Shown here: positions 1 through 64,000 of the stretch, in pieces
Numbering within the stretch: the first letter of the stretch is position 1
Layout: every line of letters begins with the position of its first letter
Assembly (NCBI GenBank): GCA_002773615.1
Contig: PFAP01000011.1
Location: forward strand, 8,307-72,306
Direction of reading: 5' to 3'
Source of the DNA: Candidatus Falkowbacteria bacterium CG10_big_fil_rev_8_21_14_0_10_39_11
GTDB lineage: Bacteria; Patescibacteriota; Patescibacteriia; UBA11705
Length of the DNA stretch: 64,000 nt
The notes under the pieces: generated by a model
Told to the model about the DNA's origin: nothing
Database searches by the model: none
Seen by the model: the letters and a program-made list of their open reading frames with translations, nothing else
Program-made: the position numbers and the translations under genes

Positions 1-1036
1 TATAAGTATCCGGCCTGACCACAAATCCTTGAGCCACTCGATTAAACAAAGCATCCACAAATCTTTTAGAAACAAAAGAATTCAAAATTGTCGAGCCGAT
101 CGCCTCCGGAATTGATTCAATGGTAGCCAAAGCCTGCGCATGTTCTTCAGCTGGCGCTTTTAACGATTTATCAATATAACTTTTTGTCACAGTTTCAGCT
201 GTCCCTGGCGGGTTTTGGACTACCGTTCCTGTTGGGTTAGTCTTCGCCTTATAACTACCCTCACCTTCTTTTCGTTCATCTTCCAAAGCCTTTACTTGTT
301 CCTTCTGCTTTGTCTCAAGCAAATCATAAGTCCAAATATAAGTACCAATTTCACTTTGCTGTGGCTCAAACCCCTTAACCACCTGATCAATCGCCAAAAA
401 TGAAGCGACTTCCGGATTATCATAATATCGATCTTTCAAATCTTTAGTAAAACCTTCCCAATTATCTTTTACCTGACTCCAAGAACAACGCTGATTTTTG
501 GTTCTTCGGTCAAATGGATCCCTATTAGCCCCCTTCTCTACTGAGCGGATAATCCGAAGCTTCAGCTCGACATTTGGCTCACAAATATCGAAATATTCCG
601 CCCATGGTCCAGACAAACTAATATCAGCCAAAACATCCGTCAGAACAGCCTCTTCAACTTTATCCACGTATGATGTCCAAGTGTCCGCATACCAAATCGG
701 TTGCTGACCAAAACTCCCTGTTTCCAAATATTCAATTGACCGCCGAGACAAATCTTGGGTCAAACTGATTGATAAATTTTTGAGTGACAAAGCAGCACTT
801 TTGACCAATACTTTATAAATTCGCTCCTTAATTGTACCAGCCACTTTATCCGCCGTATGAGTAGCTGCACTTTTTGACTGACCAATCAACTCTATAACGT
901 CACTCTCTGGACTCTTTGTTATCACCGCTGCAGCCAGCACATGATTTGCAACAAAAAAACTGGCCATCAAAATCAGCAAAGCAACAAGCAACGATTTTTT
1001 TACACTGAATCTTTTTCTAGATTTCATGTGCTGCAT
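1..1036 (-). CDS. Hypothetical secreted protein, partial (3' end runs off the window start; start may be ATG at 1036 or 1027)
   Basis: Manual translation of the minus strand gives an open frame from ATG near 1036 down to position 1 (MQHMKSRKRFSVKKSLLVALLILMASFFVANHVLAAAVITKSPE...), with an N-terminal signal-peptide-like segment. Absent from the ORF track only because no stop lies inside the window. Confidence 0.4.
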   Translation of the reverse strand, partial: MQHMKSRKRFSVKKSLLVALLILMASFFVANHVLAAAVITKSPESDVIELIGQSKSAATHTADKVAGTIKERIYKVLVKSAALSLKNLSISLTQDLSRRSIEYLETGSFGQQPIWYADTWTSYVDKVEEAVLTDVLADISLSGPWAEYFDICEPNVELKLRIIRSVEKGANRDPFDRRTKNQRCSWSQVKDNWEGFTKDLKDRYYDNPEVASFLAIDQVVKGFEPQQSEIGTYIWTYDLLETKQKEQVKALEDERKEGEGSYKAKTNPTGTVVQNPPGTAETVTKSYIDKSLKAPAEEHAQALATIESIPEAIGSTILNSFVSKRFVDALFNRVAQGFVVRPDTY

Positions 1037-1066
1037 ATTTGTATATATATTTTATTTTCTTGATTA

Positions 1067-1894
1067 TTAAGAACCACTGGCTGCACTCCAAGCGTCCTGA
1101 AAAATTCCCCTTAATTCTTCATCACTCACAGCGCTGATTGTCTCTTCATCTACTCCACTGTCTCTCAAGACTTGTTTCAATTCTTCAATCGTATAGCTTT
1201 GGGGATCTGTTTTCTCTGGCGTAGTAGTAGTAGTAGTAGTAGTCGCAGCATTTTCTTGAGCTAATATCTCATTATAAATACTGATCAATTCACCATCCCC
1301 AACCACGGCCAATTCTTCATTTGTAAACAAGCCTGCACCGACTAACAAAACTCGAATTTCCGCCGCTGTCGGAGCCTCTTCACCGGTCACATCCTGAGGC
1401 TTCGGACTCAAATTTTCAGTAAAACTTGTTTTCGCACACTCTTTACCTTCAGGACAATTGGGGTCACTGCCCAACTCTACCTCAACCTGATCTGTTAGCC
1501 CATCACTATCACTATCAATCAAGTATGGACTGGTTTTCCATAAATTCAACTCATCATAATCGCTAAGACCATCCTCATCAGTATCTTTTTGTTTTTCTGC
1601 CGCAATCAAATCGGCCTCGGTTTTAAACATGTCTTCAGCGGTCACACCATCCTTTTGTTTCGTCAACTTATCGGCATTGGGTATTGGCACATCAAAAAAA
1701 GATTTCGCATTTACCCCCATCACCACCACAATCAAAACAAAAATCATCACCAACATTGAACCCAATATTATTTGTTTGTGATTTAAATCCTTGAAACTAT
1801 TTGGAGCTGAATTATTTCTTTTAAAATCAGAATAATTCTCTTGATTACCATCAAAAGAGGATCGGTCTTCTTCATGTAGACGATCTTGATTCAT
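1067..1894 (-). CDS. Membrane-anchored protein with thrombospondin-type-3-like Ca-binding repeats (DxDxDG) and a poly-Thr tract
   Basis: One TM helix (VMIFVLIVVVMGV); motifs DTDEDGLSDYDE and DSDSDGLTDQVE; T8 run encoded by an (AGT)n microsatellite. Confidence 0.55.
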   Translation of the reverse strand: MNQDRLHEEDRSSFDGNQENYSDFKRNNSAPNSFKDLNHKQIILGSMLVMIFVLIVVVMGVNAKSFFDVPIPNADKLTKQKDGVTAEDMFKTEADLIAAEKQKDTDEDGLSDYDELNLWKTSPYLIDSDSDGLTDQVEVELGSDPNCPEGKECAKTSFTENLSPKPQDVTGEEAPTAAEIRVLLVGAGLFTNEELAVVGDGELISIYNEILAQENAATTTTTTTTPEKTDPQSYTIEELKQVLRDSGVDEETISAVSDEELRGIFQDAWSAASGS

Positions 1895-2017
1895 TAACGT
1901 AAATTATTTCATTTCAATTATACCACAAACATACTCTTTAACGAAGATAATTATTCACATAATCTAAACAAAAAAGACCAGCTTCAAACTGTCCTTTTTT
2001 TTATATTTTGGATCCGC

Positions 2018-2836
2018 CTAAATTGGCAGTTTTTTGGTCAAATCAGCCCAGTTTTCCACAGATAATTCCTGCGCACGAACCGTTTCCTTCAAACCTAATT
2101 CTTGTAATTTTTGACCAATTTCATCACTGGAAATTCTCAATCCGGCTGACAAATTATTTTTGAGTTGTTTTCTTTTGGCGGAAAAACCAATTTTAGACAA
2201 CTGAAAAAACCGCTTTTGGTCGACCTCAAACCGTGGACCGGTCACCTCCAAATCCAAAACCGCGCTGTCAACTTTTGGTGCTGGAAAAAAACTCTTTGCC
2301 CCCACGATGGTCACAATCCTTGGTTTTGCAAACAATTGAACCGACAAAGCCAACAGACTCATCTTCCCTGGTTCAGCGACAACCCGTTCAGCCACTTCTT
2401 TTTGCACCAATAACACCATTTTGGTTGGACGCAGATCATGCTCCAAAAATTTTCGCAAAAAATGTGAGGTAATATTATATGGGATGTTAGCGACAATCTT
2501 ATATTTTTCACCTTCAAAATTGTCAACAATCTCTTCAATTGGCAATTTCAAAACATCGTTATTGATTATGGTCAAATTTTCCGCTCTTTTAAATTGCTTT
2601 TTGAGCACATAAATCAAAGATCGATCAAGCTCCACCGTCACCACTCGCTTTACTCGGGGCAAAAGCTCTTCGGTCAAGACTCCCAGTCCCGGCCCGATCT
2701 CCAACACATCATCCTGATCGGTCAATTCAGCCGCTTTGACAATCTGATGCAACGGTTCTGGATTAATCAAAAAATTCTGCCCTGCACTTCGTTTGGGTTT
2801 TACATTATATTTTTTAATCAACTCTCTCACATTCAT
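2018..2836 (-). CDS. rsmA: 16S rRNA (adenine1518/1519-N6)-dimethyltransferase RsmA/KsgA
   Basis: GQNFLINPEPLHQIV, SAM-binding VLEIGPGLGVLT, and overall KsgA architecture. Confidence 0.9.
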   Translation of the reverse strand: MNVRELIKKYNVKPKRSAGQNFLINPEPLHQIVKAAELTDQDDVLEIGPGLGVLTEELLPRVKRVVTVELDRSLIYVLKKQFKRAENLTIINNDVLKLPIEEIVDNFEGEKYKIVANIPYNITSHFLRKFLEHDLRPTKMVLLVQKEVAERVVAEPGKMSLLALSVQLFAKPRIVTIVGAKSFFPAPKVDSAVLDLEVTGPRFEVDQKRFFQLSKIGFSAKRKQLKNNLSAGLRISSDEIGQKLQELGLKETVRAQELSVENWADLTKKLPI

Positions 2837-2920
2837 AATATTTTAGATTCTGCATTTGTTGAATTCTGCGCCGAAGGACGCATCCATCCTCTGGCGGAGT
2901 AGTAATCGCTGATTTGTTAC

Positions 2921-4096
2921 TTAAATCAAATTAATCAACAATGATATTCCTGCCGCAAAAATAAAGCTCAAATTAATATCTTGTGTCACCACCAAAAGTC
3001 CCATCATCAAAACCACCATCAATACTCGACCAAAATTCAACGAAATCTCTCGCAGAACATTATACTCATCAACCATATTACCGCTATCAGCCGCTTTTTC
3101 ATATCGTAAAGCATCGTATGGCGTCCGCATCACAATCGCCGCAAAACTATGATAAGTGCTGGCTAAAAAAATATGAAAACCGGTCGCTACAAAAATCTTG
3201 ACCACCCAGCCGAGTGAATACAAAAAGGTACCGTACTTCATTACCTTTCTTTTGTCAAACTTATCGGTATAATCACCAACCACCAATTTGACCACAATAC
3301 TGCCCAAAATAATCACCGATGAAACAATACCCATCGCCGAATAACTTTCATTCATCACCAACCAGATAAATAGCGGCCACAAAACCATTCCAACAAACCC
3401 CTGAGCTCCATCAGCTGCGTATGAAATAAAATTTTTCCGATTTTTTTTGGCAAACGCCTTTTTATATGATTCAAAATAACCAAAAGTAAATTCTTCTTTC
3501 TTTTCCGGTAAAAATACAAGCGGCATAGCAGACACAAGACAAATAAAGCTAGCCGCAATAAACAACATACTAAAACTATAATTTTCCAGTACAAACCCAG
3601 AAATTAACGGCAAAAAAATCGCCACCAAAGAAGCAATGGCCGAAAAAAGCGAAATTTGTTTACCTCGAGTTTTTCGGTTGGTAAATTTAGCAAAATCTGT
3701 ATGAAACTGAATCCAATACAACATCCGACACATATTAATGGCCAAAATAGCAAAAACCAGAAACATACTATCTCCGGTTGAATCAAAAAAATTAAAAAAC
3801 CAATAATACATGGCCACAAAAACTACCGAAATGATCAATGATTTTTTGATCCCAAAGGCTGTCATCATCTTGGCTCCAATTGGTACCAACAAAAACCACA
3901 AACCATAACTGACCAAAAAATACAAAGCGACTAAAGTAAACGACTGCAATCTTTGATACAAAAACACTGGAATAAATAAGCCCAATAGCCCATTCGCAAT
4001 TTGTTGAATCAGTTGATTTGAATATAAGGCAGTCAACGGCCCTGACAATTTTACATTTTTAAAATCATGAATTATCTCCCACTTGTACTCATGCAT
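2921..4096 (-). CDS. Polytopic membrane transporter (MFS-like, ~12 TM)
   Basis: 391 aa, almost entirely hydrophobic helices with short basic loops; no soluble domain. Confidence 0.5.
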   Translation of the reverse strand: MHEYKWEIIHDFKNVKLSGPLTALYSNQLIQQIANGLLGLFIPVFLYQRLQSFTLVALYFLVSYGLWFLLVPIGAKMMTAFGIKKSLIISVVFVAMYYWFFNFFDSTGDSMFLVFAILAINMCRMLYWIQFHTDFAKFTNRKTRGKQISLFSAIASLVAIFLPLISGFVLENYSFSMLFIAASFICLVSAMPLVFLPEKKEEFTFGYFESYKKAFAKKNRKNFISYAADGAQGFVGMVLWPLFIWLVMNESYSAMGIVSSVIILGSIVVKLVVGDYTDKFDKRKVMKYGTFLYSLGWVVKIFVATGFHIFLASTYHSFAAIVMRTPYDALRYEKAADSGNMVDEYNVLREISLNFGRVLMVVLMMGLLVVTQDINLSFIFAAGISLLINLI

Positions 4097-4140
4097 AGTA
4101 ATTTTTATTTTTATTTTATTGTTTTATTACTGTCTTGTTT

Positions 4141-4380
4141 TCCACCATCCTGCTTTCATGTTTCACCTGTCGCCGTAGTTTTAACGTAGGCAGAATGTTC
4201 TCGTGCTTCCCTGTTTTAATTTTTGTCATGCTGAGCCTGCCTGCCGTTAGGCAGGGCTCTCAAAGCATAGTTGCCTAATAGACGGTTACCCTTCGAGTAC
4301 CCTGCCTACTCGCCTCGATTTGCCAATCGGGCGAAGCGGACCGGCAGGCAGGCTCGGGATAACAAGACTAATTGTTCTCA
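4141..4380. repeat. GC-rich intergenic element, copy A; 14-bp perfect inverted arms GAGCCTGCCTGCCG (4243-4256) / CGGCAGGCAGGCTC (4342-4355)
   Basis: Shares TTTTGTCATGCTGA, TTTTAACGTAGGC and the GCCTGCCTGCCGG core with the element at 58345-58500 and with palindromes at 53030-53050 and 54990-55010. Strong compositional contrast with the AT-rich flanks. Confidence 0.55.
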
Positions 4381-4437
4381 TCCTTTTTATTCTATTTCTC
4401 TCCGTCAAAACACGCCTCGGCGCGTTACTTCACTTAT

Positions 4438-5589
4438 TTAACTCCCCAATTTACCAATAATTTTTTCCGCCTGTTCTCCTTCCACCAACTCCGGCCGACA
4501 ATAATCTTGAATCTCAATCGGATAATATTCCACGTCCGTTACTCCTTCTTTATTCAAATGAAGCATCACCCCCAAGCCTTCTCGAGTGTCCTGGCTCCAC
4601 ATTTGATCAAAAACAAAGTTACCCAAACTATAATAAATATATCTATCTTTATAAATTTCCATTTTTTGCACCACGTGAGGATGATGCCCCAAAACCACAT
4701 CAGCGCCACTATCAATCGCCACGTGAGCAAATTCAGTTTGATGCACCGCTGGATCATTGACATACTCAACACCATCATGCATTGAAACAATAATCAAATC
4801 AACTTTTTCTTCATGTGCTGTATTTATATCAGCAATCAATTGCTCAGTATCCATAAGTGCCATTCCAGCTCTAGCAGTCGTCGCTTTATAACTTTCCGGG
4901 CCATAAGCATAGGACAAAAAAGCAATTTTTATTCCCTTGACTTCTTTTATCAATGGATTTACTATTTTATTCAAATTTTCCCCCACCCCAACATAATCAA
5001 GATTATTTTTTCCCAAGTATTCAAATGTTTTAACCAAACCTTCTGAGCCATAATTCATAATATGGTTGTTGGGTAAACTCAAGATATCAAACCCAGCCAA
5101 AGCCAAAGCTTCAGCTGAACGCGGATCCGCCCGAAAAGAAAAAGAACCATCATCAACCAGTGGACCTTCAATTATCGGACTTTCCAGATTGGCCATCGCA
5201 ATATCGGCCGACTGCACCAACTTCCGAGTCGGCTCAAGACAATACATAAAATCATTCTTGGCGAGCATCTTTCGCTCAACCGCTCGACTCATCATAATAT
5301 CGCCTACGGCGAACAAAGTAATTTCTTCTTTTTCTTTTTTTTGAAATAAAGCAATCTGTTCTTGCTGTATTTTTTTCCACTGATCAAAATCCAAATAAAC
5401 CAACTGCTCCGGCAAATAAACTTTTTCAAACACCAAATCATCCTCAGCCCAAAAAAACACCGCCGAAAATGCTCCGGCCGCAATAATGATCGCTAACACA
5501 ATAACTATAATTAAAGTTGTTGATTTCCGCATACTATTTTTTAGCCTCAGTGCGCAAATAAGCTTCAACAAAAGGCATAATTTCACCAT
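4438..5589 (-). CDS. CapA/PgsA-family protein (poly-gamma-glutamate capsule biosynthesis, metallophosphatase fold), N-terminal TM anchor
   Basis: LFAVGDIMMSR ... NLESPI ... LSLPNNHIMNYG ... GHHPHVVQ motifs typical of the PGA_cap family. The true start is probably the internal MRKSTT. Confidence 0.7.
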   Translation of the reverse strand: MVKLCLLLKLICALRLKNSMRKSTTLIIVIVLAIIIAAGAFSAVFFWAEDDLVFEKVYLPEQLVYLDFDQWKKIQQEQIALFQKKEKEEITLFAVGDIMMSRAVERKMLAKNDFMYCLEPTRKLVQSADIAMANLESPIIEGPLVDDGSFSFRADPRSAEALALAGFDILSLPNNHIMNYGSEGLVKTFEYLGKNNLDYVGVGENLNKIVNPLIKEVKGIKIAFLSYAYGPESYKATTARAGMALMDTEQLIADINTAHEEKVDLIIVSMHDGVEYVNDPAVHQTEFAHVAIDSGADVVLGHHPHVVQKMEIYKDRYIYYSLGNFVFDQMWSQDTREGLGVMLHLNKEGVTDVEYYPIEIQDYCRPELVEGEQAEKIIGKLGS

Positions 5590-6631
5590 CCAGCACTACG
5601 TCTACCTTGTCAGTTTCCTCTCCGGTCCGATGATCTTTGACCATCTTGTATGGATGCAAAACATAAGACCGCGCTTGATTACCCCAAGCCGCTTCAGTGT
5701 ATTCACCTCTCAATTTCTGTTTTTCTTCTTCCGCTTCCGCCTCATAATATTGCTGCAACTTGGACTGCAAATGACGGAAAGCTTTTTCTTTATTTTGAAT
5801 TTGTGATCTTTCATTTTGACAGGACACGACGATACCGGTCGGGATATGGGTTATTCTAACCGCCGAATCAGTTGTATTCACACTTTGACCACCATGACCG
5901 CCGGCTCTAAAAGTATCAATCCGAAGCTCATCAGGATTTATTTCCACCGTCACTTCATCATCAAGCCATGGCAAAACTTCCACCATCGCAAATGAGGTGT
6001 GCCGCATCTTTTCCGCATCAAACGGTGAAATCCGGACCAATCGATGCACACCAGACTCAGCTTTCAAATAACCATAAGCATATCGTCCTTCCACTTCAAA
6101 TTGTACGCTTTTGATACCCGCCTCTTGGCCAGAAGAGATATTGGTTATTTCCGTTTTCCACCCCTGTTTTTCGGCAAATCGTAAATACATCCGCAAAAGC
6201 ATCTCCACCCAATCTTGAGCATCAGTTCCACCGGTCCCGGCATAAAGAGAAACCAGCGCTGACTTTTTGTCATATTTACTCGCCAACAATAAACTCACTT
6301 CCATATGGGCAAATCTTTTTTCCACCTGAGCAATTTGCTTTTCAAAGTCTTCTCGCATATTCACTCCCTGATCTTCAATATCGAGCTTCAACATTTCCAT
6401 CAAATCTTCCAAATCTTGTTTAAACTTTTGCCACAAATCAATCTCATCTCTCAGACCACTGGCTTCCTCAGATATATGACGAGCTTTGTCTTGATTATTC
6501 CAAAATCCAGGTTTACTCATTTCTTGTTCCAAAGCCTCCATCCGCTCCTGTTTTTTCCCAATATCAACAATCCCCCACGCTCGCAGGAGTCTTTGCTGTA
6601 AATCTTCTAATTGTTGCTGCAAATCATTCAT
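5534..6631 (-). CDS. prfB: Peptide chain release factor 2 (no programmed frameshift; single continuous ORF)
   Basis: SPF tripeptide (ISPFDAEKMRHTSFA) and GGQ motif (RAGGHGGQSVNTTDSAVRITHIPTGIVV); 365 aa. Confidence 0.9.
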   Translation of the reverse strand: MNDLQQQLEDLQQRLLRAWGIVDIGKKQERMEALEQEMSKPGFWNNQDKARHISEEASGLRDEIDLWQKFKQDLEDLMEMLKLDIEDQGVNMREDFEKQIAQVEKRFAHMEVSLLLASKYDKKSALVSLYAGTGGTDAQDWVEMLLRMYLRFAEKQGWKTEITNISSGQEAGIKSVQFEVEGRYAYGYLKAESGVHRLVRISPFDAEKMRHTSFAMVEVLPWLDDEVTVEINPDELRIDTFRAGGHGGQSVNTTDSAVRITHIPTGIVVSCQNERSQIQNKEKAFRHLQSKLQQYYEAEAEEEKQKLRGEYTEAAWGNQARSYVLHPYKMVKDHRTGEETDKVDVVLDGEIMPFVEAYLRTEAKK

Positions 6632-6698
6632 AGCTTTAACTCGGAAAGTTTAGCACATCTCATAATTACTGCAAAATTTTTGTAGTTATGGTTAACCA

Positions 6699-6727
6699 TT
6701 GACAATTATATCACTATATGCTTAAAT
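6699..6727 (+). promoter_or_regulatory. Sigma70-like promoter (TTGACA-17-TTAAAT) ahead of the small membrane protein array
   Basis: AACCATTGACA ... TTAAAT motif; the AACCATTGACA block recurs at 7349-7359. Confidence 0.4.
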
Positions 6728-6762
6728 AGCCTATTGATCCTGCGCAAACAAGGAGAAACAAT

Positions 6763-7041
6763 ATGGACACAATTGCAGCTCTATTTTCTCTTGGCACTGT
6801 GGTTTTATTGATTATTTCTCTACAAGCTCGATACAAGAACAATGCAAAACTGATTATTCTCATCATCGCGACGGCAATTCTCTGTGCTGCGGCCAATCTA
6901 TTGGCTTTCATCTTTGTGATTAAAAATGAGAATACTTATTTTTTCAATTTTATTTGTGACTTATTTATTCTCGGTACACAAATTTTACGGTTATATCTAC
7001 TAAAGACCAATCCGCCAACAAGGAGCAACAATGTTCGTTAA
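6763..7041 (+). CDS. Small 3-TM membrane protein (array member 1)
   Basis: 92 aa, three hydrophobic helices, basic C-tail; SD AAGGAGAAAC precedes the ATG. Confidence 0.5.
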   Translation: MDTIAALFSLGTVVLLIISLQARYKNNAKLIILIIATAILCAAANLLAFIFVIKNENTYFFNFICDLFILGTQILRLYLLKTNPPTRSNNVR

Positions 7042-7312
7042 CACCATCACCATGATTATCGGCGTTATTATGACCAATCTAATCCTTATTGGCTTTGCTC
7101 CCAAACTGATACACAACTTCAAATACATTTTGACTATCTTCGCCTTTGCAACTCTATATTTCGTTGGATGTTTGTTGATTTATAAATTTGAACTAGCAGA
7201 AAATTTTGGGTTTACCTTAGGTATGAGCATATTTATTCTCTGCACCAACCTATTTCGACTAATCTTTACCTACCAGATCAGTAAAGAAACTACTGAACAA
7301 ACCACTAACTAA
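7031..7312 (+). CDS. Small 3-TM membrane protein (array member 2; start overlaps member 1 stop, ATGTTCGTTAA)
   Basis: 93 aa, three hydrophobic helices; SD AAGGAGCAAC. Confidence 0.5.
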   Translation: MFVNTITMIIGVIMTNLILIGFAPKLIHNFKYILTIFAFATLYFVGCLLIYKFELAENFGFTLGMSIFILCTNLFRLIFTYQISKETTEQTTN

Positions 7313-7313
7313 T

Positions 7314-7341
7314 CGAGTAAACACTCGATTTTTTTGTTTTT
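7314..7341 (+). terminator. Rho-independent terminator (CGAGTAAACACTCG + T-run)
   Basis: Perfect 5-bp stem followed by ATTTTTTTGTTTTT; near-identical copy at 8028-8051. Confidence 0.55.
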
Positions 7342-7353
7342 CAAACTAACCAT

Positions 7354-7381
7354 TGACAAAAAACCAGTCTTATGATATTAT
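7354..7381 (+). promoter_or_regulatory. Sigma70-like promoter (TTGACA-16-TATTAT)
   Basis: Sits directly after the terminator; same AACCATTGACA context as the 6699 promoter. Confidence 0.4.
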
Positions 7382-7415
7382 TTCAAGTTCCAAACAATCA
7401 ACAAAGGAGACAGCC

Positions 7416-7709
7416 ATGTTCATCCTGATGCTAATCATTGCGATCATGCTCAGTCTAATTTCATTCAGTGTTTATTTTTATTTTTCATTCAAGAAACCTA
7501 CTACCGCTCATCACAAGCACCTAACCGCTCTAATCGTTATCATTATTGTCAATATTCTGGCTTGGGGCTTGGCTCGAGGATATGCTTCATTTAGTCTACC
7601 CCCAGCATCTGCTAATACATTTGGCCATTTAGCCCTTCTCCTCATGTGTATGCTGACAGGAGCTGGACTTGGTTCTGTTTACATGAAGCGAAAGCTTAAC
7701 CCCAATTAA
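7416..7709 (+). CDS. Small 3-TM membrane protein (array member 3; start moved to the ATG with SD AAAGGAGACAGCC)
   Basis: MFILMLIIAIML...; 97 aa, three helices. The upstream in-frame extension in the ORF track lacks an RBS. Confidence 0.5.
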   Translation: MFILMLIIAIMLSLISFSVYFYFSFKKPTTAHHKHLTALIVIIIVNILAWGLARGYASFSLPPASANTFGHLALLLMCMLTGAGLGSVYMKRKLNPN

Positions 7710-7734
7710 TATCACCGCACTACAAAGAGAAATC

Positions 7735-8019
7735 ATGAACCTTGATACCTGGCTGGCATTCTGTACGATTTTCATGGGGATCTCCTACGTTATCATCCCA
7801 AATCTCTGTATTAGTTGGCTGAAAATGAAACCCTTGTATTATCAACCGATTCTTATCGCCGTCTATATCATTAACAGCACCATGAATTTTGTAAATTATG
7901 CGTTGCTCGATGATTGGACCTGGTTATTCTTTCCAATCATCTTCTTGCTACTGACAATCTTGTTCATGAATATTGATCGCTTCAAACGCTGGCAAAGACG
8001 TCGAGAATTGCGTCACTAA
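7735..8019 (+). CDS. Small 3-TM membrane protein (array member 4)
   Basis: 94 aa, three helices, very basic C-tail (RFKRWQRRRELRH). Confidence 0.5.
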   Translation: MNLDTWLAFCTIFMGISYVIIPNLCISWLKMKPLYYQPILIAVYIINSTMNFVNYALLDDWTWLFFPIIFLLLTILFMNIDRFKRWQRRRELRH

Positions 8020-8027
8020 TCATTCTA

Positions 8028-8051
8028 TTAAACCAATCGAGTAACACTCGG
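8028..8051 (+). terminator. Rho-independent terminator (CGAGTAACACTCG + T-run), paralogous to 7314-7341
   Basis: Same stem sequence with a 1-nt difference, followed by TTGACA-17-TAAAAT (8050-8078). Confidence 0.55.
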
Positions 8052-8116
8052 TTTTTTGTTTGACAAATTATAGCTTTCAGCTAAAATAAGAGCAGCACTT
8101 CACAGAAGGAGGCACC

Positions 8117-8365
8117 ATGGATCCAGGAATTGTCCTGATTGTAATTTTCCTTGCTACTTGCTGTTTTTTTCAACTTCCTAGTCAGCTCACCAATCACAAG
8201 TATATCAACCTGGGAATTTGCCTCAGCCTTCTGTCTGTTTCCGCTTATTGCCAATTCAGTTCTTCTGACAAAAACGCCCAAATCGCCGCTTTTATCATTC
8301 TTCTTCTCGGTGGATTCTTTGCCTTCAGAACTTATCGAACCTTTATGCCCCAAAAACAAATCTAA
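8117..8365 (+). CDS. Small 3-TM membrane protein (array member 5)
   Basis: 82 aa; SD GAAGGAGG; three helices. Confidence 0.5.
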   Translation: MDPGIVLIVIFLATCCFFQLPSQLTNHKYINLGICLSLLSVSAYCQFSSSDKNAQIAAFIILLLGGFFAFRTYRTFMPQKQI

Positions 8366-8442
8366 GCTGCCAACATGCAGTTTTTTTCTTTTACTAAACA
8401 AAAAAGCCAATCATAACAGATTGGTCATTTTATTATAAAAAA

Positions 8443-9150
8443 TTATTGTGGCCAATTGCGACCTGGATCAGCTTTGAATGACTGTCTGATTTGGGCAATC
8501 TCACTAAACCGATCATGCATTTCATCATTCACCGTATACTGTCCTTGTTCAAAAGTATAAACCCACCCCCAAATATCATTTCTAGCCACAAGCATAGATG
8601 GTGCTCTTTCCGGGTTCAATTCTACATATTTATTCCACTCTTCCAGACTCCAAACGGTCACCGCAAACAAATCGTCCTGAGCCGGAAAACCAAAATAAAA
8701 AGTCTTTATTGACACTGGTCCGCCATAATCATTACTCGATTCTCTAACTTCAAAATCAGCCCAACTTGCTGGGAAAGTCATCGCAAATTCATAATCTCGA
8801 TTGTAATATTGAACCGTTTGCTCGATAGGGCGTTCATTTTCATCTCCGGTACCCATCATTTCATCCATCATACTGTCAATTTCATCAACCTTCAAATCTG
8901 TAAGACTGCCATCTTCTTCTTGAATTCTATCAGTATTATTCTCTTGATATTCGTTAATTTTACTTTCCAAATTTTTGATCGTGATTTGCTGTTCAGTTAC
9001 GATCGGTTCAAAAATCACATAGGCCAAAAGCCAAACCAAAAGCCCAACAAAAACCGCCGTTACAAACACAGCAATCATCACAGTCTGAATCAATCGATGA
9101 TCTTTTTTTATCTCTTCTTTTTTCTCCGGTGATAATATTTGTTCATCCAT
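8443..9150 (-). CDS. Hypothetical membrane-anchored protein with an acidic extracytoplasmic domain
   Basis: N-terminal TM (VMIAVFVTAVFVGLLVWLLAYVIF) then a 180-aa soluble region; no recognisable motif. Confidence 0.4.
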   Translation of the reverse strand: MDEQILSPEKKEEIKKDHRLIQTVMIAVFVTAVFVGLLVWLLAYVIFEPIVTEQQITIKNLESKINEYQENNTDRIQEEDGSLTDLKVDEIDSMMDEMMGTGDENERPIEQTVQYYNRDYEFAMTFPASWADFEVRESSNDYGGPVSIKTFYFGFPAQDDLFAVTVWSLEEWNKYVELNPERAPSMLVARNDIWGWVYTFEQGQYTVNDEMHDRFSEIAQIRQSFKADPGRNWPQ

Positions 9151-9153
9151 AAA

Positions 9154-9450
9154 TTACTTTAATAAATTTTTCAATACATCAACATCAATATTTTGTACAT
9201 TCCCTGATTGCAGACTATCCACCTGATCAAAAACCCCAGAATAAGATTGAACCATCTCTTTGATTAATGGCGGAAGAAAAATAATCGCCAAAACAATCGG
9301 CAAAACAATCACTACCAACTTGAGAATATTCAAAATTCGAATCCACATTATGTACTTGCGAATTTTTTCCGTATTTTCATAAACCTTTTTAGTGTAATCC
9401 AAATTTCGCTGCAAAAGCATCTCCATTTTCTTGTAATCAAATCCCTCCAT
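9154..9450 (-). CDS. Hypothetical small membrane protein
   Basis: 98 aa with a central hydrophobic hairpin; its start abuts the stop of 8443..9150. Confidence 0.35.
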   Translation of the reverse strand: MEGFDYKKMEMLLQRNLDYTKKVYENTEKIRKYIMWIRILNILKLVVIVLPIVLAIIFLPPLIKEMVQSYSGVFDQVDSLQSGNVQNIDVDVLKNLLK

Positions 9451-9521
9451 ATAGGTATAAAATGCTAAATTATAAATCCTAAATTCTCCGTCTTAGGCGG
9501 ATGCGCCTTTGGCGCATAAAT

Positions 9522-9962
9522 TTAAAAAAAGTCATACAAAATACAGCTCGGTTCATAATACCCGCGAATGTTAAACTTCTCACGAACCCGAGTCATCAAA
9601 TCAGATCTAAAACTTCTGGCTTCAAAAATCATGTCACCACGATAATCATAAAATTGACGTGAAAACCAGTTTAATTTTGGCTTCTCCAAATCAACAACAA
9701 TCCATGAGCCCGAATCATTATTTAATCCCACAATTTTGTCAGCCTCCGTAAAACAACTGCATATCAAATCATTTGATGGTCTATTTGCGGCGGACAACAC
9801 TTGAGAATTTACGCAGTCAGTCAGTTCTTTCTTATAATCATTCAACTTCCAACCCAAATAAGCCGTAAAACAAAGTCTTGGAATAAAAACATATGAAACA
9901 AAAAGAATAACCAAAGCAACCAATATCCAAATAATAATTTTCCCGCCGTATAAATGTTTCAT
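9522..9962 (-). CDS. Hypothetical membrane-anchored protein (start at MKHLYGG)
   Basis: N-terminal TM then a soluble Cys-containing domain; no family recognised. Confidence 0.35.
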   Translation of the reverse strand: MKHLYGGKIIIWILVALVILFVSYVFIPRLCFTAYLGWKLNDYKKELTDCVNSQVLSAANRPSNDLICSCFTEADKIVGLNNDSGSWIVVDLEKPKLNWFSRQFYDYRGDMIFEARSFRSDLMTRVREKFNIRGYYEPSCILYDFF

Positions 9963-10007
9963 ATCCACCTCACAATTTATCGGTTCCTCTAAACTGAGAA
10001 CTCCAGA

Positions 10008-10703
10008 TTACCTCACCTTACACACTTTAAACCAATCTTTAATTTCATTTCTAATGGCCTCTAAATCTTTGAGTAAAAATTTATTTTCGGACACAAATTC
10101 CTGATTGACCAATTCCGGCTCTGACCGGAACCTTTGGATATAATAAGCATCAGCCCCCTTCACCTGTTTCGCCATTCTTATTATATCTTCCGCCGTATGC
10201 AATCCCGGCAATACTGTCGACCGAAATTCATGCGGCAAACCACTTTCTCTTATAATTTTAACACTTTGCTTGAGTTTATCCAAATCAACTTTCACTCCCA
10301 CCACCTGTTCATACTTGTTCCATGGCGCCTTAATATCCATTGCAATATAATCAATCAAATCTTTCTTCATTAACTTTTGAATAATATGAGGTCTGAGACC
10401 ATTGGTATCCAGTTTTATTTTGTAACCCAAATCTTTTATTGATTCGCACACCTCTACAATATCTTTTTGCAAAGTCGGCTCACCACCAGTAATACAAACT
10501 CCATCCAGCAATTTTTTTCTTGCTCGCAAAAAATCCAGCACATCCTTTTCCGTTTTCAAACCTTCGCCAAACTTCTCAGGCAAAACCAATGCCGGATTAT
10601 GACAAAAGTGACATCGAAAATTGCAGCCAACCGTAAAAATCGTGGCGGCTACCTGCCCCGGATAATCAAGCAATGTCATTTGTTGTAAACCACCTATTAA
10701 CAT
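10008..10703 (-). CDS. nrdG: Anaerobic ribonucleoside-triphosphate reductase activating protein (radical SAM)
   Basis: CNFRCHFCHNP (CxxxCxxC cluster motif) plus a glycine-rich SAM site GGEPTL; adjacent to nrdD. Confidence 0.85.
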   Translation of the reverse strand: MLIGGLQQMTLLDYPGQVAATIFTVGCNFRCHFCHNPALVLPEKFGEGLKTEKDVLDFLRARKKLLDGVCITGGEPTLQKDIVEVCESIKDLGYKIKLDTNGLRPHIIQKLMKKDLIDYIAMDIKAPWNKYEQVVGVKVDLDKLKQSVKIIRESGLPHEFRSTVLPGLHTAEDIIRMAKQVKGADAYYIQRFRSEPELVNQEFVSENKFLLKDLEAIRNEIKDWFKVCKVR

Positions 10704-10762
10704 AATGAGTAATTAGTAAAAAGTAATATGTAATAAGTAAAATGTAAAGAGTAATCAATAGT
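10704..10762. repeat. Tandem heptad repeat (NNNGTAA)x7-8 between the nrdD fragment and nrdG
   Basis: TAATGAGTAA TTAGTAA AAAGTAA TATGTAA TAAGTAA AATGTAA AGAGTAA, periodicity 7. Confidence 0.6.
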
Positions 10763-10983
10763 CAGGGAACAGTTGTGAGTTATCAGTTGTCAATAATGAG
10801 TATTTTGATTAAATTCGCACATTCGCAACAATCGCGAACCTCTATACCATTCACCTAATTTCCCGTTCTATTTTCCCGCTTCCAACCACTATCCACTATT
10901 CACATTTTCTCCAAATCCTCATTCAGATACAAAGCCCCCGACCAAAGCCGAGGGACAATATTTTGAAATAAAATTAACTACAA

Positions 10984-11169
10984 CTATTTTTCACAGCTAA
11001 CAGAAAGCATTTTATCAAACTCTTTTCGATCGCCAAATTCGGCCTTTTTACCTTTATTCCAACGATGAACTGGGCTCAAATATCCGACCACACGAGAATA
11101 CACCTCACACTTTTGTCTTTGTAGCTTTTCTGCTGGCATACTTTTTGTTTTTATTTTCTTGGTCGACAA
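10984..11169 (-). CDS. Separate small ORF encoding the NrdD glycyl-radical C-terminal domain (RVVGYL...NKGKKAEFGDR)
   Basis: CEVYSRVVGYLSPVHRWNKGKKAEFGDRKEF matches the class III RNR glycyl-radical signature. It lies 88 bp downstream of the nrdD stop, in a different frame. It has only a TTG or a weak-RBS ATG start. Confidence 0.55.
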   Translation of the reverse strand: MSTKKIKTKSMPAEKLQRQKCEVYSRVVGYLSPVHRWNKGKKAEFGDRKEFDKMLSVSCEK

Positions 11170-11257
11170 CTTTTTTTGTTATTGATCCAAGATCATGATT
11201 AAGCATTATTATTTTATAACTTTTTTAACAACTTTACCACCACAATATTTATCCACA

Positions 11258-13315
11258 TTACAGACTCCTTCTAAGCATTTCATCCGCATGCTCCACATAA
11301 CCCATTTCTTCATCACATTTGGGACAAAATTCGTGTTCACCAGACAAATATCCATGAACTGGACAAACACTAAAGGTTGGAGTGATTGTAAAATAAGGTA
11401 ATTTAAAATTTTCAGCAATTTTTTTGACTAAACTCTTGGTACTTTCCGCTGATGGCATATTTTCACCCAAAAAACCATGTAAAACCGTTCCACCGGTATA
11501 GCGAGTCTGCAAATCATCCTGCAATTTCAAAGCTTCAAAGATATCATCTGTATAGCCGACCGGCAATTGTGATGAATTTGTATAATATGGATCAGCTCCC
11601 TCTTCCTGCACCGCCTTTTCATTAGCTACAATAATATCAGGAAACTGTTTTTTGTCCAAACGAGCAAAACGATAAGCTGTACCTTCCGCTGGAGTCGCTT
11701 CCAAATTAAATAGCTGATTAGTCTCATTCTGGTAGTCCATGAGTCGCTCACGCATAAAATCAAGCGTCTGACGAGCGAATTTATGACCTTCAACCGTTGT
11801 AATATCTTGCCCCAACAGATTCAAGGCCGCTTCATTCATACCATTTAGTCCGATAGTATTAAAATGATTCTTCCAATATTCATCAAACCGCTCCTTGATT
11901 CCACTCAAATAATACATCGAGTATGGGTACAAACCATTATTGGTAAACTCTTCCAATACTTTTCGTTTGATATCCAAGCTTTGCTTGGCCAAATCCATCA
12001 ATTCACCAATTCTCTCAAAATATTCTTCCTTATCTTTGGCCACATAGGCAGCCCGAGGCAAGTTAATCGTTACCACTCCTATTGACCCAGTCAATGGATT
12101 GGCTCCAAACAACCCTCCGCCACGTTTTCTAAGCTCACGATTATCAAGCCGCAATCGACAACACATACTACGAGCATCATCAGGACTCATGTCACTATTA
12201 ATAAAATTAGAAAAATAAGGAATACCATACTTTGCGGTCATTTCCATTATCTTGTCAATAATAGCATTGTCCCAATCCCAATCAGCGGTCACATTATAGG
12301 TTGGAATTGGCCAACTAAGCACTCGACCACTCTTATCGCCCTCAATCATCACTTCAATAAAAGCCTGATTAAACATATCCATTTCCATTTGAAATTCACC
12401 ATATTTCTCTTTTTGTGGTTTTCCACCGATAATCACTGACTCCTCAGCCAAACTTTTAGGGACAAATAAGTCCAAAGTAACATTGGTAAAAGGTGTCTGA
12501 AAACCAACTCTGGTTGGCACATTGATATTGTACAAAAACATCTGGAGCTGCTGTCTTACTTGCTCGTAATCCAAGTTGTCATAACGAATAAACGGCGCGG
12601 CCAAAGTATCAAAACTGGAAACAGCCTGAGCGCCAGCAGCTTCGCCTTGTAAAGTATAGAAGAAATTGACCAACTGGCTGAGAGCTGTAGCAAAATGTTT
12701 TGGCGGTTTGCTCTGAACCTTTCCTCTCACCCCACCAAAACCACGCATAATTAAATCTTTAAAATCCCACCCACAACAATATGGCGCCAAAAGCTGTAAA
12801 TCATGAATGTGAAAATCACCATTCACATGAGCATCTTTGATATTTGGCGGATAAATCTTATTGAGCCAATAATGAGAGCTAATCGTAGAGGCGACATAAT
12901 TGTTCAATCCTTGCAGCGAATAATCCATATTGGAATTCTCTTTCACTCGCCAATCCTTGAGCTTCAAATAATCATCCATCAACTCATCAGAATTTATCAT
13001 GGCATCAAGATCTCTCATCTTAGCGTGTTGATCTCGATAAATAATATACGCCTTGGCCGCCTGAATATACTTGGCTTCAATCAATGTATTCTCGACCATA
13101 TCTTGAGCCTCTTCTACCGCTGGGATAGTTCGCTCATGAAATTTCTCATTCAATTTCTTGATTACCAAATCAGTCAATGATTCAGCCTCTTCATTTCCCC
13201 CTGATTTAGTTGCCTGCAATGCTTTAAAAATTGCCGTTTGAAGTTTCGCTTGGTCAAAATCAACAATGCGTCCATCACGCTTGCGAATTTGAATTATTTT
13301 GTTGCCTGCGTACAT
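11258..13315 (-). CDS. nrdD: Anaerobic ribonucleoside-triphosphate reductase catalytic body (ATP-cone + class III RNR barrel + C-terminal Zn site), lacking an in-frame glycyl-radical loop
   Basis: N-terminal ATP-cone (KIIQIRKRDGRIVDFDQAKLQTAI), long class III RNR core, C-terminal CPVHGYLSGEHEFCPKC. Confidence 0.85.
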   Translation of the reverse strand: MYAGNKIIQIRKRDGRIVDFDQAKLQTAIFKALQATKSGGNEEAESLTDLVIKKLNEKFHERTIPAVEEAQDMVENTLIEAKYIQAAKAYIIYRDQHAKMRDLDAMINSDELMDDYLKLKDWRVKENSNMDYSLQGLNNYVASTISSHYWLNKIYPPNIKDAHVNGDFHIHDLQLLAPYCCGWDFKDLIMRGFGGVRGKVQSKPPKHFATALSQLVNFFYTLQGEAAGAQAVSSFDTLAAPFIRYDNLDYEQVRQQLQMFLYNINVPTRVGFQTPFTNVTLDLFVPKSLAEESVIIGGKPQKEKYGEFQMEMDMFNQAFIEVMIEGDKSGRVLSWPIPTYNVTADWDWDNAIIDKIMEMTAKYGIPYFSNFINSDMSPDDARSMCCRLRLDNRELRKRGGGLFGANPLTGSIGVVTINLPRAAYVAKDKEEYFERIGELMDLAKQSLDIKRKVLEEFTNNGLYPYSMYYLSGIKERFDEYWKNHFNTIGLNGMNEAALNLLGQDITTVEGHKFARQTLDFMRERLMDYQNETNQLFNLEATPAEGTAYRFARLDKKQFPDIIVANEKAVQEEGADPYYTNSSQLPVGYTDDIFEALKLQDDLQTRYTGGTVLHGFLGENMPSAESTKSLVKKIAENFKLPYFTITPTFSVCPVHGYLSGEHEFCPKCDEEMGYVEHADEMLRRSL

Positions 13316-13389
13316 ACTCTAATTATATATATTTAATTATTATCATAAAAAACATTCGTAGTATTTGCCATCAATTCGTAAATTTGTTA

Positions 13390-13860
13390 TTACTTCTTCC
13401 TTATCAACTTCTTGACCTCTTCTTCAAACTCCTCAGCATCAGTGAATAACTTGTAAACGGAAGCAAAACGAATATAGGCCACTTTATCTACCTTTTTTAA
13501 ATTTTTCATCACAATCGCTCCAACATCTTCACTTGAAATTACCGATCCTTCTTTTTTATTTTTGATAAACACCTGAATATCCCGTTCAATATTATTCACC
13601 AACTTTTTGAACTTTTCAACATCAAACTCTCGCTTTTCCAACGCTCGTCTAAGGCCTTTTTCCATTTTTTCTCGCGAATAAGATTCTCGATTTCCATCAC
13701 GTTTCAAAACAGAAACATCAAGAAGCTCAACCTCTTCATAAGTTGAAAATCGAAAATTACACTTGCTGCACTCTCTTCGTCGACGAATAGCTAGGCCATC
13801 AGCCGCCACCCTTGAATCCAGCACTTTTGTGTCTTCATTGTAACAAACTGGGCATTTCAT
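13390..13860 (-). CDS. nrdR: Transcriptional repressor NrdR (Zn-ribbon + ATP-cone)
   Basis: MKCPVCYNEDTKVLDSRVAADGLAIRRRRECSKCNFRFSTYE is a near-textbook NrdR N-terminus. Confidence 0.9.
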   Translation of the reverse strand: MKCPVCYNEDTKVLDSRVAADGLAIRRRRECSKCNFRFSTYEEVELLDVSVLKRDGNRESYSREKMEKGLRRALEKREFDVEKFKKLVNNIERDIQVFIKNKKEGSVISSEDVGAIVMKNLKKVDKVAYIRFASVYKLFTDAEEFEEEVKKLIRKK

Positions 13861-13865
13861 AATTC

Positions 13866-13912
13866 TCCATATATGGTATTTATTAACTAAATTATACCAC
13901 TATATGTAGTAG
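13866..13912 (-). promoter_or_regulatory. Candidate NrdR-box pair upstream of nrdR (CCATATATGG and CCACTATATGTAGT)
   Basis: Two AT-centred imperfect palindromes ~29 bp apart, resembling the NrdR box consensus acaCwAtATaTwGtgt as I recall it. Confidence 0.3.
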
Positions 13913-14027
13913 CCGCCAAATATCCGGCCTTTACTCAAATTCTGGTAAAAAAACTAGTGTCGTTAAATTTAATACCGCAAAAAACTACACTTATCCACAA
14001 ACAAAAAAGAGGTTTGTTAACCTCTAA

Positions 14028-14903
14028 TCAACTCAACAATGTACGATTATTATTGCTGGTGTCATAAAACATCTCAATCTCGACTCTCTCAACCGATCTA
14101 AATTCATCAAAATACACCGAGTTCCCAGCCAACAAGCCTGTATCAACTCTATGAATTCTATATGCCCGACTAATCTGCCCAGGGAAAGCCCAAAATTCAT
14201 AAATCACGTCCTTACGCTCAATCACAAACCAAGTCTTGGTCACAGCATCATAACCACCGTCAAGCACTGCTTTCATCAGATCTGCCGACGGATTAATACA
14301 AATACTCGTGCCGACTTCTGGCATCATAAGCATTGGAAAATCACCGGTCGTATCACCACAAGCCCAAATCTTTGCCCTCGGCACATCAGGAAAACGTTCA
14401 AGCACACCGCGGATCACTTTTTGCTTACCTTCACGATCTAACAGTGTTCGCTCACCAGTAAAAACACCATCTTTTTTAAACATTTTAGTTCCATGAGCCT
14501 CATGCATTCCCCAAGCTCGGGCAAAAGCCTTGACCGCACTCTCAGGTGAGGCACTGATTCCACACACAAACCAACCATCATCAATTTTCTTTTGTATCAA
14601 AGCCCGAGAAAAACGATATAGATTGTTCTTTTCCCGGCTCAAAACTCGCTCGACCACAGCATCATACTCACTGACCGCTACTCCAGCCAAATTAGCCTCA
14701 AACAATCTGACTGCCTTCATCATATAATCATCAAAAGAACCCTCTCGTGCTTCCCAGCTTTCTTTGAAAGCATCAATCTCAGCCGCCACCTGCTCATTCA
14801 GCAAACCAACCCTGACCATCTCATGTACGATATCCAAAAAAATTGAATTACGCTTCACCGTTCCATCAAAATCAGTCAAAAGAACACCTTTGGGTTGCTT
14901 CAT
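14028..14903 (-). CDS. HAD-superfamily hydrolase (subfamily IB-like)
   Basis: LTDFDGT motif I near the N-terminus, GDTTGD motif IV; visibly higher GC than neighbours. Confidence 0.65.
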   Translation of the reverse strand: MKQPKGVLLTDFDGTVKRNSIFLDIVHEMVRVGLLNEQVAAEIDAFKESWEAREGSFDDYMMKAVRLFEANLAGVAVSEYDAVVERVLSREKNNLYRFSRALIQKKIDDGWFVCGISASPESAVKAFARAWGMHEAHGTKMFKKDGVFTGERTLLDREGKQKVIRGVLERFPDVPRAKIWACGDTTGDFPMLMMPEVGTSICINPSADLMKAVLDGGYDAVTKTWFVIERKDVIYEFWAFPGQISRAYRIHRVDTGLLAGNSVYFDEFRSVERVEIEMFYDTSNNNRTLLS

Positions 14904-15055
14904 CTTGCCTCCTCCTGTTTGAGTGCCGCGAATTAACGCGTCTTAGATTACTCAGCATCCACCAATTGTGAAATCATCGATAAGACAAATTCCGCCCTTT
15001 CCTGAATCATTCCTACAGGCACATCGATAATCCGATACCCCAAACTCTCATAGGC

Positions 15056-15502
15056 CTACCGCACCAAATCAGCATCGTGGCTAGCTTGACTGAAACTTTC
15101 CTGCCGGACTCCATCGTTGGTATAAATCTCCGGCCACGGGGGGCAGAAGAAAACCATATCAGCATATCGGAATTTTTCACAGGCATCGAGGCAAAATTCT
15201 GATGGTTTTAGACCGTCTTTCAAATAATATGCGATTTCATCCGGCAAGCCTCTATCAAAAATACAAACATGGCTATCAGATGCCGTGACAAAATCCGCCA
15301 CCCTCCGACGAACAATAATCATCTGAAATTGTTGACGATTTTTCCATGGAAGATTCGGGCTATCCTCCCGAATCATACTTTCAATAATTTCCCGCGTGCC
15401 CTCAGCTACAGTTAGAACCCCCAAACGCTTTAATTCTTCCACCAATGAGGTTTTGCCTGAACCGGAGCAGCCCGTAATCACGAACTTCTTGTTATGATTC
15501 AT
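15056..15502 (-). CDS. P-loop NTPase / small kinase-like protein (start at MNHNKK with GGAGG RBS)
   Basis: Walker A ITGCSGSGKTS; GC-elevated like the adjacent HAD gene. Confidence 0.55.
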   Translation of the reverse strand: MNHNKKFVITGCSGSGKTSLVEELKRLGVLTVAEGTREIIESMIREDSPNLPWKNRQQFQMIIVRRRVADFVTASDSHVCIFDRGLPDEIAYYLKDGLKPSEFCLDACEKFRYADMVFFCPPWPEIYTNDGVRQESFSQASHDADLVR

Positions 15503-15845
15503 CCGCTTCCTCCCGCTGGGTATTAGCAAAAATTATCATATTTTTATAAATATGTCAATCAAAAAAACCAGCGAATCACTCCGCTGATTTTTTATTTTTT
15601 GTAAAATACTTTCACTACGAACGACTTGTCAGTTTCCCGTTTATTTTGTAAAAATCACAAACACTATTTGCCTAGCTTTCGTAGTTACAGTTAACCTCTT
15701 TTGTAAAAGCCAATTCATCAAGCAGTATAACTTCCGCCGCGCCCCTGCCTACCGGACATTCGGCGAACTCAATCGAGCCACAGGCAAGTAATTTTCGTCG
15801 TATCAGTATATTCGTAATCTAGTATTCGTACATTTGTAACAATAA

Positions 15846-17084
15846 TTACATCATTTTTTTCCGAATAAACGCCGGGATATCCAATTCATCATCATTTGAT
15901 CCAGATTCGGACGTTTTTCTTGGCCCCTCAGATCGTACCTCTTCTTGTATTTGTTGTTGACCCTGTGATGCTTGAGTCGCATTACTCATAAAATTATTAA
16001 CCATCTGGGAAGCATTATCCGCCACCTTTACTTCTTCTTTTTTTTCTTCTTTTATTTCAGGAGAAGACGATTTAGCTTGAAAATAATTTATTGGTTCATT
16101 ACTAACTTTCAAGATGTTATCCTTGGCAACCTTTTCGTCAAAACCGGTTGCCACCACCGTAATTTTAATTTCATCTTGTAATTTATCATTATGAACCGCT
16201 CCAAAGATAATTTTGGCATCCGCATCAACTGAATCAGTAATAACTTTAGCCGCTTCACTCACTTCATACATAGTCAAACTTTCACCGCCAGCAATTGTGA
16301 ACAAAATTCCCTTTGCGCCTTCCACTGAAATTTCTAGCAACGGACTGGAGACAGCTCCTTTAGCCGCCTCGATTGCACGATTGTCCCCACTAGCAATTCC
16401 CATACCCATCAAAGCTGATCCGCTAGATTTCATAATTGCTTTTACATCAGCAAAGTCGACATTGATAAGACCGGGTAAGGTGATCAATTCTGAAATCCCT
16501 TGAACACCTTGTCTCAAAACTTCATCAACCACCTTAAACGCATCAATCAATGGTGTTTTTTTATCTATCAATTGCCAAATTCGATCATTTGGAATTGTAA
16601 TTAAAGTATCAACTTTTTGACTCAGATTTTCTAAACTTTCTTCAGCAATTCTTCGTCGTGGACCACCTTCAAAAGAAAAAGGCTTGGTCACAACCGCAAT
16701 GGTCAAAATCCCCATTTCTTTAGAGATTTCCGCCACCACTGGAGACGCACCAGAACCGGTACCACCACCTAATCCACATGTAATAAACAAAAGATCGGTC
16801 CCCTTTAACAGTTCTCTGATTTCATTTTGAGATTCTTCAGCTGATTTTCGACCCAAACCTGGATCCATACCAGCCCCCAAACCTCTAGTTGTCGTTCGTC
16901 CAATATGGACCTTATAATCTGCCGCACTATTTTGTAATGCTTGTAGATCAGTATTTACGGCCACAAACTCTACGCCTTTAACTCCGTTTTCAATCATTCG
17001 ATTAACTGCTGATCCGCCTCCGCCTCCAACACCGATCACCTTTATTTTCGCAAAGGTTTCAATTTCCGGTTTAATTTCTGGCAT
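15846..17084 (-). CDS. ftsZ: Cell division GTPase FtsZ
   Basis: Tubulin signature GGGTGSG, T7 loop, disordered Q/E-rich C-terminal tail ending DIPAFIRKK. Confidence 0.95.
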   Translation of the reverse strand: MPEIKPEIETFAKIKVIGVGGGGGSAVNRMIENGVKGVEFVAVNTDLQALQNSAADYKVHIGRTTTRGLGAGMDPGLGRKSAEESQNEIRELLKGTDLLFITCGLGGGTGSGASPVVAEISKEMGILTIAVVTKPFSFEGGPRRRIAEESLENLSQKVDTLITIPNDRIWQLIDKKTPLIDAFKVVDEVLRQGVQGISELITLPGLINVDFADVKAIMKSSGSALMGMGIASGDNRAIEAAKGAVSSPLLEISVEGAKGILFTIAGGESLTMYEVSEAAKVITDSVDADAKIIFGAVHNDKLQDEIKITVVATGFDEKVAKDNILKVSNEPINYFQAKSSSPEIKEEKKEEVKVADNASQMVNNFMSNATQASQGQQQIQEEVRSEGPRKTSESGSNDDELDIPAFIRKKMM

Positions 17085-17162
17085 ATTTCAATAAATCAAT
17101 AATTAAACCTCCTCGTTCACGCCACAATATATAAAACATGTATCTTATAAAACTAAAATAAT

Positions 17163-18440
17163 TTAAGACAACAACGATTTGAACCATTTTTTAGCTCCAG
17201 CTACCACATCTTTGGCCGATTGCAATTTACCGCCCAAATTAAACTTACTCTTTGATTTCTGATCCAACATCTGATACCCCCAAAGCACCAAGCCCAATGA
17301 ATTCACAAACACCACGTCATTGACCTTATCTATTGCCGTATTGAAATTTTGAACCACTCCGATAGCGACCGGCAACATGGTTTTTTTCTTGGCCAACTCC
17401 AATATTCCCTGCAGCTTAGCTCCACCACCGATCAACACAATACCAGCTGGCAACAAGCCGCTACGATTTATCTTTTGCAACTCATTATCAACTTTTTCAA
17501 AAATTTCTTCAACTCTGGCATTGATAATCTCAGTAATATATTGTTTTGAAAAAACTTGATCATCACCACCCAAATCACGTAAATTTATTTCTTCACTCTT
17601 ATCAATTGGCTCATAGGTAGCTCGCCCATATTCTAACTTTACTCGCTCAGAAACCTCAATCGATGTTTGCAAGCCAATCGCCAAATCAGCGGTAATATGA
17701 TCCGCTCCAATCGGTAAAACGGCTGTATGAATCACATCCCCCTCTTCAAACACCAACACGTTTGTCGTCGAAGCTCCAATATCCACCAACGCGACCCCCA
17801 ATTCCTTTTGTCTAACATTCAAAATAACTTCCGACGCGGCCAATGATGACAAAACAATATCATTAATATCCAATCCGGTTCGATAAACACACTTGGTCAA
17901 ATTTTTGATATGAGAGCTAAGACCTCTTACCACTTGTGTGGTAACTTCCAATCTCAAACCGGTCATCCCCACGGGATCTTTGACCCCACTTTGATTATCC
18001 ACAGTAAAAGATTTTGGGATCACATGCAACACATCATAATTGACCGGCGCTGCGACTGATCTAGCCGCATCAATTACTCGCTCAATATCTTCTTCTTGAA
18101 TCTCGCCACTGGTTCTTGGTATCGCAATTACTCCATTACTCTCTTGTGAATTGATATGTACCCCACCAATACTAATCCAAACATTTTCTATTGGTAAACC
18201 GATCATCCGCTCGGCCTTTTCAAGTGCAGTCGAAATACTGGAGACCGTATCTTCAATACTAACAACCGACCCCTTGCTCACACCTTGAGAAGGGACCTCT
18301 ACGACTCCGATAATATTCAATTGTTGATTTTCCTGATTTCTTGAAAATTGCCCTATCACTACTCTAATTTGTGATGATCCAATATCAAGACCCGCGATCA
18401 ATTCCTCTGGCATAGTTTTTGAAACTAGTTTCATATTCAA
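17163..18440 (-). CDS. ftsA: Cell division protein FtsA (actin-like ATPase)
   Basis: LIAGLDIGSSQIRVVIG phosphate-1 motif; ASF-fold length; immediately upstream of ftsZ. Confidence 0.9.
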   Translation of the reverse strand: MNMKLVSKTMPEELIAGLDIGSSQIRVVIGQFSRNQENQQLNIIGVVEVPSQGVSKGSVVSIEDTVSSISTALEKAERMIGLPIENVWISIGGVHINSQESNGVIAIPRTSGEIQEEDIERVIDAARSVAAPVNYDVLHVIPKSFTVDNQSGVKDPVGMTGLRLEVTTQVVRGLSSHIKNLTKCVYRTGLDINDIVLSSLAASEVILNVRQKELGVALVDIGASTTNVLVFEEGDVIHTAVLPIGADHITADLAIGLQTSIEVSERVKLEYGRATYEPIDKSEEINLRDLGGDDQVFSKQYITEIINARVEEIFEKVDNELQKINRSGLLPAGIVLIGGGAKLQGILELAKKKTMLPVAIGVVQNFNTAIDKVNDVVFVNSLGLVLWGYQMLDQKSKSKFNLGGKLQSAKDVVAGAKKWFKSLLS

Positions 18441-18516
18441 TTATATATAAGTTCAACACTTTTATAAACAACTTTGAACACATAATTAACTCACACTAAT
18501 TATATCTCAAAGTTTA

Positions 18517-18873
18517 TTAGAAAAATCTTGACCCGAAAATAAACAAACCAATTATTACTGCTGAAATTACAGTGATTAATACCACTGATGACATTATATT
18601 TTTAATATCATGAGCAAAGACATGAACCCGCGGTTGCAACATATCCACAAGACGTTCAAAAGCAGTGTTCAGCATTTCCAGCACCAGAACAAACAAGATA
18701 AGCAAAATGATTACCACCCACTCCCACGGTTTTAGCTGAAAATAAATCCCAAAAACCACAACAATTAGCGCGACGAGGAGCTGTAACCGAAAATTTTGTT
18801 CCGTTTTAAAAACAGTTTTAATTCCTTTCAAAGCAAACCTAAAACTCCGTTGTAATCGCTTCAACTTTACCAT
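18517..18873 (-). CDS. dgkA: Diacylglycerol/undecaprenol kinase (DgkA family)
   Basis: 118-aa three-helix membrane protein downstream of ybeY (a conserved ybeY-dgkA pairing); N-terminal amphipathic helix. Confidence 0.6.
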   Translation of the reverse strand: MVKLKRLQRSFRFALKGIKTVFKTEQNFRLQLLVALIVVVFGIYFQLKPWEWVVIILLILFVLVLEMLNTAFERLVDMLQPRVHVFAHDIKNIMSSVVLITVISAVIIGLFIFGSRFF

Positions 18874-18879
18874 ATATTA

Positions 18880-19305
18880 TTAATTAATTTGATCTAATAT
18901 TTTCTTTTCCAACGCTTCCATTTCTTCCGCCTCAGAATTTTTTATATGATCATATCCGAGCAAATGCAATAATCCGTGAATCACCAAAATTATCACCTCC
19001 TTTTGTTCGCCGATGTTCTTTTCCTTTGCCTGTCGTTTGGCTTGATTAACCGCAACAAAAATATCCCCCAAATATACAACCCGACCATCAACTTCACCGT
19101 CAACAAACGACAAAACATCAGTCACTTTATTTTTCTTTCGATACTTTTTATTTAGCTCCTGAATCATTTTATCACTGACAAATACTACCGAGGCTTCATT
19201 TCTATTTTTCAACTTTAACCTTTTATTTATTATATTTGCTGTTTTTTCAATCAACCGTCGAGGAACTATAAATCGAACTTTTTTTTCAATATTTACATTT
19301 ATCAT
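18880..19305 (-). CDS. ybeY: rRNA maturation endoribonuclease YbeY
   Basis: Zinc-binding HGLLHLLGYDH motif. Confidence 0.9.
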   Translation of the reverse strand: MINVNIEKKVRFIVPRRLIEKTANIINKRLKLKNRNEASVVFVSDKMIQELNKKYRKKNKVTDVLSFVDGEVDGRVVYLGDIFVAVNQAKRQAKEKNIGEQKEVIILVIHGLLHLLGYDHIKNSEAEEMEALEKKILDQIN

Positions 19306-19308
19306 AAA

Positions 19309-20247
19309 TTATTCCTGGCCAGTGAATACAAAGCTTTGCACCAAAAGCTCAAACAAATGCGGGTAGCTGGCTTTTTCTTTCAATCCGATATCATAATCAA
19401 TCACATAAATATATTCACCCCGAGCAAAATACACGGTAAATTCATCTGGACTTCGTACTCCTTTCATATTGTTGTGATTCTCAAATTCGACTATATTTGC
19501 CTCCGCTTCATCAATTTGAACACTATACCATTCAGCCAACGTCAATTGAGCAGTATTTTCTAATACCAAAACACTTACATTTTCATTCATGGGAGAAGAA
19601 AAGACAATTTCAGAATTTTTCGGATCCACGGATCGAGCAAACCACCCCTTTGGATAAAATAAATCATAATCAAAAGTTGGATTGACATAAGTCGAGACCA
19701 GCCCGGAAAACTCCAATCTCGCCGGATCACTACCGATTGGATTATACAAATTCTCCAATTCCACACCATCAAGATAACTATCTTGATCACTATCGGGTCT
19801 CTGATAATCAGTTTCTAATAAAAATTCTTCCGCATCCGTTAACCCATCATCATCCACATCAACATCAAACATTTCACTCAATTTTATTGGTTCAATTTTT
19901 GCCGGATCAAATTCCTGAGATGGCACGACGACCGGTTCAGGCTCTGGTTCAGGCTCAACCACAACCGGTTCCGGTTCCACTACTTTCACTATCACCTCTG
20001 GTTCAGGCGCTGGTTTAAAATAAGTCAAATATCCGATATACGACAACAAACTAACCGTTATAAATAAGGCAAAAATAACCACCATCGGCAAAGCTCGACT
20101 TTTTTTTCTTACTATTTTTGTTTTTGTTATTATCTTTTCTCGAACCACCTCTCGTGGTTGATCCGGTCGGACACCGTGATACTCTTCCGGCATAACAAAA
20201 ACCTTATCATAATCAGCCGTCACTTTGTTGTCTTTATCCTCTGCCAT
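19309..20247 (-). CDS. Membrane-anchored protein with (V/E/P) repeat linker and TSP3-like acidic Ca-binding motifs
   Basis: TM helix, VEPEPVVVEPEPEPEPVVVP, DVDVDDDGLTDAEE and DSDQDSYLDGVE. Confidence 0.5.
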   Translation of the reverse strand: MAEDKDNKVTADYDKVFVMPEEYHGVRPDQPREVVREKIITKTKIVRKKSRALPMVVIFALFITVSLLSYIGYLTYFKPAPEPEVIVKVVEPEPVVVEPEPEPEPVVVPSQEFDPAKIEPIKLSEMFDVDVDDDGLTDAEEFLLETDYQRPDSDQDSYLDGVELENLYNPIGSDPARLEFSGLVSTYVNPTFDYDLFYPKGWFARSVDPKNSEIVFSSPMNENVSVLVLENTAQLTLAEWYSVQIDEAEANIVEFENHNNMKGVRSPDEFTVYFARGEYIYVIDYDIGLKEKASYPHLFELLVQSFVFTGQE

Positions 20248-20306
20248 ATTGACTTAAAACTTATTTCTTTTACTTGGAACTATTGCAATCATCTACTTTA
20301 TTTCCC

Positions 20307-21002
20307 TTATAAATTCAATAACTTACCAGGGCCATTGGGATCATAACCATTTTTAACTTCATCACCATCGAGATATGTATCATTATCAGAATCACGATTC
20401 AATGGATCTGTATTATACACGCGCACCTCTTGAAAATCATCCAACCCATCTGAATCAGTGTCTGCTTTCAATGGATTTGTATTATACACAGCTTCTTCTC
20501 CATCCATCAAACCATCACCATCACTATCAATACTTTGATCTCCCAAAAGCTCTTGCGGATTCGATGAAGGTTCTGTAATGCTATTAGAGGGGTTTGATTC
20601 AATATCCTCTTTTTTTAGTAATCCATCCTCGGCACCCTCATTAGACAGCCCAAAGTTATCGATCACTTCCGTTGTATCACCAACAGAAGTATCAACTGAA
20701 TTAAAGCTATCACTATTATCCATAACCACTGGCCTCGCGTCTCGTCCAGTATACCAAAGTATTCCAAATACTACACCAACAATTACCACAATCGCCACCA
20801 CAAACAACAACACAATCTTGAGCACATTACCACCGCTTTTAACAGGCATCATAGCTGGCATAACCGCTGACTGCCCATCAGGCACCGGTTGTGGTTGTGG
20901 ACTTATCGGTTTTTCAGTTGCCATTGGCTTTTTTTGCTCTTCAGGCATTTGAGACTTCATTGATTTACTTTCTCCCTCTTGATATTTTGGATCATCAAAC
21001 AT
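20307..21002 (-). CDS. Membrane-anchored protein with four thrombospondin-type-3-like repeats
   Basis: DSDGDGLMDGEE, DTDSDGLDDFQE, DSDNDTYLDGDE; TM helix IVLLFVVAIVVIVGVVFGILWY. Confidence 0.55.
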   Translation of the reverse strand: MFDDPKYQEGESKSMKSQMPEEQKKPMATEKPISPQPQPVPDGQSAVMPAMMPVKSGGNVLKIVLLFVVAIVVIVGVVFGILWYTGRDARPVVMDNSDSFNSVDTSVGDTTEVIDNFGLSNEGAEDGLLKKEDIESNPSNSITEPSSNPQELLGDQSIDSDGDGLMDGEEAVYNTNPLKADTDSDGLDDFQEVRVYNTDPLNRDSDNDTYLDGDEVKNGYDPNGPGKLLNL

Positions 21003-21013
21003 AAGTTTATATA

Positions 21014-24000
21014 TTATTGAATTTCAAAATCCGTACTTGGTTTATTTCTAATTGAATAATAATTAAAGGTCTCAGCCTCTGTCCTATAAGAAATTCTAGA
21101 TCGCTTAAAGTCCCGGTTAAGATAATCATACAAATAACTATACAAATCAATCGGTGAAGATGTTGGAATCTGTATATCAACAATCAGACTATCAGAATTA
21201 TAACACGTATTTGGATCACTACCTCTAGCACAAACTGAACACAATTGATTGCCATTATCTTCAAAACATTGATGAGCTGGGATCAAACACTTCTTACCAT
21301 TATCTCCACAGGCCTCTCCGGTGAATGAGCTATTGGAACTTGGTTCATAACGAGCAATCTTATTGATCGGATCAACCGGTAATCTTGTCCCCAAATCATT
21401 GGCTAGGGTTGACTGCCAACTGGGCCAGGTAGAAGATGCAACATTCCGAATATACGAACCACTTTCAACGGTCGGTAAAGTCGTGTAACGATCATAGTAC
21501 GCCTGTAAAGATCTCTTTATATCCGTAATATCATTTATTCTCTGAATATCCCTTCTGATTGCAAATTGTACATCAGAATCTGTCACATTAATATTAAACA
21601 TCATCGAATCAATCATCTGAGCAAACATATCAATCGTACGACTATTGGCACCCAAATTATAGCCCAAAACAAAGATATAATTCCGCATCTCGCCACCAGT
21701 CAAATTACCAGCCGAGATATATACCGTATTTCCATCCTTAATCCCCTTATAACATACTTCTTGCCCAAATTTTGTATCAAGGCCACAATACACATTCAAA
21801 TCAGAACTGGATTGTCCAGCTTGAGGCACCTGATTTTTATACCATTCACGAACAGACAAATTATCAGGATTATCATAAATTCGCAGTGAAATCACATCAT
21901 CAACAAAGTCATTTGTATTCACCTCATTCACAATATCATCTGATCTGATCATCAAATATTGTTTTTGTAATGTGTCAACATCAGCTCCCAACTGTGACTC
22001 TACTACCCGAAGTAGTGGTAAATCATCCATTTTATTATTTACTTGTCCATTATCACGACAATATCGCAAATGAATATTTCGACCATCATTTCCATCATCC
22101 CACCCAATACTGGCACTATCCGCTGGCACTCTCCAGGGATTTTCACAAACATATGCACTGACTTGGCCTGATCCGACTAAAGTCGCTCCAATTTCACCAA
22201 AATAATCATCATCTATAATTGCTGCTTCAGCTGAAATTTCCGTATTTCCATTTTTATTATTAGCCATAGCCGCATCCCAAGAACCTGGAAGCTCTGTAAT
22301 ATCAACAATATCCCTATCTCCACTTTCCCAACTTGACCAATCCCAATCATACCGGCCAGCAAAAGGCTGAATTATTGTATTGCCCGACTTGGCCAGATGT
22401 GCAACTTCCCAAACCTCATCCCGCTCAGAAACTTGTTTCATCGCTGGAGAAATACCAACAGAATCAAAATGGCAATAATCTGATCCAACATTAAACCTGA
22501 AATTTTGATCTGGAATCAACAATTGACAATTATTTTCAATATTTTTAAGTCGGATCTCATAATGAGCAACCTTAAGAACGTCATTGGTTGTTATTTCAAT
22601 TTGACTAACATTTCTACCTCCCACATCCAGTACTCTTGATGTAATACTATAATTATCTGACTCTTCGAGACACCATTCAGCCGCCCGAGCGTCACGTCCG
22701 AATAATTTATTTAAATAATTCCAAATTTTCATCCCAACCTGAACTGGAGCACTACCACAACTATCAGCCTGATATCGCAATTCAATCAATTGATTCAAAT
22801 TTACTCCCGGTTCATGAAGCTGCTCCATCAATAAATCATACTGAACCACGATCACCGCATTCGGACATGTTTGAGATCCATCTTCACTGGTCATATCTAT
22901 CAAAGAAGGACTAATCAACTCTGCTCTTGCCGGATTGTTCGGATCACAAGATGGTGGTGGCGGTCCACCCAAACCAGAATAAACGTATGTAAGCAAACTA
23001 TCTTCAGACAAACTCTCTCCCACATCACCACTTTCTTCTAAATATGAAACCGTATTTTCCAACGTACCACGAATATTGACCGTTTGTCTGGTCGCACCAT
23101 CTGGCAAATAACCCAAAACCGTCACCAATGAATATGGTGCCCCATAAGACTCAAAACCGCCCCCAGACTGATCCAATTCACAAACCGGATCTTCGCCTGG
23201 CTCCACTTGTCCATTGGCACAAAAGGCAGCATTAGCCACGTTTGAGCCTCCATTCAAGCAACCATTGGTACACCAATCCGGAATTCTACAAACACAACTA
23301 TCCGTTCCGAATTCACAGACCTGTCCTTCATTATCAGTACAAACCGCTTCACACTCTTCAGTATAATTATTATAAGTTTCTAATTGTCCATTACCACAAC
23401 AATTTTCCTGATTATCTTCATTACAACCATCAAAATTTTTAAGTACACATTTATTTGAACAAAATTGGTCTTCATATGATTGGCAAACACAATTTTGATC
23501 TCCTGGCTGACAAGAGGCAAAAGAAATATTACCGTCAGAATTACGTTGCAAACTACCGTCCGCCGCTCGCACTGGAACTCGACAATTAACCGCCACCGGT
23601 TCACACTCTTCACCATTTTCGACCTGTCCATTACCACAAATCGATCCTATATATTCCGAACTTCCTTTATATAAACAATTATTATCTAGTCCGAACTGAC
23701 GATTTATTGCCGCTGAACCAAAATCATCATCTTCACCCAACTCCACTTTTCCATTACCACATTCAAAACCGGCTGAATTTGATCCTTCATTCAAACATTG
23801 TTTACTGCAACCATCTTGATTATTTCCATTACCATCATCACAATCTTCGCCCGGATCGACAATCTTATTACCACAACAAGCAATTTCATTGCCGGCAAAG
23901 CAAATCTCTGTCCCCGCTCTGAGACATTGATCAGTACACGCCGCGCCACCATCACACTCTTCACCAGATTCAACAACATTATTGCCACAAACGGCCTGAT

Positions 24001-27000
24001 AACGAACAGAACCTTCACTTAGACAATTAGACGTACAAGAAACGGCTCGCTGTGGAGAGTATAATGTCTTTAACATTGCAATCAATTTATTATCTCGCTC
24101 CGCCCTAGCGTCAACCCCGACAAAATTTTGCGAATTCACATCCGTATAATATTGTACTTCACCCGTTGTCTCTTCCCAATCCCAATCATACTGTCTGGCA
24201 CTGAGGCGTTGACCTCCAGAACTACAAAGATCCGGTTCAGAATACGGCACAGCACTATAAAGTATCTGCTCACCAGCTACCGTCGACAAATATTCTCCCG
24301 GACTAACCGTCACTCGATCAGGCCGACAAAAACCTCCATCTTCTCGAGTTTTGAAGACAAAACTAAACGAATCAAAGGTCGATGCGCTGTTAACATTTCG
24401 ATCAGTCAAAACACAACTTTGACAATTATCCGGGAAAGTACAGCTACAACCATCATCTCCATATTCACAACTCTGACGCTCTACCAAACTGCAAACATCT
24501 TTACAAACCAAATCCTTTTCGCTTGGACATTCAGCGCCTGTCGAAGCCAAAGGCACACAGGTACAAGCCGGAGCACTTTCCTTGCATTGAGTTTCTGTTC
24601 CAGCACAATAAGTCAATTTAATACACTCTCCTTTATCTGGATCCGCATCAAAACAGGTTACATCTGGAACAAATTGAAACTTACCAGATTCTCGACACGT
24701 ACAATCAGGTCCACTTTCTGTACAAGATTTTTGAGGGTCTTCTTCACAGGATCTTTGTGGTTGACAATCACAGCCAGCGTTATTATCTGTACAATATTCA
24801 GTAGTATTTTCTTGACAAACTTTTGGTTCAACACAAGTACAATCCAGAGAGTCAGCCGTACATTTTTGAGTTACATCTTCCAAGCAATATGAAGCACACT
24901 GCGGAGAATCACACTCTCTCGGTTCTCCACACTGACATGATGAAGACAATATATTTGGTTTATTTTTATTATCATTAAAATAATCATTACACACTTCGAG
25001 TGCAGAAACCCCTACACTACCAACGAAATCCACCTTCCCGGCTTTTGAACAACTTTCAACCTCACATTGCTCTTGCAATTGAGCCGACCCTAAATAAGTA
25101 TCCAAATTACCATCACCACAACAACCGGTAACGCCATCTTTACAAGCTGTAAAACCAACCAATCGACAATCATTGGAACAAAATTTGTTATTAGCCAGAG
25201 AACAGACACAATTATCCTCGCCTGAAATACATGTTTCGTTTGTTTTTTCATTCAAACATATCGCTTCGCATTGCTCTCCAGCATCAGATTCAATCACACC
25301 ATTACCACAAGTCCCAATTTGTGATCGAGTATTAAAATTCAAGCTGGTCAATTCTTTTGCACTGACATTTGTTACATCACCACGAATAACCAATCGATAA
25401 TATTTGGCCGGATCCAACACAGGATTAGGGTAAATACGCAATCGATTACAGACTTCACCATAATCAGCCACCATAGATACACCGGTTGTTGAGTCACAAT
25501 CGATTTCTCCGGGCTGGAAGTTTGCCAACTTATTTTCTTTCCCCGCAATCGACAAGCAATCACGACTTTCACACTCATACAAGCCAACAGATCCTGGATT
25601 ATTCTTCAAATAATCAGCGGGAATATAACTATTAAACATAGCCCCAAGCTCAGCGTTTACACAAGCGCCTTCACAATCCGGCCAATAATCAATTACTTTG
25701 GGGTCTGCCAATGAGATCGACAATCTAGCCTCATCCTGAAATGATTGAGCCCCAACCAAACCAGAAACTTGAATTTCTCCATCATCTCCCGGCGGTGTTT
25801 CAATCACCTCAGCATCTGGATTAACAACAAAATAGGCTGTATCTTTTCTAGATCCAGACACAAACAATCGATTGATTCTATCACCATATCGAGCCACCAG
25901 CCAATTCCAATTTTCATCAGAAACATCTATAATTCCACAATTATTCGCCTGACCGGAGACCATATATTTTTCTTGATCAACCACACTATTCAAGACACCT
26001 TCACTTGGATTCACCACCACAGAATCAATTGTACAGTCTGTGGCCGCTGTTTTAAAATTCCAAACATAATCATTTAATAATTCTTGAACATCATCGCCAG
26101 GGTCAGGCGCATTTCGGACACCAGCTTTCACAATCACCCGATACCAGGTATTCGGTACCAGATCATAATTAAGTAAATTGACTTGAGTCACTACATTATT
26201 ATCATAAGTTGAAGTTAAAACTTCATTCAATAAAATCCGACCGCTTGCATCACGTCCAGTAGCCACAAAATTATAATCTGTAGTCAAACAGTTACTACTA
26301 TCACAAAGCTGCAAATTACATTCACTTCCAGACTCACTACAACGTCTGATTTCCACTCGATCACCATCAATAAACGACTCTGAATCCATTTCCATATTAA
26401 AAGTAAAGCTGGCCAACCCGTTTGGACAAGCCGTCTGAGTATTGTTACGTGGAGATGGTGATTCATCAAAACCGCCAAGACTACATTCTCGATTAATCAC
26501 TTTAGGAATTTTAGGAATATTACCAGTACTAAAATACCAACCGTACTCACACGTAGTTGCTTGAGCTTCACACAGTTCAGCCGCGCTACAATAAGAATTT
26601 TGACAACAAACCTCACCCGAGCCACAACTATCAACCGTACATCGGCCGACATTAAATTGAACCGGATTACTATCGATACCACCTTGTTCAATCACCAACT
26701 CGCCACTTCTAGCATCCGGCGGAACAGATACCCCAGAAATTTGCGTACTGGTCCATTCAGCAGATTGTAAATTAAATCCCTCAACTATTGATGGCACACC
26801 AGGCGCAGCCGAAGCAAATTTGACCTTACCGGGTGTATTGCCAAATCCAACACCCTGAATAGTAATACTCGTCCCCGGAGGTCCATTGTCTGGAGTTATT
26901 GAACAAATACCAGGAGTCAATGCAAGATTATTATCAACTGAATAGGGTACCGAAACACTACCCTCGCTGTTTGCAATTTCTAAATCATAAGACCCTGTAA

Positions 27001-29080
27001 CCAAATCTGGAATGGTTACTTGAATACTGGTATTTGACCAATTATTAGCACAAGAAGTTAAAGCCGGAGTCCGAACGTTATCTCGAATAAATGTCACCGT
27101 ACCACTAGCACCAAAATTACTACCCTTAATCGTAATAATTTGTCCCTTAGGCGCAGTTTGCGGCAAAACTGACTGAATCACAATCGAACTATCACTTTCC
27201 CCGACCACAAAATTCACTGGATTGCTATAAAAATCATCCCGACCAACTTGAACGGTTTTGTTTCCTGACGATATAAACGGCACTTGAACTTCACGTATCA
27301 CATCATCTGACCATATTCCAGTCAGCAATGCATCACCATTAAAGTAAATACTACCATCTGCTCCAAAATGTCTTCCAGTCAAAAGAAGACGATCTCCGGG
27401 AGCTCCATTATTTTCTCGAGTTTCTTCATTCACCACCGAACACAAAGCGATTCTATTATTTCCACTTTCAGTAATCACCAAATCATTCTTCCAACCGGGT
27501 GCATTTGGATCAGCCGTATTGTGCCAATTACCTCTATTATTAAAAATTTGTATTGGACCAGTAGCAACATTTGGTACAGACACCACCACCTGTCGATCAC
27601 TCCAACTATCACGACCACAAACCGGAGCCGCTTCAACCCCATTGATTAAAACTTTTGCTTCTTGAGCAAAAACCCCAAAGTTTTTTCCATAAATAGTGAT
27701 AAAACCACTCGTCGGTGATTCAGCCGGCACTACATTGGTAATCAAAGGATATGGCCACAACGAACAGACAGACGAACACTGCTCAACTCCATCAACCGTT
27801 GAACAGTTACTCGGAGTACAAGTATAAGTACAATCATCCCCCGTACATTCAGAACAATTATCAACCTCACACTCAGGCAAAGAACAATCAAACTCACCAC
27901 CATCATTAAAACAACTATTGGAAGCCACCAAATATCGTCCAGCTGCGGTTGATTCATTATTACTAACATCACTCACCTTCACGGTTCCAGTGTGCCAACC
28001 CAAATCAAAACCGATAGTGGATGCATTCAAAACTGAACTATATGATAATGGATTTTCATCTTCAAAAACCACCTGCTGACACAAAACCCCTTGTCCGGTT
28101 TGAGCTGTCGGACAAAGTTGCAAGCTAGCCAAACCACTGGCGTCGGCCGCTGTTATCGGAAAATCCTCTTGGGCTCCAACTCGAACTTGCTGTGGGCTGG
28201 GAATAACCGATACTGTTGGCGCCAACAAATCACAACTATTTGTAGTCGTAAATTCTACTTGTCGACAATAACCCTGCAACCTATTTGGACATGCCACCAC
28301 ACTACCATTTTGATCTTGTAATTCTAATACTTTAATTCGATATGTTTTTTCTCCCTGAAAACAACTTGTCGCTTCACATCCAACTGGACATTCACCATTT
28401 GAAACAAAAGTCACCTTTCTATCACTTAAATCATAAGAACCCACCACCTCAACTTCTGACTCTACGTCACCGTCTTTTACAACCTCATACACTTTAATGT
28501 TATCTTTGGCATTTTGATATTCATTAGTCGGTAATGGCGTTCGACCATTCGGGAACGTAACCTGGACCACTGCATTAACCGGAGTATTAGCTCCACGAGG
28601 AGCAATACCAACGGAAAACCCTGTCACACCACCACCGCCACCGCCACCATCACCACCACCACCACCGCCACCCTCGGTGGTTGAAACCACTCCAGTCGCT
28701 TCACTAAGTCGATTAATTACATAACTGGTAATAGAAAATGCTGACATAATAATCACCATGCCAATAATACCATTGATAATCCATTTTTTAGCCTTCTCAA
28801 CTGACGTTTCAGCTCCACCACTAGTCATGTACAAAAATCCACCGTACAACACAATAGCCAAAGAAACCACTCCTAAAAATCCCAAAAATATTCTCAAAAT
28901 TCTACCGATAATTATTCTCGGATCCTCATTACCCAAAACGGTCGCCGACCCAACAGCCTCAAGCCCCACCCCAACATCATTTGACTGTTGAGCATGCAAT
29001 AATTCTGGAAGGACAAAAAGACCACCCATCACAATGAAGAGCACAATCAACACTCCAATTATTTTATTTTTATGTTTCAT
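21014..29080 (-). CDS. Giant (2688 aa) cell-surface protein: N-terminal T4SS-pilin-like (VirB2/TrbC-like) membrane domain, Gly-rich linker, IPT/TIG-like repeats, multiple Myxococcus-type Cys-rich repeats
   Basis: N-terminus LGNEDPRIIIGRILRIFLGFLGVVSLAIVLYGGFLYMTSGGAETSVEKAKKWIINGIIGMVIIMSAFSITSYVINRL; GGGGGGGDGGGGGGG linker. IPT/TIG-like strands (ITIKGSNFGASGTVTF, ITIQGVGFGNTPGKVKF). CGNGxxExGEECDxG repeats (CGNGVIESDAGEQCE, CGNGQVENGEECE, CGNKIVDPGEDCDDGNGNNQDGCSKQC). Confidence 0.7.
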   Translation of the reverse strand: MKHKNKIIGVLIVLFIVMGGLFVLPELLHAQQSNDVGVGLEAVGSATVLGNEDPRIIIGRILRIFLGFLGVVSLAIVLYGGFLYMTSGGAETSVEKAKKWIINGIIGMVIIMSAFSITSYVINRLSEATGVVSTTEGGGGGGGDGGGGGGGVTGFSVGIAPRGANTPVNAVVQVTFPNGRTPLPTNEYQNAKDNIKVYEVVKDGDVESEVEVVGSYDLSDRKVTFVSNGECPVGCEATSCFQGEKTYRIKVLELQDQNGSVVACPNRLQGYCRQVEFTTTNSCDLLAPTVSVIPSPQQVRVGAQEDFPITAADASGLASLQLCPTAQTGQGVLCQQVVFEDENPLSYSSVLNASTIGFDLGWHTGTVKVSDVSNNESTAAGRYLVASNSCFNDGGEFDCSLPECEVDNCSECTGDDCTYTCTPSNCSTVDGVEQCSSVCSLWPYPLITNVVPAESPTSGFITIYGKNFGVFAQEAKVLINGVEAAPVCGRDSWSDRQVVVSVPNVATGPIQIFNNRGNWHNTADPNAPGWKNDLVITESGNNRIALCSVVNEETRENNGAPGDRLLLTGRHFGADGSIYFNGDALLTGIWSDDVIREVQVPFISSGNKTVQVGRDDFYSNPVNFVVGESDSSIVIQSVLPQTAPKGQIITIKGSNFGASGTVTFIRDNVRTPALTSCANNWSNTSIQVTIPDLVTGSYDLEIANSEGSVSVPYSVDNNLALTPGICSITPDNGPPGTSITIQGVGFGNTPGKVKFASAAPGVPSIVEGFNLQSAEWTSTQISGVSVPPDARSGELVIEQGGIDSNPVQFNVGRCTVDSCGSGEVCCQNSYCSAAELCEAQATTCEYGWYFSTGNIPKIPKVINRECSLGGFDESPSPRNNTQTACPNGLASFTFNMEMDSESFIDGDRVEIRRCSESGSECNLQLCDSSNCLTTDYNFVATGRDASGRILLNEVLTSTYDNNVVTQVNLLNYDLVPNTWYRVIVKAGVRNAPDPGDDVQELLNDYVWNFKTAATDCTIDSVVVNPSEGVLNSVVDQEKYMVSGQANNCGIIDVSDENWNWLVARYGDRINRLFVSGSRKDTAYFVVNPDAEVIETPPGDDGEIQVSGLVGAQSFQDEARLSISLADPKVIDYWPDCEGACVNAELGAMFNSYIPADYLKNNPGSVGLYECESRDCLSIAGKENKLANFQPGEIDCDSTTGVSMVADYGEVCNRLRIYPNPVLDPAKYYRLVIRGDVTNVSAKELTSLNFNTRSQIGTCGNGVIESDAGEQCEAICLNEKTNETCISGEDNCVCSLANNKFCSNDCRLVGFTACKDGVTGCCGDGNLDTYLGSAQLQEQCEVESCSKAGKVDFVGSVGVSALEVCNDYFNDNKNKPNILSSSCQCGEPRECDSPQCASYCLEDVTQKCTADSLDCTCVEPKVCQENTTEYCTDNNAGCDCQPQRSCEEDPQKSCTESGPDCTCRESGKFQFVPDVTCFDADPDKGECIKLTYCAGTETQCKESAPACTCVPLASTGAECPSEKDLVCKDVCSLVERQSCEYGDDGCSCTFPDNCQSCVLTDRNVNSASTFDSFSFVFKTREDGGFCRPDRVTVSPGEYLSTVAGEQILYSAVPYSEPDLCSSGGQRLSARQYDWDWEETTGEVQYYTDVNSQNFVGVDARAERDNKLIAMLKTLYSPQRAVSCTSNCLSEGSVRYQAVCGNNVVESGEECDGGAACTDQCLRAGTEICFAGNEIACCGNKIVDPGEDCDDGNGNNQDGCSKQCLNEGSNSAGFECGNGKVELGEDDDFGSAAINRQFGLDNNCLYKGSSEYIGSICGNGQVENGEECEPVAVNCRVPVRAADGSLQRNSDGNISFASCQPGDQNCVCQSYEDQFCSNKCVLKNFDGCNEDNQENCCGNGQLETYNNYTEECEAVCTDNEGQVCEFGTDSCVCRIPDWCTNGCLNGGSNVANAAFCANGQVEPGEDPVCELDQSGGGFESYGAPYSLVTVLGYLPDGATRQTVNIRGTLENTVSYLEESGDVGESLSEDSLLTYVYSGLGGPPPPSCDPNNPARAELISPSLIDMTSEDGSQTCPNAVIVVQYDLLMEQLHEPGVNLNQLIELRYQADSCGSAPVQVGMKIWNYLNKLFGRDARAAEWCLEESDNYSITSRVLDVGGRNVSQIEITTNDVLKVAHYEIRLKNIENNCQLLIPDQNFRFNVGSDYCHFDSVGISPAMKQVSERDEVWEVAHLAKSGNTIIQPFAGRYDWDWSSWESGDRDIVDITELPGSWDAAMANNKNGNTEISAEAAIIDDDYFGEIGATLVGSGQVSAYVCENPWRVPADSASIGWDDGNDGRNIHLRYCRDNGQVNNKMDDLPLLRVVESQLGADVDTLQKQYLMIRSDDIVNEVNTNDFVDDVISLRIYDNPDNLSVREWYKNQVPQAGQSSSDLNVYCGLDTKFGQEVCYKGIKDGNTVYISAGNLTGGEMRNYIFVLGYNLGANSRTIDMFAQMIDSMMFNINVTDSDVQFAIRRDIQRINDITDIKRSLQAYYDRYTTLPTVESGSYIRNVASSTWPSWQSTLANDLGTRLPVDPINKIARYEPSSNSSFTGEACGDNGKKCLIPAHQCFEDNGNQLCSVCARGSDPNTCYNSDSLIVDIQIPTSSPIDLYSYLYDYLNRDFKRSRISYRTEAETFNYYSIRNKPSTDFEIQ

Positions 29081-29114
29081 TTTTATATTTTAACTCAACT
29101 CTTGAGACTATAAT

Positions 29115-31223
29115 CTAATAAGGACACATTGCTCCTGTTTGAACCTGCATACCACCAACTCCAGCATCATCTACCGTACCACAACAAGCTCGACCAGGCA
29201 CCAATGGATCACAAGCCGGTCCCTTACAAGGATTAAAGCAATTCCCCTGCATATCCTGGACTCCTGAAGTAATTTTAGGAAAGAAAAATGGCACATCAAG
29301 CGGATTTTTTGCCAACGAAAATGGTCCATGATTTATCATCACTTTTCTATCATTTGTCAAACAAAACTTCGAACCATCAGGTGATGTTCCTGGGTCACAA
29401 AACAAACTACCCGTGTACCAACCACTCCACATATCCGAGACTATTATCATATTAGAATTCGTTGTAGTTGCTGGATCTATCGCTTCACTATAAGTCGCCG
29501 ACACCACACTATCCGGCCTCACACCATCACTTTTATCAGCTGCATTCGCTGGTGTGACGGCTGTAATATTTGGCGGAATCAAATCCAATTGAGCTGAAGT
29601 CAAAAACGTCCAATCAAAACTATCGATTGCCTGAGTTTCTGTTTGCCCATTTCCGCGACCAATACGTCCGTTGGTATCCAAACCATTCAAAGCTGAATCC
29701 ACAATACCACCAACCGGGAATCGAACTGAAGTTGGACCAGCCGGTCCGTTTGGATTGGCCGCATCATAATTCACCAAGTTACTTTTTGGCACAGACCGCA
29801 CCAAGGTTTTTATCTTGCTATTCGCTGGCAAACAAGTAACAATATCACCACAAGAATTAAACAAATCAGCTCCGGTACCACAGTTACCATTGGCCTTGAA
29901 GATTAATGATCTATACTGGTTTATTCCAGCCACCACATCACCCATGATTACCGAGCCATCAGCATCATTAGTCACCAAGAACTCGGCATTACCATAATCA
30001 CCAGAATTAGTTGATATCATTTTCAAAAATATCGGTGGAATCACCGCCTCACTAAAATCAACTCGAATACGACTATTTCTCCAATGAGTTTCAGCATTAG
30101 CCGCCCCCACCTCGAATTCAACTGGTTGCCCACTCGAATCAAGCGTCACCGGATAAACACCAGTCACAAATGGCGGAGTAGTATCGATCACCGTATTTGT
30201 AGTAAAATACCAGGGATACTTCGGAGATTGTTGGCCGGTAAATACACCTGTATTTGTTTGATACTTTCTAATATTATTTGTTAACAATGAAAAATAAGTC
30301 ACATCTTCAGCAATTCCGCCCAAATGTTCTGTAGTACTATTCCCATATGGATTAACTACAATGGTTTTGAAATCAGGCGTGATATATACCTCTCCAGGAA
30401 CAAAATCAAACGGGGCAGCAGGCTCATCACCTCGCCATTCATTACAAACAGATTTATTACCCCTTTGAGCTGGATCATAACTCTGCGGAGTCACCACACC
30501 TTCAGGATAAATAGATTCACAAGCTTCATATATTTTGATCGATTCAGTATCCAAATCTCCAGTACATAAACAATCACTATCCGGTTTTACATCCGAACAA
30601 TCACCGCCAGCCGCATCTTGACAAATAAAGTTACCATTAGCCGCGATCACGCTTGACGGAACAATCGGTTCTTTAAAAGTCACCATAATCACAGTATTCC
30701 GTGGGACAGTCGAAGCAATGGCCGGATAATGGTCCTGAATTACTCGACCCAAAATACCAGAACTCAAACCTGGTGAAGTATATTCAGACTGAGAACCTCC
30801 ACCCGTTCCGCCACCAATAATAGCTTGTAATCGACTGATAATAAAACTGGTAATGGCAAAAGCTGACATCATAATCACCAAACCAATCGTAGCGTTGATA
30901 ATTGTTTTTTTTGCTTTAGTCGTCTTTGATTCATCACCACCGCTGGTCATGTACAAAAATCCAGCGTAAATCATTAGCGAGACAAAAATCGCACCAACAA
31001 ACCCAAAGAATATCCGGATTATTCTGGCAATAATAATTCTAGGGTCTTCATTTCCCAAGCCAGTAGCACCGCCGACAGCGTCAGTACCGTTAATTACTCC
31101 CGGAGCTTGCGCCGCAACCTGAAAAACACTCAGCAGCAAAATCGCAGTTAGTATAAAGGCAAAAAAAATCGATAAATAAGCTACTCGATTTGTTCGTTTT
31201 ATATATTTAAAATTCAAAAACAT
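29115..31223 (-). CDS. 702-aa surface protein with the same N-terminal T4SS-pilin-like domain followed by a Gly-rich linker and a large extracellular region
   Basis: LGNEDPRIIIARIIRIFFGFVGAIFVSLMIYAGFLYMTSGGDESKTTKAKKTIINATIGLVIMMSAFAITSFIISRL aligns motif-for-motif with the giant protein N-terminus. Confidence 0.65.
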   Translation of the reverse strand: MFLNFKYIKRTNRVAYLSIFFAFILTAILLLSVFQVAAQAPGVINGTDAVGGATGLGNEDPRIIIARIIRIFFGFVGAIFVSLMIYAGFLYMTSGGDESKTTKAKKTIINATIGLVIMMSAFAITSFIISRLQAIIGGGTGGGSQSEYTSPGLSSGILGRVIQDHYPAIASTVPRNTVIMVTFKEPIVPSSVIAANGNFICQDAAGGDCSDVKPDSDCLCTGDLDTESIKIYEACESIYPEGVVTPQSYDPAQRGNKSVCNEWRGDEPAAPFDFVPGEVYITPDFKTIVVNPYGNSTTEHLGGIAEDVTYFSLLTNNIRKYQTNTGVFTGQQSPKYPWYFTTNTVIDTTPPFVTGVYPVTLDSSGQPVEFEVGAANAETHWRNSRIRVDFSEAVIPPIFLKMISTNSGDYGNAEFLVTNDADGSVIMGDVVAGINQYRSLIFKANGNCGTGADLFNSCGDIVTCLPANSKIKTLVRSVPKSNLVNYDAANPNGPAGPTSVRFPVGGIVDSALNGLDTNGRIGRGNGQTETQAIDSFDWTFLTSAQLDLIPPNITAVTPANAADKSDGVRPDSVVSATYSEAIDPATTTNSNMIIVSDMWSGWYTGSLFCDPGTSPDGSKFCLTNDRKVMINHGPFSLAKNPLDVPFFFPKITSGVQDMQGNCFNPCKGPACDPLVPGRACCGTVDDAGVGGMQVQTGAMCPY

Positions 31224-31237
31224 AATTTTTTATTTTA

Positions 31238-31687
31238 CTAAATCAACTTTTTTACTGCCACCTGTATTACCTGACCATCAGCTTGACCACTCATTTCCTT
31301 CATTACTCGCCCCATCACTTGACCAAAATTCCCCTTCTCATCTTCAGCCAAAGAATCAACAATCTCCCGCACCTTTACCTCAACCTGTTCTACTGACAAC
31401 TGTGCTGGCACAAAATTTTCCAGCACTACATTTTCGTATTCATCAATTTCTCTTAAATCATCTCGACCAGCTTGGGTATAACTCTCGATGGCTTCACGTC
31501 GTTTTTTTATTTCAGATCTAATCACAGATACAATCTCTTGTTCATTCAAAGACTGGCCCAGATCAATTTCTTTGTTTTTCAAACTTGATCTCAACCCTCT
31601 CAACACATTCAATTTTGATTTATTTTTTTCTTTTAAAGCCTTTATAAAATCAGCTTCAATTCTTTCTTGAAGTTTCATATATTTCAA
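31238..31687 (-). CDS. GatB/YqeY-domain protein
   Basis: 149 aa; ADFIKALKEKNK ... VSVIRSEIKKRREAIE ... GNFGQVMGRVMKEMSGQADGQ is typical of the YqeY family. Confidence 0.75.
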   Translation of the reverse strand: MKYMKLQERIEADFIKALKEKNKSKLNVLRGLRSSLKNKEIDLGQSLNEQEIVSVIRSEIKKRREAIESYTQAGRDDLREIDEYENVVLENFVPAQLSVEQVEVKVREIVDSLAEDEKGNFGQVMGRVMKEMSGQADGQVIQVAVKKLI

Positions 31688-31806
31688 TTAAATTATAACA
31701 TTTTATTTCCTTACCAACAAATGTATTTGTTGATTATTTACACACAGACAAGGCTTTTTCCAGCACAACAAAAAAACCACCCCCAGTGAGGATGGTTTTC
31801 TTATTA

Positions 31807-32049
31807 TTATCGTCGATACTTTTTTCTTTCATCTTCTTTCAATCGGCCTGATTTTTTCAAATATTCCAATCTATCCTTGGTCTTCATTCCATACAATTTT
31901 GAAGCCTTGATCATATTTCGACTTCGATCTGATACATGAAATCGAATTTTTTTAAACTGTAATATTTTACCGCTCTGAATCAATCGTTTGTTAAAGCGTC
32001 GTACAAACGATTCAAAAGTTTCGCCTTTTTTACGTTTTGCTTCTACCAT
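31807..32049 (-). CDS. rpsU: 30S ribosomal protein S21
   Basis: ETFESFVRRFNKRLIQSGKILQFKKIRFHVSDRSRNMIKAS parallels the bS21 pattern ([32 protein letters not shown]). Confidence 0.75.
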   Translation of the reverse strand: MVEAKRKKGETFESFVRRFNKRLIQSGKILQFKKIRFHVSDRSRNMIKASKLYGMKTKDRLEYLKKSGRLKEDERKKYRR

Positions 32050-32082
32050 ATATTGGTTTCCACATCCTTTCTATATAATTTA

Positions 32083-33399
32083 TCATTTCTTATAAATAAT
32101 TTTTTTCACTTCACCAATTACTTTTTTGATATTAACCACTTCTTGAATGCCACTTTCAACATCTCGCATCAAGATAGTACCATCGATTGTTTCCTTTTGG
32201 CCCAATATCAAAATCACTTTTGCTCCCATCTTTGTTGCCGTATCAAGCTGACTCTTTAAACCATCTTTGGAAAAATTTGCCACCACCCGGAAATCTTCCT
32301 TTCGCAATTCTTCCACAAACTCCATGGCTCTTCGCTTTGCTTGCTCACTGAGTTGCGCCAGATACACGTGAGGACTTTTCATTCTAGGGATTTCGACCTT
32401 CTTACTCTTAATCTCAGAGATTACCTTTTCCACCAACAACGAGATTGTACAAGCGGGCATTTCCGGACCACCAAGCATCTCTGACAAATAATTGATTCTA
32501 CCACCGGTAGCCAAAAGGACATCATCACCATCCTCTGTTCGGTTATAAATAGAATAAATCGTTCCATTATAATATCCAAATTCATGAACCATTGAATTAT
32601 CCATTTCATACTCAACCTTAACTTCATCCATTGCTTCCAAAAATTTAAATAAATGACTATGCTCTGACTCAGACAAATAATCAACAATTTGCGGCGCATC
32701 CTCTATCTGCTTGGTACACTTCTGATTTGCACACGCCAAAAATTTAAACGGATCACGAGTTGCCTGTCCACGACATTCAGTACAAATCGCTGAACGCTTA
32801 CTTTTAATATATCCTGTTAAAGCTTTAGCATATTCTATTCTACCGGTCAAGCCCCCAAGGCTATTGACTCGAACATACGGATTAAGCCCCAAAGCTACAA
32901 ATGTTTGATAAAGCATCACCACCAATTCCACATCAGCGGCTGGAGACTCTACGCCATACACATGATAACCCATTTGATACATTTGTCGATGCTTGCTTTC
33001 ATAAAAATTACCCTGGGTTAATATAGAACCACCAAACCAAAGCTTTATTGGAATCGTATTATTATACAAACTATGACTAATAAAAGACCTAGTGACCGCT
33101 GGGATATAATCAGCTCGAAGCACCATTTTTTCATTTTTATCTGTAAATGAAATTAAGTCTTTTTTCACAAAATCACTATTTTTCCCGATAGTATGAGCAT
33201 ACAAGTCGTACTTTTCCATCAAGGGTGTATCGACCCATTGAAAATTAAAATCAATCGCGACACGAGTCAAACTATCAAGCAGTGTTCTCCAATATTTATT
33301 ATCAGATGGCAGAACATCCTTCATCCCCTTTATTAAAGGTGGAGTTTTTATCTTTTTTATTTGCTCTGTGGGTTCATCCACTTTTTTTCGTCTAGGCAT
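32083..33399 (-). CDS. hisS: Histidine--tRNA ligase (uses a TGA stop)
   Basis: IKGMKDVLP (HisRS GMxDxLP), RADYIPAVTRSF (motif 2), C-terminal anticodon-binding domain KVILILGQKETIDGTILMRDVESG. Confidence 0.85.
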   Translation of the reverse strand: MPRRKKVDEPTEQIKKIKTPPLIKGMKDVLPSDNKYWRTLLDSLTRVAIDFNFQWVDTPLMEKYDLYAHTIGKNSDFVKKDLISFTDKNEKMVLRADYIPAVTRSFISHSLYNNTIPIKLWFGGSILTQGNFYESKHRQMYQMGYHVYGVESPAADVELVVMLYQTFVALGLNPYVRVNSLGGLTGRIEYAKALTGYIKSKRSAICTECRGQATRDPFKFLACANQKCTKQIEDAPQIVDYLSESEHSHLFKFLEAMDEVKVEYEMDNSMVHEFGYYNGTIYSIYNRTEDGDDVLLATGGRINYLSEMLGGPEMPACTISLLVEKVISEIKSKKVEIPRMKSPHVYLAQLSEQAKRRAMEFVEELRKEDFRVVANFSKDGLKSQLDTATKMGAKVILILGQKETIDGTILMRDVESGIQEVVNIKKVIGEVKKIIYKK

Positions 33400-33421
33400 A
33401 ACCTTATTATTTTATCCAAAA

Positions 33422-34162
33422 TTAATTACCATTATTAAATTGCTCATAATCCACACCGTTAAAAATCTTAGCTCGATCAAGAGGCCAACCCCTCAACCAA
33501 ACCTTACCCACAATCAACCCGCGATTCACCGGACCAAAAATTCTCGAATCCAAACTATGTTCTCGATTGTCACCAAGTACATAATACTCCCCTTCCCCAA
33601 GCTCCCATCGTTTGTCACCTCTAGTTTTCACTCCATTATCAAGATAATCATATTCATCAAGCAAATATTTCCGATTGCCATCCTCAGCATAAATAAACAC
33701 AAATCCATCTTTCACCTCGACAGTTTCTCCTGGACGACCAATAATTCTTTTAATGAAAAATTGAGTGGGATCCTTTGGATATCTAAAAACAACAATATCA
33801 CCACGATCCGGAGCGGAAAGACGATAGGATATTTCATCAATAATCAAATATTCTTGGTCATAAAAACTGGGTTCCATTGAAGCACCTTGAACATAAAAAG
33901 GCTGAATCAAAAAGTAACGGACTGGAATTATGATAGCCAAAGCTACAGCTACAACCTTGACTAAATCCCAAAAAAAATACCAGACACGTTTTCCCATAGA
34001 AATGTTATCGTGTTGTTGACTAAAAGTGTATTTGTCGATATTTTTACTAAGCATTTCCTGAATTATACTATATAAAAAGTAAAAAATCAAGCCCCTAAGC
34101 ACTGCGATTATAACACAAAGATGATTGTCATGCAAACATCTGATATAACTTGCTAATATCAT
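33422..34162 (-). CDS. lepB: Signal peptidase I
   Basis: SPase I boxes: SMEPSF (Ser), RGDIVVF, KRIIGRPGETV (Lys), YYVLGDNREHSLDSRIFGPV. The true start is probably an internal Met just before the TM helix. Confidence 0.85.
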   Translation of the reverse strand: MILASYIRCLHDNHLCVIIAVLRGLIFYFLYSIIQEMLSKNIDKYTFSQQHDNISMGKRVWYFFWDLVKVVAVALAIIIPVRYFLIQPFYVQGASMEPSFYDQEYLIIDEISYRLSAPDRGDIVVFRYPKDPTQFFIKRIIGRPGETVEVKDGFVFIYAEDGNRKYLLDEYDYLDNGVKTRGDKRWELGEGEYYVLGDNREHSLDSRIFGPVNRGLIVGKVWLRGWPLDRAKIFNGVDYEQFNNGN

Positions 34163-34230
34163 TAATCCAGTCTATAATATCCTTAATGAAGCTGAGCCTG
34201 CAACTAACTTAGTTTTATTTTAGTTTTATT

Positions 34231-35694
34231 ATGTTCAAACCCAAGAAAAATCGCGAGAATAACAACATAAACCTGCTTAACTATTCAGACAATCAGAGCC
34301 CCAAAGGCCGACCTTTTTTCAAGGTTAGCAAGTTTATTGTATACATGTTCACTACCCTAATCATCATCTTCTTTATCTTTACCTACCAAATACTATTCAC
34401 CAACAGCAGTTTTATTAGCAATATCGGTGGTACTGGCGGTTTTTTCAAACAGCTAACCTCAATCGCTCACAGTTCAGATGACTTAAAAGGTCTTGAAGAC
34501 GATAGAATCAACATTTTACTTCTTGGCGTAGGTGGTGCTGGACATGACGGACCAAATCTAACCGATACTATCATGATTGCCAGCATCAAACCATCCACCA
34601 AAACCGTTGGTTTCATCTCTATACCACGAGATACTTTAGTTGACATTCCAGGTCAAGGCTTATGGAAAATAAACAATGCCAATCACTTTGGTGAAAAAGA
34701 AAAAACCGGTCATGGTCCGGAATTAACCAGTCAAGTGGTCTCCAATATTACCGGCATTCCCATTCATTATTACATCCGAGTTGACTTTTCCGGCTTTGAA
34801 CAAATTATCGACGACCTGGGTGGCGTAAAAGTTTATGTTGACCGTAACTTTGTTGACTATCAATATCCAACCGCAAACTACAAATATCAAGTGGTTTCTT
34901 TCGAACAGGGTTTTCAAACTATGGACGGTGACACCGCTCTCAAGTTTGCTAGATCTAGACATGGAAACAATGACGAGGGCTCTGACTTTGCTCGATCCAA
35001 GCGTCAGCAAAAAATTATTTCCGCCTCCAAGGAACGAGCCTTTTCATTCCGAACCCTTTTCAACCCCAGCAAACTCAATAAAATGTTAAAAACTTTAGAT
35101 GACCACATAGCTACCAACCTTTCAATTTCAGAAATTATCGAATTATATAAACTATCAAAAAACCTAGATACGGACAATCCAATAACCCTCACTCTTGATG
35201 ATGGACCCAATGGTTTTCTTTTCTCCTCCATGGTAAACAGCGCCTACGTGCTCCAACCTCGAGGTGGCAACTACAATGCCATAAGCTCTGCGGTCAAACA
35301 TATTTTTGACCAAACTACCGTAGAAGTGCCAAAAACTCAAAATGCCAGTATCGAAATCCGTAATGGTACCACCGTCAACGGCTTAGCTTTCAGCACTTCA
35401 CAGACACTAAAGGAGCAAGGTTATCAAATCATCAAAATCGGTAATGCCCCCAGTCAGACATATCCTCAAACATTGATTTACCAACTTCAAGCAAACGCCG
35501 ATACCGAAGCACTCAACAACCTAATAACTAATCTTGACGCTGACTTTATCGAAGAAATTCCTTCTTGGATTCGCGAAGACGCAGAATTAACCACTGATTA
35601 TTATATTATTTTGGGCGATGAAGATCATATTGACACATCACCACCGGAGACCGCCCCTAAACCACTAATCACCTCATCTACAGATGACGAATAA
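34231..35694 (+). CDS. LytR/CpsA/Psr (LCP) family cell-envelope phosphotransferase with LytR_C-like tail
   Basis: ILLLGVGGAGHDGPNLTDTIMIASIKP ... ISIPRDT ... FSGFEQIID ... ARSRH motifs of the LCP catalytic domain; N-terminal TM. Confidence 0.85.
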   Translation: MFKPKKNRENNNINLLNYSDNQSPKGRPFFKVSKFIVYMFTTLIIIFFIFTYQILFTNSSFISNIGGTGGFFKQLTSIAHSSDDLKGLEDDRINILLLGVGGAGHDGPNLTDTIMIASIKPSTKTVGFISIPRDTLVDIPGQGLWKINNANHFGEKEKTGHGPELTSQVVSNITGIPIHYYIRVDFSGFEQIIDDLGGVKVYVDRNFVDYQYPTANYKYQVVSFEQGFQTMDGDTALKFARSRHGNNDEGSDFARSKRQQKIISASKERAFSFRTLFNPSKLNKMLKTLDDHIATNLSISEIIELYKLSKNLDTDNPITLTLDDGPNGFLFSSMVNSAYVLQPRGGNYNAISSAVKHIFDQTTVEVPKTQNASIEIRNGTTVNGLAFSTSQTLKEQGYQIIKIGNAPSQTYPQTLIYQLQANADTEALNNLITNLDADFIEEIPSWIREDAELTTDYYIILGDEDHIDTSPPETAPKPLITSSTDDE

Positions 35695-35696
35695 AT

Positions 35697-37076
35697 ATGA
35701 CTAAACAAAACATGCCGACAGTATCTCTAATTGGCCGCACCAATGTTGGAAAATCAACCTTGTTCAATAAACTGACCGAAACCAATAACGCCATTGTCGC
35801 CAGAACAGCCGGCACCACTCGCGAAACCAACGAAGCACCATGCTACTGGCAGCGGCGTATGTTTTCATTAATTGATACTGCCGGACTGGATGTTTCAACT
35901 GATGAGCTCATTGATAAAAAATCGATCAAACAAGCAGAAAAAACCGCTAAGCTTGCCGACATCAACCTACTGATGGTTGATGCCAAATCCGGATTACTCC
36001 CCCAAGACAAAGCCTACGCTCTCATGTTAAAAAAATTAAAAAAACCAATCATCCTGGTAATCAATAAAGTCGACGGCCCAAAACAACTAAACATGGTAAG
36101 TGAATTTGAGAAATTGGGTCTCAAAGAAATCGAGTTAGTATCAGCCGTTTCCGGAGCTGGTACCGGCGACCTCTTGGACAATATCATTGATCAACTTGGG
36201 GACAAAGCTCCGGTAGCTGAATTATTCGAAGAAAATGAAGACTTTGTAAACATCGCCATTGTCGGCAAACCCAACGTAGGGAAATCTAGCTTAATCAACA
36301 AATTGGCCGACGAAGACATTGCCATTACCAGTCCAGTCGCCAATACCACTAGAGATACCAAGGATTTCACTATGGAGGTCACGCACAAAGATAAGCCACT
36401 AATTCTCAAGTTTATTGATACTGCCGGCCTTCGTCGCAAAGCCAAGATAAAAGATGAAATCAACACTCTCAGCAGCGAACGAAGTATGGCCGCCATCAAA
36501 AAAGCGGACATCGTACTCTTGATGCTTGACGCTGGTGAAGACATCACCGCTCAAGATAAAAATATCACCAAAGAAATTATCGAAAGTAGCAAAAGCGTAA
36601 TTTTCATCATCAACAAATGGGACCTAGTCAAAGACAAAGACATGAAAAGTGATCAATTATTCATCGACTATGTACACAAATCATTCCCATACCTAACTTG
36701 GGCTCCGATTGTTTTCCTTTCAGCTAAAACCGGCTTCAAACTGGATCGATTGGTCAAACTTATAATCGAACTTCACGACAAACAAAACATGAAAATCAGC
36801 AATGTCGAACTGGATAAATTTCTTTCTTACATTATCAAAAGACAATCACCACGAAAGAAAAAAGGCATCAAACCACCCTATTTTCATACCATCCGTCAGA
36901 TAAAAACCAATCCTCAAGTTTTTGAAATCAAAGCTGACCAACCAGAAAATATTCACTTTTCATACATTCGTTTTATCAAAAATAAACTACGAGAAAGATT
37001 TGATTTGGCCGGCGTTGGCTTGAAGGTATTCTCCAGCTTATACAAACCGGTAAAATCTCATCAAACAAAAAAATAA
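35697..37076 (+). CDS. der: Ribosome-biogenesis GTPase Der/EngA (tandem GTPase domains + KH-like C-terminus)
   Basis: GRTNVGKSTLFN and GKPNVGKSSLIN G1 motifs; DTAG x2; NKxD x2. Confidence 0.9.
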   Translation: MTKQNMPTVSLIGRTNVGKSTLFNKLTETNNAIVARTAGTTRETNEAPCYWQRRMFSLIDTAGLDVSTDELIDKKSIKQAEKTAKLADINLLMVDAKSGLLPQDKAYALMLKKLKKPIILVINKVDGPKQLNMVSEFEKLGLKEIELVSAVSGAGTGDLLDNIIDQLGDKAPVAELFEENEDFVNIAIVGKPNVGKSSLINKLADEDIAITSPVANTTRDTKDFTMEVTHKDKPLILKFIDTAGLRRKAKIKDEINTLSSERSMAAIKKADIVLLMLDAGEDITAQDKNITKEIIESSKSVIFIINKWDLVKDKDMKSDQLFIDYVHKSFPYLTWAPIVFLSAKTGFKLDRLVKLIIELHDKQNMKISNVELDKFLSYIIKRQSPRKKKGIKPPYFHTIRQIKTNPQVFEIKADQPENIHFSYIRFIKNKLRERFDLAGVGLKVFSSLYKPVKSHQTKK

Positions 37077-37156
37077 AAAAATCTAGCGTGTAACGATTAA
37101 AAATTCATGGTCAAACCGACAGCAAACTATACGCTATAAGCTAAACGCTAAACCCT

Positions 37157-37702
37157 ATGAAACTAATTATCGGCCTAGGTAATCCCGGTATAAAATATCA
37201 AAAAACGCGGCACAATATCGGTTTTCTCGCTCTCGATCATTTTTTTGATACTCACCGCTCAGACTATTCTCTCAGCCAATGGTCAACCAATAAAAAGTTC
37301 TCAGCCGAAATTTCTGAAGGTTTTATTCAACAAGAAAAAATAATTATCGCCAAACCAAACACTTTCATGAATGAATCTGGCAAAGCTGTGTCTGCCTTGA
37401 GTCATTATTACAAAGTCGCTCCTCTAAACATTATCATTATTCACGATGACATTGACATAATCTTTGGTCAGTACAAAATCCAAAAAGATGTTTCTAGTGC
37501 TGGGCACAATGGGATCAAATCAATCATTCAACATCTAAAAACCCAGCAATTTCACCGGATCAGAATTGGTGTCGGCAAATCAAACAAAAACAAACAAGGT
37601 GACACTGCCAAATTTGTTCTCAATCAATTTTCCTTATTTGAAAAACTAAAATTAAACAAATTCCTAGATCAAATTAACGAAGAACTCCTCAAACTACTTT
37701 AA
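37157..37702 (+). CDS. pth: Peptidyl-tRNA hydrolase
   Basis: MKLIIGLGNPGIKYQKTRHNIGF N-terminal signature; 181 aa. Confidence 0.9.
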   Translation: MKLIIGLGNPGIKYQKTRHNIGFLALDHFFDTHRSDYSLSQWSTNKKFSAEISEGFIQQEKIIIAKPNTFMNESGKAVSALSHYYKVAPLNIIIIHDDIDIIFGQYKIQKDVSSAGHNGIKSIIQHLKTQQFHRIRIGVGKSNKNKQGDTAKFVLNQFSLFEKLKLNKFLDQINEELLKLL

Positions 37703-37715
37703 TCAACACATACAA

Positions 37716-37745
37716 AAAAGAACCTCTATCGAGGTTCTTTTTTGT
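37716..37745 (+). terminator. Rho-independent terminator after pth (AAGAACCTC-TATC-GAGGTTCTT + T5)
   Basis: 9-bp perfect stem, tetraloop, then TTTTTTG. Confidence 0.65.
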
Positions 37746-37755
37746 AACAATCCTT

Positions 37756-37867
37756 ATTAATGCTCATCAGCGAAAATTATCTAAGACTAGCTCAGGTAAC
37801 TTAATTGAAGGGCAAGAAGCCAGCACAGGAGGGGGGCACTTGCTTCACCCCGCTGATAAGCATTAAT
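37756..37867. other. 112-bp element with 17-bp terminal inverted repeats (ATTAATGCTCATCAGCG / CGCTGATAAGCATTAAT) around a GC-rich structured core; candidate small RNA or MITE
   Basis: 16/17 complementary termini; internal GAAGGGCAAG...CTTGCTTC helix and a G6/C4 run. Sits between two convergent terminators and overlaps no ORF. Confidence 0.35.
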
Positions 37868-37958
37868 CAAGATTCTTTACATACATACCTTAACAAATTT
37901 TGTATTCATGTCAAGCCCACAAGAACACTTTTTTTGTTCAAAACAAATAAGAGGTCAT

Positions 37959-38270
37959 TTAACCTCTTATAAAAAACATCCACTCCGGATCCAAAAAGCC
38001 AACAAAGACCGAGCATCCAGATCGATTCACAATCCACGCTTCTTTATCCCGACCACGACCCTTCTTATAATATTCTCGCACTTCGCTTCTACCATCACCA
38101 ACAACCTGCACATCAATCCCACAACACCAAGACTCCATCGCGTCATGCTCTTCATCTGAAATTCGTTGCTCCAACCACTCTTTATGCTTTGGCAAAACAT
38201 CTATATCACAACACCGAATCCCTAGTACTCGAGCAATGCTCTGAGCCAACCCACGGTTTTTGGTTCCCAC
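37959..38270 (-). CDS. Hypothetical Cys-containing protein, cassette 2 (begins inside repeat copy 2)
   Basis: MGTKNRGLAQSIARVLGIRCCDIDVLPKHKEWL (repeat-encoded), then a unique tail ...SWCCGIDVQVVGDGRSEV...; followed by a terminator hairpin ATAAGAGGT-TAAATG-ACCTCTTAT. Confidence 0.4.
   Translation of the reverse strand: MGTKNRGLAQSIARVLGIRCCDIDVLPKHKEWLEQRISDEEHDAMESWCCGIDVQVVGDGRSEVREYYKKGRGRDKEAWIVNRSGCSVFVGFLDPEWMFFIRG
38171..38255. repeat. 85-bp direct repeat, copy 2 (84/85 identical to 38711-38795)
   Basis: CCAACCACTCTTTATGCTTTGGCAAAACATCTATATCACAACACCGAATCCCTAGTACTCGAGCAATGCT[C/A]TGAGCCAACCCACG. Confidence 0.85.
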
Positions 38271-38596
38271 ACTTTATCAGAACCAGGGTAATAAAACTTA
38301 CCAAAATAGTAAAGACTGCTATCATCTCTCTCATGCATATGAATCAGAACATAATCAACATCGGACTCATCATCACCACCATGAATCTTATCCATAATCA
38401 AATCATGAAGCTCATCATGCTCGACCTCATCAAATTCACGACCATTCACCTCTTTCAATGAACGACTGGGCTTGTAAAAAAAAGTATCTTCTTCATTCAA
38501 ACCCTGCCACCAACGAATCAAATCAACAATCGTTCCGTCAAAGTGCCAAATCCAACTCCGGTACCCATATTCTTCGTCCACCAGCACTGTAATCAT
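38222..38596 (-). CDS. Strongly acidic small protein (124 aa; start reassigned to the ATG with the AGGAGG SD)
   Basis: MITVLVDEEYGYRSWIWHFDGT...HDELHDLIMDKIHGGDDESDVDYVLIHMHERDDSS...; TAGGAGGTGTC precedes the ATG; the 3' end overlaps repeat copy 2 in another frame. Confidence 0.5.
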   Translation of the reverse strand: MITVLVDEEYGYRSWIWHFDGTIVDLIRWWQGLNEEDTFFYKPSRSLKEVNGREFDEVEHDELHDLIMDKIHGGDDESDVDYVLIHMHERDDSSLYYFGKFYYPGSDKVWEPKTVGWLRALLEY

Positions 38597-38627
38597 GACA
38601 CCTCCTAATTTTGTTCTTGTTGAAGAT

Positions 38628-38945
38628 TCAATCGGCATAAATCGTGACCCAAAACAGATCAAATTGATCAGTGGCTTCAAACTTTTGCTTCGCCACCAAG
38701 ATAGATTGTCCCAACCACTCTTTATGCTTTGGCAAAACATCTATATCACAACACCGAATCCCTAGTACTCGAGCAATGCTATGAGCCAACCCACGATCCT
38801 TCAAAGCCACACACAACTGCAAATTATCCAGATACTTTCGCACCTGATTAGCTTCAATTCGAGTAAAGGATAGATGCCCCTTCCACCTACACTTAGGCAT
38901 ACAACCAAAAAAGTCATCGGTTACCCAGATTGACGGCTTTAGCAT
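38628..38945 (-). CDS. Hypothetical Cys-containing protein, cassette 1 (N-terminal region + repeat-encoded segment + short tail)
   Basis: MLKPSIWVTDDFFGCMPKCRWKGHLSFTRIEANQVRKYLDNLQLCVALKD + RGLAHSIARVLGIRCCDIDVLPKHKEWL + GQSILVAKQKFEATDQFDLFWVTIYAD. Confidence 0.4.
   Translation of the reverse strand: MLKPSIWVTDDFFGCMPKCRWKGHLSFTRIEANQVRKYLDNLQLCVALKDRGLAHSIARVLGIRCCDIDVLPKHKEWLGQSILVAKQKFEATDQFDLFWVTIYAD
38711..38795. repeat. 85-bp direct repeat, copy 1
   Basis: See copy 2; 540 bp centre-to-centre spacing. Confidence 0.85.
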
Positions 38946-39138
38946 AATCCCCCCTTTGTTTATTCTACTGACTATTGTATCACAATCAACTTATAATGTC
39001 AACTCACAGTGACACACAAAACAATATTAACCTAAAATTAGATAATAATTACATTAAATTGTTGTCAAAAAATACACCAACAAACATCCCCAACCTATTC
39101 TGTGCTATAATATAATCGTCACAAATTAATGACTATTT

Positions 39139-39924
39139 ATGTATCAGCAACAACTAATCAACATCGGTCTTTTGCCAAAAGAAGCCAAAGTTTACGAAAC
39201 ACTACTAAACCTGGGGCCCAATTCTATTACTTCAATTTATCAAAAATCCAACCTTAAAAAAGGTGACACCTACAATGTCCTGCATGCTCTGAAAGAAAAA
39301 AAATTAATCACTGAAAAAATCGACCGGGGCAAAACTCTCTTTTTGGCTGAACCACCTCAAAAAATTGAATCTATTTTACGTAACAAACAAAAACAACTTG
39401 AAGCTGAAAAAGCTGAGCTTGAAAACCTCCTACCCGACCTCACTACCCTATTCCAAACCACCACCGACAAACCAATTATCCAAACTCAAGCCGGCATCGA
39501 AGGTATGGAAAACTTTTACGAAAAAATTCTTCACACCAAAAATGAAGTTCTAATCTTTGTCTCCAAGTATGACCGCGATGATCATGACATGGAAAAATTG
39601 ATTGACCGCTACACACTCAAACAATACCGCAAAGGCATCAAGCTTCGCGCCCTCAATCCGATTGATCCTCAATATTCAAAATCAAGCCATGAAGATTATT
39701 TAAAAGACCGCCATGACAAAAATATCACCGTACGTTTCATTTCCAAAAAATTCACTTTCCCTTCTCAAATAATTGTTTTCGACAACACCATCGGCATCAC
39801 CTCACTCAAAAACGACGTTATCACAACCGTCATCGACAATCCTGACATTGCTCACACATTCAAAACTTTATTCGAATACATGTGGCTCAAAGCCGGAGAA
39901 GATCATGACAAATTGATCAAATAA
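39139..39924 (+). CDS. TrmB-family transcriptional regulator (N-terminal wHTH + C-terminal effector domain)
   Basis: LPKEAKVYETLLNLGPNSITSIYQKSNLKKGDTYNVLHALKEKKLI matches the TrmB HTH pattern; followed by the CTCAGGG-TAT-CCCTGAG terminator (39934-39957). Confidence 0.7.
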   Translation: MYQQQLINIGLLPKEAKVYETLLNLGPNSITSIYQKSNLKKGDTYNVLHALKEKKLITEKIDRGKTLFLAEPPQKIESILRNKQKQLEAEKAELENLLPDLTTLFQTTTDKPIIQTQAGIEGMENFYEKILHTKNEVLIFVSKYDRDDHDMEKLIDRYTLKQYRKGIKLRALNPIDPQYSKSSHEDYLKDRHDKNITVRFISKKFTFPSQIIVFDNTIGITSLKNDVITTVIDNPDIAHTFKTLFEYMWLKAGEDHDKLIK

Positions 39925-40127
39925 TCTTCAACGCTCAGGGTATCCCTGAGTTTTTTGTTTCCACTTAAATTTCCCGGATTTCCTCATTTCAATTTTTCGC
40001 TCATTTATTGACTGCCATTAAAAACCATGGTAAGAATAACGATTGCCAACATATTAAGAGGAGGAATCGTGAAATTCAAACTTGGAACTCATCGAGTGGT
40101 CATTATCATTAAACCATACTAGCCCCA

Positions 40128-40442
40128 ATGATCTTCCCGATGGTCTTTGCCAACATCTATCGCTATATTGAACAAACAGGACAATTCACTCTTAGTGACA
40201 ACACAATTTGTCAAAAATTATGTGAATTAATTAAAAATGAATTAGATCCAGACGCTCTCGAAACATTCACCCACATGGCTGGCGGCGATTTATTGCCTCG
40301 CTTTAATACCAACAATATCGCGATAACCAATAAAACCGTTATCTTTGTTAATTATGGTTCTCCTGGATTTTCTACACTGCTTACAAAATATGGAGACCAA
40401 CTCCGCCGAGCCATTCTAGCTCAAATTTCAGATCAGTCATAG
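40128..40442 (+). CDS. Hypothetical protein (104 aa)
   Basis: No recognisable motif and no obvious SD. Preceded by a 17-codon GTG mini-ORF with a strong AGGAGGA SD in another frame. Confidence 0.35.
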   Translation: MIFPMVFANIYRYIEQTGQFTLSDNTICQKLCELIKNELDPDALETFTHMAGGDLLPRFNTNNIAITNKTVIFVNYGSPGFSTLLTKYGDQLRRAILAQISDQS

Positions 40443-40489
40443 CTGATCTTTTTTCTATAAAAAAAACCACAATTAACGTTCACATCCAA

Positions 40490-40517
40490 TTGACTTCCTC
40501 GTTATTTCCTCTACAAT
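40490..40517 (+). promoter_or_regulatory. Sigma70-like promoter for dprA (TTGACT-16-TACAAT) after the terminator at 40429-40456
   Basis: Clean -35/-10 hexamers 10 bp upstream of the dprA RBS region. Confidence 0.45.
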
Positions 40518-40526
40518 AGTAATAAT

Positions 40527-41630
40527 ATGAATAAAAATGAACTACAATATTGGGTAGCTTTGAGTCAAATAGATTTACTTGGAGCTTCAAAGATGAAAAA
40601 ACTCTACTCTTATTTTCCAGACTTCTCTACACTCTGGCATGATGCTACTTATTCAGACTTTATTGACGCTGGTTTGAATGATCGAACCGCTGAAATCATC
40701 CTCAATAAAAAACACCAAATTAACCCGGAAGAAGAATTAACAAAACTACAAACTGAAAATATTGGTGTGGTAACGATTCAAGACTCCGACTATCCGGACA
40801 TTCTTCGTGAAATTCACAATCCACCAGCCTTGCTTTATTACAAAGGCAACAAAACGTTATTTCAAACCGAATGTCTCGCAATTGTTGGGACCAGAAATAT
40901 GACCGCCTATGGCCAACAAATTGCTCACAATATATCTCAAGAACTCAGCGCCAATCAACTAACCACCGTCAGCGGATTGGCACTCGGCATCGATACCATT
41001 GTTCATCACTCGACGATCCAAGCCAACGGCTCAACGATTGCCGTCCTCGGATCCAGCTTGGACCAAAAAAACATTTACCCCTCATCCAATCGTTCACTAG
41101 CCAACAATATTATTGAAAAAAATGGTCTCATTATTTCCGAATTTCCTCTGGGCACCATACCCATGCGCCACCACTTTCCGATTCGCAATCGTGTTATCTC
41201 CGGTCTGTCTCGTGGTACCCTGGTAATCGAGGCTGGAGAATCGTCGGGAGCTTTGATCACAGCCAAATACGCCCTCGAACAAAATCGAGAAGTTTTTGCC
41301 ATCCCCGGCAATATCACCAGCCCGATGTCTATTGGGACCAACAACCTGATCAAACAAGGCGCGACCTCCGTCAATCAAGCTGAGGATATTTTAGAAATTT
41401 TAAATCTTCAATCAATTTCCAAAGCATCTGACAAAAATATTCCCGAAGGTGATAATGATCAAGAAAAATTAATTTTAGCTCATCTAAACTTTGAACCAAC
41501 TCATTTTAATGATTTACGCAAAAAAACAACCCTAAACCCATCACAGTTAAATGCCGCCTTGTCACTTATGGAACTAAACGGTAAAATTAAAAATATCGGG
41601 AACAACGAATATATTATCAATTATCAATAA
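40527..41630 (+). CDS. dprA: DNA processing protein DprA/Smf
   Basis: IVGTRNMTAYGQQIAH ... GLALGIDTIVH ... IAVLGSSLD ... VISGLSRGTLVIEAGESSGALITAKYALEQNREVFAIPG Rossmann-like DprA core; C-terminal wHTH. Confidence 0.9.
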   Translation: MNKNELQYWVALSQIDLLGASKMKKLYSYFPDFSTLWHDATYSDFIDAGLNDRTAEIILNKKHQINPEEELTKLQTENIGVVTIQDSDYPDILREIHNPPALLYYKGNKTLFQTECLAIVGTRNMTAYGQQIAHNISQELSANQLTTVSGLALGIDTIVHHSTIQANGSTIAVLGSSLDQKNIYPSSNRSLANNIIEKNGLIISEFPLGTIPMRHHFPIRNRVISGLSRGTLVIEAGESSGALITAKYALEQNREVFAIPGNITSPMSIGTNNLIKQGATSVNQAEDILEILNLQSISKASDKNIPEGDNDQEKLILAHLNFEPTHFNDLRKKTTLNPSQLNAALSLMELNGKIKNIGNNEYIINYQ

Positions 41631-41631
41631 T

Positions 41632-42915
41632 ATGGATCTAAAACTTTACCAAAAATATAAACTCGCCGAATCCTACCTAGAGTCTTTAAGTAATCTGACC
41701 CAAGAAAACTTTTTTACCGGCAATGCCGATCCGAATTTTTTTTTCAAACGAGCTAAATTTCTTTTAAAACTGGCTGGCAATCCTGATCAAGCTTACAAAA
41801 TCATCCACATTGCCGGTACCAGCGGCAAGGGCTCTACTGTCAACAATATCGCCAACGTTCTCCAAAATGCTGGTCACAAAATTGGAACGCACTACTCCCC
41901 CTTTGTTTCTGTTTCAACTGAAAAAATTCAAATCAATAAAAGATTTATTCCCATTACCGACTTTATTGCTTTAGTTGATGAGATGAAACCCATTATTAAT
42001 CAGTGTTATAACAAAATGGGCGTCCCCAGCTACTTTGAAGTTTGGATGATCATGGCTTTACTCTATTTCAAACAACAAAAAGTTGACTACGTGGTTCTCG
42101 AAACCGGCTGTGGTGGTCGCTTTGATGCTTCCAACGCCGTCAAGAAGACCCTATTCTCAATCATTACCAATATCGGCTTGGATCATACCTTTATTTTAGG
42201 TGATACAATTGAAAAAATCGCTTTTGAAAAAGCCGGCATCATTCGTCGTGGCGGAAAAGTCCTGACCACCGCCACCCAACCAAATGTGATCAAACTTTTT
42301 ACCAAAATTTGCAAAGAAAAAAACGCCAAACTTGAAATTGTCAGATCCGAGGACCCAAACAAAGCCCTAGCCTTTCGAGTTGGTGAATTATTAAAAATCG
42401 ATGACAACATTATTCAAAAATCACTAAATCAAAAGATTTCCATTCCGGCTCGCTTTGAAATCGTCAAACATAAACCCACCATCATTTTTGACGGCGCTCA
42501 CAATCCTGACAAAATAAAATATCTAACCTCAAACCTCAAATCATTTTTTTGTCATCCTGAGCCTGTCAAAAGGTCAACCAGACCCAAAGTTCATCTAATT
42601 TGCGCTCTCGGTGATAAAAAAAATCCCAAAGATGTCTTCAAATCACTAAAAACCTTGGCTGACAAAGTCTATATCACCAGATTCACCAACCCATTTCGTA
42701 AAAATTGTGATTTGAAACAACTAAAAGCAGCTTTCATCGGCAAACCAACGCAAACTTTTCTCGACCCCAACCAAGCTTTAGCAGCTGCAGTTAAATCAGC
42801 CAAACCTTCTGACATTATTTTGATCACCGGCTCATTTTTCCTATGCTCAGATCTCCGGAAACAATTTATTAGTGAAGAAAAACAATTGGAACAACGCACC
42901 AACTTCCCTAAATAA
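41632..42915 (+). CDS. folC: Folylpolyglutamate synthase/dihydrofolate synthase-like Mur-ligase family protein
   Basis: IIHIAGTSGKGST P-loop, GLDHTFILGDTIEKIAFEKAGI, FDGAHNPDKIKYL. Contains a short insertion (SFFCHPEPVKRSTRPK) whose DNA resembles the GC-rich repeat family. Confidence 0.7.
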   Translation: MDLKLYQKYKLAESYLESLSNLTQENFFTGNADPNFFFKRAKFLLKLAGNPDQAYKIIHIAGTSGKGSTVNNIANVLQNAGHKIGTHYSPFVSVSTEKIQINKRFIPITDFIALVDEMKPIINQCYNKMGVPSYFEVWMIMALLYFKQQKVDYVVLETGCGGRFDASNAVKKTLFSIITNIGLDHTFILGDTIEKIAFEKAGIIRRGGKVLTTATQPNVIKLFTKICKEKNAKLEIVRSEDPNKALAFRVGELLKIDDNIIQKSLNQKISIPARFEIVKHKPTIIFDGAHNPDKIKYLTSNLKSFFCHPEPVKRSTRPKVHLICALGDKKNPKDVFKSLKTLADKVYITRFTNPFRKNCDLKQLKAAFIGKPTQTFLDPNQALAAAVKSAKPSDIILITGSFFLCSDLRKQFISEEKQLEQRTNFPK

Positions 42916-42958
42916 TTATCAAAAAAAGAATAAACAAAAAAACACAGTCATTGCTGTG

Positions 42959-43333
42959 TTATTTAATTTCCGCTGCTCTACTTAGCCATTCCACACTCAA
43001 AGCTTCAATTTGCTTCTTGGCCTTGAGCCATTCATCAATCGGATACAGATAATTCAAAAGTTTCAAATCTTCATCCAAAGTCAAAACCAAATAAGTCTCT
43101 ACTCCGGATCCAATATTCCTAAATGTGACGACCACATCAAACTCTTCTGATTCGTGCACATTTACAACCAGCAATGGTGTCCAATCCTCAAACTGCAAAC
43201 CCGACCTCAGCATTTTCTGATCATTATCATCATCATAACAAACGATAAAAACTTTATTCATCCGGAATTCAAATTTTTCGTCCCTTTTACCAATCGGCTG
43301 CAAATCAGCCGCCGCATCAATTTTCCCTTGCAT
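42959..43333 (-). CDS. Hypothetical acidic protein (conservative start at MQGK; a 5' extension carries an in-frame TGA, see findings)
   Basis: ORF with no family assignment; 33 codons upstream in frame is an ATG with a GGAGGAG SD (43442-43444), followed by a TGA at codon 29. Confidence 0.4.
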   Translation of the reverse strand: MQGKIDAAADLQPIGKRDEKFEFRMNKVFIVCYDDDNDQKMLRSGLQFEDWTPLLVVNVHESEEFDVVVTFRNIGSGVETYLVLTLDEDLKLLNYLYPIDEWLKAKKQIEALSVEWLSRAAEIK

Positions 43334-43478
43334 TTCCTGTTCCAACTCAGCAAACGGTCAATAAATTCGTTCTTTATTCTGTTTCACCGTATTTTGATAA
43401 TGATCACATGCCACATCAAATTCATCGGGCTGACGATCTTTCATTTGACTCCTCCAGGGGTAGTTTTGTGATTATCAA

Positions 43479-43766
43479 TCAGAAAATGATAGTTCTCACT
43501 TTTTTGGTTCTTTTATTGATCATTACCACTTTATCACCCGGCAAAATGTCCAGTTCATTAACCACCGAATGAAAGATAGCAAAAGCAAAAATAAACGCTG
43601 TATTCCAGGGACGCCGCCAAAGCCAAGCCCAATAATCAATGGTCCGCCTGAGCCTATCGGGCACCAACACCTTGTCTGGAGTTTGGATCTTCTTTCCCGG
43701 TCGATAATTTTTCGGCAGTCTTTTCAGCCGCTCCACCAAAGACAAAACTCGATCATTGTCCGTCAT
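43479..43766 (-). CDS. Hypothetical small basic protein with one TM helix (start at MTDND with GGAGGA SD)
   Basis: MTDNDRVLSLVERLKRLPKNYRPGKK ... WNTAFIFAFAIFHSVV; TGA stop; 34 bp upstream of the next gene's RBS. Confidence 0.45.
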   Translation of the reverse strand: MTDNDRVLSLVERLKRLPKNYRPGKKIQTPDKVLVPDRLRRTIDYWAWLWRRPWNTAFIFAFAIFHSVVNELDILPGDKVVMINKRTKKVRTIIF

Positions 43767-43942
43767 TTGAATCCTCCATTTATTGCTCCTGTTTGCGTGA
43801 ATGTAACAAATTATCATATAATGACACTAATGTCAATTGTTCATAAGTTGACACATAATTTGGAATCTGTTAGTTTATAAACAATTGCGTTATCAAAACC
43901 GCTCAATTCAATTTAACTAATTTTACTTATTACAATTGTTAT

Positions 43943-46159
43943 ATGCATTTAGTCATCGTCGAGTCTCCAACCAAGGCCAAAACCATTTCCAAATTTCTAC
44001 CCAAAGATTACAAAGTGGAATCTTCTTATGGCCATGTGAGAGATCTACCGCCCAAAGAACTTGGTATTGATGTTGATAAAGATTTCAAACCCAAATATGC
44101 GGTAATTGAAAAAGCCAAAAAACAAGTAAAAAAACTAAAAGATTTATCTGAGAAAGCAGACAACGTTATTTTGGCAACTGATGAAGATCGCGAAGGAGAA
44201 GCGATCTCTTGGCACTTGAAATATTTACTCAAACCAAAGAAATATCAAAGAATCACTTTTCATGAAATCACCAAAAGCGCCATCGAACACGCCTTGGAAA
44301 ATCCGAGAGCTATTGATGAAAATTTAGTTGACGCCCAACAAGCCAGACGTGTCCTGGACCGTCTCGTTGGTTTCAAATTGTCTCCATTCCTTTGGAACAA
44401 AGTCGCAAGAGGATTGTCCGCCGGTCGTGTCCAATCAGTTACCGTCCGCTTGATCGTAGAAAAAGAACGCGAACGCGAAGCATTCAAACAAGACGAATAT
44501 TGGACTATCGAAGGAATTTTTGATAAAGAAAAACAAGAGTTCCCAGGCAAATTAAATGCTATTGGCGCTAAAACATTAAAAAAATTAGACATCAAAGACA
44601 AAGAATCTGCAGACAAAATATTGGAGGAATTAAAAGATAAATCATACAAAATCACAAAAGTAGAGAAAAAGGAAACCAAAAAAAATCCCCCCACCCCACT
44701 GACCACCTCAACCATGCAACAGGCAGCCAACAACAAACTACACATGTCAGCCAAACAAGCCATGATGGTCGCCCAACAACTCTATGAAGGTATAAAAATT
44801 GGATCAGAATCTATTGGTCTCATCACCTACATGAGAACTGACTCTCAAAATTTGTCAGAAATCTTTCTCCAATCTACTCACGATTATTTAAAAACCACTC
44901 TTGGCCCAGAATACATTCCGGCCAAACCGGTTCGTTACAAATCAAAATCAAAAGGAGCCCAAGAAGCTCACGAAGCTATTCGTCCCACTGATCCAGCTCA
45001 AACACCAGAATCAATCAGACAATATTTAGACGACAAACAGTTCAAACTTTACAACTTAATCTGGTCTCGAACTCTGGCGACTCAGATGACCGCCGCCAAA
45101 TTGGATGCAACCATCATTGATATCAACGACGAATCAGACAAATATACTTTCCGCGCCAATGGCCAAACCATTAAGTTTGATGGCTTTCTCAGAATTTACA
45201 AAGAAGTCACCAAAGAAGCTCTTTTGCCGGAATTAAATGAAGGTGATACTCTCGGCAGCAAAGAGATCAAAGGCGAACAACATTTCACTCAACCACCAGC
45301 CCGGTACACCGAAGCGACTTTAGTCAAAGCACTGGAAGAATATGGTATTGGCCGACCTTCAACCTACGCGCCAACAATTGCAACCGTTCAAGACCGTGGT
45401 TACGTTGAAAAAGAAGCCAAGGCTCTCAAACCGACTGAGATGGGTACTTTGGTAACCGATATTTTGGTTGAACACTTTGCCGATATTGTTGATTATGATT
45501 TTACCGCTGATATTGAAAAAAAATTCGACTTAATTGAAGAAGGCAAACAAGAATGGCAACCGATTATCAAAAATTTTTATGAACCATTTATTGATAATTT
45601 ACAGAAAAAAACCAAAGAGTTAACAAAAAAAGATTTAACCGAAGAAACCACTGATGAAAAATGCGAAAAATGCCAAGCTCCAATGGTGATCAAGACTGGA
45701 AGATTTGGGAAATTCATCGCTTGTTCAAATTACCCAGAATGTAAAAATACCAAAAATATTAATGCTGAAACCGGTGAAATTGAGGACAAGCCAGAACTAA
45801 AGACGTTAGATGAAAAATGCCCGGACTGTAAAGCCGCCTTAGTAGAAAAAGTTGGCCGATTTGGACCATTTATTGGTTGTTCAAATTATCCTGATTGCAA
45901 ATACATCAAAAAGCAAAAACAAGGCACTGGCGTAAATTGTCCCAAGTGTGAAACTGGAGAAATTGAAACCAAACGAACCCGAGCCGGAAAAATATTCTAT
46001 GGCTGCGACAAATATCCCAAATGCGACTTTGCCTTGTGGCAAAAACCAACTGGTGAAAAATGCCAAACTTGTGAAGCTCTAATCACTGAAACAATCAAAG
46101 GAGATAAAAAGTGTTCTAACAAAGATTGCCAAACAAACAGTAAAACAAAGAAAAAATAA
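43943..46159 (+). CDS. topA: DNA topoisomerase I with C-terminal Zn-ribbon repeats
   Basis: MHLVIVESPTKAKTISKFL Toprim start, catalytic-Tyr region, and repeated CxxC...CxxC ribbons (CEKCQAPMVIKTGRFGKFIACSNYPEC etc.). Confidence 0.95.
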   Translation: MHLVIVESPTKAKTISKFLPKDYKVESSYGHVRDLPPKELGIDVDKDFKPKYAVIEKAKKQVKKLKDLSEKADNVILATDEDREGEAISWHLKYLLKPKKYQRITFHEITKSAIEHALENPRAIDENLVDAQQARRVLDRLVGFKLSPFLWNKVARGLSAGRVQSVTVRLIVEKEREREAFKQDEYWTIEGIFDKEKQEFPGKLNAIGAKTLKKLDIKDKESADKILEELKDKSYKITKVEKKETKKNPPTPLTTSTMQQAANNKLHMSAKQAMMVAQQLYEGIKIGSESIGLITYMRTDSQNLSEIFLQSTHDYLKTTLGPEYIPAKPVRYKSKSKGAQEAHEAIRPTDPAQTPESIRQYLDDKQFKLYNLIWSRTLATQMTAAKLDATIIDINDESDKYTFRANGQTIKFDGFLRIYKEVTKEALLPELNEGDTLGSKEIKGEQHFTQPPARYTEATLVKALEEYGIGRPSTYAPTIATVQDRGYVEKEAKALKPTEMGTLVTDILVEHFADIVDYDFTADIEKKFDLIEEGKQEWQPIIKNFYEPFIDNLQKKTKELTKKDLTEETTDEKCEKCQAPMVIKTGRFGKFIACSNYPECKNTKNINAETGEIEDKPELKTLDEKCPDCKAALVEKVGRFGPFIGCSNYPDCKYIKKQKQGTGVNCPKCETGEIETKRTRAGKIFYGCDKYPKCDFALWQKPTGEKCQTCEALITETIKGDKKCSNKDCQTNSKTKKK

Positions 46160-46192
46160 ATTTCAGACTATACTTTTAATCGACATACAAAA

Positions 46193-46216
46193 AACAGCCT
46201 CAAAGGCTGCTTTTTG
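46193..46216 (+). terminator. Rho-independent terminator after topA (CAGCCT-CAAA-GGCTG + T5)
   Basis: Hairpin followed by CTTTTTG. Confidence 0.55.
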
Positions 46217-46521
46217 TTGACATTGAATTAGGGTTTACCTAACTCTGGCGTAGAAATCAAGGAAACAACTCCAATCACAAAACTGCAAGTTTCGTGTCTC
46301 CCAAATCCCACAAAAAAAACATAACACTTTTGATTCAAACAATCAAGGTCTATTCACCATAAAAACGATACATCAAAGTATCGCTTTCTGGGTGAGAATC
46401 AATCAACCATAATTTGTTTATCAAAATCTTTGACTTTACAAATCATTAAAAAACTGCTAAAATATAAGGCTATTGAAAATCCTCCCAGATATCCTATAAT
46501 AAGAGTATCAGCACTAATATT

Positions 46522-48153
46522 ATGGACCAGAAAATTCAAAAATTGATTGATAATCTCAACCGTGTTCACGGTCACGAAATTAATGAAAAAATCATTCAGA
46601 CCGTTTTTAATTTGACTAAAGATATTGATGATGAACTGACAAAAAATCAAGCCTTCAACAACGCCTACAACATCAGCCTCAAACACGTTCCAGCCGAAAT
46701 TGTAGCGCTTGAATATTTATACTGTTTCAAATCTCACATTCCAAACCTGGAGAATATTACTAAGAAACAAACATCTTCAAATTTTTACAAACTGTTCAAA
46801 GCTCACGATCTTGCTAATATTCATTTAGATGTCAAACTTCACAACCGAAGTCTTTTAGAACATACAAAAAACACCGTTCATCATTTAGCTGAGCTCAATC
46901 CAGACTTTCATTCCCTTTACGCCGCTTATCTCAAACATCTTCCGGAATACTCACCGATTAGCATAAAGGATCTTCAAAAAATATTCGGCACCGATGTCGT
47001 CAATATTATTCAAGCCACAAATCGTCTAAAAACAATTTGCCGTCCGTCTGACACCAATAACCATGAATCGCTCCAACAACTTATCCTGACCAGCTCAAAA
47101 GATACTCGAGTTATTATTTTAAAAATGTGTTCCCTCATTGACTTGCTCAAGAACATTGATCAAATAAAAGAAAAACACCGCATCAGAACCGCCACCGAAG
47201 CCATGCATATTTATGCTCCCATTGCAGACATTCTCGGTATCTGGCGTCTCAAATGGCAACTGGAAGATTATTCATTCCGGTTTCTTCAACCAGAAGAGTA
47301 CCAAAATATCGAAAGAAAATTTCATGTTGATGAAAAGAAAAACCGAGAAAAATATGTCGCTAAAACTATAAAAATATTGACCAATAAAGCCCAAAAGAAC
47401 AACCTTCACTGTGATGTGAGTGGTCGCTTCAAACATTTTTACAGCATTTATCAAAAAATGAATGAAAAACAAAAAAACTTCAACGAAATATATGATGTAT
47501 TTGCGCTTAGAATTATTGTGCCGACAATTGATGACTGCTACAAAGCATTAGAATTGATTCATTCCATCTGGCACCCGGTACCAAATAGAATCAAAGACTA
47601 TATCAACGCGCCCAAAAAAAACCAATACCGCAGTTTACATACCACCGTCTATGGCCTAAATAATCGTCCGACTGAATTTCAAATACGAACCGCTGACATG
47701 GACCATGAAGCTAGGTATGGTAAATCATCACATTGGTTTTACAAAAACAATCAAAAAAATATCCCTGACTGGGCGTTGAAAATCATCAACTTCAATCGCT
47801 CAACCAACCACAATCAAGACTGGATTCAGATTAACACTGAAGTTTTATTTGATAAAATTTTCACCTATACACCCAAAGGAGACGTTATTTCTCTCCCCAA
47901 AGGAGCCACTGTCATTGACTTTGCCTATCACATTCATTCACAAGTCGGCAACAGTTGTCATTCTGCCCGAGTCAATAGCCAAACAGTCCAATTGGATCAT
48001 GAGCTACAAAATGAAGACATCGTTGAGATCATCAGCAATCCAAAACAATTTCTACCTAAAGAAGAGTGGTTAAAAATAATAACCACACCAATCGCAGAAA
48101 AAAAGATCCTTCAAGCTCTCGAATCTGATCCTAGACATGAAATATATCACTAA
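46522..48153 (+). CDS. RelA/SpoT-homolog 1: degenerate HD region + (p)ppGpp synthetase domain + TGS domain; no ACT/RRM tail
   Basis: Synthetase core RFKHFYSIYQKM ... YDVFALRIIV ... YRSLHTTVYG; TGS FTYTPKGDVISLPKGATVIDFAYHIHSQVG. No canonical HDxxED hydrolase motif seen. Confidence 0.8.
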   Translation: MDQKIQKLIDNLNRVHGHEINEKIIQTVFNLTKDIDDELTKNQAFNNAYNISLKHVPAEIVALEYLYCFKSHIPNLENITKKQTSSNFYKLFKAHDLANIHLDVKLHNRSLLEHTKNTVHHLAELNPDFHSLYAAYLKHLPEYSPISIKDLQKIFGTDVVNIIQATNRLKTICRPSDTNNHESLQQLILTSSKDTRVIILKMCSLIDLLKNIDQIKEKHRIRTATEAMHIYAPIADILGIWRLKWQLEDYSFRFLQPEEYQNIERKFHVDEKKNREKYVAKTIKILTNKAQKNNLHCDVSGRFKHFYSIYQKMNEKQKNFNEIYDVFALRIIVPTIDDCYKALELIHSIWHPVPNRIKDYINAPKKNQYRSLHTTVYGLNNRPTEFQIRTADMDHEARYGKSSHWFYKNNQKNIPDWALKIINFNRSTNHNQDWIQINTEVLFDKIFTYTPKGDVISLPKGATVIDFAYHIHSQVGNSCHSARVNSQTVQLDHELQNEDIVEIISNPKQFLPKEEWLKIITTPIAEKKILQALESDPRHEIYH

Positions 48154-48171
48154 ATTTGGTATAATAAATCT

Positions 48172-49635
48172 ATGACTATTCGCAAACTCATCAGCACAAT
48201 CAAGGGCCAATATCCTCAATCTGACATTGAAAGAGTCGAGGCTGCTTTTGACTTTGCCAACAAGGCTCATGCCGGACAAAAACGAGCTACCGGAGCTAAT
48301 TACATTGAACATTCTTTGGCCACAGCTCAAACGCTCGCCGAATTAAAACTACCACCAAACATGATCATTGCTGGTCTATTGCATGATGTACCAGAAGATA
48401 CCGAACATACACTAGCAGAAATCAAAGAAAAATTTGGCACCGATGTTGCCGGTATTGTTGAAGGCATTACCAAATTGAGTAACATCAAATATCTCGGCAT
48501 GGATCGCTACGTTGAAAATTTACGAAAAATGTTTGTTGCGATGGCCGAAGATATTAGAGTCATCATTGTCAAATTTGCTGACCGTTTGCACAACTTAAGC
48601 ACTCTCTACGCTTTACCAGCCAATAAACAAAAAAGAATTGCCATGGAAACTCTGGAGATATACGCTCCCATTGCCAACCGTCTCGGTATTGGTGAACTTC
48701 AATCTCGTCTCGAAGACACCGCCTTCAAATATGCCTATCCCGAAGAATATATCTGGGTTGAACAACTGATCAAACAAAACGCCCCGATCAAACAAAAAAC
48801 CTTAAACCTAATGATCAAACAACTCACCGATGAGCTTGGAACCGAAAAAATCAACTATGTCGAAATTTACGGCCGATCAAAACACTATTACAGCCTCTAT
48901 CGCAAGCTACTACGCTTCAATCGAGATATCACAAAAATCTACGACATCGTAGCGATTCGAGTGATTCTAAAAAATATCGCTGATTGTTATGCCACTCTCG
49001 GAATCATTCACAGTATATGGAAGCCGGTCAAAGGTAGAATTAAAGACTATATTGCCCAACCAAAACCCAATGGTTACCAATCTCTCCATACCACCGTATT
49101 TGGCGCCAATCAAGAAATCGTCGAGCTCCAACTCAGAAGTCAAACCATGGATGAACAAGCCGAATTTGGTATTGCTTCTCATTGGAATTACAAAGAATCA
49201 CCTCAAAATAAACAAGAAAAAAGTAAAAAAGAGGTTGCTTGGGTTCAAGACTTGGCTCGCTGGCTCAAAGATGTCCGGGACAATGAAAACTTTCTTGAAG
49301 GGGCCAAGATTGACGTTTTCCAAAATCGAATTTTCGTATTTACCCCACAAGGTGACGTCATCGACCTCCCGGACGGAGCGACGCCAGTTGACTTTGCTTA
49401 TCATATTCACACCGATATTGGTGACAAAACTGAACGAGCCATAGTCAACAACACTCAGATTAGCCTAGATACAAAATTAAAAAATGGTGACGTGGTAGAA
49501 ATTGTCACCGACAAAAACCGCAAAGGTCCCAATCCTGAATGGCTAAAATTTGTCACCACCCGAACCGCCAGACAGCATATTGCTATTTTCAAAAATCAAA
49601 GCTGGAAAAATCTTATATCAAAATTTAAAAAATAA
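48172..49635 (+). CDS. RelA/SpoT-homolog 2: intact HD hydrolase + synthetase + TGS (bifunctional-type), truncated after TGS
   Basis: AGLLHDVPEDTEHT (HD motif), RSKHYYSLYRKL ... YDIVAIRVIL ... YQSLHTTVFG, TGS VFTPQGDVIDLPDGATPVDFAYHIHTDIG. Confidence 0.85.
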   Translation: MTIRKLISTIKGQYPQSDIERVEAAFDFANKAHAGQKRATGANYIEHSLATAQTLAELKLPPNMIIAGLLHDVPEDTEHTLAEIKEKFGTDVAGIVEGITKLSNIKYLGMDRYVENLRKMFVAMAEDIRVIIVKFADRLHNLSTLYALPANKQKRIAMETLEIYAPIANRLGIGELQSRLEDTAFKYAYPEEYIWVEQLIKQNAPIKQKTLNLMIKQLTDELGTEKINYVEIYGRSKHYYSLYRKLLRFNRDITKIYDIVAIRVILKNIADCYATLGIIHSIWKPVKGRIKDYIAQPKPNGYQSLHTTVFGANQEIVELQLRSQTMDEQAEFGIASHWNYKESPQNKQEKSKKEVAWVQDLARWLKDVRDNENFLEGAKIDVFQNRIFVFTPQGDVIDLPDGATPVDFAYHIHTDIGDKTERAIVNNTQISLDTKLKNGDVVEIVTDKNRKGPNPEWLKFVTTRTARQHIAIFKNQSWKNLISKFKK

Positions 49636-49637
49636 AT

Positions 49638-50231
49638 ATGAAAAAAATTTCCTTTATTACTTTAATGTTTTCATGCTTTTTTGTTTTCATGATTTTTACT
49701 CCCAACGCCCAAGCAATAATTGCGCCCACCGGCGCAGAGTGTACTGCCAACAATAAATGCGATACCTCTATTGACTTTTGTCCTACCACCACTCCTAGAG
49801 TCTGTACAACCAAAATAGCCACTGGCTCAACCAACTGTACAACCAATAACATGTGCCAATCAAACTATTGTAACACCACCAACTCTACCTGCGAGGTACA
49901 ACAACCGCCCATCCTCCCCCCTTCACAGCCATCAGGACTGACTCCAACCAATGCTAGTGGCACCACCACCTCTTTACCCAACCCACTTGGCACAACATCC
50001 ATCAACCTACTGCTTGGCCGTATCATCCGCTATGTTGTCGGTCTATCTGGTGCTCTAGCCCTAGTTATTTTTATTTATGGCGGCCTGATGTGGATTTTTT
50101 CTCAAGGCAAAGCCGACATGATTAACAAGGGGAAAAAAGCTATCTCCTATTCTGTTATCGGCCTGGTAATAATTTTCACCAGCTATATTATCATCCGATT
50201 CATCATCACCGCCCTGACAAAATTTACCTAA
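49638..50231 (+). CDS. Secreted Cys-rich protein with a C-terminal T4SS-pilin-like domain (third copy of the domain in this window)
   Basis: Signal peptide, 14-Cys N-domain, Pro/Thr linker, then LLGRIIRYVVGLSGALALVIFIYGGLMWIFSQGKADMINKGKKAISYSVIGLVIIFTSYIIIRFI, which aligns with the N-termini of the 2688-aa and 702-aa proteins. Confidence 0.65.
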   Translation: MKKISFITLMFSCFFVFMIFTPNAQAIIAPTGAECTANNKCDTSIDFCPTTTPRVCTTKIATGSTNCTTNNMCQSNYCNTTNSTCEVQQPPILPPSQPSGLTPTNASGTTTSLPNPLGTTSINLLLGRIIRYVVGLSGALALVIFIYGGLMWIFSQGKADMINKGKKAISYSVIGLVIIFTSYIIIRFIITALTKFT

Positions 50232-50357
50232 AATTAAGCATATCACTCTCAAGAAAAACACTTTACAGTTGACTTTTTTCAAAATATATGGTAAAGTGTT
50301 TTGTAATACCCGAGTTCGTTTAAAACCAATCAGAACCACTCTAAAAGGAGTCTAACC

Positions 50358-51452
50358 ATGGAATGGTACAATATCGCTGGTATTATCTGTCTAGTCCTTC
50401 TTGCTGCAGTACCTTTCATTACCATTATCAAACAGCCGACCATGATTTTTACTCTCCGGCTTGGCAAACTTGATCGAATTCTCCTTCCTGGACTCAACTG
50501 GCGAATCCCATTGATTGACGATCTTAATACTTTCCGTTTCTCAACCAAAATCTTCAAAAAAGACGGCGACGATAAAAAAATCACAGAAAGCATTATCACT
50601 TCCGATGGACGAATCGTTACTGTAGAAATCGGCCTGGTCACTCAAATTGGCCGAAGCAAAAACGTTTGCAGAAATGGGAATCCATTTAACCCGAACAGCG
50701 ATGATGCTGATTACGCCGAACGATTCATCAACAGTCAAGATGACTTAGATAAAATCGTTCGAGAAATCATTATTGACATTGTTCGCAGTGCTATCAATGG
50801 TTATGAATTCGATGACACCCAGACACACAAACAACTCGTTCTTCAATTCCTTAGATTCTATGTCAAAACCCTAGCCAATGAAGAAGTTGATAACTCTGAC
50901 CCTGCACATATCAACGAAATCAAAGCTTATGAGGACCAAAGACTACAACAAGCTCTTGATGGCCTTGATCCTGTGACTGACGAACGTAGAATCAAACTGA
51001 TTACTAGACTTTTCAATGTCACTCGGATTGACCACGCCAAACTGGTTGCCAATCACTCTATCCTTGAAACCACCGGTCTCCATATCGTCCGTGTCAATAT
51101 CGATGACATCTCTCCTCCAGATAAAATTGTTGACGCATATCAAGCCATCGAAACCGCCCATGCTCAGTCCCTAGCCGCCAAAGAAACGGCCAAAAGAGAT
51201 ATTACTATTGCCAAGGGTGAAGCCAAATCAATTGACATTAAAGCCACAGCCGAAGCCTCTAGACGCTTAAAGATGCTCGAAGCTGAAGCCGCAGGCCAAA
51301 ATAGTATTGAAGAAGTTCGAACCGCTCACCTTAGAGCTCGAACCAAAGATGGCATTGGTGACCTTGCCAACGCTGCCATTGAATTTGCTGGTGCCTTCGC
51401 TGACCGTGCTCGCAATGGTGGCGGTTCAAGTAATAAAAAAGACAAATCCTAA
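50358..51452 (+). CDS. SPFH/band-7 (stomatin/prohibitin/HflKC-like) membrane protein with coiled-coil C-terminus
   Basis: N-terminal TM, then LRLGKLDRILLPGLNWRIPLIDDL (SPFH start) and a long Ala/Glu/Lys-rich helical tail; SD AAAAGGAG; terminator 51461-51486. Confidence 0.7.
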   Translation: MEWYNIAGIICLVLLAAVPFITIIKQPTMIFTLRLGKLDRILLPGLNWRIPLIDDLNTFRFSTKIFKKDGDDKKITESIITSDGRIVTVEIGLVTQIGRSKNVCRNGNPFNPNSDDADYAERFINSQDDLDKIVREIIIDIVRSAINGYEFDDTQTHKQLVLQFLRFYVKTLANEEVDNSDPAHINEIKAYEDQRLQQALDGLDPVTDERRIKLITRLFNVTRIDHAKLVANHSILETTGLHIVRVNIDDISPPDKIVDAYQAIETAHAQSLAAKETAKRDITIAKGEAKSIDIKATAEASRRLKMLEAEAAGQNSIEEVRTAHLRARTKDGIGDLANAAIEFAGAFADRARNGGGSSNKKDKS

Positions 51453-51571
51453 ACTTACATACCTCAAAACTGAGGTATTTTTTTATTTCTTTATCATGTT
51501 ATAATTTCTTTGCTTTTATGTTTTAATGCTTTCTTGTTTTCATGTTCTTTTACCCTAAAACCACCCCAATA

Positions 51572-51601
51572 TTGACAACATATAAAAAAATATGATATAA
51601 T
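51572..51601 (+). promoter_or_regulatory. Sigma70-like promoter (TTGACA-18-TATAAT)
   Basis: Consensus hexamers 38 bp upstream of the next start codon. Confidence 0.45.
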
Positions 51602-51638
51602 GTTATGTAATCAAAATCCTGAATACAAGGAGAGAAAC

Positions 51639-52304
51639 ATGACATATCTGATTCTCGTTCTACTGTTTGCCGCTACCGCTCTTTTCATGCTTGGAATTCA
51701 CTGGGGTCTATCACTTGGAGTTGTCGTCATCGGCATCTTCGTAATCGGTTATCTAATCCGTCGAAAGAATGCAACTACCACCCCAGCCACCACAACGACC
51801 ACCACCCCAAAGAAAAAACCGGAATTCCACTGGAGTCTCTACATCTTCTCTCTGATCATCATCGGGTTGTTGGCTTGGGTCATCGTTGGTGGCGCCCCAT
51901 ACGCCGCCAGCTGTGCTAGTGGCTGTATTAGCGGCTGCAACAAAAGCTGGAAAGACTTCAACATCGCCAGCACCCAAGCTCGACCAGAAAATACCGTCAG
52001 CAAACCTGTCTGGTGGGCTGGACCGGTCAATCCCGGCATGATCGTGGAGATCGGCGAGATCACTTACAACAGCACACCACGAATGAACAACTGCATCGCA
52101 ATCTACATCAACTACTCGGCTGTTCAATGCCGTCTTCTCGATCCCACCACCGAAGGAACCTCAAAGTGGGAAGAAGTGAGCATGGACAACAATGGCCAAG
52201 AATTTTGCGCCAGTCCAGTCACATCTGGCATCCTACAGTTGACCGTCCCACCTGGAGGCGTTCAAGAATACGTCACCATACTTCACTACAAATCAAGACA
52301 ATAA
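51639..52304 (+). CDS. Membrane protein with poly-Thr linker and Cys-rich extracytoplasmic domain; GC-elevated gene
   Basis: Start at MTYLILVL (SD AAGGAGAG); two TM helices flank TTPATTTTTTPKKKP, then a Cys-rich domain (CASGCISGCNKSW). Codon usage is visibly more GC-rich than neighbours. Confidence 0.45.
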   Translation: MTYLILVLLFAATALFMLGIHWGLSLGVVVIGIFVIGYLIRRKNATTTPATTTTTTPKKKPEFHWSLYIFSLIIIGLLAWVIVGGAPYAASCASGCISGCNKSWKDFNIASTQARPENTVSKPVWWAGPVNPGMIVEIGEITYNSTPRMNNCIAIYINYSAVQCRLLDPTTEGTSKWEEVSMDNNGQEFCASPVTSGILQLTVPPGGVQEYVTILHYKSRQ

Positions 52305-52396
52305 AGATCAAAAGACCGCTCGGTATCACCCGAACGGCTTTTTTTATATTTGATATTCAATAATTCGTACCTTTGTATTATTCGTGATTAGAACCA

Positions 52397-52987
52397 CTAC
52401 TCTGCTGCTGGATCTATTACTTTATCACCATAAAAATTCAAACTATTGAGCAATAACTTTGCATCTTCACTATTATCCATCAAACGAATCTCAACAATTC
52501 GATCAGCCAGCTCAAATCCAATCACATCCATCTTCTCCGACTCCGGCAATCCGGTTACTTCACGCAATAATGTTCCTTCTCGATCATCAACGCGAATCGT
52601 TTCTTTTTCAATCTCCGAATCCCACAAATCGCGTTCTACTTCCTTACGAAAATAATCACCGATGGAATATCCAACATTCCAATTAACAAATCCTTTGACA
52701 ATCACCGCGCCTTTATATTCATCAGTCAATTTTTTATTTTCTGGATAAAAAACTACTTTACGACCACCTTCGAGATCAGTGGCATCATCCTGATAAGTCC
52801 ATCCTTTTGGTACTCGAAGCTCATATCTAAATAACGGATTGGTATATGTACCAAACCCCCGGACTCCCTCTGAGACGGTCTCTGGGTTAACATTCCAACT
52901 AACTCGTTCATATTTTGGCGCCTTTTCACAACCAGCCAAAGTAAAAGCCATCACCATGATCAACCCTCCAAGTAAAATCTTTTTCAT
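52397..52987 (-). CDS. Lipoprotein (lipobox LAGC), hypothetical
   Basis: MKKILLGGLIMVMAFTLAGCEK signal peptide with lipobox; soluble domain of unknown function. Confidence 0.55.
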   Translation of the reverse strand: MKKILLGGLIMVMAFTLAGCEKAPKYERVSWNVNPETVSEGVRGFGTYTNPLFRYELRVPKGWTYQDDATDLEGGRKVVFYPENKKLTDEYKGAVIVKGFVNWNVGYSIGDYFRKEVERDLWDSEIEKETIRVDDREGTLLREVTGLPESEKMDVIGFELADRIVEIRLMDNSEDAKLLLNSLNFYGDKVIDPAAE

Positions 52988-53029
52988 AAAATATTTGTAT
53001 CTTAATTCTCTTTCCTTATTTATTCTCAA

Positions 53030-53050
53030 TCCTTGCCTGCCGGCAGGCAG
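53030..53050. repeat. GC-rich perfect palindrome CCTTGCCTGCCGGCAGGCAGG (repeat family copy C), between parB stop and the lipoprotein start
   Basis: 14-bp perfect palindrome GCCTGCCGGCAGGC with no loop. Confidence 0.6.
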
Positions 53051-53067
53051 GTCTTAATTATCTTACT

Positions 53068-53949
53068 TTAATTCGTTATTTTAAACACTATATCATTAAA
53101 CTCTTCTTCTGAATAAAAGTCAATCACGATCTGTCCCCTGCCACCTTTTTTGGTCACCGATACTTTGGTTGACAAAGCATCCCGAATTTCTTCTTTAGCC
53201 GCCTCGGTAGTCGGATCAAGCTGTTCTCTAGACTTTGACTTACCTCTTTTGGTCAATTTGCGGCTTTCTTGCTCAGCATCTCTTACGGTAAAATTATAAT
53301 TCAATATTTGTTCCAAAAAATTCAATTGTTTTTCATCAGTCTCAAATCCCGCAATCACTCTGGCATGACCTTCGGTAATTTTACCATCCACCAAAGCCTT
53401 TTGTACCTCTTCTGGCAAATTTATAACTCGCAGCCTATTGGCAATCGAAGACCGGGATTTTCCCACACGTTCAGCCACCTCTTCTTGAGTCAAATTAAAC
53501 TCGTCCATCAATTTTTGATACGCCAAAGCTTCTTCAATCGGATTAAGCTGTTGCCGTTGTACATTTTCAATCAATGCTAACTCCAATTTTTCCTGTTCAT
53601 CAGCCTCTCTCACTATACACGGGACCGTACTCAATCCGGCAATCTTTGATGACCGCATTCGCCGCTCACCGGCAATCAGTTCATATCGATCACCTTGCTT
53701 AGTGACAATCAATGGCTGAATCACCCCATACTCTTTGATTGAATTAATCAGTTCTTCCAATTCACTATGATCAAAAACTCGTCGGGGTTGCATTGGGTTA
53801 ACATCAATTTTATCGAGTGGCACCTGCAAAATCTTGTCACTTTCATCAATCAAAAGATCTCTGTGTTGCTGCGACACCACCTCTTCTGTGATTTTTTTAT
53901 TTGGGATAAGAGATCCCAATCCTCGTCCCAAACCACCGACTTTTGTCAT
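53068..53949 (-). CDS. parB: Chromosome partitioning protein ParB/Spo0J
   Basis: ParB box II LIAGERRMRSSKIAGLSTVPCIV, HTH, N-terminal GLGRGLGSL. Confidence 0.9.
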   Translation of the reverse strand: MTKVGGLGRGLGSLIPNKKITEEVVSQQHRDLLIDESDKILQVPLDKIDVNPMQPRRVFDHSELEELINSIKEYGVIQPLIVTKQGDRYELIAGERRMRSSKIAGLSTVPCIVREADEQEKLELALIENVQRQQLNPIEEALAYQKLMDEFNLTQEEVAERVGKSRSSIANRLRVINLPEEVQKALVDGKITEGHARVIAGFETDEKQLNFLEQILNYNFTVRDAEQESRKLTKRGKSKSREQLDPTTEAAKEEIRDALSTKVSVTKKGGRGQIVIDFYSEEEFNDIVFKITN

Positions 53950-53967
53950 AATATTTTTATTTTTTAT

Positions 53968-54735
53968 TTATTCGTCTAAAATATCCAAAACCTCACGAGC
54001 CAACTTACTATATGCTTTTGCGCCTTTAGACAATGGATCATATTGAGAAATTGCCAATCCATGACTGGGTGATTCTGATAACCTGACATTTCGAGGAATA
54101 GTTGAACGAAAAATTTTATTTGGGAAATGTTGATATAATTCTTGCATCACTTGACCGGACAATCTGGTCCTCTTGTCATACATCGTCAAAACCGCCCCCA
54201 ATATATTTAATTCTTCTTTTATATTTTCCCTAACCAAAGAAACCGTATTCAACAGTTGCCCCAAACCTTCCAATGCATAATATTCAGCCTGGACCGGAAT
54301 CAGTAAGTGATCAGACGCCACCAATCCATTGATGGTCAAAATCCCCAATGATGGTGGACAGTCAATCAAAATCACATCATAATCACCTTTTACTTCATGT
54401 AATGCATCTGACAATCGAAATTCTCTTCTATCCACATCAACCAACTCAACATTAGCTCCAGCTAAAGCCTGAGTTGATGGCGCAATTCTATAGCCATGAA
54501 TCCCTGTCGGCATAACAATCTCTCGCACCAAATGGCGACCTATAAGTGCTTCATAAATTCCTTTGTCTAAATCTTGATAACTCACACCCAATCCCGATGA
54601 TGCATTCGCCTGTGGATCAAGATCAACCAAAAGAACATACTTGCCATGTTCTGCCAAATAAGCTCCCAAATTGATCGCAGTGGTTGTTTTACCTACACCA
54701 CCTTTTTGATTAACCACGCCGATTATATGCGCCAT
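53968..54735 (-). CDS. parA: Chromosome partitioning ATPase ParA/Soj
   Basis: Deviant Walker A NQKGGVGKTTTAINLGA; 255 aa; directly upstream of parB. Confidence 0.9.
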   Translation of the reverse strand: MAHIIGVVNQKGGVGKTTTAINLGAYLAEHGKYVLLVDLDPQANASSGLGVSYQDLDKGIYEALIGRHLVREIVMPTGIHGYRIAPSTQALAGANVELVDVDRREFRLSDALHEVKGDYDVILIDCPPSLGILTINGLVASDHLLIPVQAEYYALEGLGQLLNTVSLVRENIKEELNILGAVLTMYDKRTRLSGQVMQELYQHFPNKIFRSTIPRNVRLSESPSHGLAISQYDPLSKGAKAYSKLAREVLDILDE

Positions 54736-54827
54736 ATCATTAAAGAAAAACTATAGGAGATTCTACCCCTATGATTTCCCTATTAAAATGTTATATTCTA
54801 TTACAATTATAACTAACAATTTGACTT

Positions 54828-54856
54828 TTGACAATATATGAAATGTGTAGTATAAT
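54828..54856 (+). promoter_or_regulatory. Sigma70-like promoter (TTGACA-17-TATAAT) directing a ~160-nt GC-rich structured leader, the GIY-YIG gene and possibly the tRNA cluster
   Basis: Consensus hexamers with correct spacing. Confidence 0.45.
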
Positions 54857-54940
54857 GACCCTGCTTTCCACTGAAATTTCTACCCTCCAAATTAGCCATT
54901 TTGATGATTCCAGAACAAGCTAATTCACACCTCAAACATC

Positions 54941-55011
54941 TTGCCGCGGTGGCGGACTTGCCTCCCGTATGGGAGGACTGGTAGACCTGTCTACCGGCAG
55001 GCAGGCGCGCT
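54941..55011 (+). repeat. GC-rich element copy D (hairpins CCTCCC-GTAT-GGGAGG and GGTAGAC-CTG-TCTACC, then CCGGCAGGCAGGCGCGC)
   Basis: Contains the family core CCGGCAGGCAGG; lies in the 5' leader of the GIY-YIG ORF. Confidence 0.5.
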
Positions 55012-55023
55012 AAGACACACTAT

Positions 55024-55248
55024 ATGATGTATTATGTATATGCATTAAGCAGTAAAATTAAACTGTATATCTATGTTGGTCTAACCAGTAACTTATTAAG
55101 AAGAATTAACCAATATAATTCAGGAAAAGAAAAAAACACTAGACCATTCAAACCATTTGTATTAATATACCAAAAAGAATTCGACACTAGACCAGATGCT
55201 CGCAAAATGAAAAATATCTTAAGGGAGGATCGGGGAAAGAATTTCTAA
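55024..55248 (+). CDS. Stand-alone GIY-YIG nuclease domain protein (YhbQ/UPF0213-like)
   Basis: YVYALSSKIKLYIYVGLTSNLLRRINQYNSG matches the GIY-(10)-YIG ... R ... N pattern. Confidence 0.75.
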   Translation: MMYYVYALSSKIKLYIYVGLTSNLLRRINQYNSGKEKNTRPFKPFVLIYQKEFDTRPDARKMKNILREDRGKNF

Positions 55249-55264
55249 AAAAATTATTATAATA

Positions 55265-55351
55265 AGCCGAAGTGGCGGAACTGGTAGACGCGCTGGACTC
55301 AAAATCCAGTGATGGCGACATCGTGAGAGTTCGAGTCTCTCCTTCGGCACC
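55265..55351 (+). tRNA. tRNA-Leu (anticodon CAA), long variable arm, encoded CCA
   Basis: GCCGAAG acceptor, anticodon loop CTCAAAA, 87 nt, TPsiC loop GTTCGAGTC, 3' CTTCGGCACCA. Confidence 0.85.
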
Positions 55352-55447
55352 AAATTTCAATACAAAGATACAAATGCATCACTTTTAATTTAATCCTTGC
55401 CAAATTATTAATTATCATGTATGATATTAGCGATGTCAAAAATTAAC

Positions 55448-55521
55448 GCGGAGTAGAGCAGTGGCAGCTCGCCAGGCCCATAACCTGGAGGTCGGAGGTT
55501 CGAATCCTCCCTCCGCAACCA
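55448..55521 (+). tRNA. tRNA with CAT anticodon (Met; initiator vs elongator vs Ile-lysidine not resolved), encoded CCA
   Basis: Anticodon stem CCAGG/CCTGG with loop CCCATAA; GTTCGAATC T-loop. If the gene begins 1 nt upstream, a C1-A72 mismatch (initiator-like) results. Confidence 0.8.
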
Positions 55522-55641
55522 AATCATAAAATTCTAAATTCTAAGCTCTAAACTCTAAAAATATCTCCCAGTTTTAGTCTTTAGAATTTCGAGTTTAGTC
55601 TTTTTTTGATGATTAATAGTTCAATAGTGATTCAATTTTAT

Positions 55642-55718
55642 GGCAGGGTAGCTCAGTTGGTCAGAGCGAGGGAATCATAACCCCTAGGTCGGCGGTTCAA
55701 CCCCGCCCCCTGTCACCA
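55642..55718 (+). tRNA. Second tRNA with CAT anticodon (GGG/CCC-rich anticodon stem), encoded CCA
   Basis: GGCAGGG acceptor, D-arm GCTCAGTTGGTCAGAGC, loop ATCATAA, T-loop GGTTCAACC, 3' CTGTCACCA. Confidence 0.8.
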
Positions 55719-55730
55719 TATATCAAATAC

Positions 55731-56714
55731 ATGCAATATATTATATTTTGGGATTACAAAATTCTTTCAATCCTAGCTCTCAGTCTATTAACAATATACA
55801 CTTTTGCCGGCAGCCTCAAACGTCACTGGGACTATGATTCAAAAAACCAAAAAATCCTCAAATTTTCCATTGAGGCTTTTTTTGTATTACTTTTTCTGAC
55901 CGTTTTTTATGGCAGTTTTATCGAACCACAATGGATTCAAACCAAACAGATTGACATAAATCTAAACAACACCAACCGAACAGAAAGCATCAAAATCGTC
56001 CAACTAACAGACACTCATGCCGGACCATATAAAGGACCGGGATATTTCAAACGAGTAGCAAAAAAAATAGCCGTTATTAATCCAGACATCATTTTGATGA
56101 CCGGCGACTATGTTCTCGGTGCGGCCAAAAACATCGAATATTTGACTCCCCTGAAAGAAATTACCACCGCTTACCCGACCTATGCCATTTCTGGTAATCA
56201 TGAATATAATCTCGGCTTTGAACAAGATTTTTATGATGGAAAAACTATCGACAAAACTGCAACTATCAAAGAATTTTTTCAATCAATTAACGTCAATTTC
56301 ATTGACAATCAAACAAAACTAATCAATACCAAACAAGGTCCATTATACGTTTCAGGCATTAGAGAAATTTGGTATGAACCCAACTCTGTTGACAATGAAT
56401 TAAACCGCATGGGGGGATCAATCAGTACTTCTCAGCCCCATATTTTATTGGCCCACAACCCAGAAGTTATTCTCAAACCAGCTTCTGAAAAATTTGACCT
56501 CGTCCTGTCCGGTCATACCCACGGCGGCCAAATACGCCTACCCTTTATCGGATCACTCAGCTCCTTGCCGACAAAATTGGGTCGGAAATTTGATATGGGA
56601 TTATTTCAATTAGATAAAAATCAACTATACATTTCCAAAGGTCTCGGAGAATCTGGACCACGAGCTCGCCTCTTTTGTCGCCCAGAGCTAACTGTTTTAA
56701 ACATCAACTTATAA
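55731..56714 (+). CDS. Membrane-anchored calcineurin-like metallophosphoesterase (YkuE-like)
   Basis: QLTDTH, GDYV, GNHE, LAHNPE, GHTHGGQ metallophosphoesterase motif set; two N-terminal TM helices. Confidence 0.85.
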   Translation: MQYIIFWDYKILSILALSLLTIYTFAGSLKRHWDYDSKNQKILKFSIEAFFVLLFLTVFYGSFIEPQWIQTKQIDINLNNTNRTESIKIVQLTDTHAGPYKGPGYFKRVAKKIAVINPDIILMTGDYVLGAAKNIEYLTPLKEITTAYPTYAISGNHEYNLGFEQDFYDGKTIDKTATIKEFFQSINVNFIDNQTKLINTKQGPLYVSGIREIWYEPNSVDNELNRMGGSISTSQPHILLAHNPEVILKPASEKFDLVLSGHTHGGQIRLPFIGSLSSLPTKLGRKFDMGLFQLDKNQLYISKGLGESGPRARLFCRPELTVLNINL

Positions 56715-56766
56715 CAATCTTAATCTCTTTCCATTAATAATCTTAATTTTCTCAATCTTTTTCTAT

Positions 56767-57231
56767 ATGCTAATGACCGTTCACGGAGCTGCAGGAGCCT
56801 TTATCGGAGAAAGAATCAACAGTATTCCCCTGACTTTTATCATCAGCTTCATAACACATTTCTTGTTCGACATTATTCCTCATGGAGATCATGACAATGT
56901 TATTGCTTTTAAAACCGAAAAAAAAATCAAACAGGTTGTGGGCCTGATTGCAGTCGATGCAGTTTTGGGCTTAATGTTTTTATCGCTATATTTCAGTCAA
57001 GTAAAAAATACCGGAGCCAACATTTATCCAATAATTGCCGGTATTTTTGGCGGTGTTTTACCTGATTTATTGGTTGGCTTATATCAAATGAACAAAAAAT
57101 ATTTTTTCCGGTTCAACTTCATTCACATGCGAATTCATGAATTGATAAAATTTCGGATCCCATTAAAAGTTGCCTTTGTACTTCAGATTTTATTCATCAT
57201 TATTATCTGGCAATTCTATAAATTTCAATAG
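56767..57231 (+). CDS. Membrane-bound metal-dependent hydrolase-like protein (DUF457/YdjM-like)
   Basis: Polytopic 154-aa protein with an HFLFDIIPHGDHD metal-site-like motif. Confidence 0.4.
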   Translation: MLMTVHGAAGAFIGERINSIPLTFIISFITHFLFDIIPHGDHDNVIAFKTEKKIKQVVGLIAVDAVLGLMFLSLYFSQVKNTGANIYPIIAGIFGGVLPDLLVGLYQMNKKYFFRFNFIHMRIHELIKFRIPLKVAFVLQILFIIIIWQFYKFQ

Positions 57232-58341
57232 TGCCTTTGCTGTAACTGACCATTTAAAATTTTTCACTCTTTCTTTCCCTTTTTCAATCATTTCATTTCT
57301 AAGTGCTTCGTTATCAAGCACTTTTTTTATTGCCGTAAACAAATCAATTTGATCGTCTGGCGGTACGAGCAATGCTTCACCACCAACGACAAGCTCCTGT
57401 GTTACCGGAATCTTAGAAGCAATCACTGGCACACCCTGTTGCATGGCTTCGAGTATTGGCAAACCAAAACCTTCATTATGTGATGGAAAGACAAAGCACT
57501 TAGCCTGCTGCATTAAAACATTCCTTTCATTATCAGATACTTTACCAACATATCGAATGACTTGTTTGCCAACTTTATTATTAATTTTAATCATTGTCTT
57601 AAAAATCTTTCTATATTTCCAGCCTTTAATTCCAGCCACAATCAATTCCATATCACCAGGATATTCTTGAATATACTTGCCAAAAACCTGAAATAAATGC
57701 CGTAAATTTTTTCTCGGCTCGATTGTCCCCACAAAAAACAAAAACTCCTTTTTTATCTTAAATTTTTCCTCGACTTCCTTTACCTCTCTCTCATTATAAT
57801 TAACCCGATCCTCCACCCCCGAATGAACCGCAATTACATCCTTGGCTTTTTTAAACTTAAATAAAAACAACAAATCTGATTTTGTCGCCTCAGATATGGT
57901 CATAATATTGGTCGCTTTGGCAATACTGGACGGCACGACCAACAACTTAGAAAACCATTGTTTATTTGGAAACCATTGAGGATAATTGTAAATTAAAAGA
58001 TCATGAATAATCAGGGTACTTTTACCTACATAAAAAAATGGCATAATATTGGCTGGGAAAATGCACCAATCAAGCCACTCGGCCCACAACTTGAATGTAA
58101 AACCAACATGGGCAGAAAAAAATGGTACTTTATTTTTTACCTTAACCACCTTGAATCCCCGATGAGTTCGAAGTGCATTCAAAGTTTCATCATTTATATT
58201 ATCATCAAAAAACAATACATATTCATTCTGACTATCAGCTTCCATAATAGCTTTGACCAAATTAAAAACATAACGCGGAATTCCAGCTCCGCGGTTATTT
58301 TTTACATCATAAATTTGTCGACAATCAATACCTATTTTCAT
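57190..58341 (-). CDS. Glycosyltransferase family 4 (GT-B fold)
   Basis: C-terminal domain motif FVFPSHNEGFGLPILEAMQQGVPVIAS (EX7E). Confidence 0.85.
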   Translation of the reverse strand: MKIGIDCRQIYDVKNNRGAGIPRYVFNLVKAIMEADSQNEYVLFFDDNINDETLNALRTHRGFKVVKVKNKVPFFSAHVGFTFKLWAEWLDWCIFPANIMPFFYVGKSTLIIHDLLIYNYPQWFPNKQWFSKLLVVPSSIAKATNIMTISEATKSDLLFLFKFKKAKDVIAVHSGVEDRVNYNEREVKEVEEKFKIKKEFLFFVGTIEPRKNLRHLFQVFGKYIQEYPGDMELIVAGIKGWKYRKIFKTMIKINNKVGKQVIRYVGKVSDNERNVLMQQAKCFVFPSHNEGFGLPILEAMQQGVPVIASKIPVTQELVVGGEALLVPPDDQIDLFTAIKKVLDNEALRNEMIEKGKERVKNFKWSVTAKALLKFIELPDNNDE

Positions 58342-58344
58342 ATT

Positions 58345-58500
58345 TTTTCGTCATACTGAATTTACGTGTCCACCGCAATTTTAACGTAGGCGGGTTTCAG
58401 CATCTCCGTTCAGTTACCAAAGTCACTACCGGTCATGAGACTCTGAAACAATACTGAATCAAGCCTGCCTGCCGGCAGGTTCAACACAAGGTTCAGATTG
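58345..58500. repeat. GC-rich element copy B (TTTTCGTCATACTGA ... TTTTAACGTAGGC ... AGCCTGCCTGCCGGCAGG)
   Basis: Shares three sequence blocks with copy A (4141-4380); palindrome CCTGCCGGCAGG at 58466-58477. Confidence 0.55.
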
Positions 58501-58548
58501 ACAAAATAGTTTTTATTACCTCTAACACTTCTATCACTTTTAATCCTT

Positions 58549-59037
58549 TTACGCAAACAAAGCCACACCACCTGCACTGATAATGGTCACAATAAATCCG
58601 GCAATCATAGCGCCGATCGAAATGAGCAACACAGATTTCTTTCGTTCAATCCCAAACAAATACGCAGCTAATGACCCGGTCCAAACACCCGTCACCGGCA
58701 ATGGAATAGCCACAAAAATAATCAACGCAATCTCTCCATAAGTCAAATATTTGCCTTCAAATCTCTTTCTGGTCCGTTCAAACAACCAATCAAAAAACTT
58801 ATCAGCCCATTTGAATCTGGGTCTGAGAAACTTGGTCACAAAATCAAGCATATAAACCAAAATAATGGTTATAAAAATACTACCCAACACTGACCAGAAA
58901 AAAGCGGATAAAGCTGACATTTTAAATAAACCAATCGCCACCGGGATTGAAGCCCGAAGCTCTGTAATCGGAATCAAAGCCAACAAAAAAGTGGCTAATT
59001 CATGAGGTAAATTTTTCACTAAATCTACTACAAACAT
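58549..59037 (-). CDS. Small polytopic membrane protein (putative small multidrug-export-family-like, PxxELRxxIP motif)
   Basis: LIPITELRASIPVAIG near the N-terminus, four TM helices, 162 aa. Confidence 0.45.
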   Translation of the reverse strand: MFVVDLVKNLPHELATFLLALIPITELRASIPVAIGLFKMSALSAFFWSVLGSIFITIILVYMLDFVTKFLRPRFKWADKFFDWLFERTRKRFEGKYLTYGEIALIIFVAIPLPVTGVWTGSLAAYLFGIERKKSVLLISIGAMIAGFIVTIISAGGVALFA

Positions 59038-59043
59038 AAATGA

Positions 59044-59370
59044 TTATTTATTATATCTATTTTCAATTTCTTGAATTTTCTTTTTAACTATCGTTTGAAC
59101 ATCAACATCCAAAGATTGGGCCAATAGTAAAGTTACCATAAAAACATCAGCCACCTCTTTTGCCAAAGTCTCATGAGAATGTCCATCCATTTTCTCTTTT
59201 CTCTGAACATTTAAAGACCTCAAAATTTCATCTGACAATTCACCAACCTCTTCTGACAGTTTGACCGCTCTGGCCAAAATCACTTTTTCCTGATCAAAGT
59301 GAGGATAAAAATGCTCTCGCATTCGCACATCTTCCTCCTTGATAAACTTCAAGATTTCCTGAAATTCCAT
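59044..59370 (-). CDS. MazG-like nucleotide pyrophosphohydrolase (single-domain)
   Basis: EEVGELSDEI and EVADVFMVTLLLA helices of the all-alpha NTP-PPase fold. Confidence 0.7.
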   Translation of the reverse strand: MEFQEILKFIKEEDVRMREHFYPHFDQEKVILARAVKLSEEVGELSDEILRSLNVQRKEKMDGHSHETLAKEVADVFMVTLLLAQSLDVDVQTIVKKKIQEIENRYNK

Positions 59371-59373
59371 ATA

Positions 59374-60282
59374 TTACCACTCATAATTATTAAACACCCA
59401 ATCGGCCAAGACTTTGGTATCTTGGAATCTATCGCTAATGGTATCACTATTTAAAACCGCAATCATCACCGGTTTATTTTCATGTTCAATTTCAACCGCT
59501 AAACAATACCCAGCCTCTGGCAAAAAGCCTGTCTTACCACCGACCAATTCGTAGCCATATTCTTCACTATTAAGAAAACTATCCAGCAAGATATCTGTAT
59601 TAACAATTGTTCGTTTCTTTTTATTATTCAAAATATCAAATTTATACGATTCCTGAAGAACAGACTCTCGTATTTCATTATGTTTCATCGCTTCATACAC
59701 CAATCTAGCCACATCTGAAGCCGTCGACATATTACCAGCATTCAAACCGGTAGGATCAGCAAACTTAGTATTATACAATTTCAATTCTTTGGCTTTTTCG
59801 TTCATCATCTGCACAAAGTCAATTCTCGAGACACCCAAACTGCGAACCATAGCCATAATAGCATTGTTGTCCGAACTGATCAGGCCCGCTTTCCACATAT
59901 CATAAAAAAGTACCTCCTCACCACGATAAATATGAGGATAAGCTCCACTGGTCTCATCTACCAGGCTCATCATCACTGATTGCTGCCAATTGGGTTCAAA
60001 ATCCAAAATTACCATAGCCGTCATCAATTTGGTAATACTGGCAATCGGCTGCTTGACCTGCGAATGACTCTCGAGCAATACCAATCCGGATTCAATATCA
60101 ATCACCACAAACTTTTCAGCGGTAATCTCTACACCAATATTTTCTTCATTAATTCGCACCGGAACTTCTTCTTGATAGACTTTTTCTTGATCCAGAAAAA
60201 TCCGTTGTTCATTTTCAACCGCAAACACTCCGGCCTGAGAACTAATTAGTAACAAACTTAAAATAACTTTCAATAATGACAT
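59374..60282 (-). CDS. dacA: D-alanyl-D-alanine carboxypeptidase (peptidase S11, PBP5-like)
   Basis: SxxK (ASITKLMTAMV), SxN (SSDNNA), KTG (GGKTGF) motifs; signal peptide. Confidence 0.85.
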   Translation of the reverse strand: MSLLKVILSLLLISSQAGVFAVENEQRIFLDQEKVYQEEVPVRINEENIGVEITAEKFVVIDIESGLVLLESHSQVKQPIASITKLMTAMVILDFEPNWQQSVMMSLVDETSGAYPHIYRGEEVLFYDMWKAGLISSDNNAIMAMVRSLGVSRIDFVQMMNEKAKELKLYNTKFADPTGLNAGNMSTASDVARLVYEAMKHNEIRESVLQESYKFDILNNKKKRTIVNTDILLDSFLNSEEYGYELVGGKTGFLPEAGYCLAVEIEHENKPVMIAVLNSDTISDRFQDTKVLADWVFNNYEW

Positions 60283-60288
60283 GTTTTC

Positions 60289-60870
60289 TTAATTACTTTT
60301 ATCTTCCCCCTCCACGGCCTGTTCCTTTTTCTGTTTATCCAAAAATTCCTCCAAATTTTCTACTTGATGCAGTTTCTCATAATTGGGCAAATCATTTACT
60401 GAGACCAAACCCAAATATTTCAATAATTCCGGCGTGACAAAATATACAATTCCATTACCTTGTTTTTCCTCTTGAATCAAACCTCGAATAAGCAAATTTC
60501 GCAAGATCAAACTACAATTCACTCCTCGAATCTGTTCCAAAATAGGTTTGGTAATCGGTCCACGATAAGCGATGATCGTCAATGTCTCTAACGATGGCTG
60601 AGATAGCTCACCGGTTTTCTCGTCTTTAACTAGTGCTTTTATCAATTCAGAATTCTGAACTCCGGTAACCAATTGATACTGACCATTACTTTCAATCAGA
60701 TTAATACCACTTTCATTTTGATTATATTTCGCCTGCAATTCAATCAAAATATCATCAATTTGCTCCTTTTTCACTTTCACCCCCTGCTTGACCAAAAATT
60801 TTACCAACCATTCACTGGTAATCGGTTTAGTTGAAGCAAACAAAAGGCTTTCAATCTGTGATTTTAGCAT
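60289..60870 (-). CDS. scpB: Segregation and condensation protein B
   Basis: IESLLFAS ... ETLTIIAYRGPITKPILEQIRGVNCSLILRNLLIRGLI tandem wHTH. Confidence 0.9.
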   Translation of the reverse strand: MLKSQIESLLFASTKPITSEWLVKFLVKQGVKVKKEQIDDILIELQAKYNQNESGINLIESNGQYQLVTGVQNSELIKALVKDEKTGELSQPSLETLTIIAYRGPITKPILEQIRGVNCSLILRNLLIRGLIQEEKQGNGIVYFVTPELLKYLGLVSVNDLPNYEKLHQVENLEEFLDKQKKEQAVEGEDKSN

Positions 60871-61019
60871 AAAAAAAAATTATTTCTGTATTTAGATTAT
60901 ACTACAAACAAAGAGCAAATTCAAGCAATATAAAATCACAAAATTGGCCTTGATCAGCCAACTTTTACACCATTAAAAAATCCTATACCCCTCAACCATT
61001 TACCATTTGCTTTTTGTAT

Positions 61020-61733
61020 TTATATTTTTTCAATATGTATATCCTCAAACAAATTACCTTGCTTTACTGTCAAATGTTTTTGTTTCACCAATTCTAACAT
61101 CGCTAAAAAACTCATAATCACCTCTGTTCTTGACTCAGCCTGATCAAACAATTCTTTGAAACTCATTTTTTTTCTAGTACTTAATAGCTCTTTCAAGTGA
61201 AGAATCTTTTGTCTTAAACTGACTGATCTTTCAATCATTTTTCTGGGCATTTTTACCAACGGATCCAAACGTTTCAATACCGACAAAAATATCTCTTTCA
61301 AATTATCTTTTTTAATATTTTCTGCCGGTGAAAATTCCACCACTAAATCAATCTTTTGTCGCTCACGCGAATAAGTGAAATTTTGCAATTTTAACATTTC
61401 CTCAACTTTTTTTGTCGCATCTAAAAATTCTTTATAGATTTTCAACTGTTTTTCCAAATCATCAAAATCTTCTTCCTCACTAATGATCGGTAATATGGCT
61501 TTGGATTTCAAATACAAAAGTCTAGCCGCAATCACCAAAAAATCAGACAATTCTTCTGGATCTCGGTTCTCCAATTTTTCGATATACTCAATATATTGAT
61601 CGGTCACCTGACTAAGAGCTATCTCCGTTACCTCCAATTTTTCTTGCTCAATTAGCTGCAAAAGTAAATCAAGTGGCCCAGCAAATTTTTCTATTTTTAT
61701 TTTATACATACTGTGAACAAACTTTTTATTCAA
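61020..61733 (-). CDS. scpA: Segregation and condensation protein A
   Basis: KIEKFAGPLDLLLQLIEQEKLEVTEIALSQVTDQY N-terminal kleisin signature. Confidence 0.9.
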   Translation of the reverse strand: MNKKFVHSMYKIKIEKFAGPLDLLLQLIEQEKLEVTEIALSQVTDQYIEYIEKLENRDPEELSDFLVIAARLLYLKSKAILPIISEEEDFDDLEKQLKIYKEFLDATKKVEEMLKLQNFTYSRERQKIDLVVEFSPAENIKKDNLKEIFLSVLKRLDPLVKMPRKMIERSVSLRQKILHLKELLSTRKKMSFKELFDQAESRTEVIMSFLAMLELVKQKHLTVKQGNLFEDIHIEKI

Positions 61734-61815
61734 CTAAACTTTCCCTGAACAACTTTTGTACTCACTTCATCCCATCCCATCCCTATTGACTAATTACTAT
61801 TCGCTAATTACTAAC

Positions 61816-63246
61816 TTACTCATTCAACTTAAATCCTCGACTCTTGCTTTCCTCCCAACCGGCTGATGTCATTTTGATAAATTCAGCATTGATCTGCATT
61901 TCTTTGATATTATGAGCACCGCAATAACTAATGCCACTGCGTAACCCCTTGATCATCGAAGTAATAATTTCAGCTATTGAACCTTTATATTCTACCAAAT
62001 TTGTTACCCCTTCAACAAATACATCCAATTTCTTTTTATGTTTCTTGCCTTCCAGGTGCTCTTTACGTTCATGACTGTTATCATAACTGGCACTACCCAT
62101 ATATCTCTTATATCTACGCCCTTCACGATAAACAATAATACCTGGAGTTTCATCAGTACCGGCAAAAATTGACCCACAGTATCCCGTACTGGCTCCGGCC
62201 GCTACCGCCTTGGATAAATCCCCCGGAAACTTTATACCACCATCAGCGCTAACCGGAATATTATATTGACTAGCAATCTTGCATACATCCATAATCGCTG
62301 TCAGCTGGGGCACGCCTGCACCAGACACAATCCGAGTGGTACAAACCGGAGACGGACCAATCCCAACTTTAAGTCCATCAGCCCCAGCCAAAATCAAATC
62401 TCTTGCCGCATCCGCCGTAGCAATATTCCCCACCATTATATCAATATTATTAAATTGTGTCTTCAATTCTCTAAGTTTTCTTATAACCAAATCCGAATGA
62501 GCGTGAGCAATATCCAAAACCAACACATCCACTCCGACATGGATCAAAGCTTTGGCTCTTTCCGCACAATCCTTCACCCCCAATGCCCAAGCCACCATCA
62601 ATCGCCCCTTTGTATCTCGACTGGAAAGAGGCCAAGACTCGAGTTTAGTGATATCTTTTGATGTAATCAATCCCCGGAGGTCACCTTCGACTATCAAGGG
62701 TAATTTCTCTATTCGATTTTTTTTCAAAATTTTCTTTGCTTCCTCCAGTTTTATTCCCGGTTTAGCTGAAATCAGCTGCTCTTTTTTGGTCATCAAATCT
62801 TCAACTTTTCGATTTGTATCTTCCTCAAAAATATAATCACGTGAAGTCAAAATACCCTCCACTTTATTATCTTTCACCACAATCAAACTGGTCACACCTT
62901 CACGACCCATATAATCAAAAGCCTCATTCATCAACATTTCAGGAGCACATGTCACCGGATTTTCAATCACATAACTGGTACTTTTTTTTACTTTTCGCAC
63001 CTCCTCAACCTGCTCCTCTATCGTTCCAAACTGATGAATAACCCCCAACCCACCTTCACGAGCCATCGCAATAGCCATTTCATGCTCTGTAACCGTCGCC
63101 ATATTTGAACTTACCATTGGAATATTTAAAGCAATATTTCGAGTAAATCTTGTCTTTACATCCGCCTCCCCCCGAGATGACAATGGTGTCTTTTTTGGCA
63201 CCAATAAAACATCAGCATAGGTATATCCTGTACGAAATTTTTCCAT
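61816..63246 (-). CDS. guaB: Inosine-5'-monophosphate dehydrogenase with CBS pair
   Basis: [11 protein letters not shown] start, CBS domains, catalytic loop [37 protein letters not shown]. Confidence 0.9.
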
Positions 63247-63253
63247 ATTTATA

Positions 63254-64000
63254 TTATATTATTTTTTCAACGAATTTTTGTTTCACTTCCTCCAAAACTC
63301 TTTTTGCTTCATCATAATTGGTCAAACCGGGAATTGCCGCTACCGCTTTATGACCGCCACCGCCATATTTTTTTGCAATTACCCCAACATCAATATTGGA
63401 TTCTGCGTCCCTCGTTTTTGACCAAGGATTAACACCCATTTTAATCGCAAAATTTCCGTCACGTTCAACCAGCCCCAACCAATACTTACTTTTAAGATAA
63501 ACTACTCCTGGCATATAGCGAAAAAACTCCTTGCCATAAAAATCATAGACAACCGTATCCCCTACTATTTTACTTGATGATTTAAAATCCGTAAAACTTT
63601 TCTTGACCCGTCCTCGCAAATTGATCATAATTTTTCGCACATATTTCTTTTGGGCCAAAGATTCCAATCGAAAATCAAACCAATCAGCAATACGCATTTC
63701 ATCCAAATCATGTAATATTCTTGGAATAATTGTATTATCATCTTCAATCGCTCTAGCCACCTTCAAAAATCCTCTTTTAGGCAAAATATAATCAATCGGT
63801 TTCAAACCAAATTTTGGATAATCAGCAGCATCAACAATCTCACTTTGAGTAATCAATCTCTTTACTCTTCCCAATTTTACCCCTTTTGATTCTGCCAGTT
63901 TTTCTAACAAACCGGTACACGCTTTTGCCTTTGGTTCAAAGATACAATACTGCAAACCCGATAAATCACAATCCATTTTATGAGTTTCATGATGATCAAC
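63254..64000 (-). CDS. DHH/DHHA1-family phosphoesterase (NrnA-like), partial: N-terminus lies beyond the window end
   Basis: VDHHETH (DHH motif) at the very edge (63982-64000) and GGGH (DHHA1) near the C-terminus. Confidence 0.7.
   Translation of the reverse strand, partial: VDHHETHKMDCDLSGLQYCIFEPKAKACTGLLEKLAESKGVKLGRVKRLITQSEIVDAADYPKFGLKPIDYILPKRGFLKVARAIEDDNTIIPRILHDLDEMRIADWFDFRLESLAQKKYVRKIMINLRGRVKKSFTDFKSSSKIVGDTVVYDFYGKEFFRYMPGVVYLKSKYWLGLVERDGNFAIKMGVNPWSKTRDAESNIDVGVIAKKYGGGGHKAVAAIPGLTNYDEAKRVLEEVKQKFVEKII

Follow-up and report, generated by a model that had tools for sequence, protein, structure and literature searches.

The region considered here is a stretch of 64,000 nucleotides (hereafter, the window) from Candidatus Falkowbacteria bacterium CG10_big_fil_rev_8_21_14_0_10_39_11. 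Its FolC, ParB and NrdD proteins match, with full identity, entries under the name Candidatus Falkowbacteria bacterium CG10_big_fil_rev_8_21_14 (Patescibacteria). The G+C content of the window is ~39%, and its GC skew is strong, constant and negative. GC-rich palindromic sequences are found in several spacers, including those after ftsZ and parB and the junction of a small-multidrug-export gene with a glycosyltransferase gene. One more is found inside folC, and another in the remnant of a tRNA-Leu gene that is followed by a small GIY-YIG nuclease gene and an intact tRNA-Leu. The family of GC-rich motifs proposed in an earlier note is real: its core GCCTGCCTGCCGG has 10 matches at ≤2 mismatches in the 64-kb window against 0.20 expected, and this count was reached in none of 100 shuffles. 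The matches fall at 4235-4247, 4341-4353, 15743-15755, 53031-53052, 54994-55006 and 58463-58479. Altogether the window holds six full or partial copies of a 20-bp palindromic unit and thus contains the short repeated palindrome characteristic of REP sequences. The unit is a discrete, perfect 20-bp palindrome, CCTGCCTGCCGGCAGGCAGG, designated PAL below. The palindromic features outside the tRNA region are as follows (a strand is given where one was assigned):

4166-4193, CCTGTC-GCCGTAGTTTTAACGTAGGCAG block, PAL-like arm fragments flanking a conserved TTTTAACGTAG core
4223-4365, composite element A, two inverted hairpin units (U1 and U2) whose outer ends form 24-nt arms
4224-4268, + strand, unit U1, TGTC tag, stem ATGCT/AGCAT, 11-nt loop, PAL after GAG, as read from the sequence
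4236-4255, PAL copy in the U1 loop, CCTGCCTGCCGTTAGGCAGG, two central mismatches
4286-4364, − strand, unit U2, TGTT tag, stem ATCCC/GGGTA, PAL after the loop GAG, as read from the sequence
4309-4340, third-level insert in the PAL of U2, hairpin TCGCC-CGATT/AATCG-GGCGA
15743-15755, degenerate PAL half-site in the spacer after ftsZ
42546-42572, + strand, hairpin-unit remnant in frame in folC, TTTTTGTCATCCTGAGCCTGTCAAAAGG, encoding FCHPEPVKR
53032-53051, PAL copy after parB, one mismatch, in the 83 nt between the parB stop and the next start
58349-58503, composite element B, outer CGTC/TGTC-tagged arms CGTCATACTGAA / TTCAGATTGACA around three hairpins
58379-58391, second TTTTAACGTAGGC block, in the loop of a CCGC/GCGG hairpin of copy B
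58463-58479, truncated PAL in copy B, GCCTGCCTGCCGGCAGG in a CTGAA^CTTGATTCAG-type loop

Copy A is made of two facing hairpin units and is not one inverted repeat around a spacer. The 14-nt perfect arms described earlier do exist, and the right one was placed correctly (4342-4355); the left one is 4233-4246 and not 4243-4256, and the distance between the arms is 95 nt instead of ~85-90. With 88% complementarity, the arms can be followed over 24 nt (4223-4246 and 4342-4365). By direct reading, each unit comprises a tag (TGTC or TGTT), a stem with AT at its start and a loop of 11 nt (GAGNNNNTCRA type), in which a PAL copy is inserted after GAG. In U2, PAL is interrupted in turn: after its CCGG comes a 32-nt insert, which forms a third hairpin. 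U1, U2 and the inner hairpin each fold independently as DNA (−12.1 kcal/mol, z = −3.3; −21.1 kcal/mol, z = −3.7; and −9.0 kcal/mol, z = −3.2, respectively). The whole of copy A folds into a three-way junction with z = −6.7 on the + strand and z = −9.8 (−86.6 kcal/mol) on the transcribed − strand. Such folding on either strand is expected of DNA palindromes.

Copy B folds with z = −3.7 on both strands. One of its three inner hairpins is the truncated PAL, and the arrangement around it recurs in a Flavobacteriaceae contig as ATACTGAAACAAG-PAL-TTCAGCACAGG (29 nt, 96.6%). Copies A and B have short modules in common and do not share an architecture. The two blocks said to be common to them fared differently: TTTTAACGTAGGC is exact in both (4179-4191 and 58379-58391), while TTTTGTCATGCTGA is only approximate, copy B having TTTTCGTCATACTGA. 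The lone shared 13-mer TTTTAACGTAGGC is not above chance in 64 kb. A 22-nt version of this block, 95% identical, occurs in the related metagenome contig L122, where the counterpart of the 4166-4193 block reads CCTGCCTTGCCGAAGTTTTAACGTAGGCAGG.

The two copies described earlier as collapsed are borne out, at 53032-53051 with one mismatch to the PAL 20-mer and at 54986-55005 with two. The copy at 15743-15755, already considered degenerate, is indeed a half-site and shows no significant fold. The statement that all copies lie between genes or in leaders holds for every copy other than the folC one, which is in frame within the gene. The presence of an in-frame motif and an apparent insertion in folC was confirmed. 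The motif at 42546-42565 is identical in 19 of 20 positions to the 5′ end of U1 (4220-4239), and the FolC loop carrying it is 5-6 residues longer than in homologues of 71% and 68% identity. It is ~8-9 residues longer than in T. maritima FolC, the loop length being variable among other homologues. TGTC, CGTC or TGTT followed by AT is present in all host units (U1, U2, B and the folC copy), and the folC insert is a decayed member of this tagged-hairpin family. The intact consensus of the family, GTCATCCTGAGC…GAGCYTGTCGA…, occurs at ten further loci of various taxa, its stems covarying. The folC copy resembles the Rickettsia palindromic elements in behaviour, being an in-frame insertion in a tolerant protein loop, and not in sequence.

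The composites A and B are nested, PAL having entered TGTC-tagged hairpin units. The rest of the family in the window consists of the lone copy after parB, the copy in the tRNA-Leu remnant and decayed fragments.

Distribution of the 20-bp palindrome in bacteria and viruses

Exact PAL was found in at least 120 stretches of DNA in a collection of one genome per GTDB species, with at least 10 phylum-level labels among the matches listed. The scans of public data covered exact matches to the 20-mer. Under uniform base composition, about one match to PAL is expected in 596 Gb. Among the matches listed, ~36 loci belong to Patescibacteria of many classes, including a curated complete WWE3 genome, and ~38 loci to Bacteroidota, with the cultured carriers Winogradskyella, Flagellimonas, Longitalea, Flavivirga, Aquiflexum, Aestuariivivens and Agriterribacter. 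Other labels among these matches are Omnitrophota, Planctomycetota, Verrucomicrobia, Gamma- and Delta-proteobacteria, Bdellovibrionales, Thermodesulfovibrionales, Chloroflexi and Elusimicrobia; the labels are taken from record titles, and many at phylum level depend on the binning of metagenome-assembled genomes (MAGs). The G+C content of the loci ranges from 30% to 72%. In IMG/VR, 35 viral stretches contain PAL; one contig of 29.5 kb has as many as six copies. The palindromes CCAGCCAGCCGGCTGGCTGG and CCTCCCTCCCGGGAGGGAGG, designed in the same way as controls, had no hits.

The palindrome is sharply bounded at 20 nt, with no further complementarity at 76 of 121 sites, and its flanks are unrelated from site to site. 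A conserved carrier or master copy of PAL was therefore rejected. In the neighbourhood of 125 PAL sites, no recurrent gene family was found, transposases included. PAL lies mostly between genes, and some copies have landed in hairpin loops, within a further PAL or in defunct tRNA fragments. Where the G+C of the locus is ≤47%, 12% of sites are within predicted genes compared with 75% of random positions, which makes PAL predominantly extragenic. Most copies are situated between co-directional genes, at a median of 91 nt past the upstream stop.

Nesting of PAL in PAL was seen at two loci (L019 and L043), and PAL is present in the loops of other hairpins as well. Inverted-repeat flanks were found at 9% of PAL sites and 2% of controls; targeting of hairpin loops is thus a tendency at most, and the cases are anecdotal. 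The only target signal is the composition of the adjacent bases, with A enriched (42% vs. 23%) and T depleted beside PAL. A fixed tetranucleotide target like that of IS200/IS605 was not found at PAL sites. The possibility that PAL rides on TGTCAT-tagged hairpins was also rejected, TGTCAT or CGTCAT being present within 40 nt at 3% of sites and at 2.9% of controls.

Several PAL copies lie in partial tRNA copies adjoining an intact copy of the same tRNA, and these are natural pairs of filled and empty sites. In five genomes, once the 20-mer is taken out, the partial copy aligns without gaps to the intact tRNA beside it, and the join falls precisely where PAL was: 30/30 (WWE3), 46/46, 30/31 (Saccharibacteria), 25/27 (Chitinophagales) and 42/45. 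The ungapped tRNA means that no target bases were duplicated and none were lost. PAL thus acts as a self-contained module with precise insertion.

The tRNA-Leu and GIY-YIG module

A similar tRNA remnant is present in the window as part of a larger module:

54943-55012, + strand, first 29 nt of the resident tRNA-Leu, a remnant broken by two 20-nt palindromic inserts
54957-54976, 20-nt insert in the D-loop of the remnant, CTTGCCTCCCGTATGGGAGG, hairpin CCTCCC/GGGAGG
54986-55005, PAL copy in the D-arm of the remnant, CCTGTCTACCGGCAGGCAGG, two mismatches
55024-55248, + strand, small GIY-YIG nuclease gene of 74 aa (Pfam PF01541, E = 8.8e-14) between the remnant and the intact tRNA-Leu
55266-55352, + strand, intact tRNA-Leu(CAA) with the variant acceptor stem GCCGAAG/CTTCGGC

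After subtraction of both inserts, the remnant matches the tRNA-Leu(CAA) of the closest relative (described below) in 29 of 29 positions and the intact tRNA-Leu of the window in 27 of 29. The inserts were delimited by direct string removal, as MAFFT alignment put both of them in the wrong place. In the remnant, PAL occupies the position GGYAGA|PAL|CGCGC, the same as in a Giovannonibacteria locus (L100). The acceptor stem of the intact tRNA-Leu differs on both strands from that of the relative, which is GCCGCGG/CCGCGGC. The remnant in the window and the tRNA of the relative are preceded by one and the same promoter, TTGACA/TATAAT.

The GIY-YIG gene is absent upstream of the tRNA-Leu of the closest relative, as would be expected of a homing cassette, its nuclease activity being predicted. 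The relative has its own GIY-YIG gene between two tRNA-Met genes, at a place where the window has none. We infer that the resident gene was displaced by a cassette consisting of the GIY-YIG gene and a variant tRNA-Leu, and that the promoter of the displaced tRNA now drives this cassette. The same layout (a remnant with PAL, the GIY-YIG gene and an intact tRNA) is found in WWE3, Giovannonibacteria, Chitinophagales and a MAG labelled ‘Gammaproteobacteria’, and decayed versions exist. Nearly every intact module has a palindrome, PAL or another, in its tRNA remnant (the window, L038, L100, L107, L119, L084, L078 and L040). One idea is that the palindrome confers immunity to re-cleavage. Over all PAL sites, a GIY-YIG gene adjoins only ~6%.

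Small GIY-YIG genes in tRNA operons are known in phage T4, where free-standing homing endonucleases of this family, such as SegB, reside in tRNA clusters (PMC2988022, PMC13096335). As in that system, the presence of the gene in the operon varies between close relatives, and the neighbouring tRNA sequence is replaced. Unlike it, the cassette of the window is chromosomal (in Patescibacteria), leaves a 5′ tRNA remnant and appears to supply a complete variant tRNA, its nuclease being a predicted one. Displacement of a resident tRNA-Leu in this manner suggests a selfish cycle of gene replacement at essential tRNA genes of tiny genomes.

Comparison with related genomes

The closest relative is the Falkowbacteria MAG GCA_003518055.1 / Ga0103682_10000007 (ParB 87% and NrdD 91% identical), and Falkowbacteria RIFOXYD2_FULL_35_9 (NrdD 85%) served as the outgroup. 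Both are syntenic with the window. At the copy B junction, the distance between the small-multidrug-export and glycosyltransferase genes is 207 nt in the window and 19 nt in the closest relative. From the parB stop to the next start codon there are 83 nt with PAL in the window; the relative has 3 nt at this place. Both copy B and the parB PAL therefore represent presence/absence differences between the window and the tight junctions of the closest relative. At both sites the extra DNA exceeds the palindromic element, AT-rich filler lying alongside PAL at the parB junction, so that the events there were not simple 20-bp insertions. For the window and the closest relative alone, insertion in the lineage of the window is the parsimonious reading of these two junctions. 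The differences may also reflect deletion in the closest relative, the comparison at these junctions being one of two genomes.

After ftsZ, the relatives (L240 and L241) reach a conserved terminator, a stem plus a T-run, within 30-85 nt; in the window, ~230 nt are found there. The spacer of the window is ~100-120 nt longer than in both relatives and contains the 15743 fragment.

No PAL-like sites were found in ~43 kb of fetched DNA of the closest relative. The outgroup (L241) has three; for two of these, the corresponding spacers of the window contain no such site. The third, ~130 nt upstream of the MFS orthologue, is a unit of the U1 kind, TGTCATGCTGAA[PAL-like]TTTCAGCAT, at the place corresponding to copy A. 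The closest relative offers no clean empty counterpart of the copy A site, the MFS gene being missing there. A metagenome scan with the PGA_cap protein for an empty copy A site returned no close orthologue (best identity of 61%).

Origin and affinities of the palindromes

The repeats are best understood as DNA-level, REP-like, selfish, non-autonomous mobile palindromes with the common 20-bp core PAL, and not as genes; we put the probability of this reading at about 0.7. The earlier description of the family as REP/BIME-like, MITE-like or small structured RNA was right as to the REP/BIME-like neighbourhood, with the strict MITE and the small structured RNA receiving no support. PAL could be copied or moved as a hairpin or a short duplex by an enzyme acting in trans, and its entry into new genomes might be due to phages and to small homing cassettes like the GIY-YIG/tRNA module. 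Effects on the host, for instance those of RNA or DNA hairpins between genes, would be secondary. No transposase or other dedicated enzyme was recognized among the ten unassigned open reading frames of the window. A bolder proposal, which is tentative and somewhat doubtful, is that PAL may be the smallest known mobile element (20 bp and noncoding), inserting precisely in many phyla and phages. Its spread would be tied to DNA breaks or hairpins, some of them made by GIY-YIG cassettes that would overwrite a resident tRNA gene with their own variant and leave a PAL-plugged remnant.

The main alternative is that PAL has not transposed at all and is filler from DNA-break repair, notably at breaks made by GIY-YIG homing, retained where it destroyed the cleavage site. 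Such filler would account for the palindromes in the tRNA remnants of nearly all intact modules. It also agrees with locus L078, where 19 nt of tRNA are swapped for a 19-nt PAL-like segment, a deletion plus insertion typical of break repair. In addition, 6 of the 10 GIY-YIG open reading frames of PAL loci lie within 160 nt of PAL, and the AT-rich filler at the parB junction points in the same direction. However, ~94% of PAL sites have no GIY-YIG gene nearby, the five exact insertions without loss of target bases are unusual for end joining, and the source of a constant 20-mer in so many phyla is left unexplained. Repair filler is on the whole unlikely, and movement in trans based on a hairpin or duplex is favoured over it. 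The position of most copies shortly after the stop of an upstream gene, between co-directional genes, would also suit terminators or mRNA-stabilizing 3′ hairpins selected by the host to insulate adjacent genes. The stems are stable, and a role of this kind was proposed for REPs (PMC3733652). Yet none of copy A, copy B and the parB PAL passes a scan for intrinsic terminators (a stem-loop with a T-run) on the transcribed − strand, and real terminators with a stem plus T-run are conserved separately, beside the elements in the same spacers. The same junctions of the closest relative, of 3 and 19 nt, are free of hairpins, and the occurrence of an exact 20-mer across phyla, in tRNA remnants and within genes, is not explained by this function, which is accordingly improbable as the reason for the repeats.

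Small structured RNA genes or cis-regulatory leaders were considered for copies A and B, both of which lie upstream of genes; the very strong fold of copy A on the transcribed strand agrees with this. Its opposite strand folds nearly as well, which is expected of DNA palindromes. Rfam 15 gave nothing relevant: three tRNAs alone reached the gathering score in the whole window, and the best E values in a permissive scan of 4090-4440 were 1.3 and 2.4. No promoter or terminator was detected on the transcribed strand in scans of A, B and the parB PAL, which leaves no promoter-like site for a separate transcript. As to the RNA family suggested earlier, the copies have just the 20-nt module in common (A and B share short modules alone), and two of them, copy B included, are absent at the tight orthologous junctions of the closest relative. 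RNA genes or leaders are therefore very improbable. Classical MITEs, which derive from an insertion sequence by deletion, keep its terminal inverted repeats and depend on its transposase for movement with target-site duplication, are the least probable of the explanations. The 24-nt terminal inverted repeats of copy A, the inverted ends of copy B (~13 nt) and the size of both (~145-160 nt each) are reminiscent of them. On the other hand, flanking duplications are absent at A, at B and at the five PAL insertions, and the ‘repeats’ of copy A belong to two independent hairpin units. Neither the window nor the fetched loci (2.1 Mb) contain a second full-length copy, and no transposase or insertion sequence was detected in the window.

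Mobile palindromes of REP type have well-described counterparts. REPs were sorted into GTAG- and CGTC-tagged superfamilies (Di Nocera et al. 2013, PMC3733652), the latter including Neisseria dRS3 and Rickettsia RPE-4/RPE-6, with a CGTC/TGTC tag and stems starting with AT. CGTC-type REPs form inverted dimers, occur within genes and other palindromes, and have no known dedicated transposase; their families 1-4 have stems of 8-9 bp, loops of 4-5 nt and a short CCA-like tail (PMC3733652). In general, REPs are reported to be short, intergenic, clustered and nested, with some copies in genes (PMC3733652). The host units of the window are similar in having the TGTC/CGTC tag, the AT stem, inverted dimers, intergenic location and one in-frame genic copy. 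They differ in the stems of ~5 bp and the loops of 11 nt or longer, of the GAGCYTGTCGA or GAACTTGTTTC type. A search for canonical CGTC-type units (tagged hairpins with stems of ≥6 bp) gave 4 in the window compared with 7-14 in shuffles, and none at the elements.

PAL itself differs from both tagged superfamilies, being a perfect palindrome without a tag or a conserved flank. With the RAYT-mobilized REP/REPIN sequences and BIMEs it shares the short extragenic palindromes, the clustered or mosaic arrangement and the absence of target duplication; it lacks the GTAG tag and is a single 20-bp unit and not a doublet. No gene for RAYT (an IS200-like Y1 transposase) was found among 20 window proteins scanned. 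REP families are specific to a species or genus, whereas PAL is identical across phyla.

Among small dispersed repeats, SDR4-6 of Nostoc and related cyanobacteria, treated by Elhai et al. in Genome Research in 2008 and cited in PMC5861425, are reportedly 21-27 nt long and mobile-looking. They are said to be noncoding and to lie within one another or in hairpins, their presence at a given orthologous site being variable. The likeness would be one of behaviour: these repeats are confined to cyanobacteria and have other sequences, while PAL is a perfect palindrome of many phyla and viral contigs. The GC clusters of fungal mitochondria, including PstI palindromes, are GC-rich sequences in AT-rich DNA, located near tRNA and homing-endonuclease genes and considered mobile. 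They offer a possible analogy and differ from PAL in being organellar, in having other sequences and, in some cases, in short target duplications. Cases related to these GC-rich palindromes are given in PMC7218506.

In full-text literature searches, PAL and the related hairpin sequences matched only unrelated primers, and no paper with the PAL sequence was found. The literature found on repeats in Patescibacteria and on GIY-YIG genes with tRNA was of a background nature and contained no description of PAL. Short palindromic repeats are usually described for one species at a time, and their movement is largely obscure. PAL is one exact module with unrelated flanks, and the remnant and intact tRNA side by side make a sharply defined substrate for asking how minimal DNA spreads. 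The module also matters for annotation, since PAL accounts for recurrent spurious peptides such as PACRQAG and for in-frame inserts in metagenome proteins. At one locus (L095), a 21-nt PAL variant lies in frame within a protein.

GIY-YIG genes at tRNA-Leu and tRNA-Met

In the window, positions 54943-55352 contain, in this order, the 5' remnant of the resident tRNA-Leu, a GIY-YIG gene and an intact tRNA-Leu. After removal of its two 20-nt inserts, the remnant matches the tRNA-Leu gene of the closest relative (L237, a Falkowbacteria MAG) at 29/29 positions. The acceptor stem of the intact tRNA-Leu beside the GIY-YIG gene differs from the resident type found in the remnant. Judging from these sequences, the essential tRNA gene appears to have been replaced by the tRNA-Leu copy that the GIY-YIG cassette carries. 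The cassette also appears to use the tRNA promoter.

The GIY-YIG gene of the tRNA-Leu site is present in the window and absent in the closest relative. In the relative, a GIY-YIG gene (97 aa as annotated) is flanked by two tRNA-Met genes (L237 5644-6148), while the counterpart of this site in the window (55447-55718) is an empty 120-nt spacer without GIY-YIG. The presence and absence of the gene at the two sites are reciprocal.

Downstream (3') of the relative's tRNA-Leu, a second copy of the tRNA 3' end, GAGTCTCTCCCG…GCGGCACCA, is found at L237 ~8740-8871 and is followed by the same trailer, CCTTAAAA. This copy is split by a GC-rich 29-nt insert and preceded by a CCCTGAGCGAAACGTAGTGGAGTCGAAGGG hairpin. 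The duplicated 3' end may be what remains of an earlier replacement event.

GIY-YIG genes were also noted in other loci. In a Saccharibacteria contig (L094 4630-5230), a gene of the same family has 23S rRNA-like sequence on both sides, an arrangement resembling a homing-endonuclease insertion in an rRNA gene. In a Thermodesulfobacteriota MAG (L061 3540-4290), PAL, the 20-bp perfect palindrome at the core of the window's repeats, is followed by a GIY-YIG domain, both in frame within a 714-residue ORF (peptide …PACRQAGKTP…WWVYVIECENGSFYKGF…).

In-frame insertions and the region after ftsZ

A 21-nt PAL variant, CCTGCCTACCGGACAGGCAGG, lies within an apparent coding sequence of L095 (7480-7530), where it adds PAYRTGR between …VMLD and RDLSELYGVE…. 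The degenerate PAL half-site after ftsZ (window 15743) is identical to the left part of this variant at 16/16 positions. The classical intrinsic terminator AAAAATCAGCG…CGCTGGTTTTT, located 3' of ftsZ, is kept in 3/3 Falkowbacteria genomes and is separate from the palindromic elements in all three:

window 15540-15575, ftsZ terminator
L240 ~6745-6790, ftsZ terminator
L241 ~7775-7815, ftsZ terminator

FolC homologues P0005, P0009 and P0041, from other Patescibacteria, carry independent, longer inserts in the same loop as the window's insert (alignment A1, columns 311-341); RLDSRSNKLPLVDARRANTLPYKTNKH is an example. From the aligned sequences, this loop looks like a hotspot of in-frame, repeat-derived insertions.

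Other palindromes, hairpins and repeats

A second palindrome, TCCGCCAGCTGGCGGA, adjoins PAL copies and occurs exactly in L012 (~3367-3382) and L017 (~195-210), its carriers being one 'Gammaproteobacteria' MAG and one Saccharibacteria MAG. There may be several palindromes of this cross-phylum kind, with PAL among them. Hairpins with the conserved 11-nt loop GAGCTTGTCGA were found in 10 loci of diverse taxa, including L022, L033, L036, L077, L126 and L165, and their stems covary (CCT/AGG, TCC/GGA, GCCT/AGGC, CCCT/AGGG). The folC insert and U1 and U2, the two inverted hairpin units of copy A in the window, are similar to this family. A GC-rich viral contig (L202 10480-11400) contains long intergenic hairpins tipped by PAL, with stems of short tandem heptamers (GGTGAGA / CTAACCT); PALs in L051, L059 and L102 have comparable repeat flanks.

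The window also holds a 107-nt direct repeat (38166-38272 and 38706-38812; 90% identity, 540 nt apart), which overlaps an unassigned 172-aa ORF (38222-38740) without a Pfam match. A 2688-aa ORF (21014-31223) has internal repeats with a period of ~114 nt (23184-23991). Its 5' end is similar to the neighbouring 702-aa ORF (28709-28961 versus 30831-31083, 70-77%), and its orthologue in relatives has TIG and pilin-like domains.

Follow-up and report, generated by a model that had tools for sequence, protein, structure and literature searches.

Several groups of small membrane proteins have been described whose size, helix number or gene arrangement can be compared with the locus studied here. Class I holins (phage lambda S105) have about 80-110 residues, three helices, an N-out/C-in topology and a short basic cytoplasmic C-tail. 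As a class, holins have a common architecture and lack sequence similarity. The SemiSWEET/PQ-loop transporters are about 90 residues long, have three helices and act as dimers. In the paired SMR genes (EbrAB/YkkCD), two adjacent, co-transcribed genes encode small membrane proteins that would form a heterodimer, and these proteins have four helices in opposite topologies and belong to a clear Pfam family. The small bacteriocin-immunity proteins of Firmicutes are multi-pass and fast-evolving, and their genes often stand in runs of several, with promoters and Shine-Dalgarno (SD) sequences of their own. Finally, ORFans and 'transmembrane-first' de novo proteins (PMC12315717, PMC7005711) are taxon-restricted, short, T-rich and helix-forming, with weak codon adaptation; PMC7005711 sets out the transmembrane-first concept, and PMC12315717 considers it for bacteria.

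We analysed a stretch of 64,000 nucleotides (the window) from a Candidatus Falkowbacteria MAG of groundwater origin, belonging to the CPR, in which positions 6690-8400 contain five plus-strand ORFs of 82-97 aa (g1 to g5). These resemble class I holins in length, helix number, topology and basic C-tail, but they lack an endolysin, spanin or phage context, a PHROG or Pfam holin match and a dual-start motif, and they are present in five copies with own or shared housekeeping-type promoters. As in SemiSWEETs, the products are short three-helix proteins whose pairs could give heterodimers, but they show no PQ-loop/MtN3 profile, no PDB sequence or fold match and no conservation in relatives. The adjacent genes recall EbrAB/YkkCD, whereas the products have three helices, an identical topology and only a sub-threshold EamA match. 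The arrangement also recalls the Firmicutes immunity proteins, but no bacteriocin, exporter or regulator genes lie nearby, no profile matches and the host is a CPR bacterium. The array has the traits listed above for ORFans and transmembrane-first proteins; in contrast to these, its flanking regulatory anchors survive, pointing to duplication and divergence inside one genome.

Gene content and expression signals

The features of the locus, with promoters and terminators as predicted, are the following.

6677-6727, plus strand: promoter region P1, with a T-run relic, AACCATTGACA at 6694-6704, the -35 box TTGACA at 6699-6704 and a weak -10 candidate TTAAAT at 6722-6727
6763-7041, plus strand: g1, 92 aa, predicted three-helix membrane protein (GenBank PIR94241, hypothetical); SD AAGGAG at 6750-6755
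7031-7312, plus strand: g2, 93 aa, predicted three-helix membrane protein (PIR94242); SD AAGGAG at 7020-7025, within the 3' end of g1
7311-7337, plus strand: terminator T1, an 8-bp hairpin AATCGAGTAAACACTCGATT (7311-7330) that begins within the stop codon of g2 and precedes a T-run
7344-7348, no strand: site at which some members of the natural population carry an IS-like insertion, with (A)ACTA as the duplicated target; 4 nt 5' of the g3 -35 box
7353-7381, plus strand: promoter P2, TTGACA, 17 nt, TATTAT, with TG extension; 11/12 consensus positions
7416-7709, plus strand: g3, 97 aa, predicted three-helix membrane protein (PIR94243); SD AAGGAG at 7404-7409
7735-8019, plus strand: g4, 94 aa, predicted three-helix membrane protein, 25 nt past the g3 stop; weak SD AAAGAG at 7724-7729
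8035-8059, plus strand: terminator T2, hairpin AATCGAGTAACACTCGGTT (8035-8053) followed by a T-run; near-copy of T1
8060-8087, plus strand: promoter P3, TTGACA, 16 nt, TAAAAT; 11/12 consensus positions
8117-8365, plus strand: g5, 82 aa, predicted three-helix membrane protein; SD GAAGGAGG at 8105-8112
8364-8390, plus strand: terminator T3, hairpin at 8364-8383 starting in the g5 stop codon
8407-8424, minus strand: terminator-like hairpin that closes the locus and belongs to the convergent 235-aa gene on the minus strand (8443-9150)

The preliminary description of this DNA had reported an array of five small three-helix genes, and the ORFs, the hydropathy and the charge pattern bear this out in 5/5 cases. 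The signals predict three units, [P-g1-g2-T][P-g3-g4-T][P-g5-T], which agrees with the layout proposed earlier except that a terminator, T3, also follows g5. Translational coupling of g1 and g2 is suggested because the start of g2 overlaps g1 by 11 nt; the g2 SD lies inside g1, and the tail codons of g1 are the ribosome-binding region of g2. Public gene calls differ from our gene list for the last two genes: GenBank holds a 64-aa truncated version of g4 (PIR94244), the exact g5 sequence is absent from the protein collection searched, and the JGI and Logan gene calls have an antisense 109-aa ORF (8081-8410) in its place.

Only nine sites in the window agree with the consensus at 11/12 positions or more, and the promoters at 7353 and 8060 are among them. 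The P1 -10 candidate is not listed in the promoter scan because the consensus A at position 2 is missing; it was identified by reading the sequence itself. The 64 kb contain AACCATTGACA at two places only, 6694 and 7348. Relative to the shared cassette, the -35 box of P3 is placed differently from that of P1/P2. T1 folds with -8.2 kcal/mol (z -3.1), and T2 differs from it by one deleted loop base and one A-to-G change that keeps a G-U pair; the chance expectation of the T1/T2 hairpin pattern in the window is 0.00. The claim that terminator and promoter signals were duplicated almost verbatim holds for the T1/T2 near-copies and the two occurrences of AACCATTGACA. No dispersed copy of the terminator cassette was found elsewhere in the window, and a scan of JGI metagenomes with a pattern that matches only the second cassette variant returned the organism's own contig alone. 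T3 resembles T1 in stem and loop sizes and in its T-tail, with a different stem sequence, and covariation counting on three sequences, with an alignment register problem, did not demonstrate its homology to T1/T2.

The SD sequences of g1, g2, g3 and g5 lie 4-7 nt 5' of the ATG. An AAGGAG-type SD had been attributed to every gene, which holds for g1, g2 and g3 (AAGGAG) and g5 (GAAGGAGG), with predicted anti-SD duplex energies of -7.7 to -11.7 kcal/mol, but g4 has only a weak AAAGAG (-2.9). A duplex of -6 kcal/mol or stronger precedes 4/5 array genes versus 3/40 other genes of the window at their annotated starts, and the closest relatives are likewise SD-poor. The ribosome-binding style ACAAGGAGA is also found at an unrelated native membrane-protein gene (51639), together with a similar promoter and SD style. 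The array genes are probably strongly promoted and SD-led, within a lineage whose genes in the window mostly lack an SD.

Coding potential, protein architecture and orphan status

In 2000 shuffles, no more than 3 ATG ORFs of at least 82 codons fell on one strand, against the five seen here. Small ATG ORFs that combine an SD with at least two hydrophobic segments were found nowhere else in the window, and 882 kb of related genomes contained only 11, scattered. The promoters, terminators and SDs are sited exactly around the ORFs. In a plus-strand codon model, the annotated frame was the best of six. Codon-usage log-odds per codon are 0.01-0.16 in the array versus 0.13-0.34 in established genes of the window, with only g2 within the latter range, and they are only partly in excess over spurious antisense ORFs. 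The five ORFs are probably real genes that encode species-restricted accessory membrane proteins and are well expressed, as judged from sequence signals.

Hydropathy identifies three hydrophobic segments in each of the five proteins, and AlphaFold2 modelled three helices for g2 with low confidence (pLDDT 67). Lysine and arginine sum to 30 in loop 1 and the C-tail versus 4 in the N-terminus and loop 2, a bias present in 5/5 proteins that predicts an N-terminus outside and a C-terminus inside for all of them. The helices contain polar residues (N, Q, D, T, S), and g2-g5 have a proline near the end of helix 1. The global modes of MAFFT placed the five proteins in register, with a common but statistically unsupported loop-1 pattern P..[NH]xK[YHL][IL]; the automatic alignment misplaced g3.

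Homologues were sought in a collection of roughly 15 billion proteins. Word-indexed searches of 5.8 billion clusters with g1, g3 and g4 returned the query alone, and a full HMMER search of 1.84 billion representatives with a profile of g2, g1, g4 and g5 returned only g1, g2 and g4 themselves. Coverage of g5 in the homologue search was by the profile and by a scan of viral contigs, which was negative; g2 was searched singly against the PDB and otherwise through the profile. Neither g5 nor g2 matched a PDB sequence (phmmer), and Foldseek gave no fold match in the PDB. Comparison of the array with phage and plasmid collections by blastn was negative, and no paralogue was found elsewhere in the window. 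For all five proteins, Pfam, NCBIfam, PHROGs and PADLOC yielded only sub-threshold hydrophobic matches, among them EamA in Pfam (E 0.011, 16.5 bits against a cut-off of 28.2). Within these searches the proteins have no detectable homologue outside the taxon, as in taxon-restricted ORFans, and no orthologues at all were found that could be conserved housekeeping subunits.

Proposed duplication and divergence of a two-gene unit

The middle cassette (7305-7359) has a terminator half in common with the third cassette (about 84% over 45 nt) and a promoter half in common with the region upstream of g1, with the exact 13-mer TAACCATTGACAA (13/13, at 7347-7359) and 76% over 29 nt. There is also a match between the junctions inside the gene pairs, CCGCCAACAAGGAGCAACAATG for g1-g2 and CCGCACTACAAAGAGAAATCATG for g3-g4. 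The promoter, internal RBS and terminator anchors are collinear in both two-gene units, with an offset of 654 at the promoter and 722-724 at the terminator. Against a duplication, the anchors are largely functional motifs, and the RBS style ACAAGGAGA recurs at the unrelated gene at 51639.

The coding DNA between the anchors shows 52.7% identity versus a null of 49.3 +/- 0.9%, with windows mostly at 40-60%. No protein similarity was found by Smith-Waterman shuffles for g1 and g3 or for g2 and g4 (z 0.8 and 1.7), and alignment of a g1/g2 profile to g3, g4 and g5 by hhalign gave nothing (probability <1% for g3 and g4). The products had been described as lacking obvious identity, which is true of these corresponding pairs, but g1 and g2 are weakly similar in register (Smith-Waterman z 4.8, or 3.2 with block shuffling; DNA z 4.1), a similarity for which BLASTP with composition correction returned no alignment. 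Since BLASTP of g1 and g2 and hhalign were negative, coding homology is inferred from the flanking anchors. The proposed tandem duplication of a two-gene unit fits the data in part: the collinear repeated blocks expected of a tandem segmental duplication are present, but similar corresponding coding sequences are absent. By these comparisons, the coding sequences, whose similarity is near random, have diverged more than the adjacent regulatory DNA.

Genomic setting and population

The array is flanked by prfB, a PGA_cap gene and genes for hypothetical membrane proteins of 235, 98 and 148 aa, followed by nrdG. Relatives carry nrdD-nrdG-p98-(x)-HtrA-like-prfB-PGA_cap on one strand, and the window has p235 and the array where they have the HtrA-like protease gene. 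At the syntenic site of three relatives (L018, L019 and L021) this gene shows no similarity to the array, a weak outgroup test because the nearest outgroup is distant (RF2 70% identical). We also considered the array as the antisense of a decayed HtrA-like gene and rejected this, since tblastn with the proteases of three relatives found no remnant. The array is oriented opposite to all its neighbours in the first 34 kb; it is T-rich (34% versus 29% for the window), and its GC content (0.38) and C>G third-position bias match those of local plus-strand genes.

All metagenome contigs agree with 100% identity over the array. The IS-like insertion is supported by left junctions in L004, L005 and L008 and right junctions in L013-L015, and the empty site is spanned by L002, L011, L016 and L017. 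Structural variants at recurring contig ends (7044 and about 8407-8423) were rejected, as no foreign sequence was found there; their recurrence may stem from read sets that were assembled more than once.

Proposed origin and function of the array

On balance we favour, by a narrow preference, the joint reading that these are five real ORFan genes for proteins with three transmembrane helices, tandem-duplicated and fast-diverged, which encode accessory envelope proteins acting in pairs. Three sigma-70-type promoters would give three mRNAs (g1-g2, g3-g4 and g5), each ending at an intrinsic terminator and translated from canonical SD sites. A [promoter-geneA-geneB-terminator] unit was presumably duplicated in tandem, probably following an earlier duplication of a single gene. 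The promoter, internal ribosome-binding site and terminator would have remained recognisable, while the coding sequences would have drifted to near-random similarity with their frames still open and their length, the three helices and the charge topology preserved. Co-translated partners (g1 with g2, g3 with g4, and g5 with itself) might form small 3+3-helix membrane oligomers, which may act through generic properties of membrane proteins in an accessory, dispensable envelope function; the products would be neither enzymes nor housekeeping subunits.

A bolder and more tentative proposal is that the array could be a rare preserved record of ORFan formation, through duplication in place and runaway divergence of the coding sequence, with selection on the open frame, the three helices and the topology only, and with common descent provable only through the copies of promoter, RBS and terminator. 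Function would then rest on generic membrane biophysics and not on specific residues.

The alternative origin that survives best, although we consider it unlikely, is that the ORFs are proto-genes of recent origin, which arose de novo in T-rich, G-poor DNA in the transmembrane-first manner and were then tandem-amplified, with little or no established function. The T-richness of the region, the lack of a homologue among the roughly 15 billion proteins, a codon usage intermediate between real genes and noise, and a g1 tail encoded by the RBS region of g2 agree with such an origin. So does the base composition, with G at the first codon position at 0.13-0.20 and GAVDE at 13-21%, at the low end for multi-helix membrane-protein genes of the window (0.19-0.37). 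A noncoding precursor was not found, however, the syntenic site of relatives being the dissimilar HtrA-like gene, and the near-consensus promoters, the SDs, the terminators and the uniform topology in 5/5 look evolved rather than incipient. ORFs that are still open after saturating divergence argue for selection.

Acquisition of the cassette by horizontal transfer from an unsampled SD-using donor (bacterium, plasmid or phage) would account for both the foreign-looking translation signals and the orphan status, and we judge it improbable. The strong SDs of 4/5 array genes in an SD-poor group, the orientation against the neighbours, the replacement of a conserved syntenic gene, the atypical codon usage and the IS-like element inserted here in part of the population are what a transferred segment could display. 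Against this, the GC content and third-position bias are local, the fixed allele has no att-like flanking repeats, integrase or mobile genes, nothing matches in the phage, plasmid, viral or protein collections, and the native gene at 51639 has the same promoter and SD style.

The preliminary description likened the array to immunity-protein, holin-like or toxin-resistance families shaped by diversifying selection. On that view, the proteins would block or form membrane lesions, and an arms race would drive sequence turnover. We give this reading an equally low probability, as the label finds no support in Pfam, NCBIfam, PHROGs, PADLOC, the PDB, the fold searches or the neighbouring genes. The size, three helices, N-out/C-in topology and highly basic C-tail do resemble those of class I holins and small immunity proteins, the coding sequence is more diverged than the adjacent regulatory DNA, and the dedicated promoters are strong. 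But no holin, immunity or defence profile matches (the best holin PHROG has E 0.29-0.32, and PADLOC gives nothing), no lysin, bacteriocin, exporter, toxin or phage gene lies nearby, similarity to phages, plasmids and viral contigs is absent, and the population contigs show zero sequence variation.

SemiSWEET-like or other small 3+3-helix transporters, each gene pair being a heterodimeric metabolite importer in an organism with a reduced genome, are very unlikely: a length of about 90 aa, three helices, an N-terminus outside, translationally coupled pairs, and the polar residues and helix 1 proline would suit them, but no PQ-loop or MtN3 profile matches even at E <= 10, neither PDB sequences nor Foldseek give a match, and relatives, expected to conserve a transporter family, have none. 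Hardly credible is a non-coding region, a regulatory or junk spacer whose pyrimidine-rich composition would yield the ORFs incidentally, for which the weak codon-usage signal, the absent homologues and the discordant calls of g4 and g5 speak, but which is at odds with the 2000 shuffles, the SDs at correct spacing 5' of each ORF inside promoter/terminator brackets, the positive-inside rule obeyed alike by 5/5, and the scarcity of comparable ORFs in the window and in the 882 kb of relatives.

Implications

The regulatory flanks of the array bear on the question of how bacterial ORFans originate: they may be a duplication remnant of a kind whose survival would ordinarily not be expected (PMC12315717). 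Given closer genomes or expression data, the array could thereby let the route of rapid divergence of paralogues be tested directly. An SD-dependent gene set within an SD-poor CPR window is also useful for the study of translation initiation and for gene calling, where pipelines truncated g4 and missed g5. If runaway divergence did produce these genes, the family would use SD-led translation in a lineage that has largely abandoned SDs, and if the products are functional, they would represent a new family of minimal three-helix membrane proteins.

Organization and regulatory signals of the array

The array lies in a Candidatus Falkowbacteria (CPR/Patescibacteria) MAG, which has CG10 as its sample name and COT97 as its locus tag. 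Its first two genes overlap by 11 nt, with the Shine-Dalgarno (SD) site of g2 inside g1.

ORFs of the array (window positions)
6763-7041, plus strand, g1, 92 aa
7031-7312, plus strand, g2, 93 aa
7416-7709, plus strand, g3, 97 aa
7735-8019, plus strand, g4, 94 aa
8117-8365, plus strand, g5, 82 aa

Genes g1 to g4 correspond to the GenBank hypothetical proteins PIR94241-PIR94244, and the exact g5 sequence was not found in the protein collection searched. The GenBank version of g4 (7825-8019) is shortened to 64 aa, one JGI call lengthens g3 to 118 aa with a TTG start inside the promoter, and one ENA assembly lists zero genes across the array. At the g5 locus, several pipelines (JGI, Logan) call an antisense 109-aa ORF (8081-8410, minus strand) instead, which has a TTG start, lacks an SD and begins inside a terminator hairpin. 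We prefer g5 because of its predicted SD duplex (-11.7 kcal/mol), promoter, terminator and family architecture.

Predicted promoters (promoter scan) and terminator-like hairpins with T-run (scan and folding)
7311-7330, plus strand, hairpin after g2
7353-7381, plus strand, promoter before g3, TTGACA-17-TATTAT with TG
8035-8053, plus strand, hairpin after g4
8060-8087, plus strand, promoter before g5, TTGACA-16-TAAAAT
8364-8383, plus strand, hairpin after g5

The two promoters are among only nine sites with a consensus match of at least 11/12 on both strands of the 64-kb window. Upstream of g1, AACCATTGACA is found again, and direct reading of the sequence gives a less well matching -10 candidate (TTAAAT) after it; the window has exactly two copies of this 11-mer, and both lie in the array. 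The three hairpins have folding energies of -7 to -8 kcal/mol, and those of g2 and g4 are near-identical, a pattern expected 0.00 times by chance in the window. The duplication of intergenic signals reported in the preliminary description is thereby borne out.

Five ATG ORFs of at least 82 codons were observed on one strand, against a maximum of three in 2000 composition-preserving shuffles, none of which gave five. Across all six window frames, g1, g2, g3 and g5 were the only small ATG ORFs that combined an SD with two or more hydrophobic segments; the same scan of 882 kb taken from 80 related genomes gave only 11 scattered cases and no array. The signals, the shuffle count and the ORF scans therefore confirm the observation far beyond chance, and the feature is real.

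Shine-Dalgarno usage

The predicted anti-SD duplex energies from g1 to g5 are -8.5, -7.7, -8.7, -2.9 and -11.7 kcal/mol. For 40 other window genes, with upstream regions of 81% A+T, the median is +0.3, and three reach -6 or stronger. A permissive count (any start within the first 40 codons), deliberately generous and thus an upper bound, places the SD background at no more than 15/47. The loci of the closest relatives (L018, L019 and L021) are equally SD-poor, with the same upstream appearance. Therefore, only a minority of genes combine a 5' leader ahead of the start codon with an SD, and the array is among them. Most window genes have no SD (e.g. starts 48172, 58549, 61816, 11258 to 13315), and several show a TATAAT box just 6-10 nt 5' of the ATG, which suggests leaderless mRNAs.

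The gene at 51639-52304, encoding a hypothetical 222-aa membrane protein with no Pfam match, displays a perfect 12/12 sigma-70 promoter and the ribosome-binding site ACAAGGAGAGAAACATG. Since this region (51572-52304) has the same regulatory style as the array, the likeness of the ribosome-binding sites among g1-g5 is by itself no proof of common descent. Nor are the five SD sites five independent events, because the genes probably derive from one unit.

Genomic context

By RF2 (prfB) identity, Falkowbacteria RIFOXYC2_FULL_36_12 (70%) and several Patescibacteria (61-64%) come closest. The relatives carry on one strand, in this order, nrdD, nrdG, a gene for a membrane protein of about 100 aa, one variable gene, an HtrA-like protease (Trypsin_2+PDZ), prfB and PGA_cap. 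Of these, nrdD, nrdG, prfB, PGA_cap and the ~100-aa protein (98 aa in this case) are retained in the window, and no HtrA-like gene or remnant was found in it; that slot is occupied by a 235-aa membrane protein gene (minus strand) and, on the opposite strand, the array. The 98-aa protein, encoded between the 235-aa and 148-aa genes, is conserved beside prfB and nrdG in many Patescibacteria, and the slot from its gene to prfB is variable, holding the HtrA-like protease in relatives. The 235-aa and 148-aa membrane proteins (8443-9968, minus strand) were not found in 80 related loci. As the HtrA-like gene is replaced and the flanks are conserved, the array is a gain specific to this lineage, placed in a variable slot within a block that is otherwise conserved, and not a set of conserved single-copy housekeeping subunits, the finding that would have overturned the preliminary description.

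The array is the only plus-strand gene cluster in the first 34 kb. GC skew is uniformly and strongly negative (-0.08 to -0.38) over all 64 kb, irrespective of gene orientation, and third-position G/C usage switches with gene strand throughout the window. The RF2 gene of many bacteria has a programmed +1 frameshift site; prfB here (5534-6631, minus strand) is a single uninterrupted 365-aa ORF without it. NrdD, the anaerobic ribonucleotide reductase, is apparently split: a 685-aa ORF (11258-13315, minus strand) terminates after CPKCDEE..., and a second ORF of 51 aa, 118 nt downstream (10984-11139, minus strand), carries the glycyl-radical motif (SRVVGY). L018 and L021 show the same split with a gap of ~100-130 nt, in which a search for Rfam families gave no match. 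The segment 21014-29080 (minus strand) holds a giant ORF of 2688 aa that has a few hydrophobic segments.

Membrane architecture and similarity searches

Each of the five proteins has three hydrophobic segments. Taken together, they contain 30 K+R residues in loop 1 and the C-tail versus four in the N-terminus and loop 2, and acidic residues show the reverse bias (four versus nine). The distribution is alike in 5/5 proteins, in agreement with the common topology described earlier. The positive-inside rule is an established basis for topology prediction from charge, and by it an N-out/C-in orientation is predicted for g1-g5. AlphaFold2 on g2, with a four-paralogue alignment, gave three helices with a pLDDT of only 67 and a pTM of 0.39.

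Searches with g1-g5 against Pfam, NCBIfam, PHROGs and PADLOC gave only sub-threshold hydrophobic matches; PDB sequence searches with g5 and g2 returned no match, and Foldseek against PDB and BFVD nothing significant. When g1, g4 and g3 were run in word-indexed searches against 5.8 billion protein clusters, each recovered itself alone, and full HMMER searching by profile across 1.84 billion representatives (~15 billion proteins) returned g2, g1 and g4 only. The tblastn searches were negative in the 80 related loci, the window itself, viral contigs, and phage and plasmid collections. By these comparisons, g1-g5 belong to no known family.

Probable duplication and divergence

The middle cassette (7305-7359) is a mosaic of two matches. 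The 5' half (hairpin, T-run, GTTTTTCAAACTA) shares ~84% identity over 45 nt with the g4-g5 spacer (offset 722-724), and the 3' half (TTTTTGT...TAACCATTGACAA) shares 76% over 29 nt, including a 13/13 core, with the g1 upstream region (offset 654). Such a mosaic is the look that would be expected of a tandem-duplication junction of a [P-geneA-geneB-T] unit (P, promoter; T, terminator). Global alignment of both units provides a third collinear anchor, the g1-g2 junction CCGCCAACAAGGAGCAACAATG aligning with the g3-g4 junction CCGCACTACAAAGAGAAATCATG. Between anchors the DNA is essentially random, with an overall identity of 52.7% versus 49.3 +/- 0.9% in codon-shuffled controls.

Only two protein pairs stand out. 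The g1-g2 pair shows 27% identity over 77 in-register residues and a Smith-Waterman z of 4.8 (3.2 with helices and loops shuffled separately); g3-g5 has a z of 4.4, with an out-of-register alignment. Composition-corrected BLASTP found no g1-g2 alignment, and hhalign of a g1/g2 profile against g3, g4 and g5 gave probabilities below 1%. An earlier single-gene duplication of g1/g2 type is plausible, because the SD contexts of the two genes are 90% identical over 20 nt (offset 270) and the DNA z is 4.1. The tandem duplication of a two-gene unit put forward in the preliminary description is largely right, being well supported by collinear promoter, junction and terminator anchors; coding homology among the array genes is what we infer. 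It is unusual that the coding sequence diverged more than the adjoining non-coding signals. Open frames, length, helix number and topology were retained despite this divergence, which speaks for selection acting on architecture and for sequence under either relaxed or diversifying selection. No orthologues were found, and the array is 100% identical across 17 contigs carrying parts of it (L001-L017; JGI, ENA and Logan assemblies).

In some members of the natural population an insertion is present at 7344-7348, downstream of the g2 terminator and upstream of the g3 -35 box, with left junctions in contigs L004, L005 and L008 and right junctions in L013-L015; empty and filled sites are both present in one sample. 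Its ends, TGTAATGTGCCGACACATATGGCGG... and ...CCGCCAAATGTGTGTGCCTAAAACA, are imperfect inverted repeats of the TGT...ACA type, with a target duplication of (A)ACTA, and it looks like an IS element. The ORF fragments at the ends (MAKTIKEERLRWVLPIVRKEIRLV... and ...NNLEHCGLDGKTPNEFL) have no Pfam or NCBIfam match, and no copy exists in the window. L005 (ERZ17912254 NODE_125832; matching window 6180-7348) shows 99-100% identity with g1, g2 and some 140 codons at the start of prfB, and changes at the conserved GGTDAQDW motif to another RF2. This other RF2 is identical through residue 141, diverges clearly beyond it, and has an ftsE-like gene after it. The contig is a recombinant or else a chimeric assembly of low coverage (3x).

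Interpretation

The sequence itself displays the anatomy of three transcription units, SD-led starts, the g1/g2 overlap and a predicted three-helix N-out/C-in architecture. We lean slightly towards a reading in which such an array would be strongly expressed. Translational coupling at the g1/g2 overlap would yield equimolar partners, which may assemble as 3+3-helix oligomers with an accessory membrane role depending on general physicochemical features.

Under strand-specific codon models, 5/5 genes score highest of the six frames in the one annotated. Log-odds against background are 0.01-0.16 per codon, below every established window gene (0.13-0.34) save the lowest, with only g2 inside that range, and they overlap the top of the range of spurious antisense ORFs; first-position G and GAVDE content is low. 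This weak codon signal fits young, orphan or foreign genes, and with it a low probability remains that certain of the ORFs are untranslated. An origin as de novo proto-genes is unlikely. Immunity or holin-like proteins are a doubtful identification: class I holins and small membrane immunity proteins are closest to the array in size, topology and sequence plasticity, but the array fails on both profile match and genomic context. The immunity, holin-like or toxin-resistance label given earlier is unsupported. Equally doubtful is a foreign cassette from an unsampled donor; the codon signal would allow it, but GC content and third-position C>G bias resemble local plus-strand genes, against recent transfer. 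SemiSWEET-like transporters are improbable. Paired small transporters share the array's gene pairing, but here too profile match and genomic context fail. Least probable is a non-coding array.

The minimal membrane proteins of the array make up a new orphan family, which fits the definition of a taxon-restricted ORFan family. What is distinctive with respect to the literature on ORFan origin (PMC12315717, PMC7005711, PMC11293555) is that a surviving regulatory scaffold documents the duplication.

Follow-up and report, generated by a model that had tools for sequence, protein, structure and literature searches.

The nrdD gene in the window, by which the whole analysed stretch of 64,000 nucleotides is meant, is split into two open reading frames (ORFs). 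It very probably encodes a genuine, conserved class III ribonucleotide reductase (RNR) made of two polypeptides, a 685-aa body and a separately translated mini-protein of 51 aa which carries the glycyl radical loop, a function deduced from the sequence. A two-piece class III RNR, conceptually like GrcA/YfiD, was one of three options put forward in the original prediction, and it was supported by the conservation of the split, by selection, by separate translation and by the partition of the NrdD profile between the two products.

The nrdD locus and the glycyl radical mini-ORF

The genes of the locus are arranged in the order nrdR, nrdD body, mini-ORF and nrdG, all on the minus strand (Table 1). 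nrdR and nrdG had been described as intact, and both were confirmed by scores above the cut-offs of their profiles (TIGR00244 and TIGR02495). The hairpin behind the mini-ORF was the sole terminator-like site in the region 9900-14000.

Table 1. Features of the split nrdD locus, with positions in the window or in the body polypeptide (aa).
Feature	Position	Strand	Description
nrdR	13390..13860	-	156 aa; represses transcription of RNR genes; immediately upstream of nrdD; TIGR00244 174.6 bits (cut-off 124.65)
nrdD body	11258..13315	-	685 aa + TAA; Pfam ATP-cone and NRDD 1-530/562
ATP-cone of nrdD body	aa 8-98		Pfam match
NSN motif of nrdD body	aa 127-129		
PYCCGW motif of nrdD body	aa 178-183		in barrel
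Finger-loop CCRLR	aa 385-389, codons 12149..12163	-	aligns to CCRL of TmNrdD
Zinc-ribbon ligands CPVH...CPKC	11315..11365	-	C651/H654/C664/C667; kept on body
Predicted DnaA-box 9-mer	11249..11257	-	TTATCCACA on + strand, TGTGGATAA in gene orientation; abuts stop codon
Spacer	11140..11257	-	118 nt, A/T-rich; body stop to mini-ORF ATG
Glycyl radical mini-ORF	10984..11139	-	51 aa + TAG; Pfam NRDD 531-562/562
Terminator-like hairpin	10935..10954	-	8 pairs (6 G-C), then CTTTGTATCT; about 30 nt past mini-ORF stop; consensus match only
nrdG	10008..10703	-	231 aa; radical-SAM activase; TIGR02495 NrdG2 219.1 bits (cut-off 131.15); Pfam Radical_SAM and Fer4_12

In profile searches the body scored 613 bits against PF13597 and 1044 bits against NF006126 (cut-off 548). 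Its NSN motif may be the counterpart of the NxN flap of PcNrdD, as judged by eye without an alignment. In the established mechanism of NrdD a cysteine of the finger loop takes the radical from the glycine, and from this mechanism the CCRLR loop should hold the thiyl radical cysteine of the enzyme. The zinc site is a predicted metal site, and its pattern, C-x2-H...C-x2-C, was present in all of the 120 closest homologues. As predicted, the 685-aa ORF ends just past this Cys/His site, with the C-terminus ...CPVHGYLSGEHEFCPKCDEEMGYVEHADEMLRRSL followed by TAA at 11258-11260. The chain stops 18 aa past the zinc site, and the glycyl radical loop RVxGY is absent from it. The barrel with its finger-loop cysteines, the four-ligand zinc site and a nearby NrdG were thus all found as in an NrdD, but the RVxGY loop was located in an ORF 118 nt downstream and not on the barrel polypeptide.

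The ORF with the glycine loop (10984..11169, minus strand) encodes ...QKCEVYSRVVGYLSPVHRWNKGKKAEFGDRKEF... in a frame differing from that of the body. The ATG at 11139, rather than the TTG at 11169, is almost certainly where the mini-ORF truly starts, because a methionine was found exactly 11 codons before EVYSR in 19 of 19 Falkowbacteria-like loci. The publicly available gene call likewise gives 51 aa. The resulting protein is MPAEKLQRQKCEVYSRVVGYLSPVHRWNKGKKAEFGDRKEFDKMLSVSCEK, in which Gly19 (codon 11083-11085) should be the radical glycine. The ORF had been predicted to be separate, which it is, and to have 61 codons starting with TTG or a weak ATG; with the conserved ATG this length is corrected to 51 aa. 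The real spacer is therefore 118 nt long (11140-11257). It has stops in all three frames, as had been stated for a spacer of 88 nt (11170-11257). A Shine-Dalgarno-like core was found in only 3 of 46 long ORFs, and the mini-ORF has none. The missing Shine-Dalgarno sequence is normal for this genome, and with a conserved ATG position the earlier concern about a weak start or ribosome binding site becomes moot.

Residues 9-41 of the mini-protein matched the final 32 positions of the Pfam NRDD profile with 39.4 bits (cut-off 26.2). The 684 positions of NF006126 were shared out between the body (3-656) and the mini-ORF (649-682). An alignment to an NrdD structure, as called for in the original prediction, gave a similar division: the body, with the four zinc ligands, aligned to the Thermotoga maritima enzyme (4COI) up to position 610 (CPvCgk), and the mini-ORF covered 610-646. 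The NrdD profile is thereby divided exactly between the two products, far beyond chance. Every sequence statement made about a split nrdD with the glycine loop on a separate ORF was found to hold, the two profile halves being complementary.

Distribution of the split and of additional mini-protein copies

The split arrangement is conserved in hundreds of bacteria. Comparison with sister genomes revealed the same split, and the glycine motif was absent from 119 of the 120 closest homologues of the body (68-100% identity), all of which end in CPxC-D-E-E-(M/I)-G-Y followed by a variable tail. The split was seen in more than 100 homologues with identities as low as 68%, as well as in cultured isolates, and was found across several classes of Patescibacteria, in Halanaerobiales and in Synergistales. 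Stand-alone homologues of the mini-ORF gave 136 matches, every one of 43-105 aa. An exhaustive phmmer search with the mini-protein against 1.84 billion cluster representatives resulted in 2623 matches, of which the best 150 were all 48-147 aa long. Some short proteins in the databases may stem from genes truncated at contig ends. In a neighbor-joining tree the split state was widespread, the tree being rough and its sample picked by similarity to the mini-ORF. A tblastn search of a phage collection with the mini-protein gave three weak and uninformative matches, of which two lay under annotated NrdD genes and the third in a record without annotation.

A rare fused relative (L031) has the sequence CPKCDEDD-MSPQKLERQKC-EVYSR at the junction, which is collinear with the body followed by the mini-protein. 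The split forms carry extra conserved residues on both sides of the break: the body has DEE(M/I)GY and the mini-protein M-x3-K-x-x-R-Q-K-C.

A second, unlinked and intact copy of the mini-protein was observed in at least 10 related genomes. Such copies follow either mraZ-rsmH or a gene for a deoxynucleoside kinase. Genomes of the Moranbacteria type encode a full-length NrdD together with an ORF of 87-96 aa, consisting of a zinc ribbon and a glycine loop, with a pN/pS of 0.21. In these Moranbacteria-type relatives, full-length NrdD with an extra mini-protein was found at loci L039, L042, L048, L055, L056, L059, L063, L066, L071, L072 and L077. At locus L075 the cis glycine loop has been lost and only the ORF with zinc ribbon and glycine loop remains. 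The glycine radical module appears to be autonomous and is possibly replaceable.

The relatives with both a full-length NrdD and an extra mini-protein, and the unlinked copies, would also suit an arrangement without any obligate two-part enzyme, where the mini-protein acts as a regulator, or as a spare after oxygen damage, for another full-length NrdD and the body has a different role. This is very improbable, as the bodies of the clade, with one exception among 120, have no glycine loop of their own, and the body has kept its finger-loop cysteines, zinc site and ATP-cone and is tightly linked to the mini-ORF and nrdG. Furthermore, no full-length copy was seen for the genomes carrying the split among the best 80 of 216 loci from 185,579 species genomes.

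Separate translation, selection and the junction spacer

The two pieces have independent translation signals. Among the relatives, the distance from the stop codon of the body to the ATG of the mini-ORF was 17, 23-28, 46, about 100-130, 199-411 or about 900 nt, and elsewhere 21-27 nt; overall the gap ranged from a 4-nt overlap (-4) to about 970 nt. The order body, nrdG, mini-ORF occurs in Halanaerobium congolense DSM 11287, H. saccharolyticum, H. kushneri ATCC 700103 and Orenia metallireducens, as well as on a 2.95-Mb contig of Synergistales. The mini-protein of H. congolense and H. kushneri has 42-43 aa. The mini-ORFs of Halanaerobiales have their own GGAGG 6-9 nt upstream of the ATG. The frames of body and mini-ORF were combined as 0>1, 2>2, 0>2 and 1>2 among close relatives.

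RNR genes, including phage nrdD, often host introns or inteins (PMC3653736), and several relatives have inteins elsewhere in the body. Restoration of a single polypeptide, by a self-splicing intron, a programmed frameshift, ribosomal bypass or a trans-splicing split intein, was nevertheless found to be very unlikely. A search of the whole window against Rfam at the gathering threshold yielded three tRNAs only, and the region 10900-11500 at E<=10 yielded three noise matches only, with no intron or ribozyme in either case. The fold of the junction spacer was not significant (z-score -0.63). The gap can hold the entire nrdG, the frame relation varies between relatives of 91% identity, and conservation next to the break is seen in the amino acids and not in the nucleotides. 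The tail of the body (7-40 aa) and the N-terminus of the mini-ORF (about 10 aa) are far too short for the two halves of an intein.

The individual mechanisms were also considered. Neither a ribozyme structure nor a conserved insertion point was found for a group I or group II intron, the Rfam result being null and the gap being variable and sometimes containing nrdG. For a split intein there are only 7-40 unconserved residues past GYxE and some 10 residues (..RQK) before the Cys, with no His-Asn, so that the residues needed at intein junctions are missing. As to a programmed frameshift or bypass, the frame relation is not fixed, three in-frame stops are present and the spacer is unconserved except for the DnaA-box motif.

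This motif lies within an 11-nt sequence, TGTGGATAAAT, which was invariant in the five closest loci, 117-123 nt upstream of the ATG, while the remaining spacer has diverged. A -10-like element, TATAAAAT, follows about 38 nt downstream of the 9-mer. The two elements together are a possible internal regulatory site or promoter. A scan for sigma-70 promoters gave no site in the spacer above a simple threshold, so the idea of an internal promoter rests on the conserved DnaA box and the -10-like element. An alternative frame across the junction, ...CLEGVCNVDKYCGG..., had been taken as a hint of accumulating frameshifts. This did not hold, as NVDKY merely translates the conserved DNA motif TGTGGATAAAT with its DnaA-box 9-mer. 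A frameshift via the CLEGVCNVDKYCGG frame was rejected; the frame is shared with the mini-ORF, but three TAA codons intervene. The peptide CLEGVCNVDKYCGG was not conserved in the relative of 91% identity.

The tail of the body and the mini-ORF are both under purifying selection. Among 19 loci, synonymous sites were saturated (pS about 0.8). The mini-ORF had a pN/pS of 0.17, its first 11 codons one of 0.21, and in the body the last 12 conserved codons gave 0.12. A decaying pseudogene, with a truncated body and a relic of the C-terminus, was the second option of the original prediction, and the unconserved, A/T-rich tail past GYxE and spacer could be read that way. It is extremely unlikely in view of pN/pS values of 0.12-0.21 on either side of the break at saturated synonymous sites, an invariant ATG position, the intact nrdG and nrdR, and the persistence of the split over several classes of Patescibacteria, Halanaerobiales and Synergistales. 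The remaining option, that sequencing or assembly indels had broken a normal single-frame nrdD, might be suggested by two ORFs in different frames in a metagenome assembly, but is for practical purposes refuted by the 362-nt region, which is byte-identical in five independent contigs from five samples, by the three in-frame TAA codons that would also have to be removed, and by the same split in more than 100 homologues and in cultured isolates. The nrdD body was identical in six contigs.

Proposed enzyme and comparison with known systems

In the proposed two-polypeptide enzyme, the body contains the ATP-cone, the zinc ribbon and the catalytic barrel, in which the finger-loop cysteines lie, and the mini-protein contains the glycine loop (RVVGY) together with the C-terminal tail. 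With S-adenosylmethionine, NrdG would generate the radical by removal of a hydrogen from Gly19 in the mini-protein. The latter would dock non-covalently in the barrel, where the covalent C-terminus sits in an ordinary NrdD, and the glycyl radical would pass to the finger-loop cysteine (CCRLR) and start nucleotide reduction. We infer both the non-covalent assembly and the activation by NrdG.

Oxygen destroys glycyl radical enzymes by cleavage of the chain at the radical glycine. For this reason a replaceable part of 5 kDa could be an advantage: a detached subunit would let the cell replace the small piece and not the 79-kDa enzyme, by analogy with GrcA/YfiD for pyruvate formate-lyase (PFL). More generally, class III RNRs could own an autonomous family of glycyl radical proteins, occurring as obligate subunits (here and in Halanaerobium), as unlinked paralogues and as spares with zinc ribbon and glycine loop next to a full-length NrdD, in which the radical piece is a consumable, separately expressed cofactor exchanged after oxygen damage. 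The chances of this broader reading are about even. The C-terminal module would then have been duplicated before the cis copy was lost, with locus L075 as an intermediate, and the spare-part principle would for the first time extend beyond the formate lyases.

Hundreds of genomes carry the split, including those of cultivable Halanaerobium, and the idea is therefore directly testable. The mini-protein would be a minimal natural substrate for studies of NrdG activation and radical hand-over. The split may also help to explain how DNA synthesis is maintained in Patescibacteria with tiny genomes at oxic-anoxic interfaces. Annotation pipelines label the mini-ORFs as "hypothetical" or miss them, and phylogenetic surveys filtered by length drop them. 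No bacterial NrdD split before the glycine loop, and no spare part of the NrdD type, was described in the literature searched, which lay mostly outside subscription journals.

Canonical NrdD proteins (T4, T. maritima 4COI/4U3E and P. copri 8P23) have the same domain order, namely ATP-cone, barrel with CC finger loop, zinc site, RVxGY loop and tail, and an adjacent nrdG. The difference is that here the break in the chain comes a few residues past the final zinc ligand and some 10 residues ahead of the strand that leads into the glycine. The NrdD structures that have been solved show a mobile, semi-independent glycyl radical domain (PMC11226230).

Two nrdD ORFs in the DNA are also seen in phages, where a group I intron or an intein separates them (T4 sunY/nrdD, Lactococcus phage 949 and Clostridium phage c-st; PMC3653736). 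In the phages a single chain is restored by splicing of the RNA or the protein, whereas here there is no ribozyme or intein, the gap is variable and the split forms have an independent ribosome binding site and ATG. Aeromonas phage Aeh1 is reported to have a "genes-in-pieces" RNR, in which a functional large subunit is formed from two separately translated fragments, NrdA-a and NrdA-b (PMC3045599). That system differs in being of class I, in arising from insertion of a homing endonuclease gene and in belonging to a single phage lineage; in the present case the gap has no mobile element, and the split is ancient and widespread.

The split class II RNR NrdJa/NrdJb of Pseudomonas aeruginosa and Thermus phage phiYS40 is encoded by two consecutive genes and assembles non-covalently (PMC9669993, PMC3653736). 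Similarly to the present enzyme, the first chain contains the barrel and the second a functional module from the C-terminus. NrdJ is, however, of the adenosylcobalamin class, and its detached part has a zinc finger and serves re-reduction and not radical storage. Here the zinc site remains with the body, and it is the radical site that has been detached.

GrcA/YfiD is a small autonomous glycyl radical spare part of PFL. The radical-SAM activase of PFL also activates this protein, which then inserts into the large subunit without a covalent bond (PMC13450708). It is the only known repair strategy; according to a review of June 2026, spare-part proteins are known for formate lyases only, and their existence for other glycyl radical enzymes is an open question (PMC13450708). 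A free 5-kDa radical loop of a class III RNR would answer this question. The mini-protein resembles GrcA in being small, stand-alone and essentially just the glycine radical module. It differs in family: GrcA is a member of the PFL-type Gly_radical proteins, and the mini-protein matched only PF13597 NRDD (Pfam, E<=0.01). GrcA furthermore coexists with full-length PFL and rescues the oxygen-cleaved enzyme, whereas the body that accompanies the mini-protein has no glycine loop. The mini-protein would be an obligate part and not a spare because it is the sole glycine loop for its body. The true spare-like arrangement is that of the Moranbacteria type, where a full-length NrdD is accompanied by the mini-protein with zinc ribbon and glycine loop.

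The two pieces of nrdD

The nrdD gene of Candidatus Falkowbacteria, a Patescibacterium, was found in two pieces between nrdR and nrdG. The body ORF ends in ...TPTFSVCPVHGYLSGEHEFCPKCDEEMGYVEHADEMLRRSL-TAA, and its product is 100% identical to an NCBI protein of Candidatus Falkowbacteria bacterium CG10_big_fil_rev (P0121). The small ORF, translated as MPAEKLQRQKCEVYSRVVGYLSPVHRWNKGKKAEFGDRKEFDKMLSVSCEK, carries the glycyl-radical motif, and stop codons are present in all three frames between the two, as had been accurately described in the original prediction. A 33-aa ORF (MLNHDLGSITKK...), annotated as a gene in ENA, runs from the spacer into the beginning of the small ORF. It was without a family match, sits in the unconserved spacer and is probably spurious. 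The gene order ftsA-ftsZ-...-nrdR-nrdD body-mini-ORF-nrdG is common to the window (L001) and a distant Patescibacterium (L086/L087), a link between the cell-division cluster and the RNR operon.

Features of the nrdD region in the window
Feature	Coordinates	Strand
nrdR	13390-13860	minus
NrdD body ORF, 685 aa	11258-13315	minus
Small ORF with glycyl-radical motif	10984-11169 from TTG; 10984-11139 from ATG	minus
33-aa ORF annotated in ENA	11105-11206	minus
nrdG	10008-10703	minus
Exact DnaA-box 9-mers (TTATCCACA)	11249-11257; 13991-13999; 17995-18003	

The two products matched successive parts of the same profiles. In Pfam NRDD (562 positions) the body covered 1-530 and the small ORF 531-562, and in NCBIfam NF006126 (684 positions) they covered 3-656 and 649-682. 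On Thermotoga maritima NrdD (4COI), the alignment of the body extended to residue 610 (CPvCgk) and that of the small ORF covered residues 610-646, KAKVDEYMRIVGYLVPVSAFNK.... ATP-cone, PYCCGW and finger-loop CCRLR (aa 385-389) are all retained in the body, as is a complete zinc site of the form C-x2-H...C-x2-C. The question of which zinc ligands are missing had been left to such a structural alignment; the zinc site is whole on the body, the break falls just past its last ligand, and the pair lacks nothing of NrdD.

Conservation, spacer and separate translation

Assembly or sequencing indels, one of three explanations initially offered for the split, were rejected because the whole 362-nt region of the split has exactly the same sequence in five contigs, each from a different sample (JGI 3300004208 and 3300025850; ENA ERZ27293400, ERZ27293413 and ERZ27293414).

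The second explanation was a decaying nrdD. Of the 120 proteins closest to the body (representatives of 90%-identity clusters; 68-100% identity), 119 lack the Gly motif. All 120 share the ending CPxC-DEE(M/I)GY-x-(E/D), after which comes a tail of 0-40 residues that varies between them. A search with the small ORF matched 136 proteins from Falkowbacteria, Kuenenbacteria, Parcubacteria, Synergistales and others, every one 43-105 aa long. When 1.84 billion cluster representatives were searched exhaustively with phmmer, there were 2623 matches, the best 150 of which were all 48-147 aa. In 19 Falkowbacteria-like loci, pN/pS was low in both pieces: 0.17 over the whole small ORF and 0.21 over its first 11 codons, and in the body 0.13 over the last 90 codons and 0.12 over the 12 codons CPxCDEEMGYxE. 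Synonymous differences were saturated (pS ~0.8), and each of the 19 loci has a Met codon exactly 11 codons 5' of EVYSR. It is thus at the protein level, and not as nucleotides, that both new ends are conserved. Decay was rejected on these values and on the retention of the Gly-less body.

Rejoining of the pieces into one chain was also considered. No intron or ribozyme was matched in Rfam for the window and junction region, and the junction RNA showed no excess of structure over shuffled sequence (z = -0.63). The distance from body stop to small-ORF ATG is far from fixed. Azambacteria, Dojkabacteria, WS6 and Saccharibacteria-type loci have 17-37 nt; Falkowbacteria-like loci mostly have 46-132 nt, with a few at 199-411 nt; and further Patescibacteria show either an overlap of 4 nt or a gap of 21-27 nt. 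The frame relation differs even among relatives with 91%-identical bodies. The pieces are separated by an entire nrdG in three Halanaerobium species (H. congolense DSM 11287, H. saccharolyticum and H. kushneri ATCC 700103), in Orenia metallireducens and in a Synergistales contig of 2.95 Mb. Intron, frameshift and bypass readings were rejected on these grounds, and a split intein because the piece ends are too short and without the needed junction residues.

Canonical GGAGG is present 6-9 nt 5' of the small-ORF ATG in every Halanaerobiales locus, and in H. congolense a terminator-like hairpin was seen by eye 3' of the small ORF. A Shine-Dalgarno-like core (-18 to -4) precedes 3 of the 46 window ORFs of at least 150 aa, so its absence before the window mini-ORF is unremarkable; this genome evidently initiates translation without relying on Shine-Dalgarno pairing. 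Leaders are A/T-rich throughout the window, and TAA is the stop in 35 of the 46 long ORFs.

Alignment of the junctions of the five closest loci showed that the spacer has diverged apart from one 11-mer, TGTGGATAAAT, which is invariant and stands directly 3' of the stop codon and 117-123 nt 5' of the mini-ORF ATG in 5/5. The 11-mer, which translates as NVDKY, includes a DnaA-box 9-mer (reading TTATCCACA on the opposite strand). The alternative-frame peptide CLEGVCNVDKYCGG, previously taken as a hint of frameshifts, is thus no relic, NVDKY being translated conserved DnaA-box DNA. About 38 nt after the 11-mer a -10-like TATAAAAT/TATAAT was observed, perhaps part of an internal promoter for the radical subunit; a simple promoter scan called none in the spacer. 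About 0.8 exact boxes per window would be expected by chance, from our base-composition estimate. Of those in the window, one is directly 3' of the body stop, and another (13991) is in the intergenic stretch that separates nrdR from the HAD-family gene upstream of it. Relatives, too, have boxes 5' of the nrdR/nrdD region, and four of them (L002, L003, L005, L006) have one in the spacer, which suggests a possible DnaA input into the RNR operon.

By sequence comparison, two separately translated, co-conserved products are shown to make up one NrdD together, adjoining the activase gene. This conservation, selection and separate translation supports the third explanation, a two-piece class III RNR, and the window NrdD is very probably a genuine two-polypeptide enzyme.

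Glycyl-radical modules in relatives

Four features of relatives speak for an autonomous Gly module: a fused form, extra unlinked copies, spare-type ORFs and the locus L075. In a fused relative of 728 aa (L031), CPKCDEDD-MSPQKLERQKC-EVYSR combines body and mini-protein in one chain, Met included (sequence CPKCDEDDMSPQKLERQKCEVYSR). This rare form within the split clade keeps the mini-protein's Met and N-terminal residues, and so represents either the state before the split or a re-fusion. Fused forms were nested within a split-form background in a rough neighbour-joining tree of a biased sample.

At least 10 related genomes, including UBA11705 (body 91% identical to that of the window), have a second, unlinked, intact mini-ORF beside the linked one. 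It is located directly after mraZ-rsmH (L019, L022, L023) or a deoxynucleoside kinase gene (L025, L032), and mini-ORFs without an nrdD body upstream were found in L020, L024, L026, L027, L028 and L036. A 13-residue N-terminus, MSPxxTQxKRQKC, sets one subgroup apart. The window holds a single mini-ORF copy and no rsmH.

In Moranbacteria-type genomes NrdD is of normal full length (CPKCVVEQKTEVYSRVVGY...), and after its gene comes an ORF of 87-96 aa, MEKYTCHDCGK...CKACH...EVYSRVVGYIRPV..., a complete zinc-ribbon and Gly-loop domain under purifying selection (pN/pS 0.21). This arrangement in Moranbacteria/Parcubacteria (L039, L042, L048, L055, L056, L059, L063, L066, L071, L072, L077) resembles a GrcA-like spare for NrdD. 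In L075, of the same clade, the Gly loop of NrdD itself has been lost and a 102-aa stand-alone domain alone remains; it looks like an intermediate in which the C-terminal module was duplicated and the covalent copy then lost.

In many stand-alone mini-proteins (Orenia and others) the sequence at the radical glycine is RVVGF and not the canonical RVVGY (L041 3486-3641; P0249, P0251, P0254, P0262, P0267, others). Bodies are ~330-470 aa longer in several relatives (L004, L013, L021, L029, L052 and L067, with ORFs of 998-1158 aa; the L065 ORF starting at 380; P0170, P0179, P0183). The extra length is probably due to inteins, and ...GIITHQ|CCRL in H. congolense suggests insertion directly before the finger-loop cysteines.

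Proposed working and comparison with known systems

Following the established mechanism of NrdD and glycyl radical enzymes, NrdG would put the radical on Gly19 of the mini-protein, which would take the place of the normal C-terminus in the barrel and pass the radical to the finger-loop cysteine. In Prevotella copri NrdD, cryo-EM and HDX-MS showed a mobile glycyl radical domain that can be fully disordered with the core intact (PMC11226230), making a detachable version plausible. As conserved new ends, DEE(M/I)GY of the body and M-x3-K-x-x-RQKC of the mini-protein may form the docking interface. The benefit of the split may be cheap replacement after cleavage by oxygen, by analogy with GrcA/YfiD; we give this rationale of a replaceable radical part an even chance. 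The extra paralogues and spare-type ORFs are consistent with it, without being proof. The two-polypeptide NrdD can be tested in cultivable Halanaerobium.

Split RNRs are known from class II, as NrdJa/NrdJb (PMC9669993), and from a phage class I enzyme (PMC3045599). In phage nrdD, introns or inteins interrupt the gene and a single chain is restored (PMC3653736). A stand-alone glycine-radical protein is known for pyruvate formate-lyase only (PMC13450708). No bacterial NrdD split before the Gly loop and no NrdD-type mini-protein was found in full-text literature, with subscription journals mostly outside it; a two-piece bacterial NrdD with a separate Gly-loop protein is apparently undescribed. 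The parts are those of an ordinary NrdD, NrdG and NrdR, and it is in architecture that the system differs from those known.
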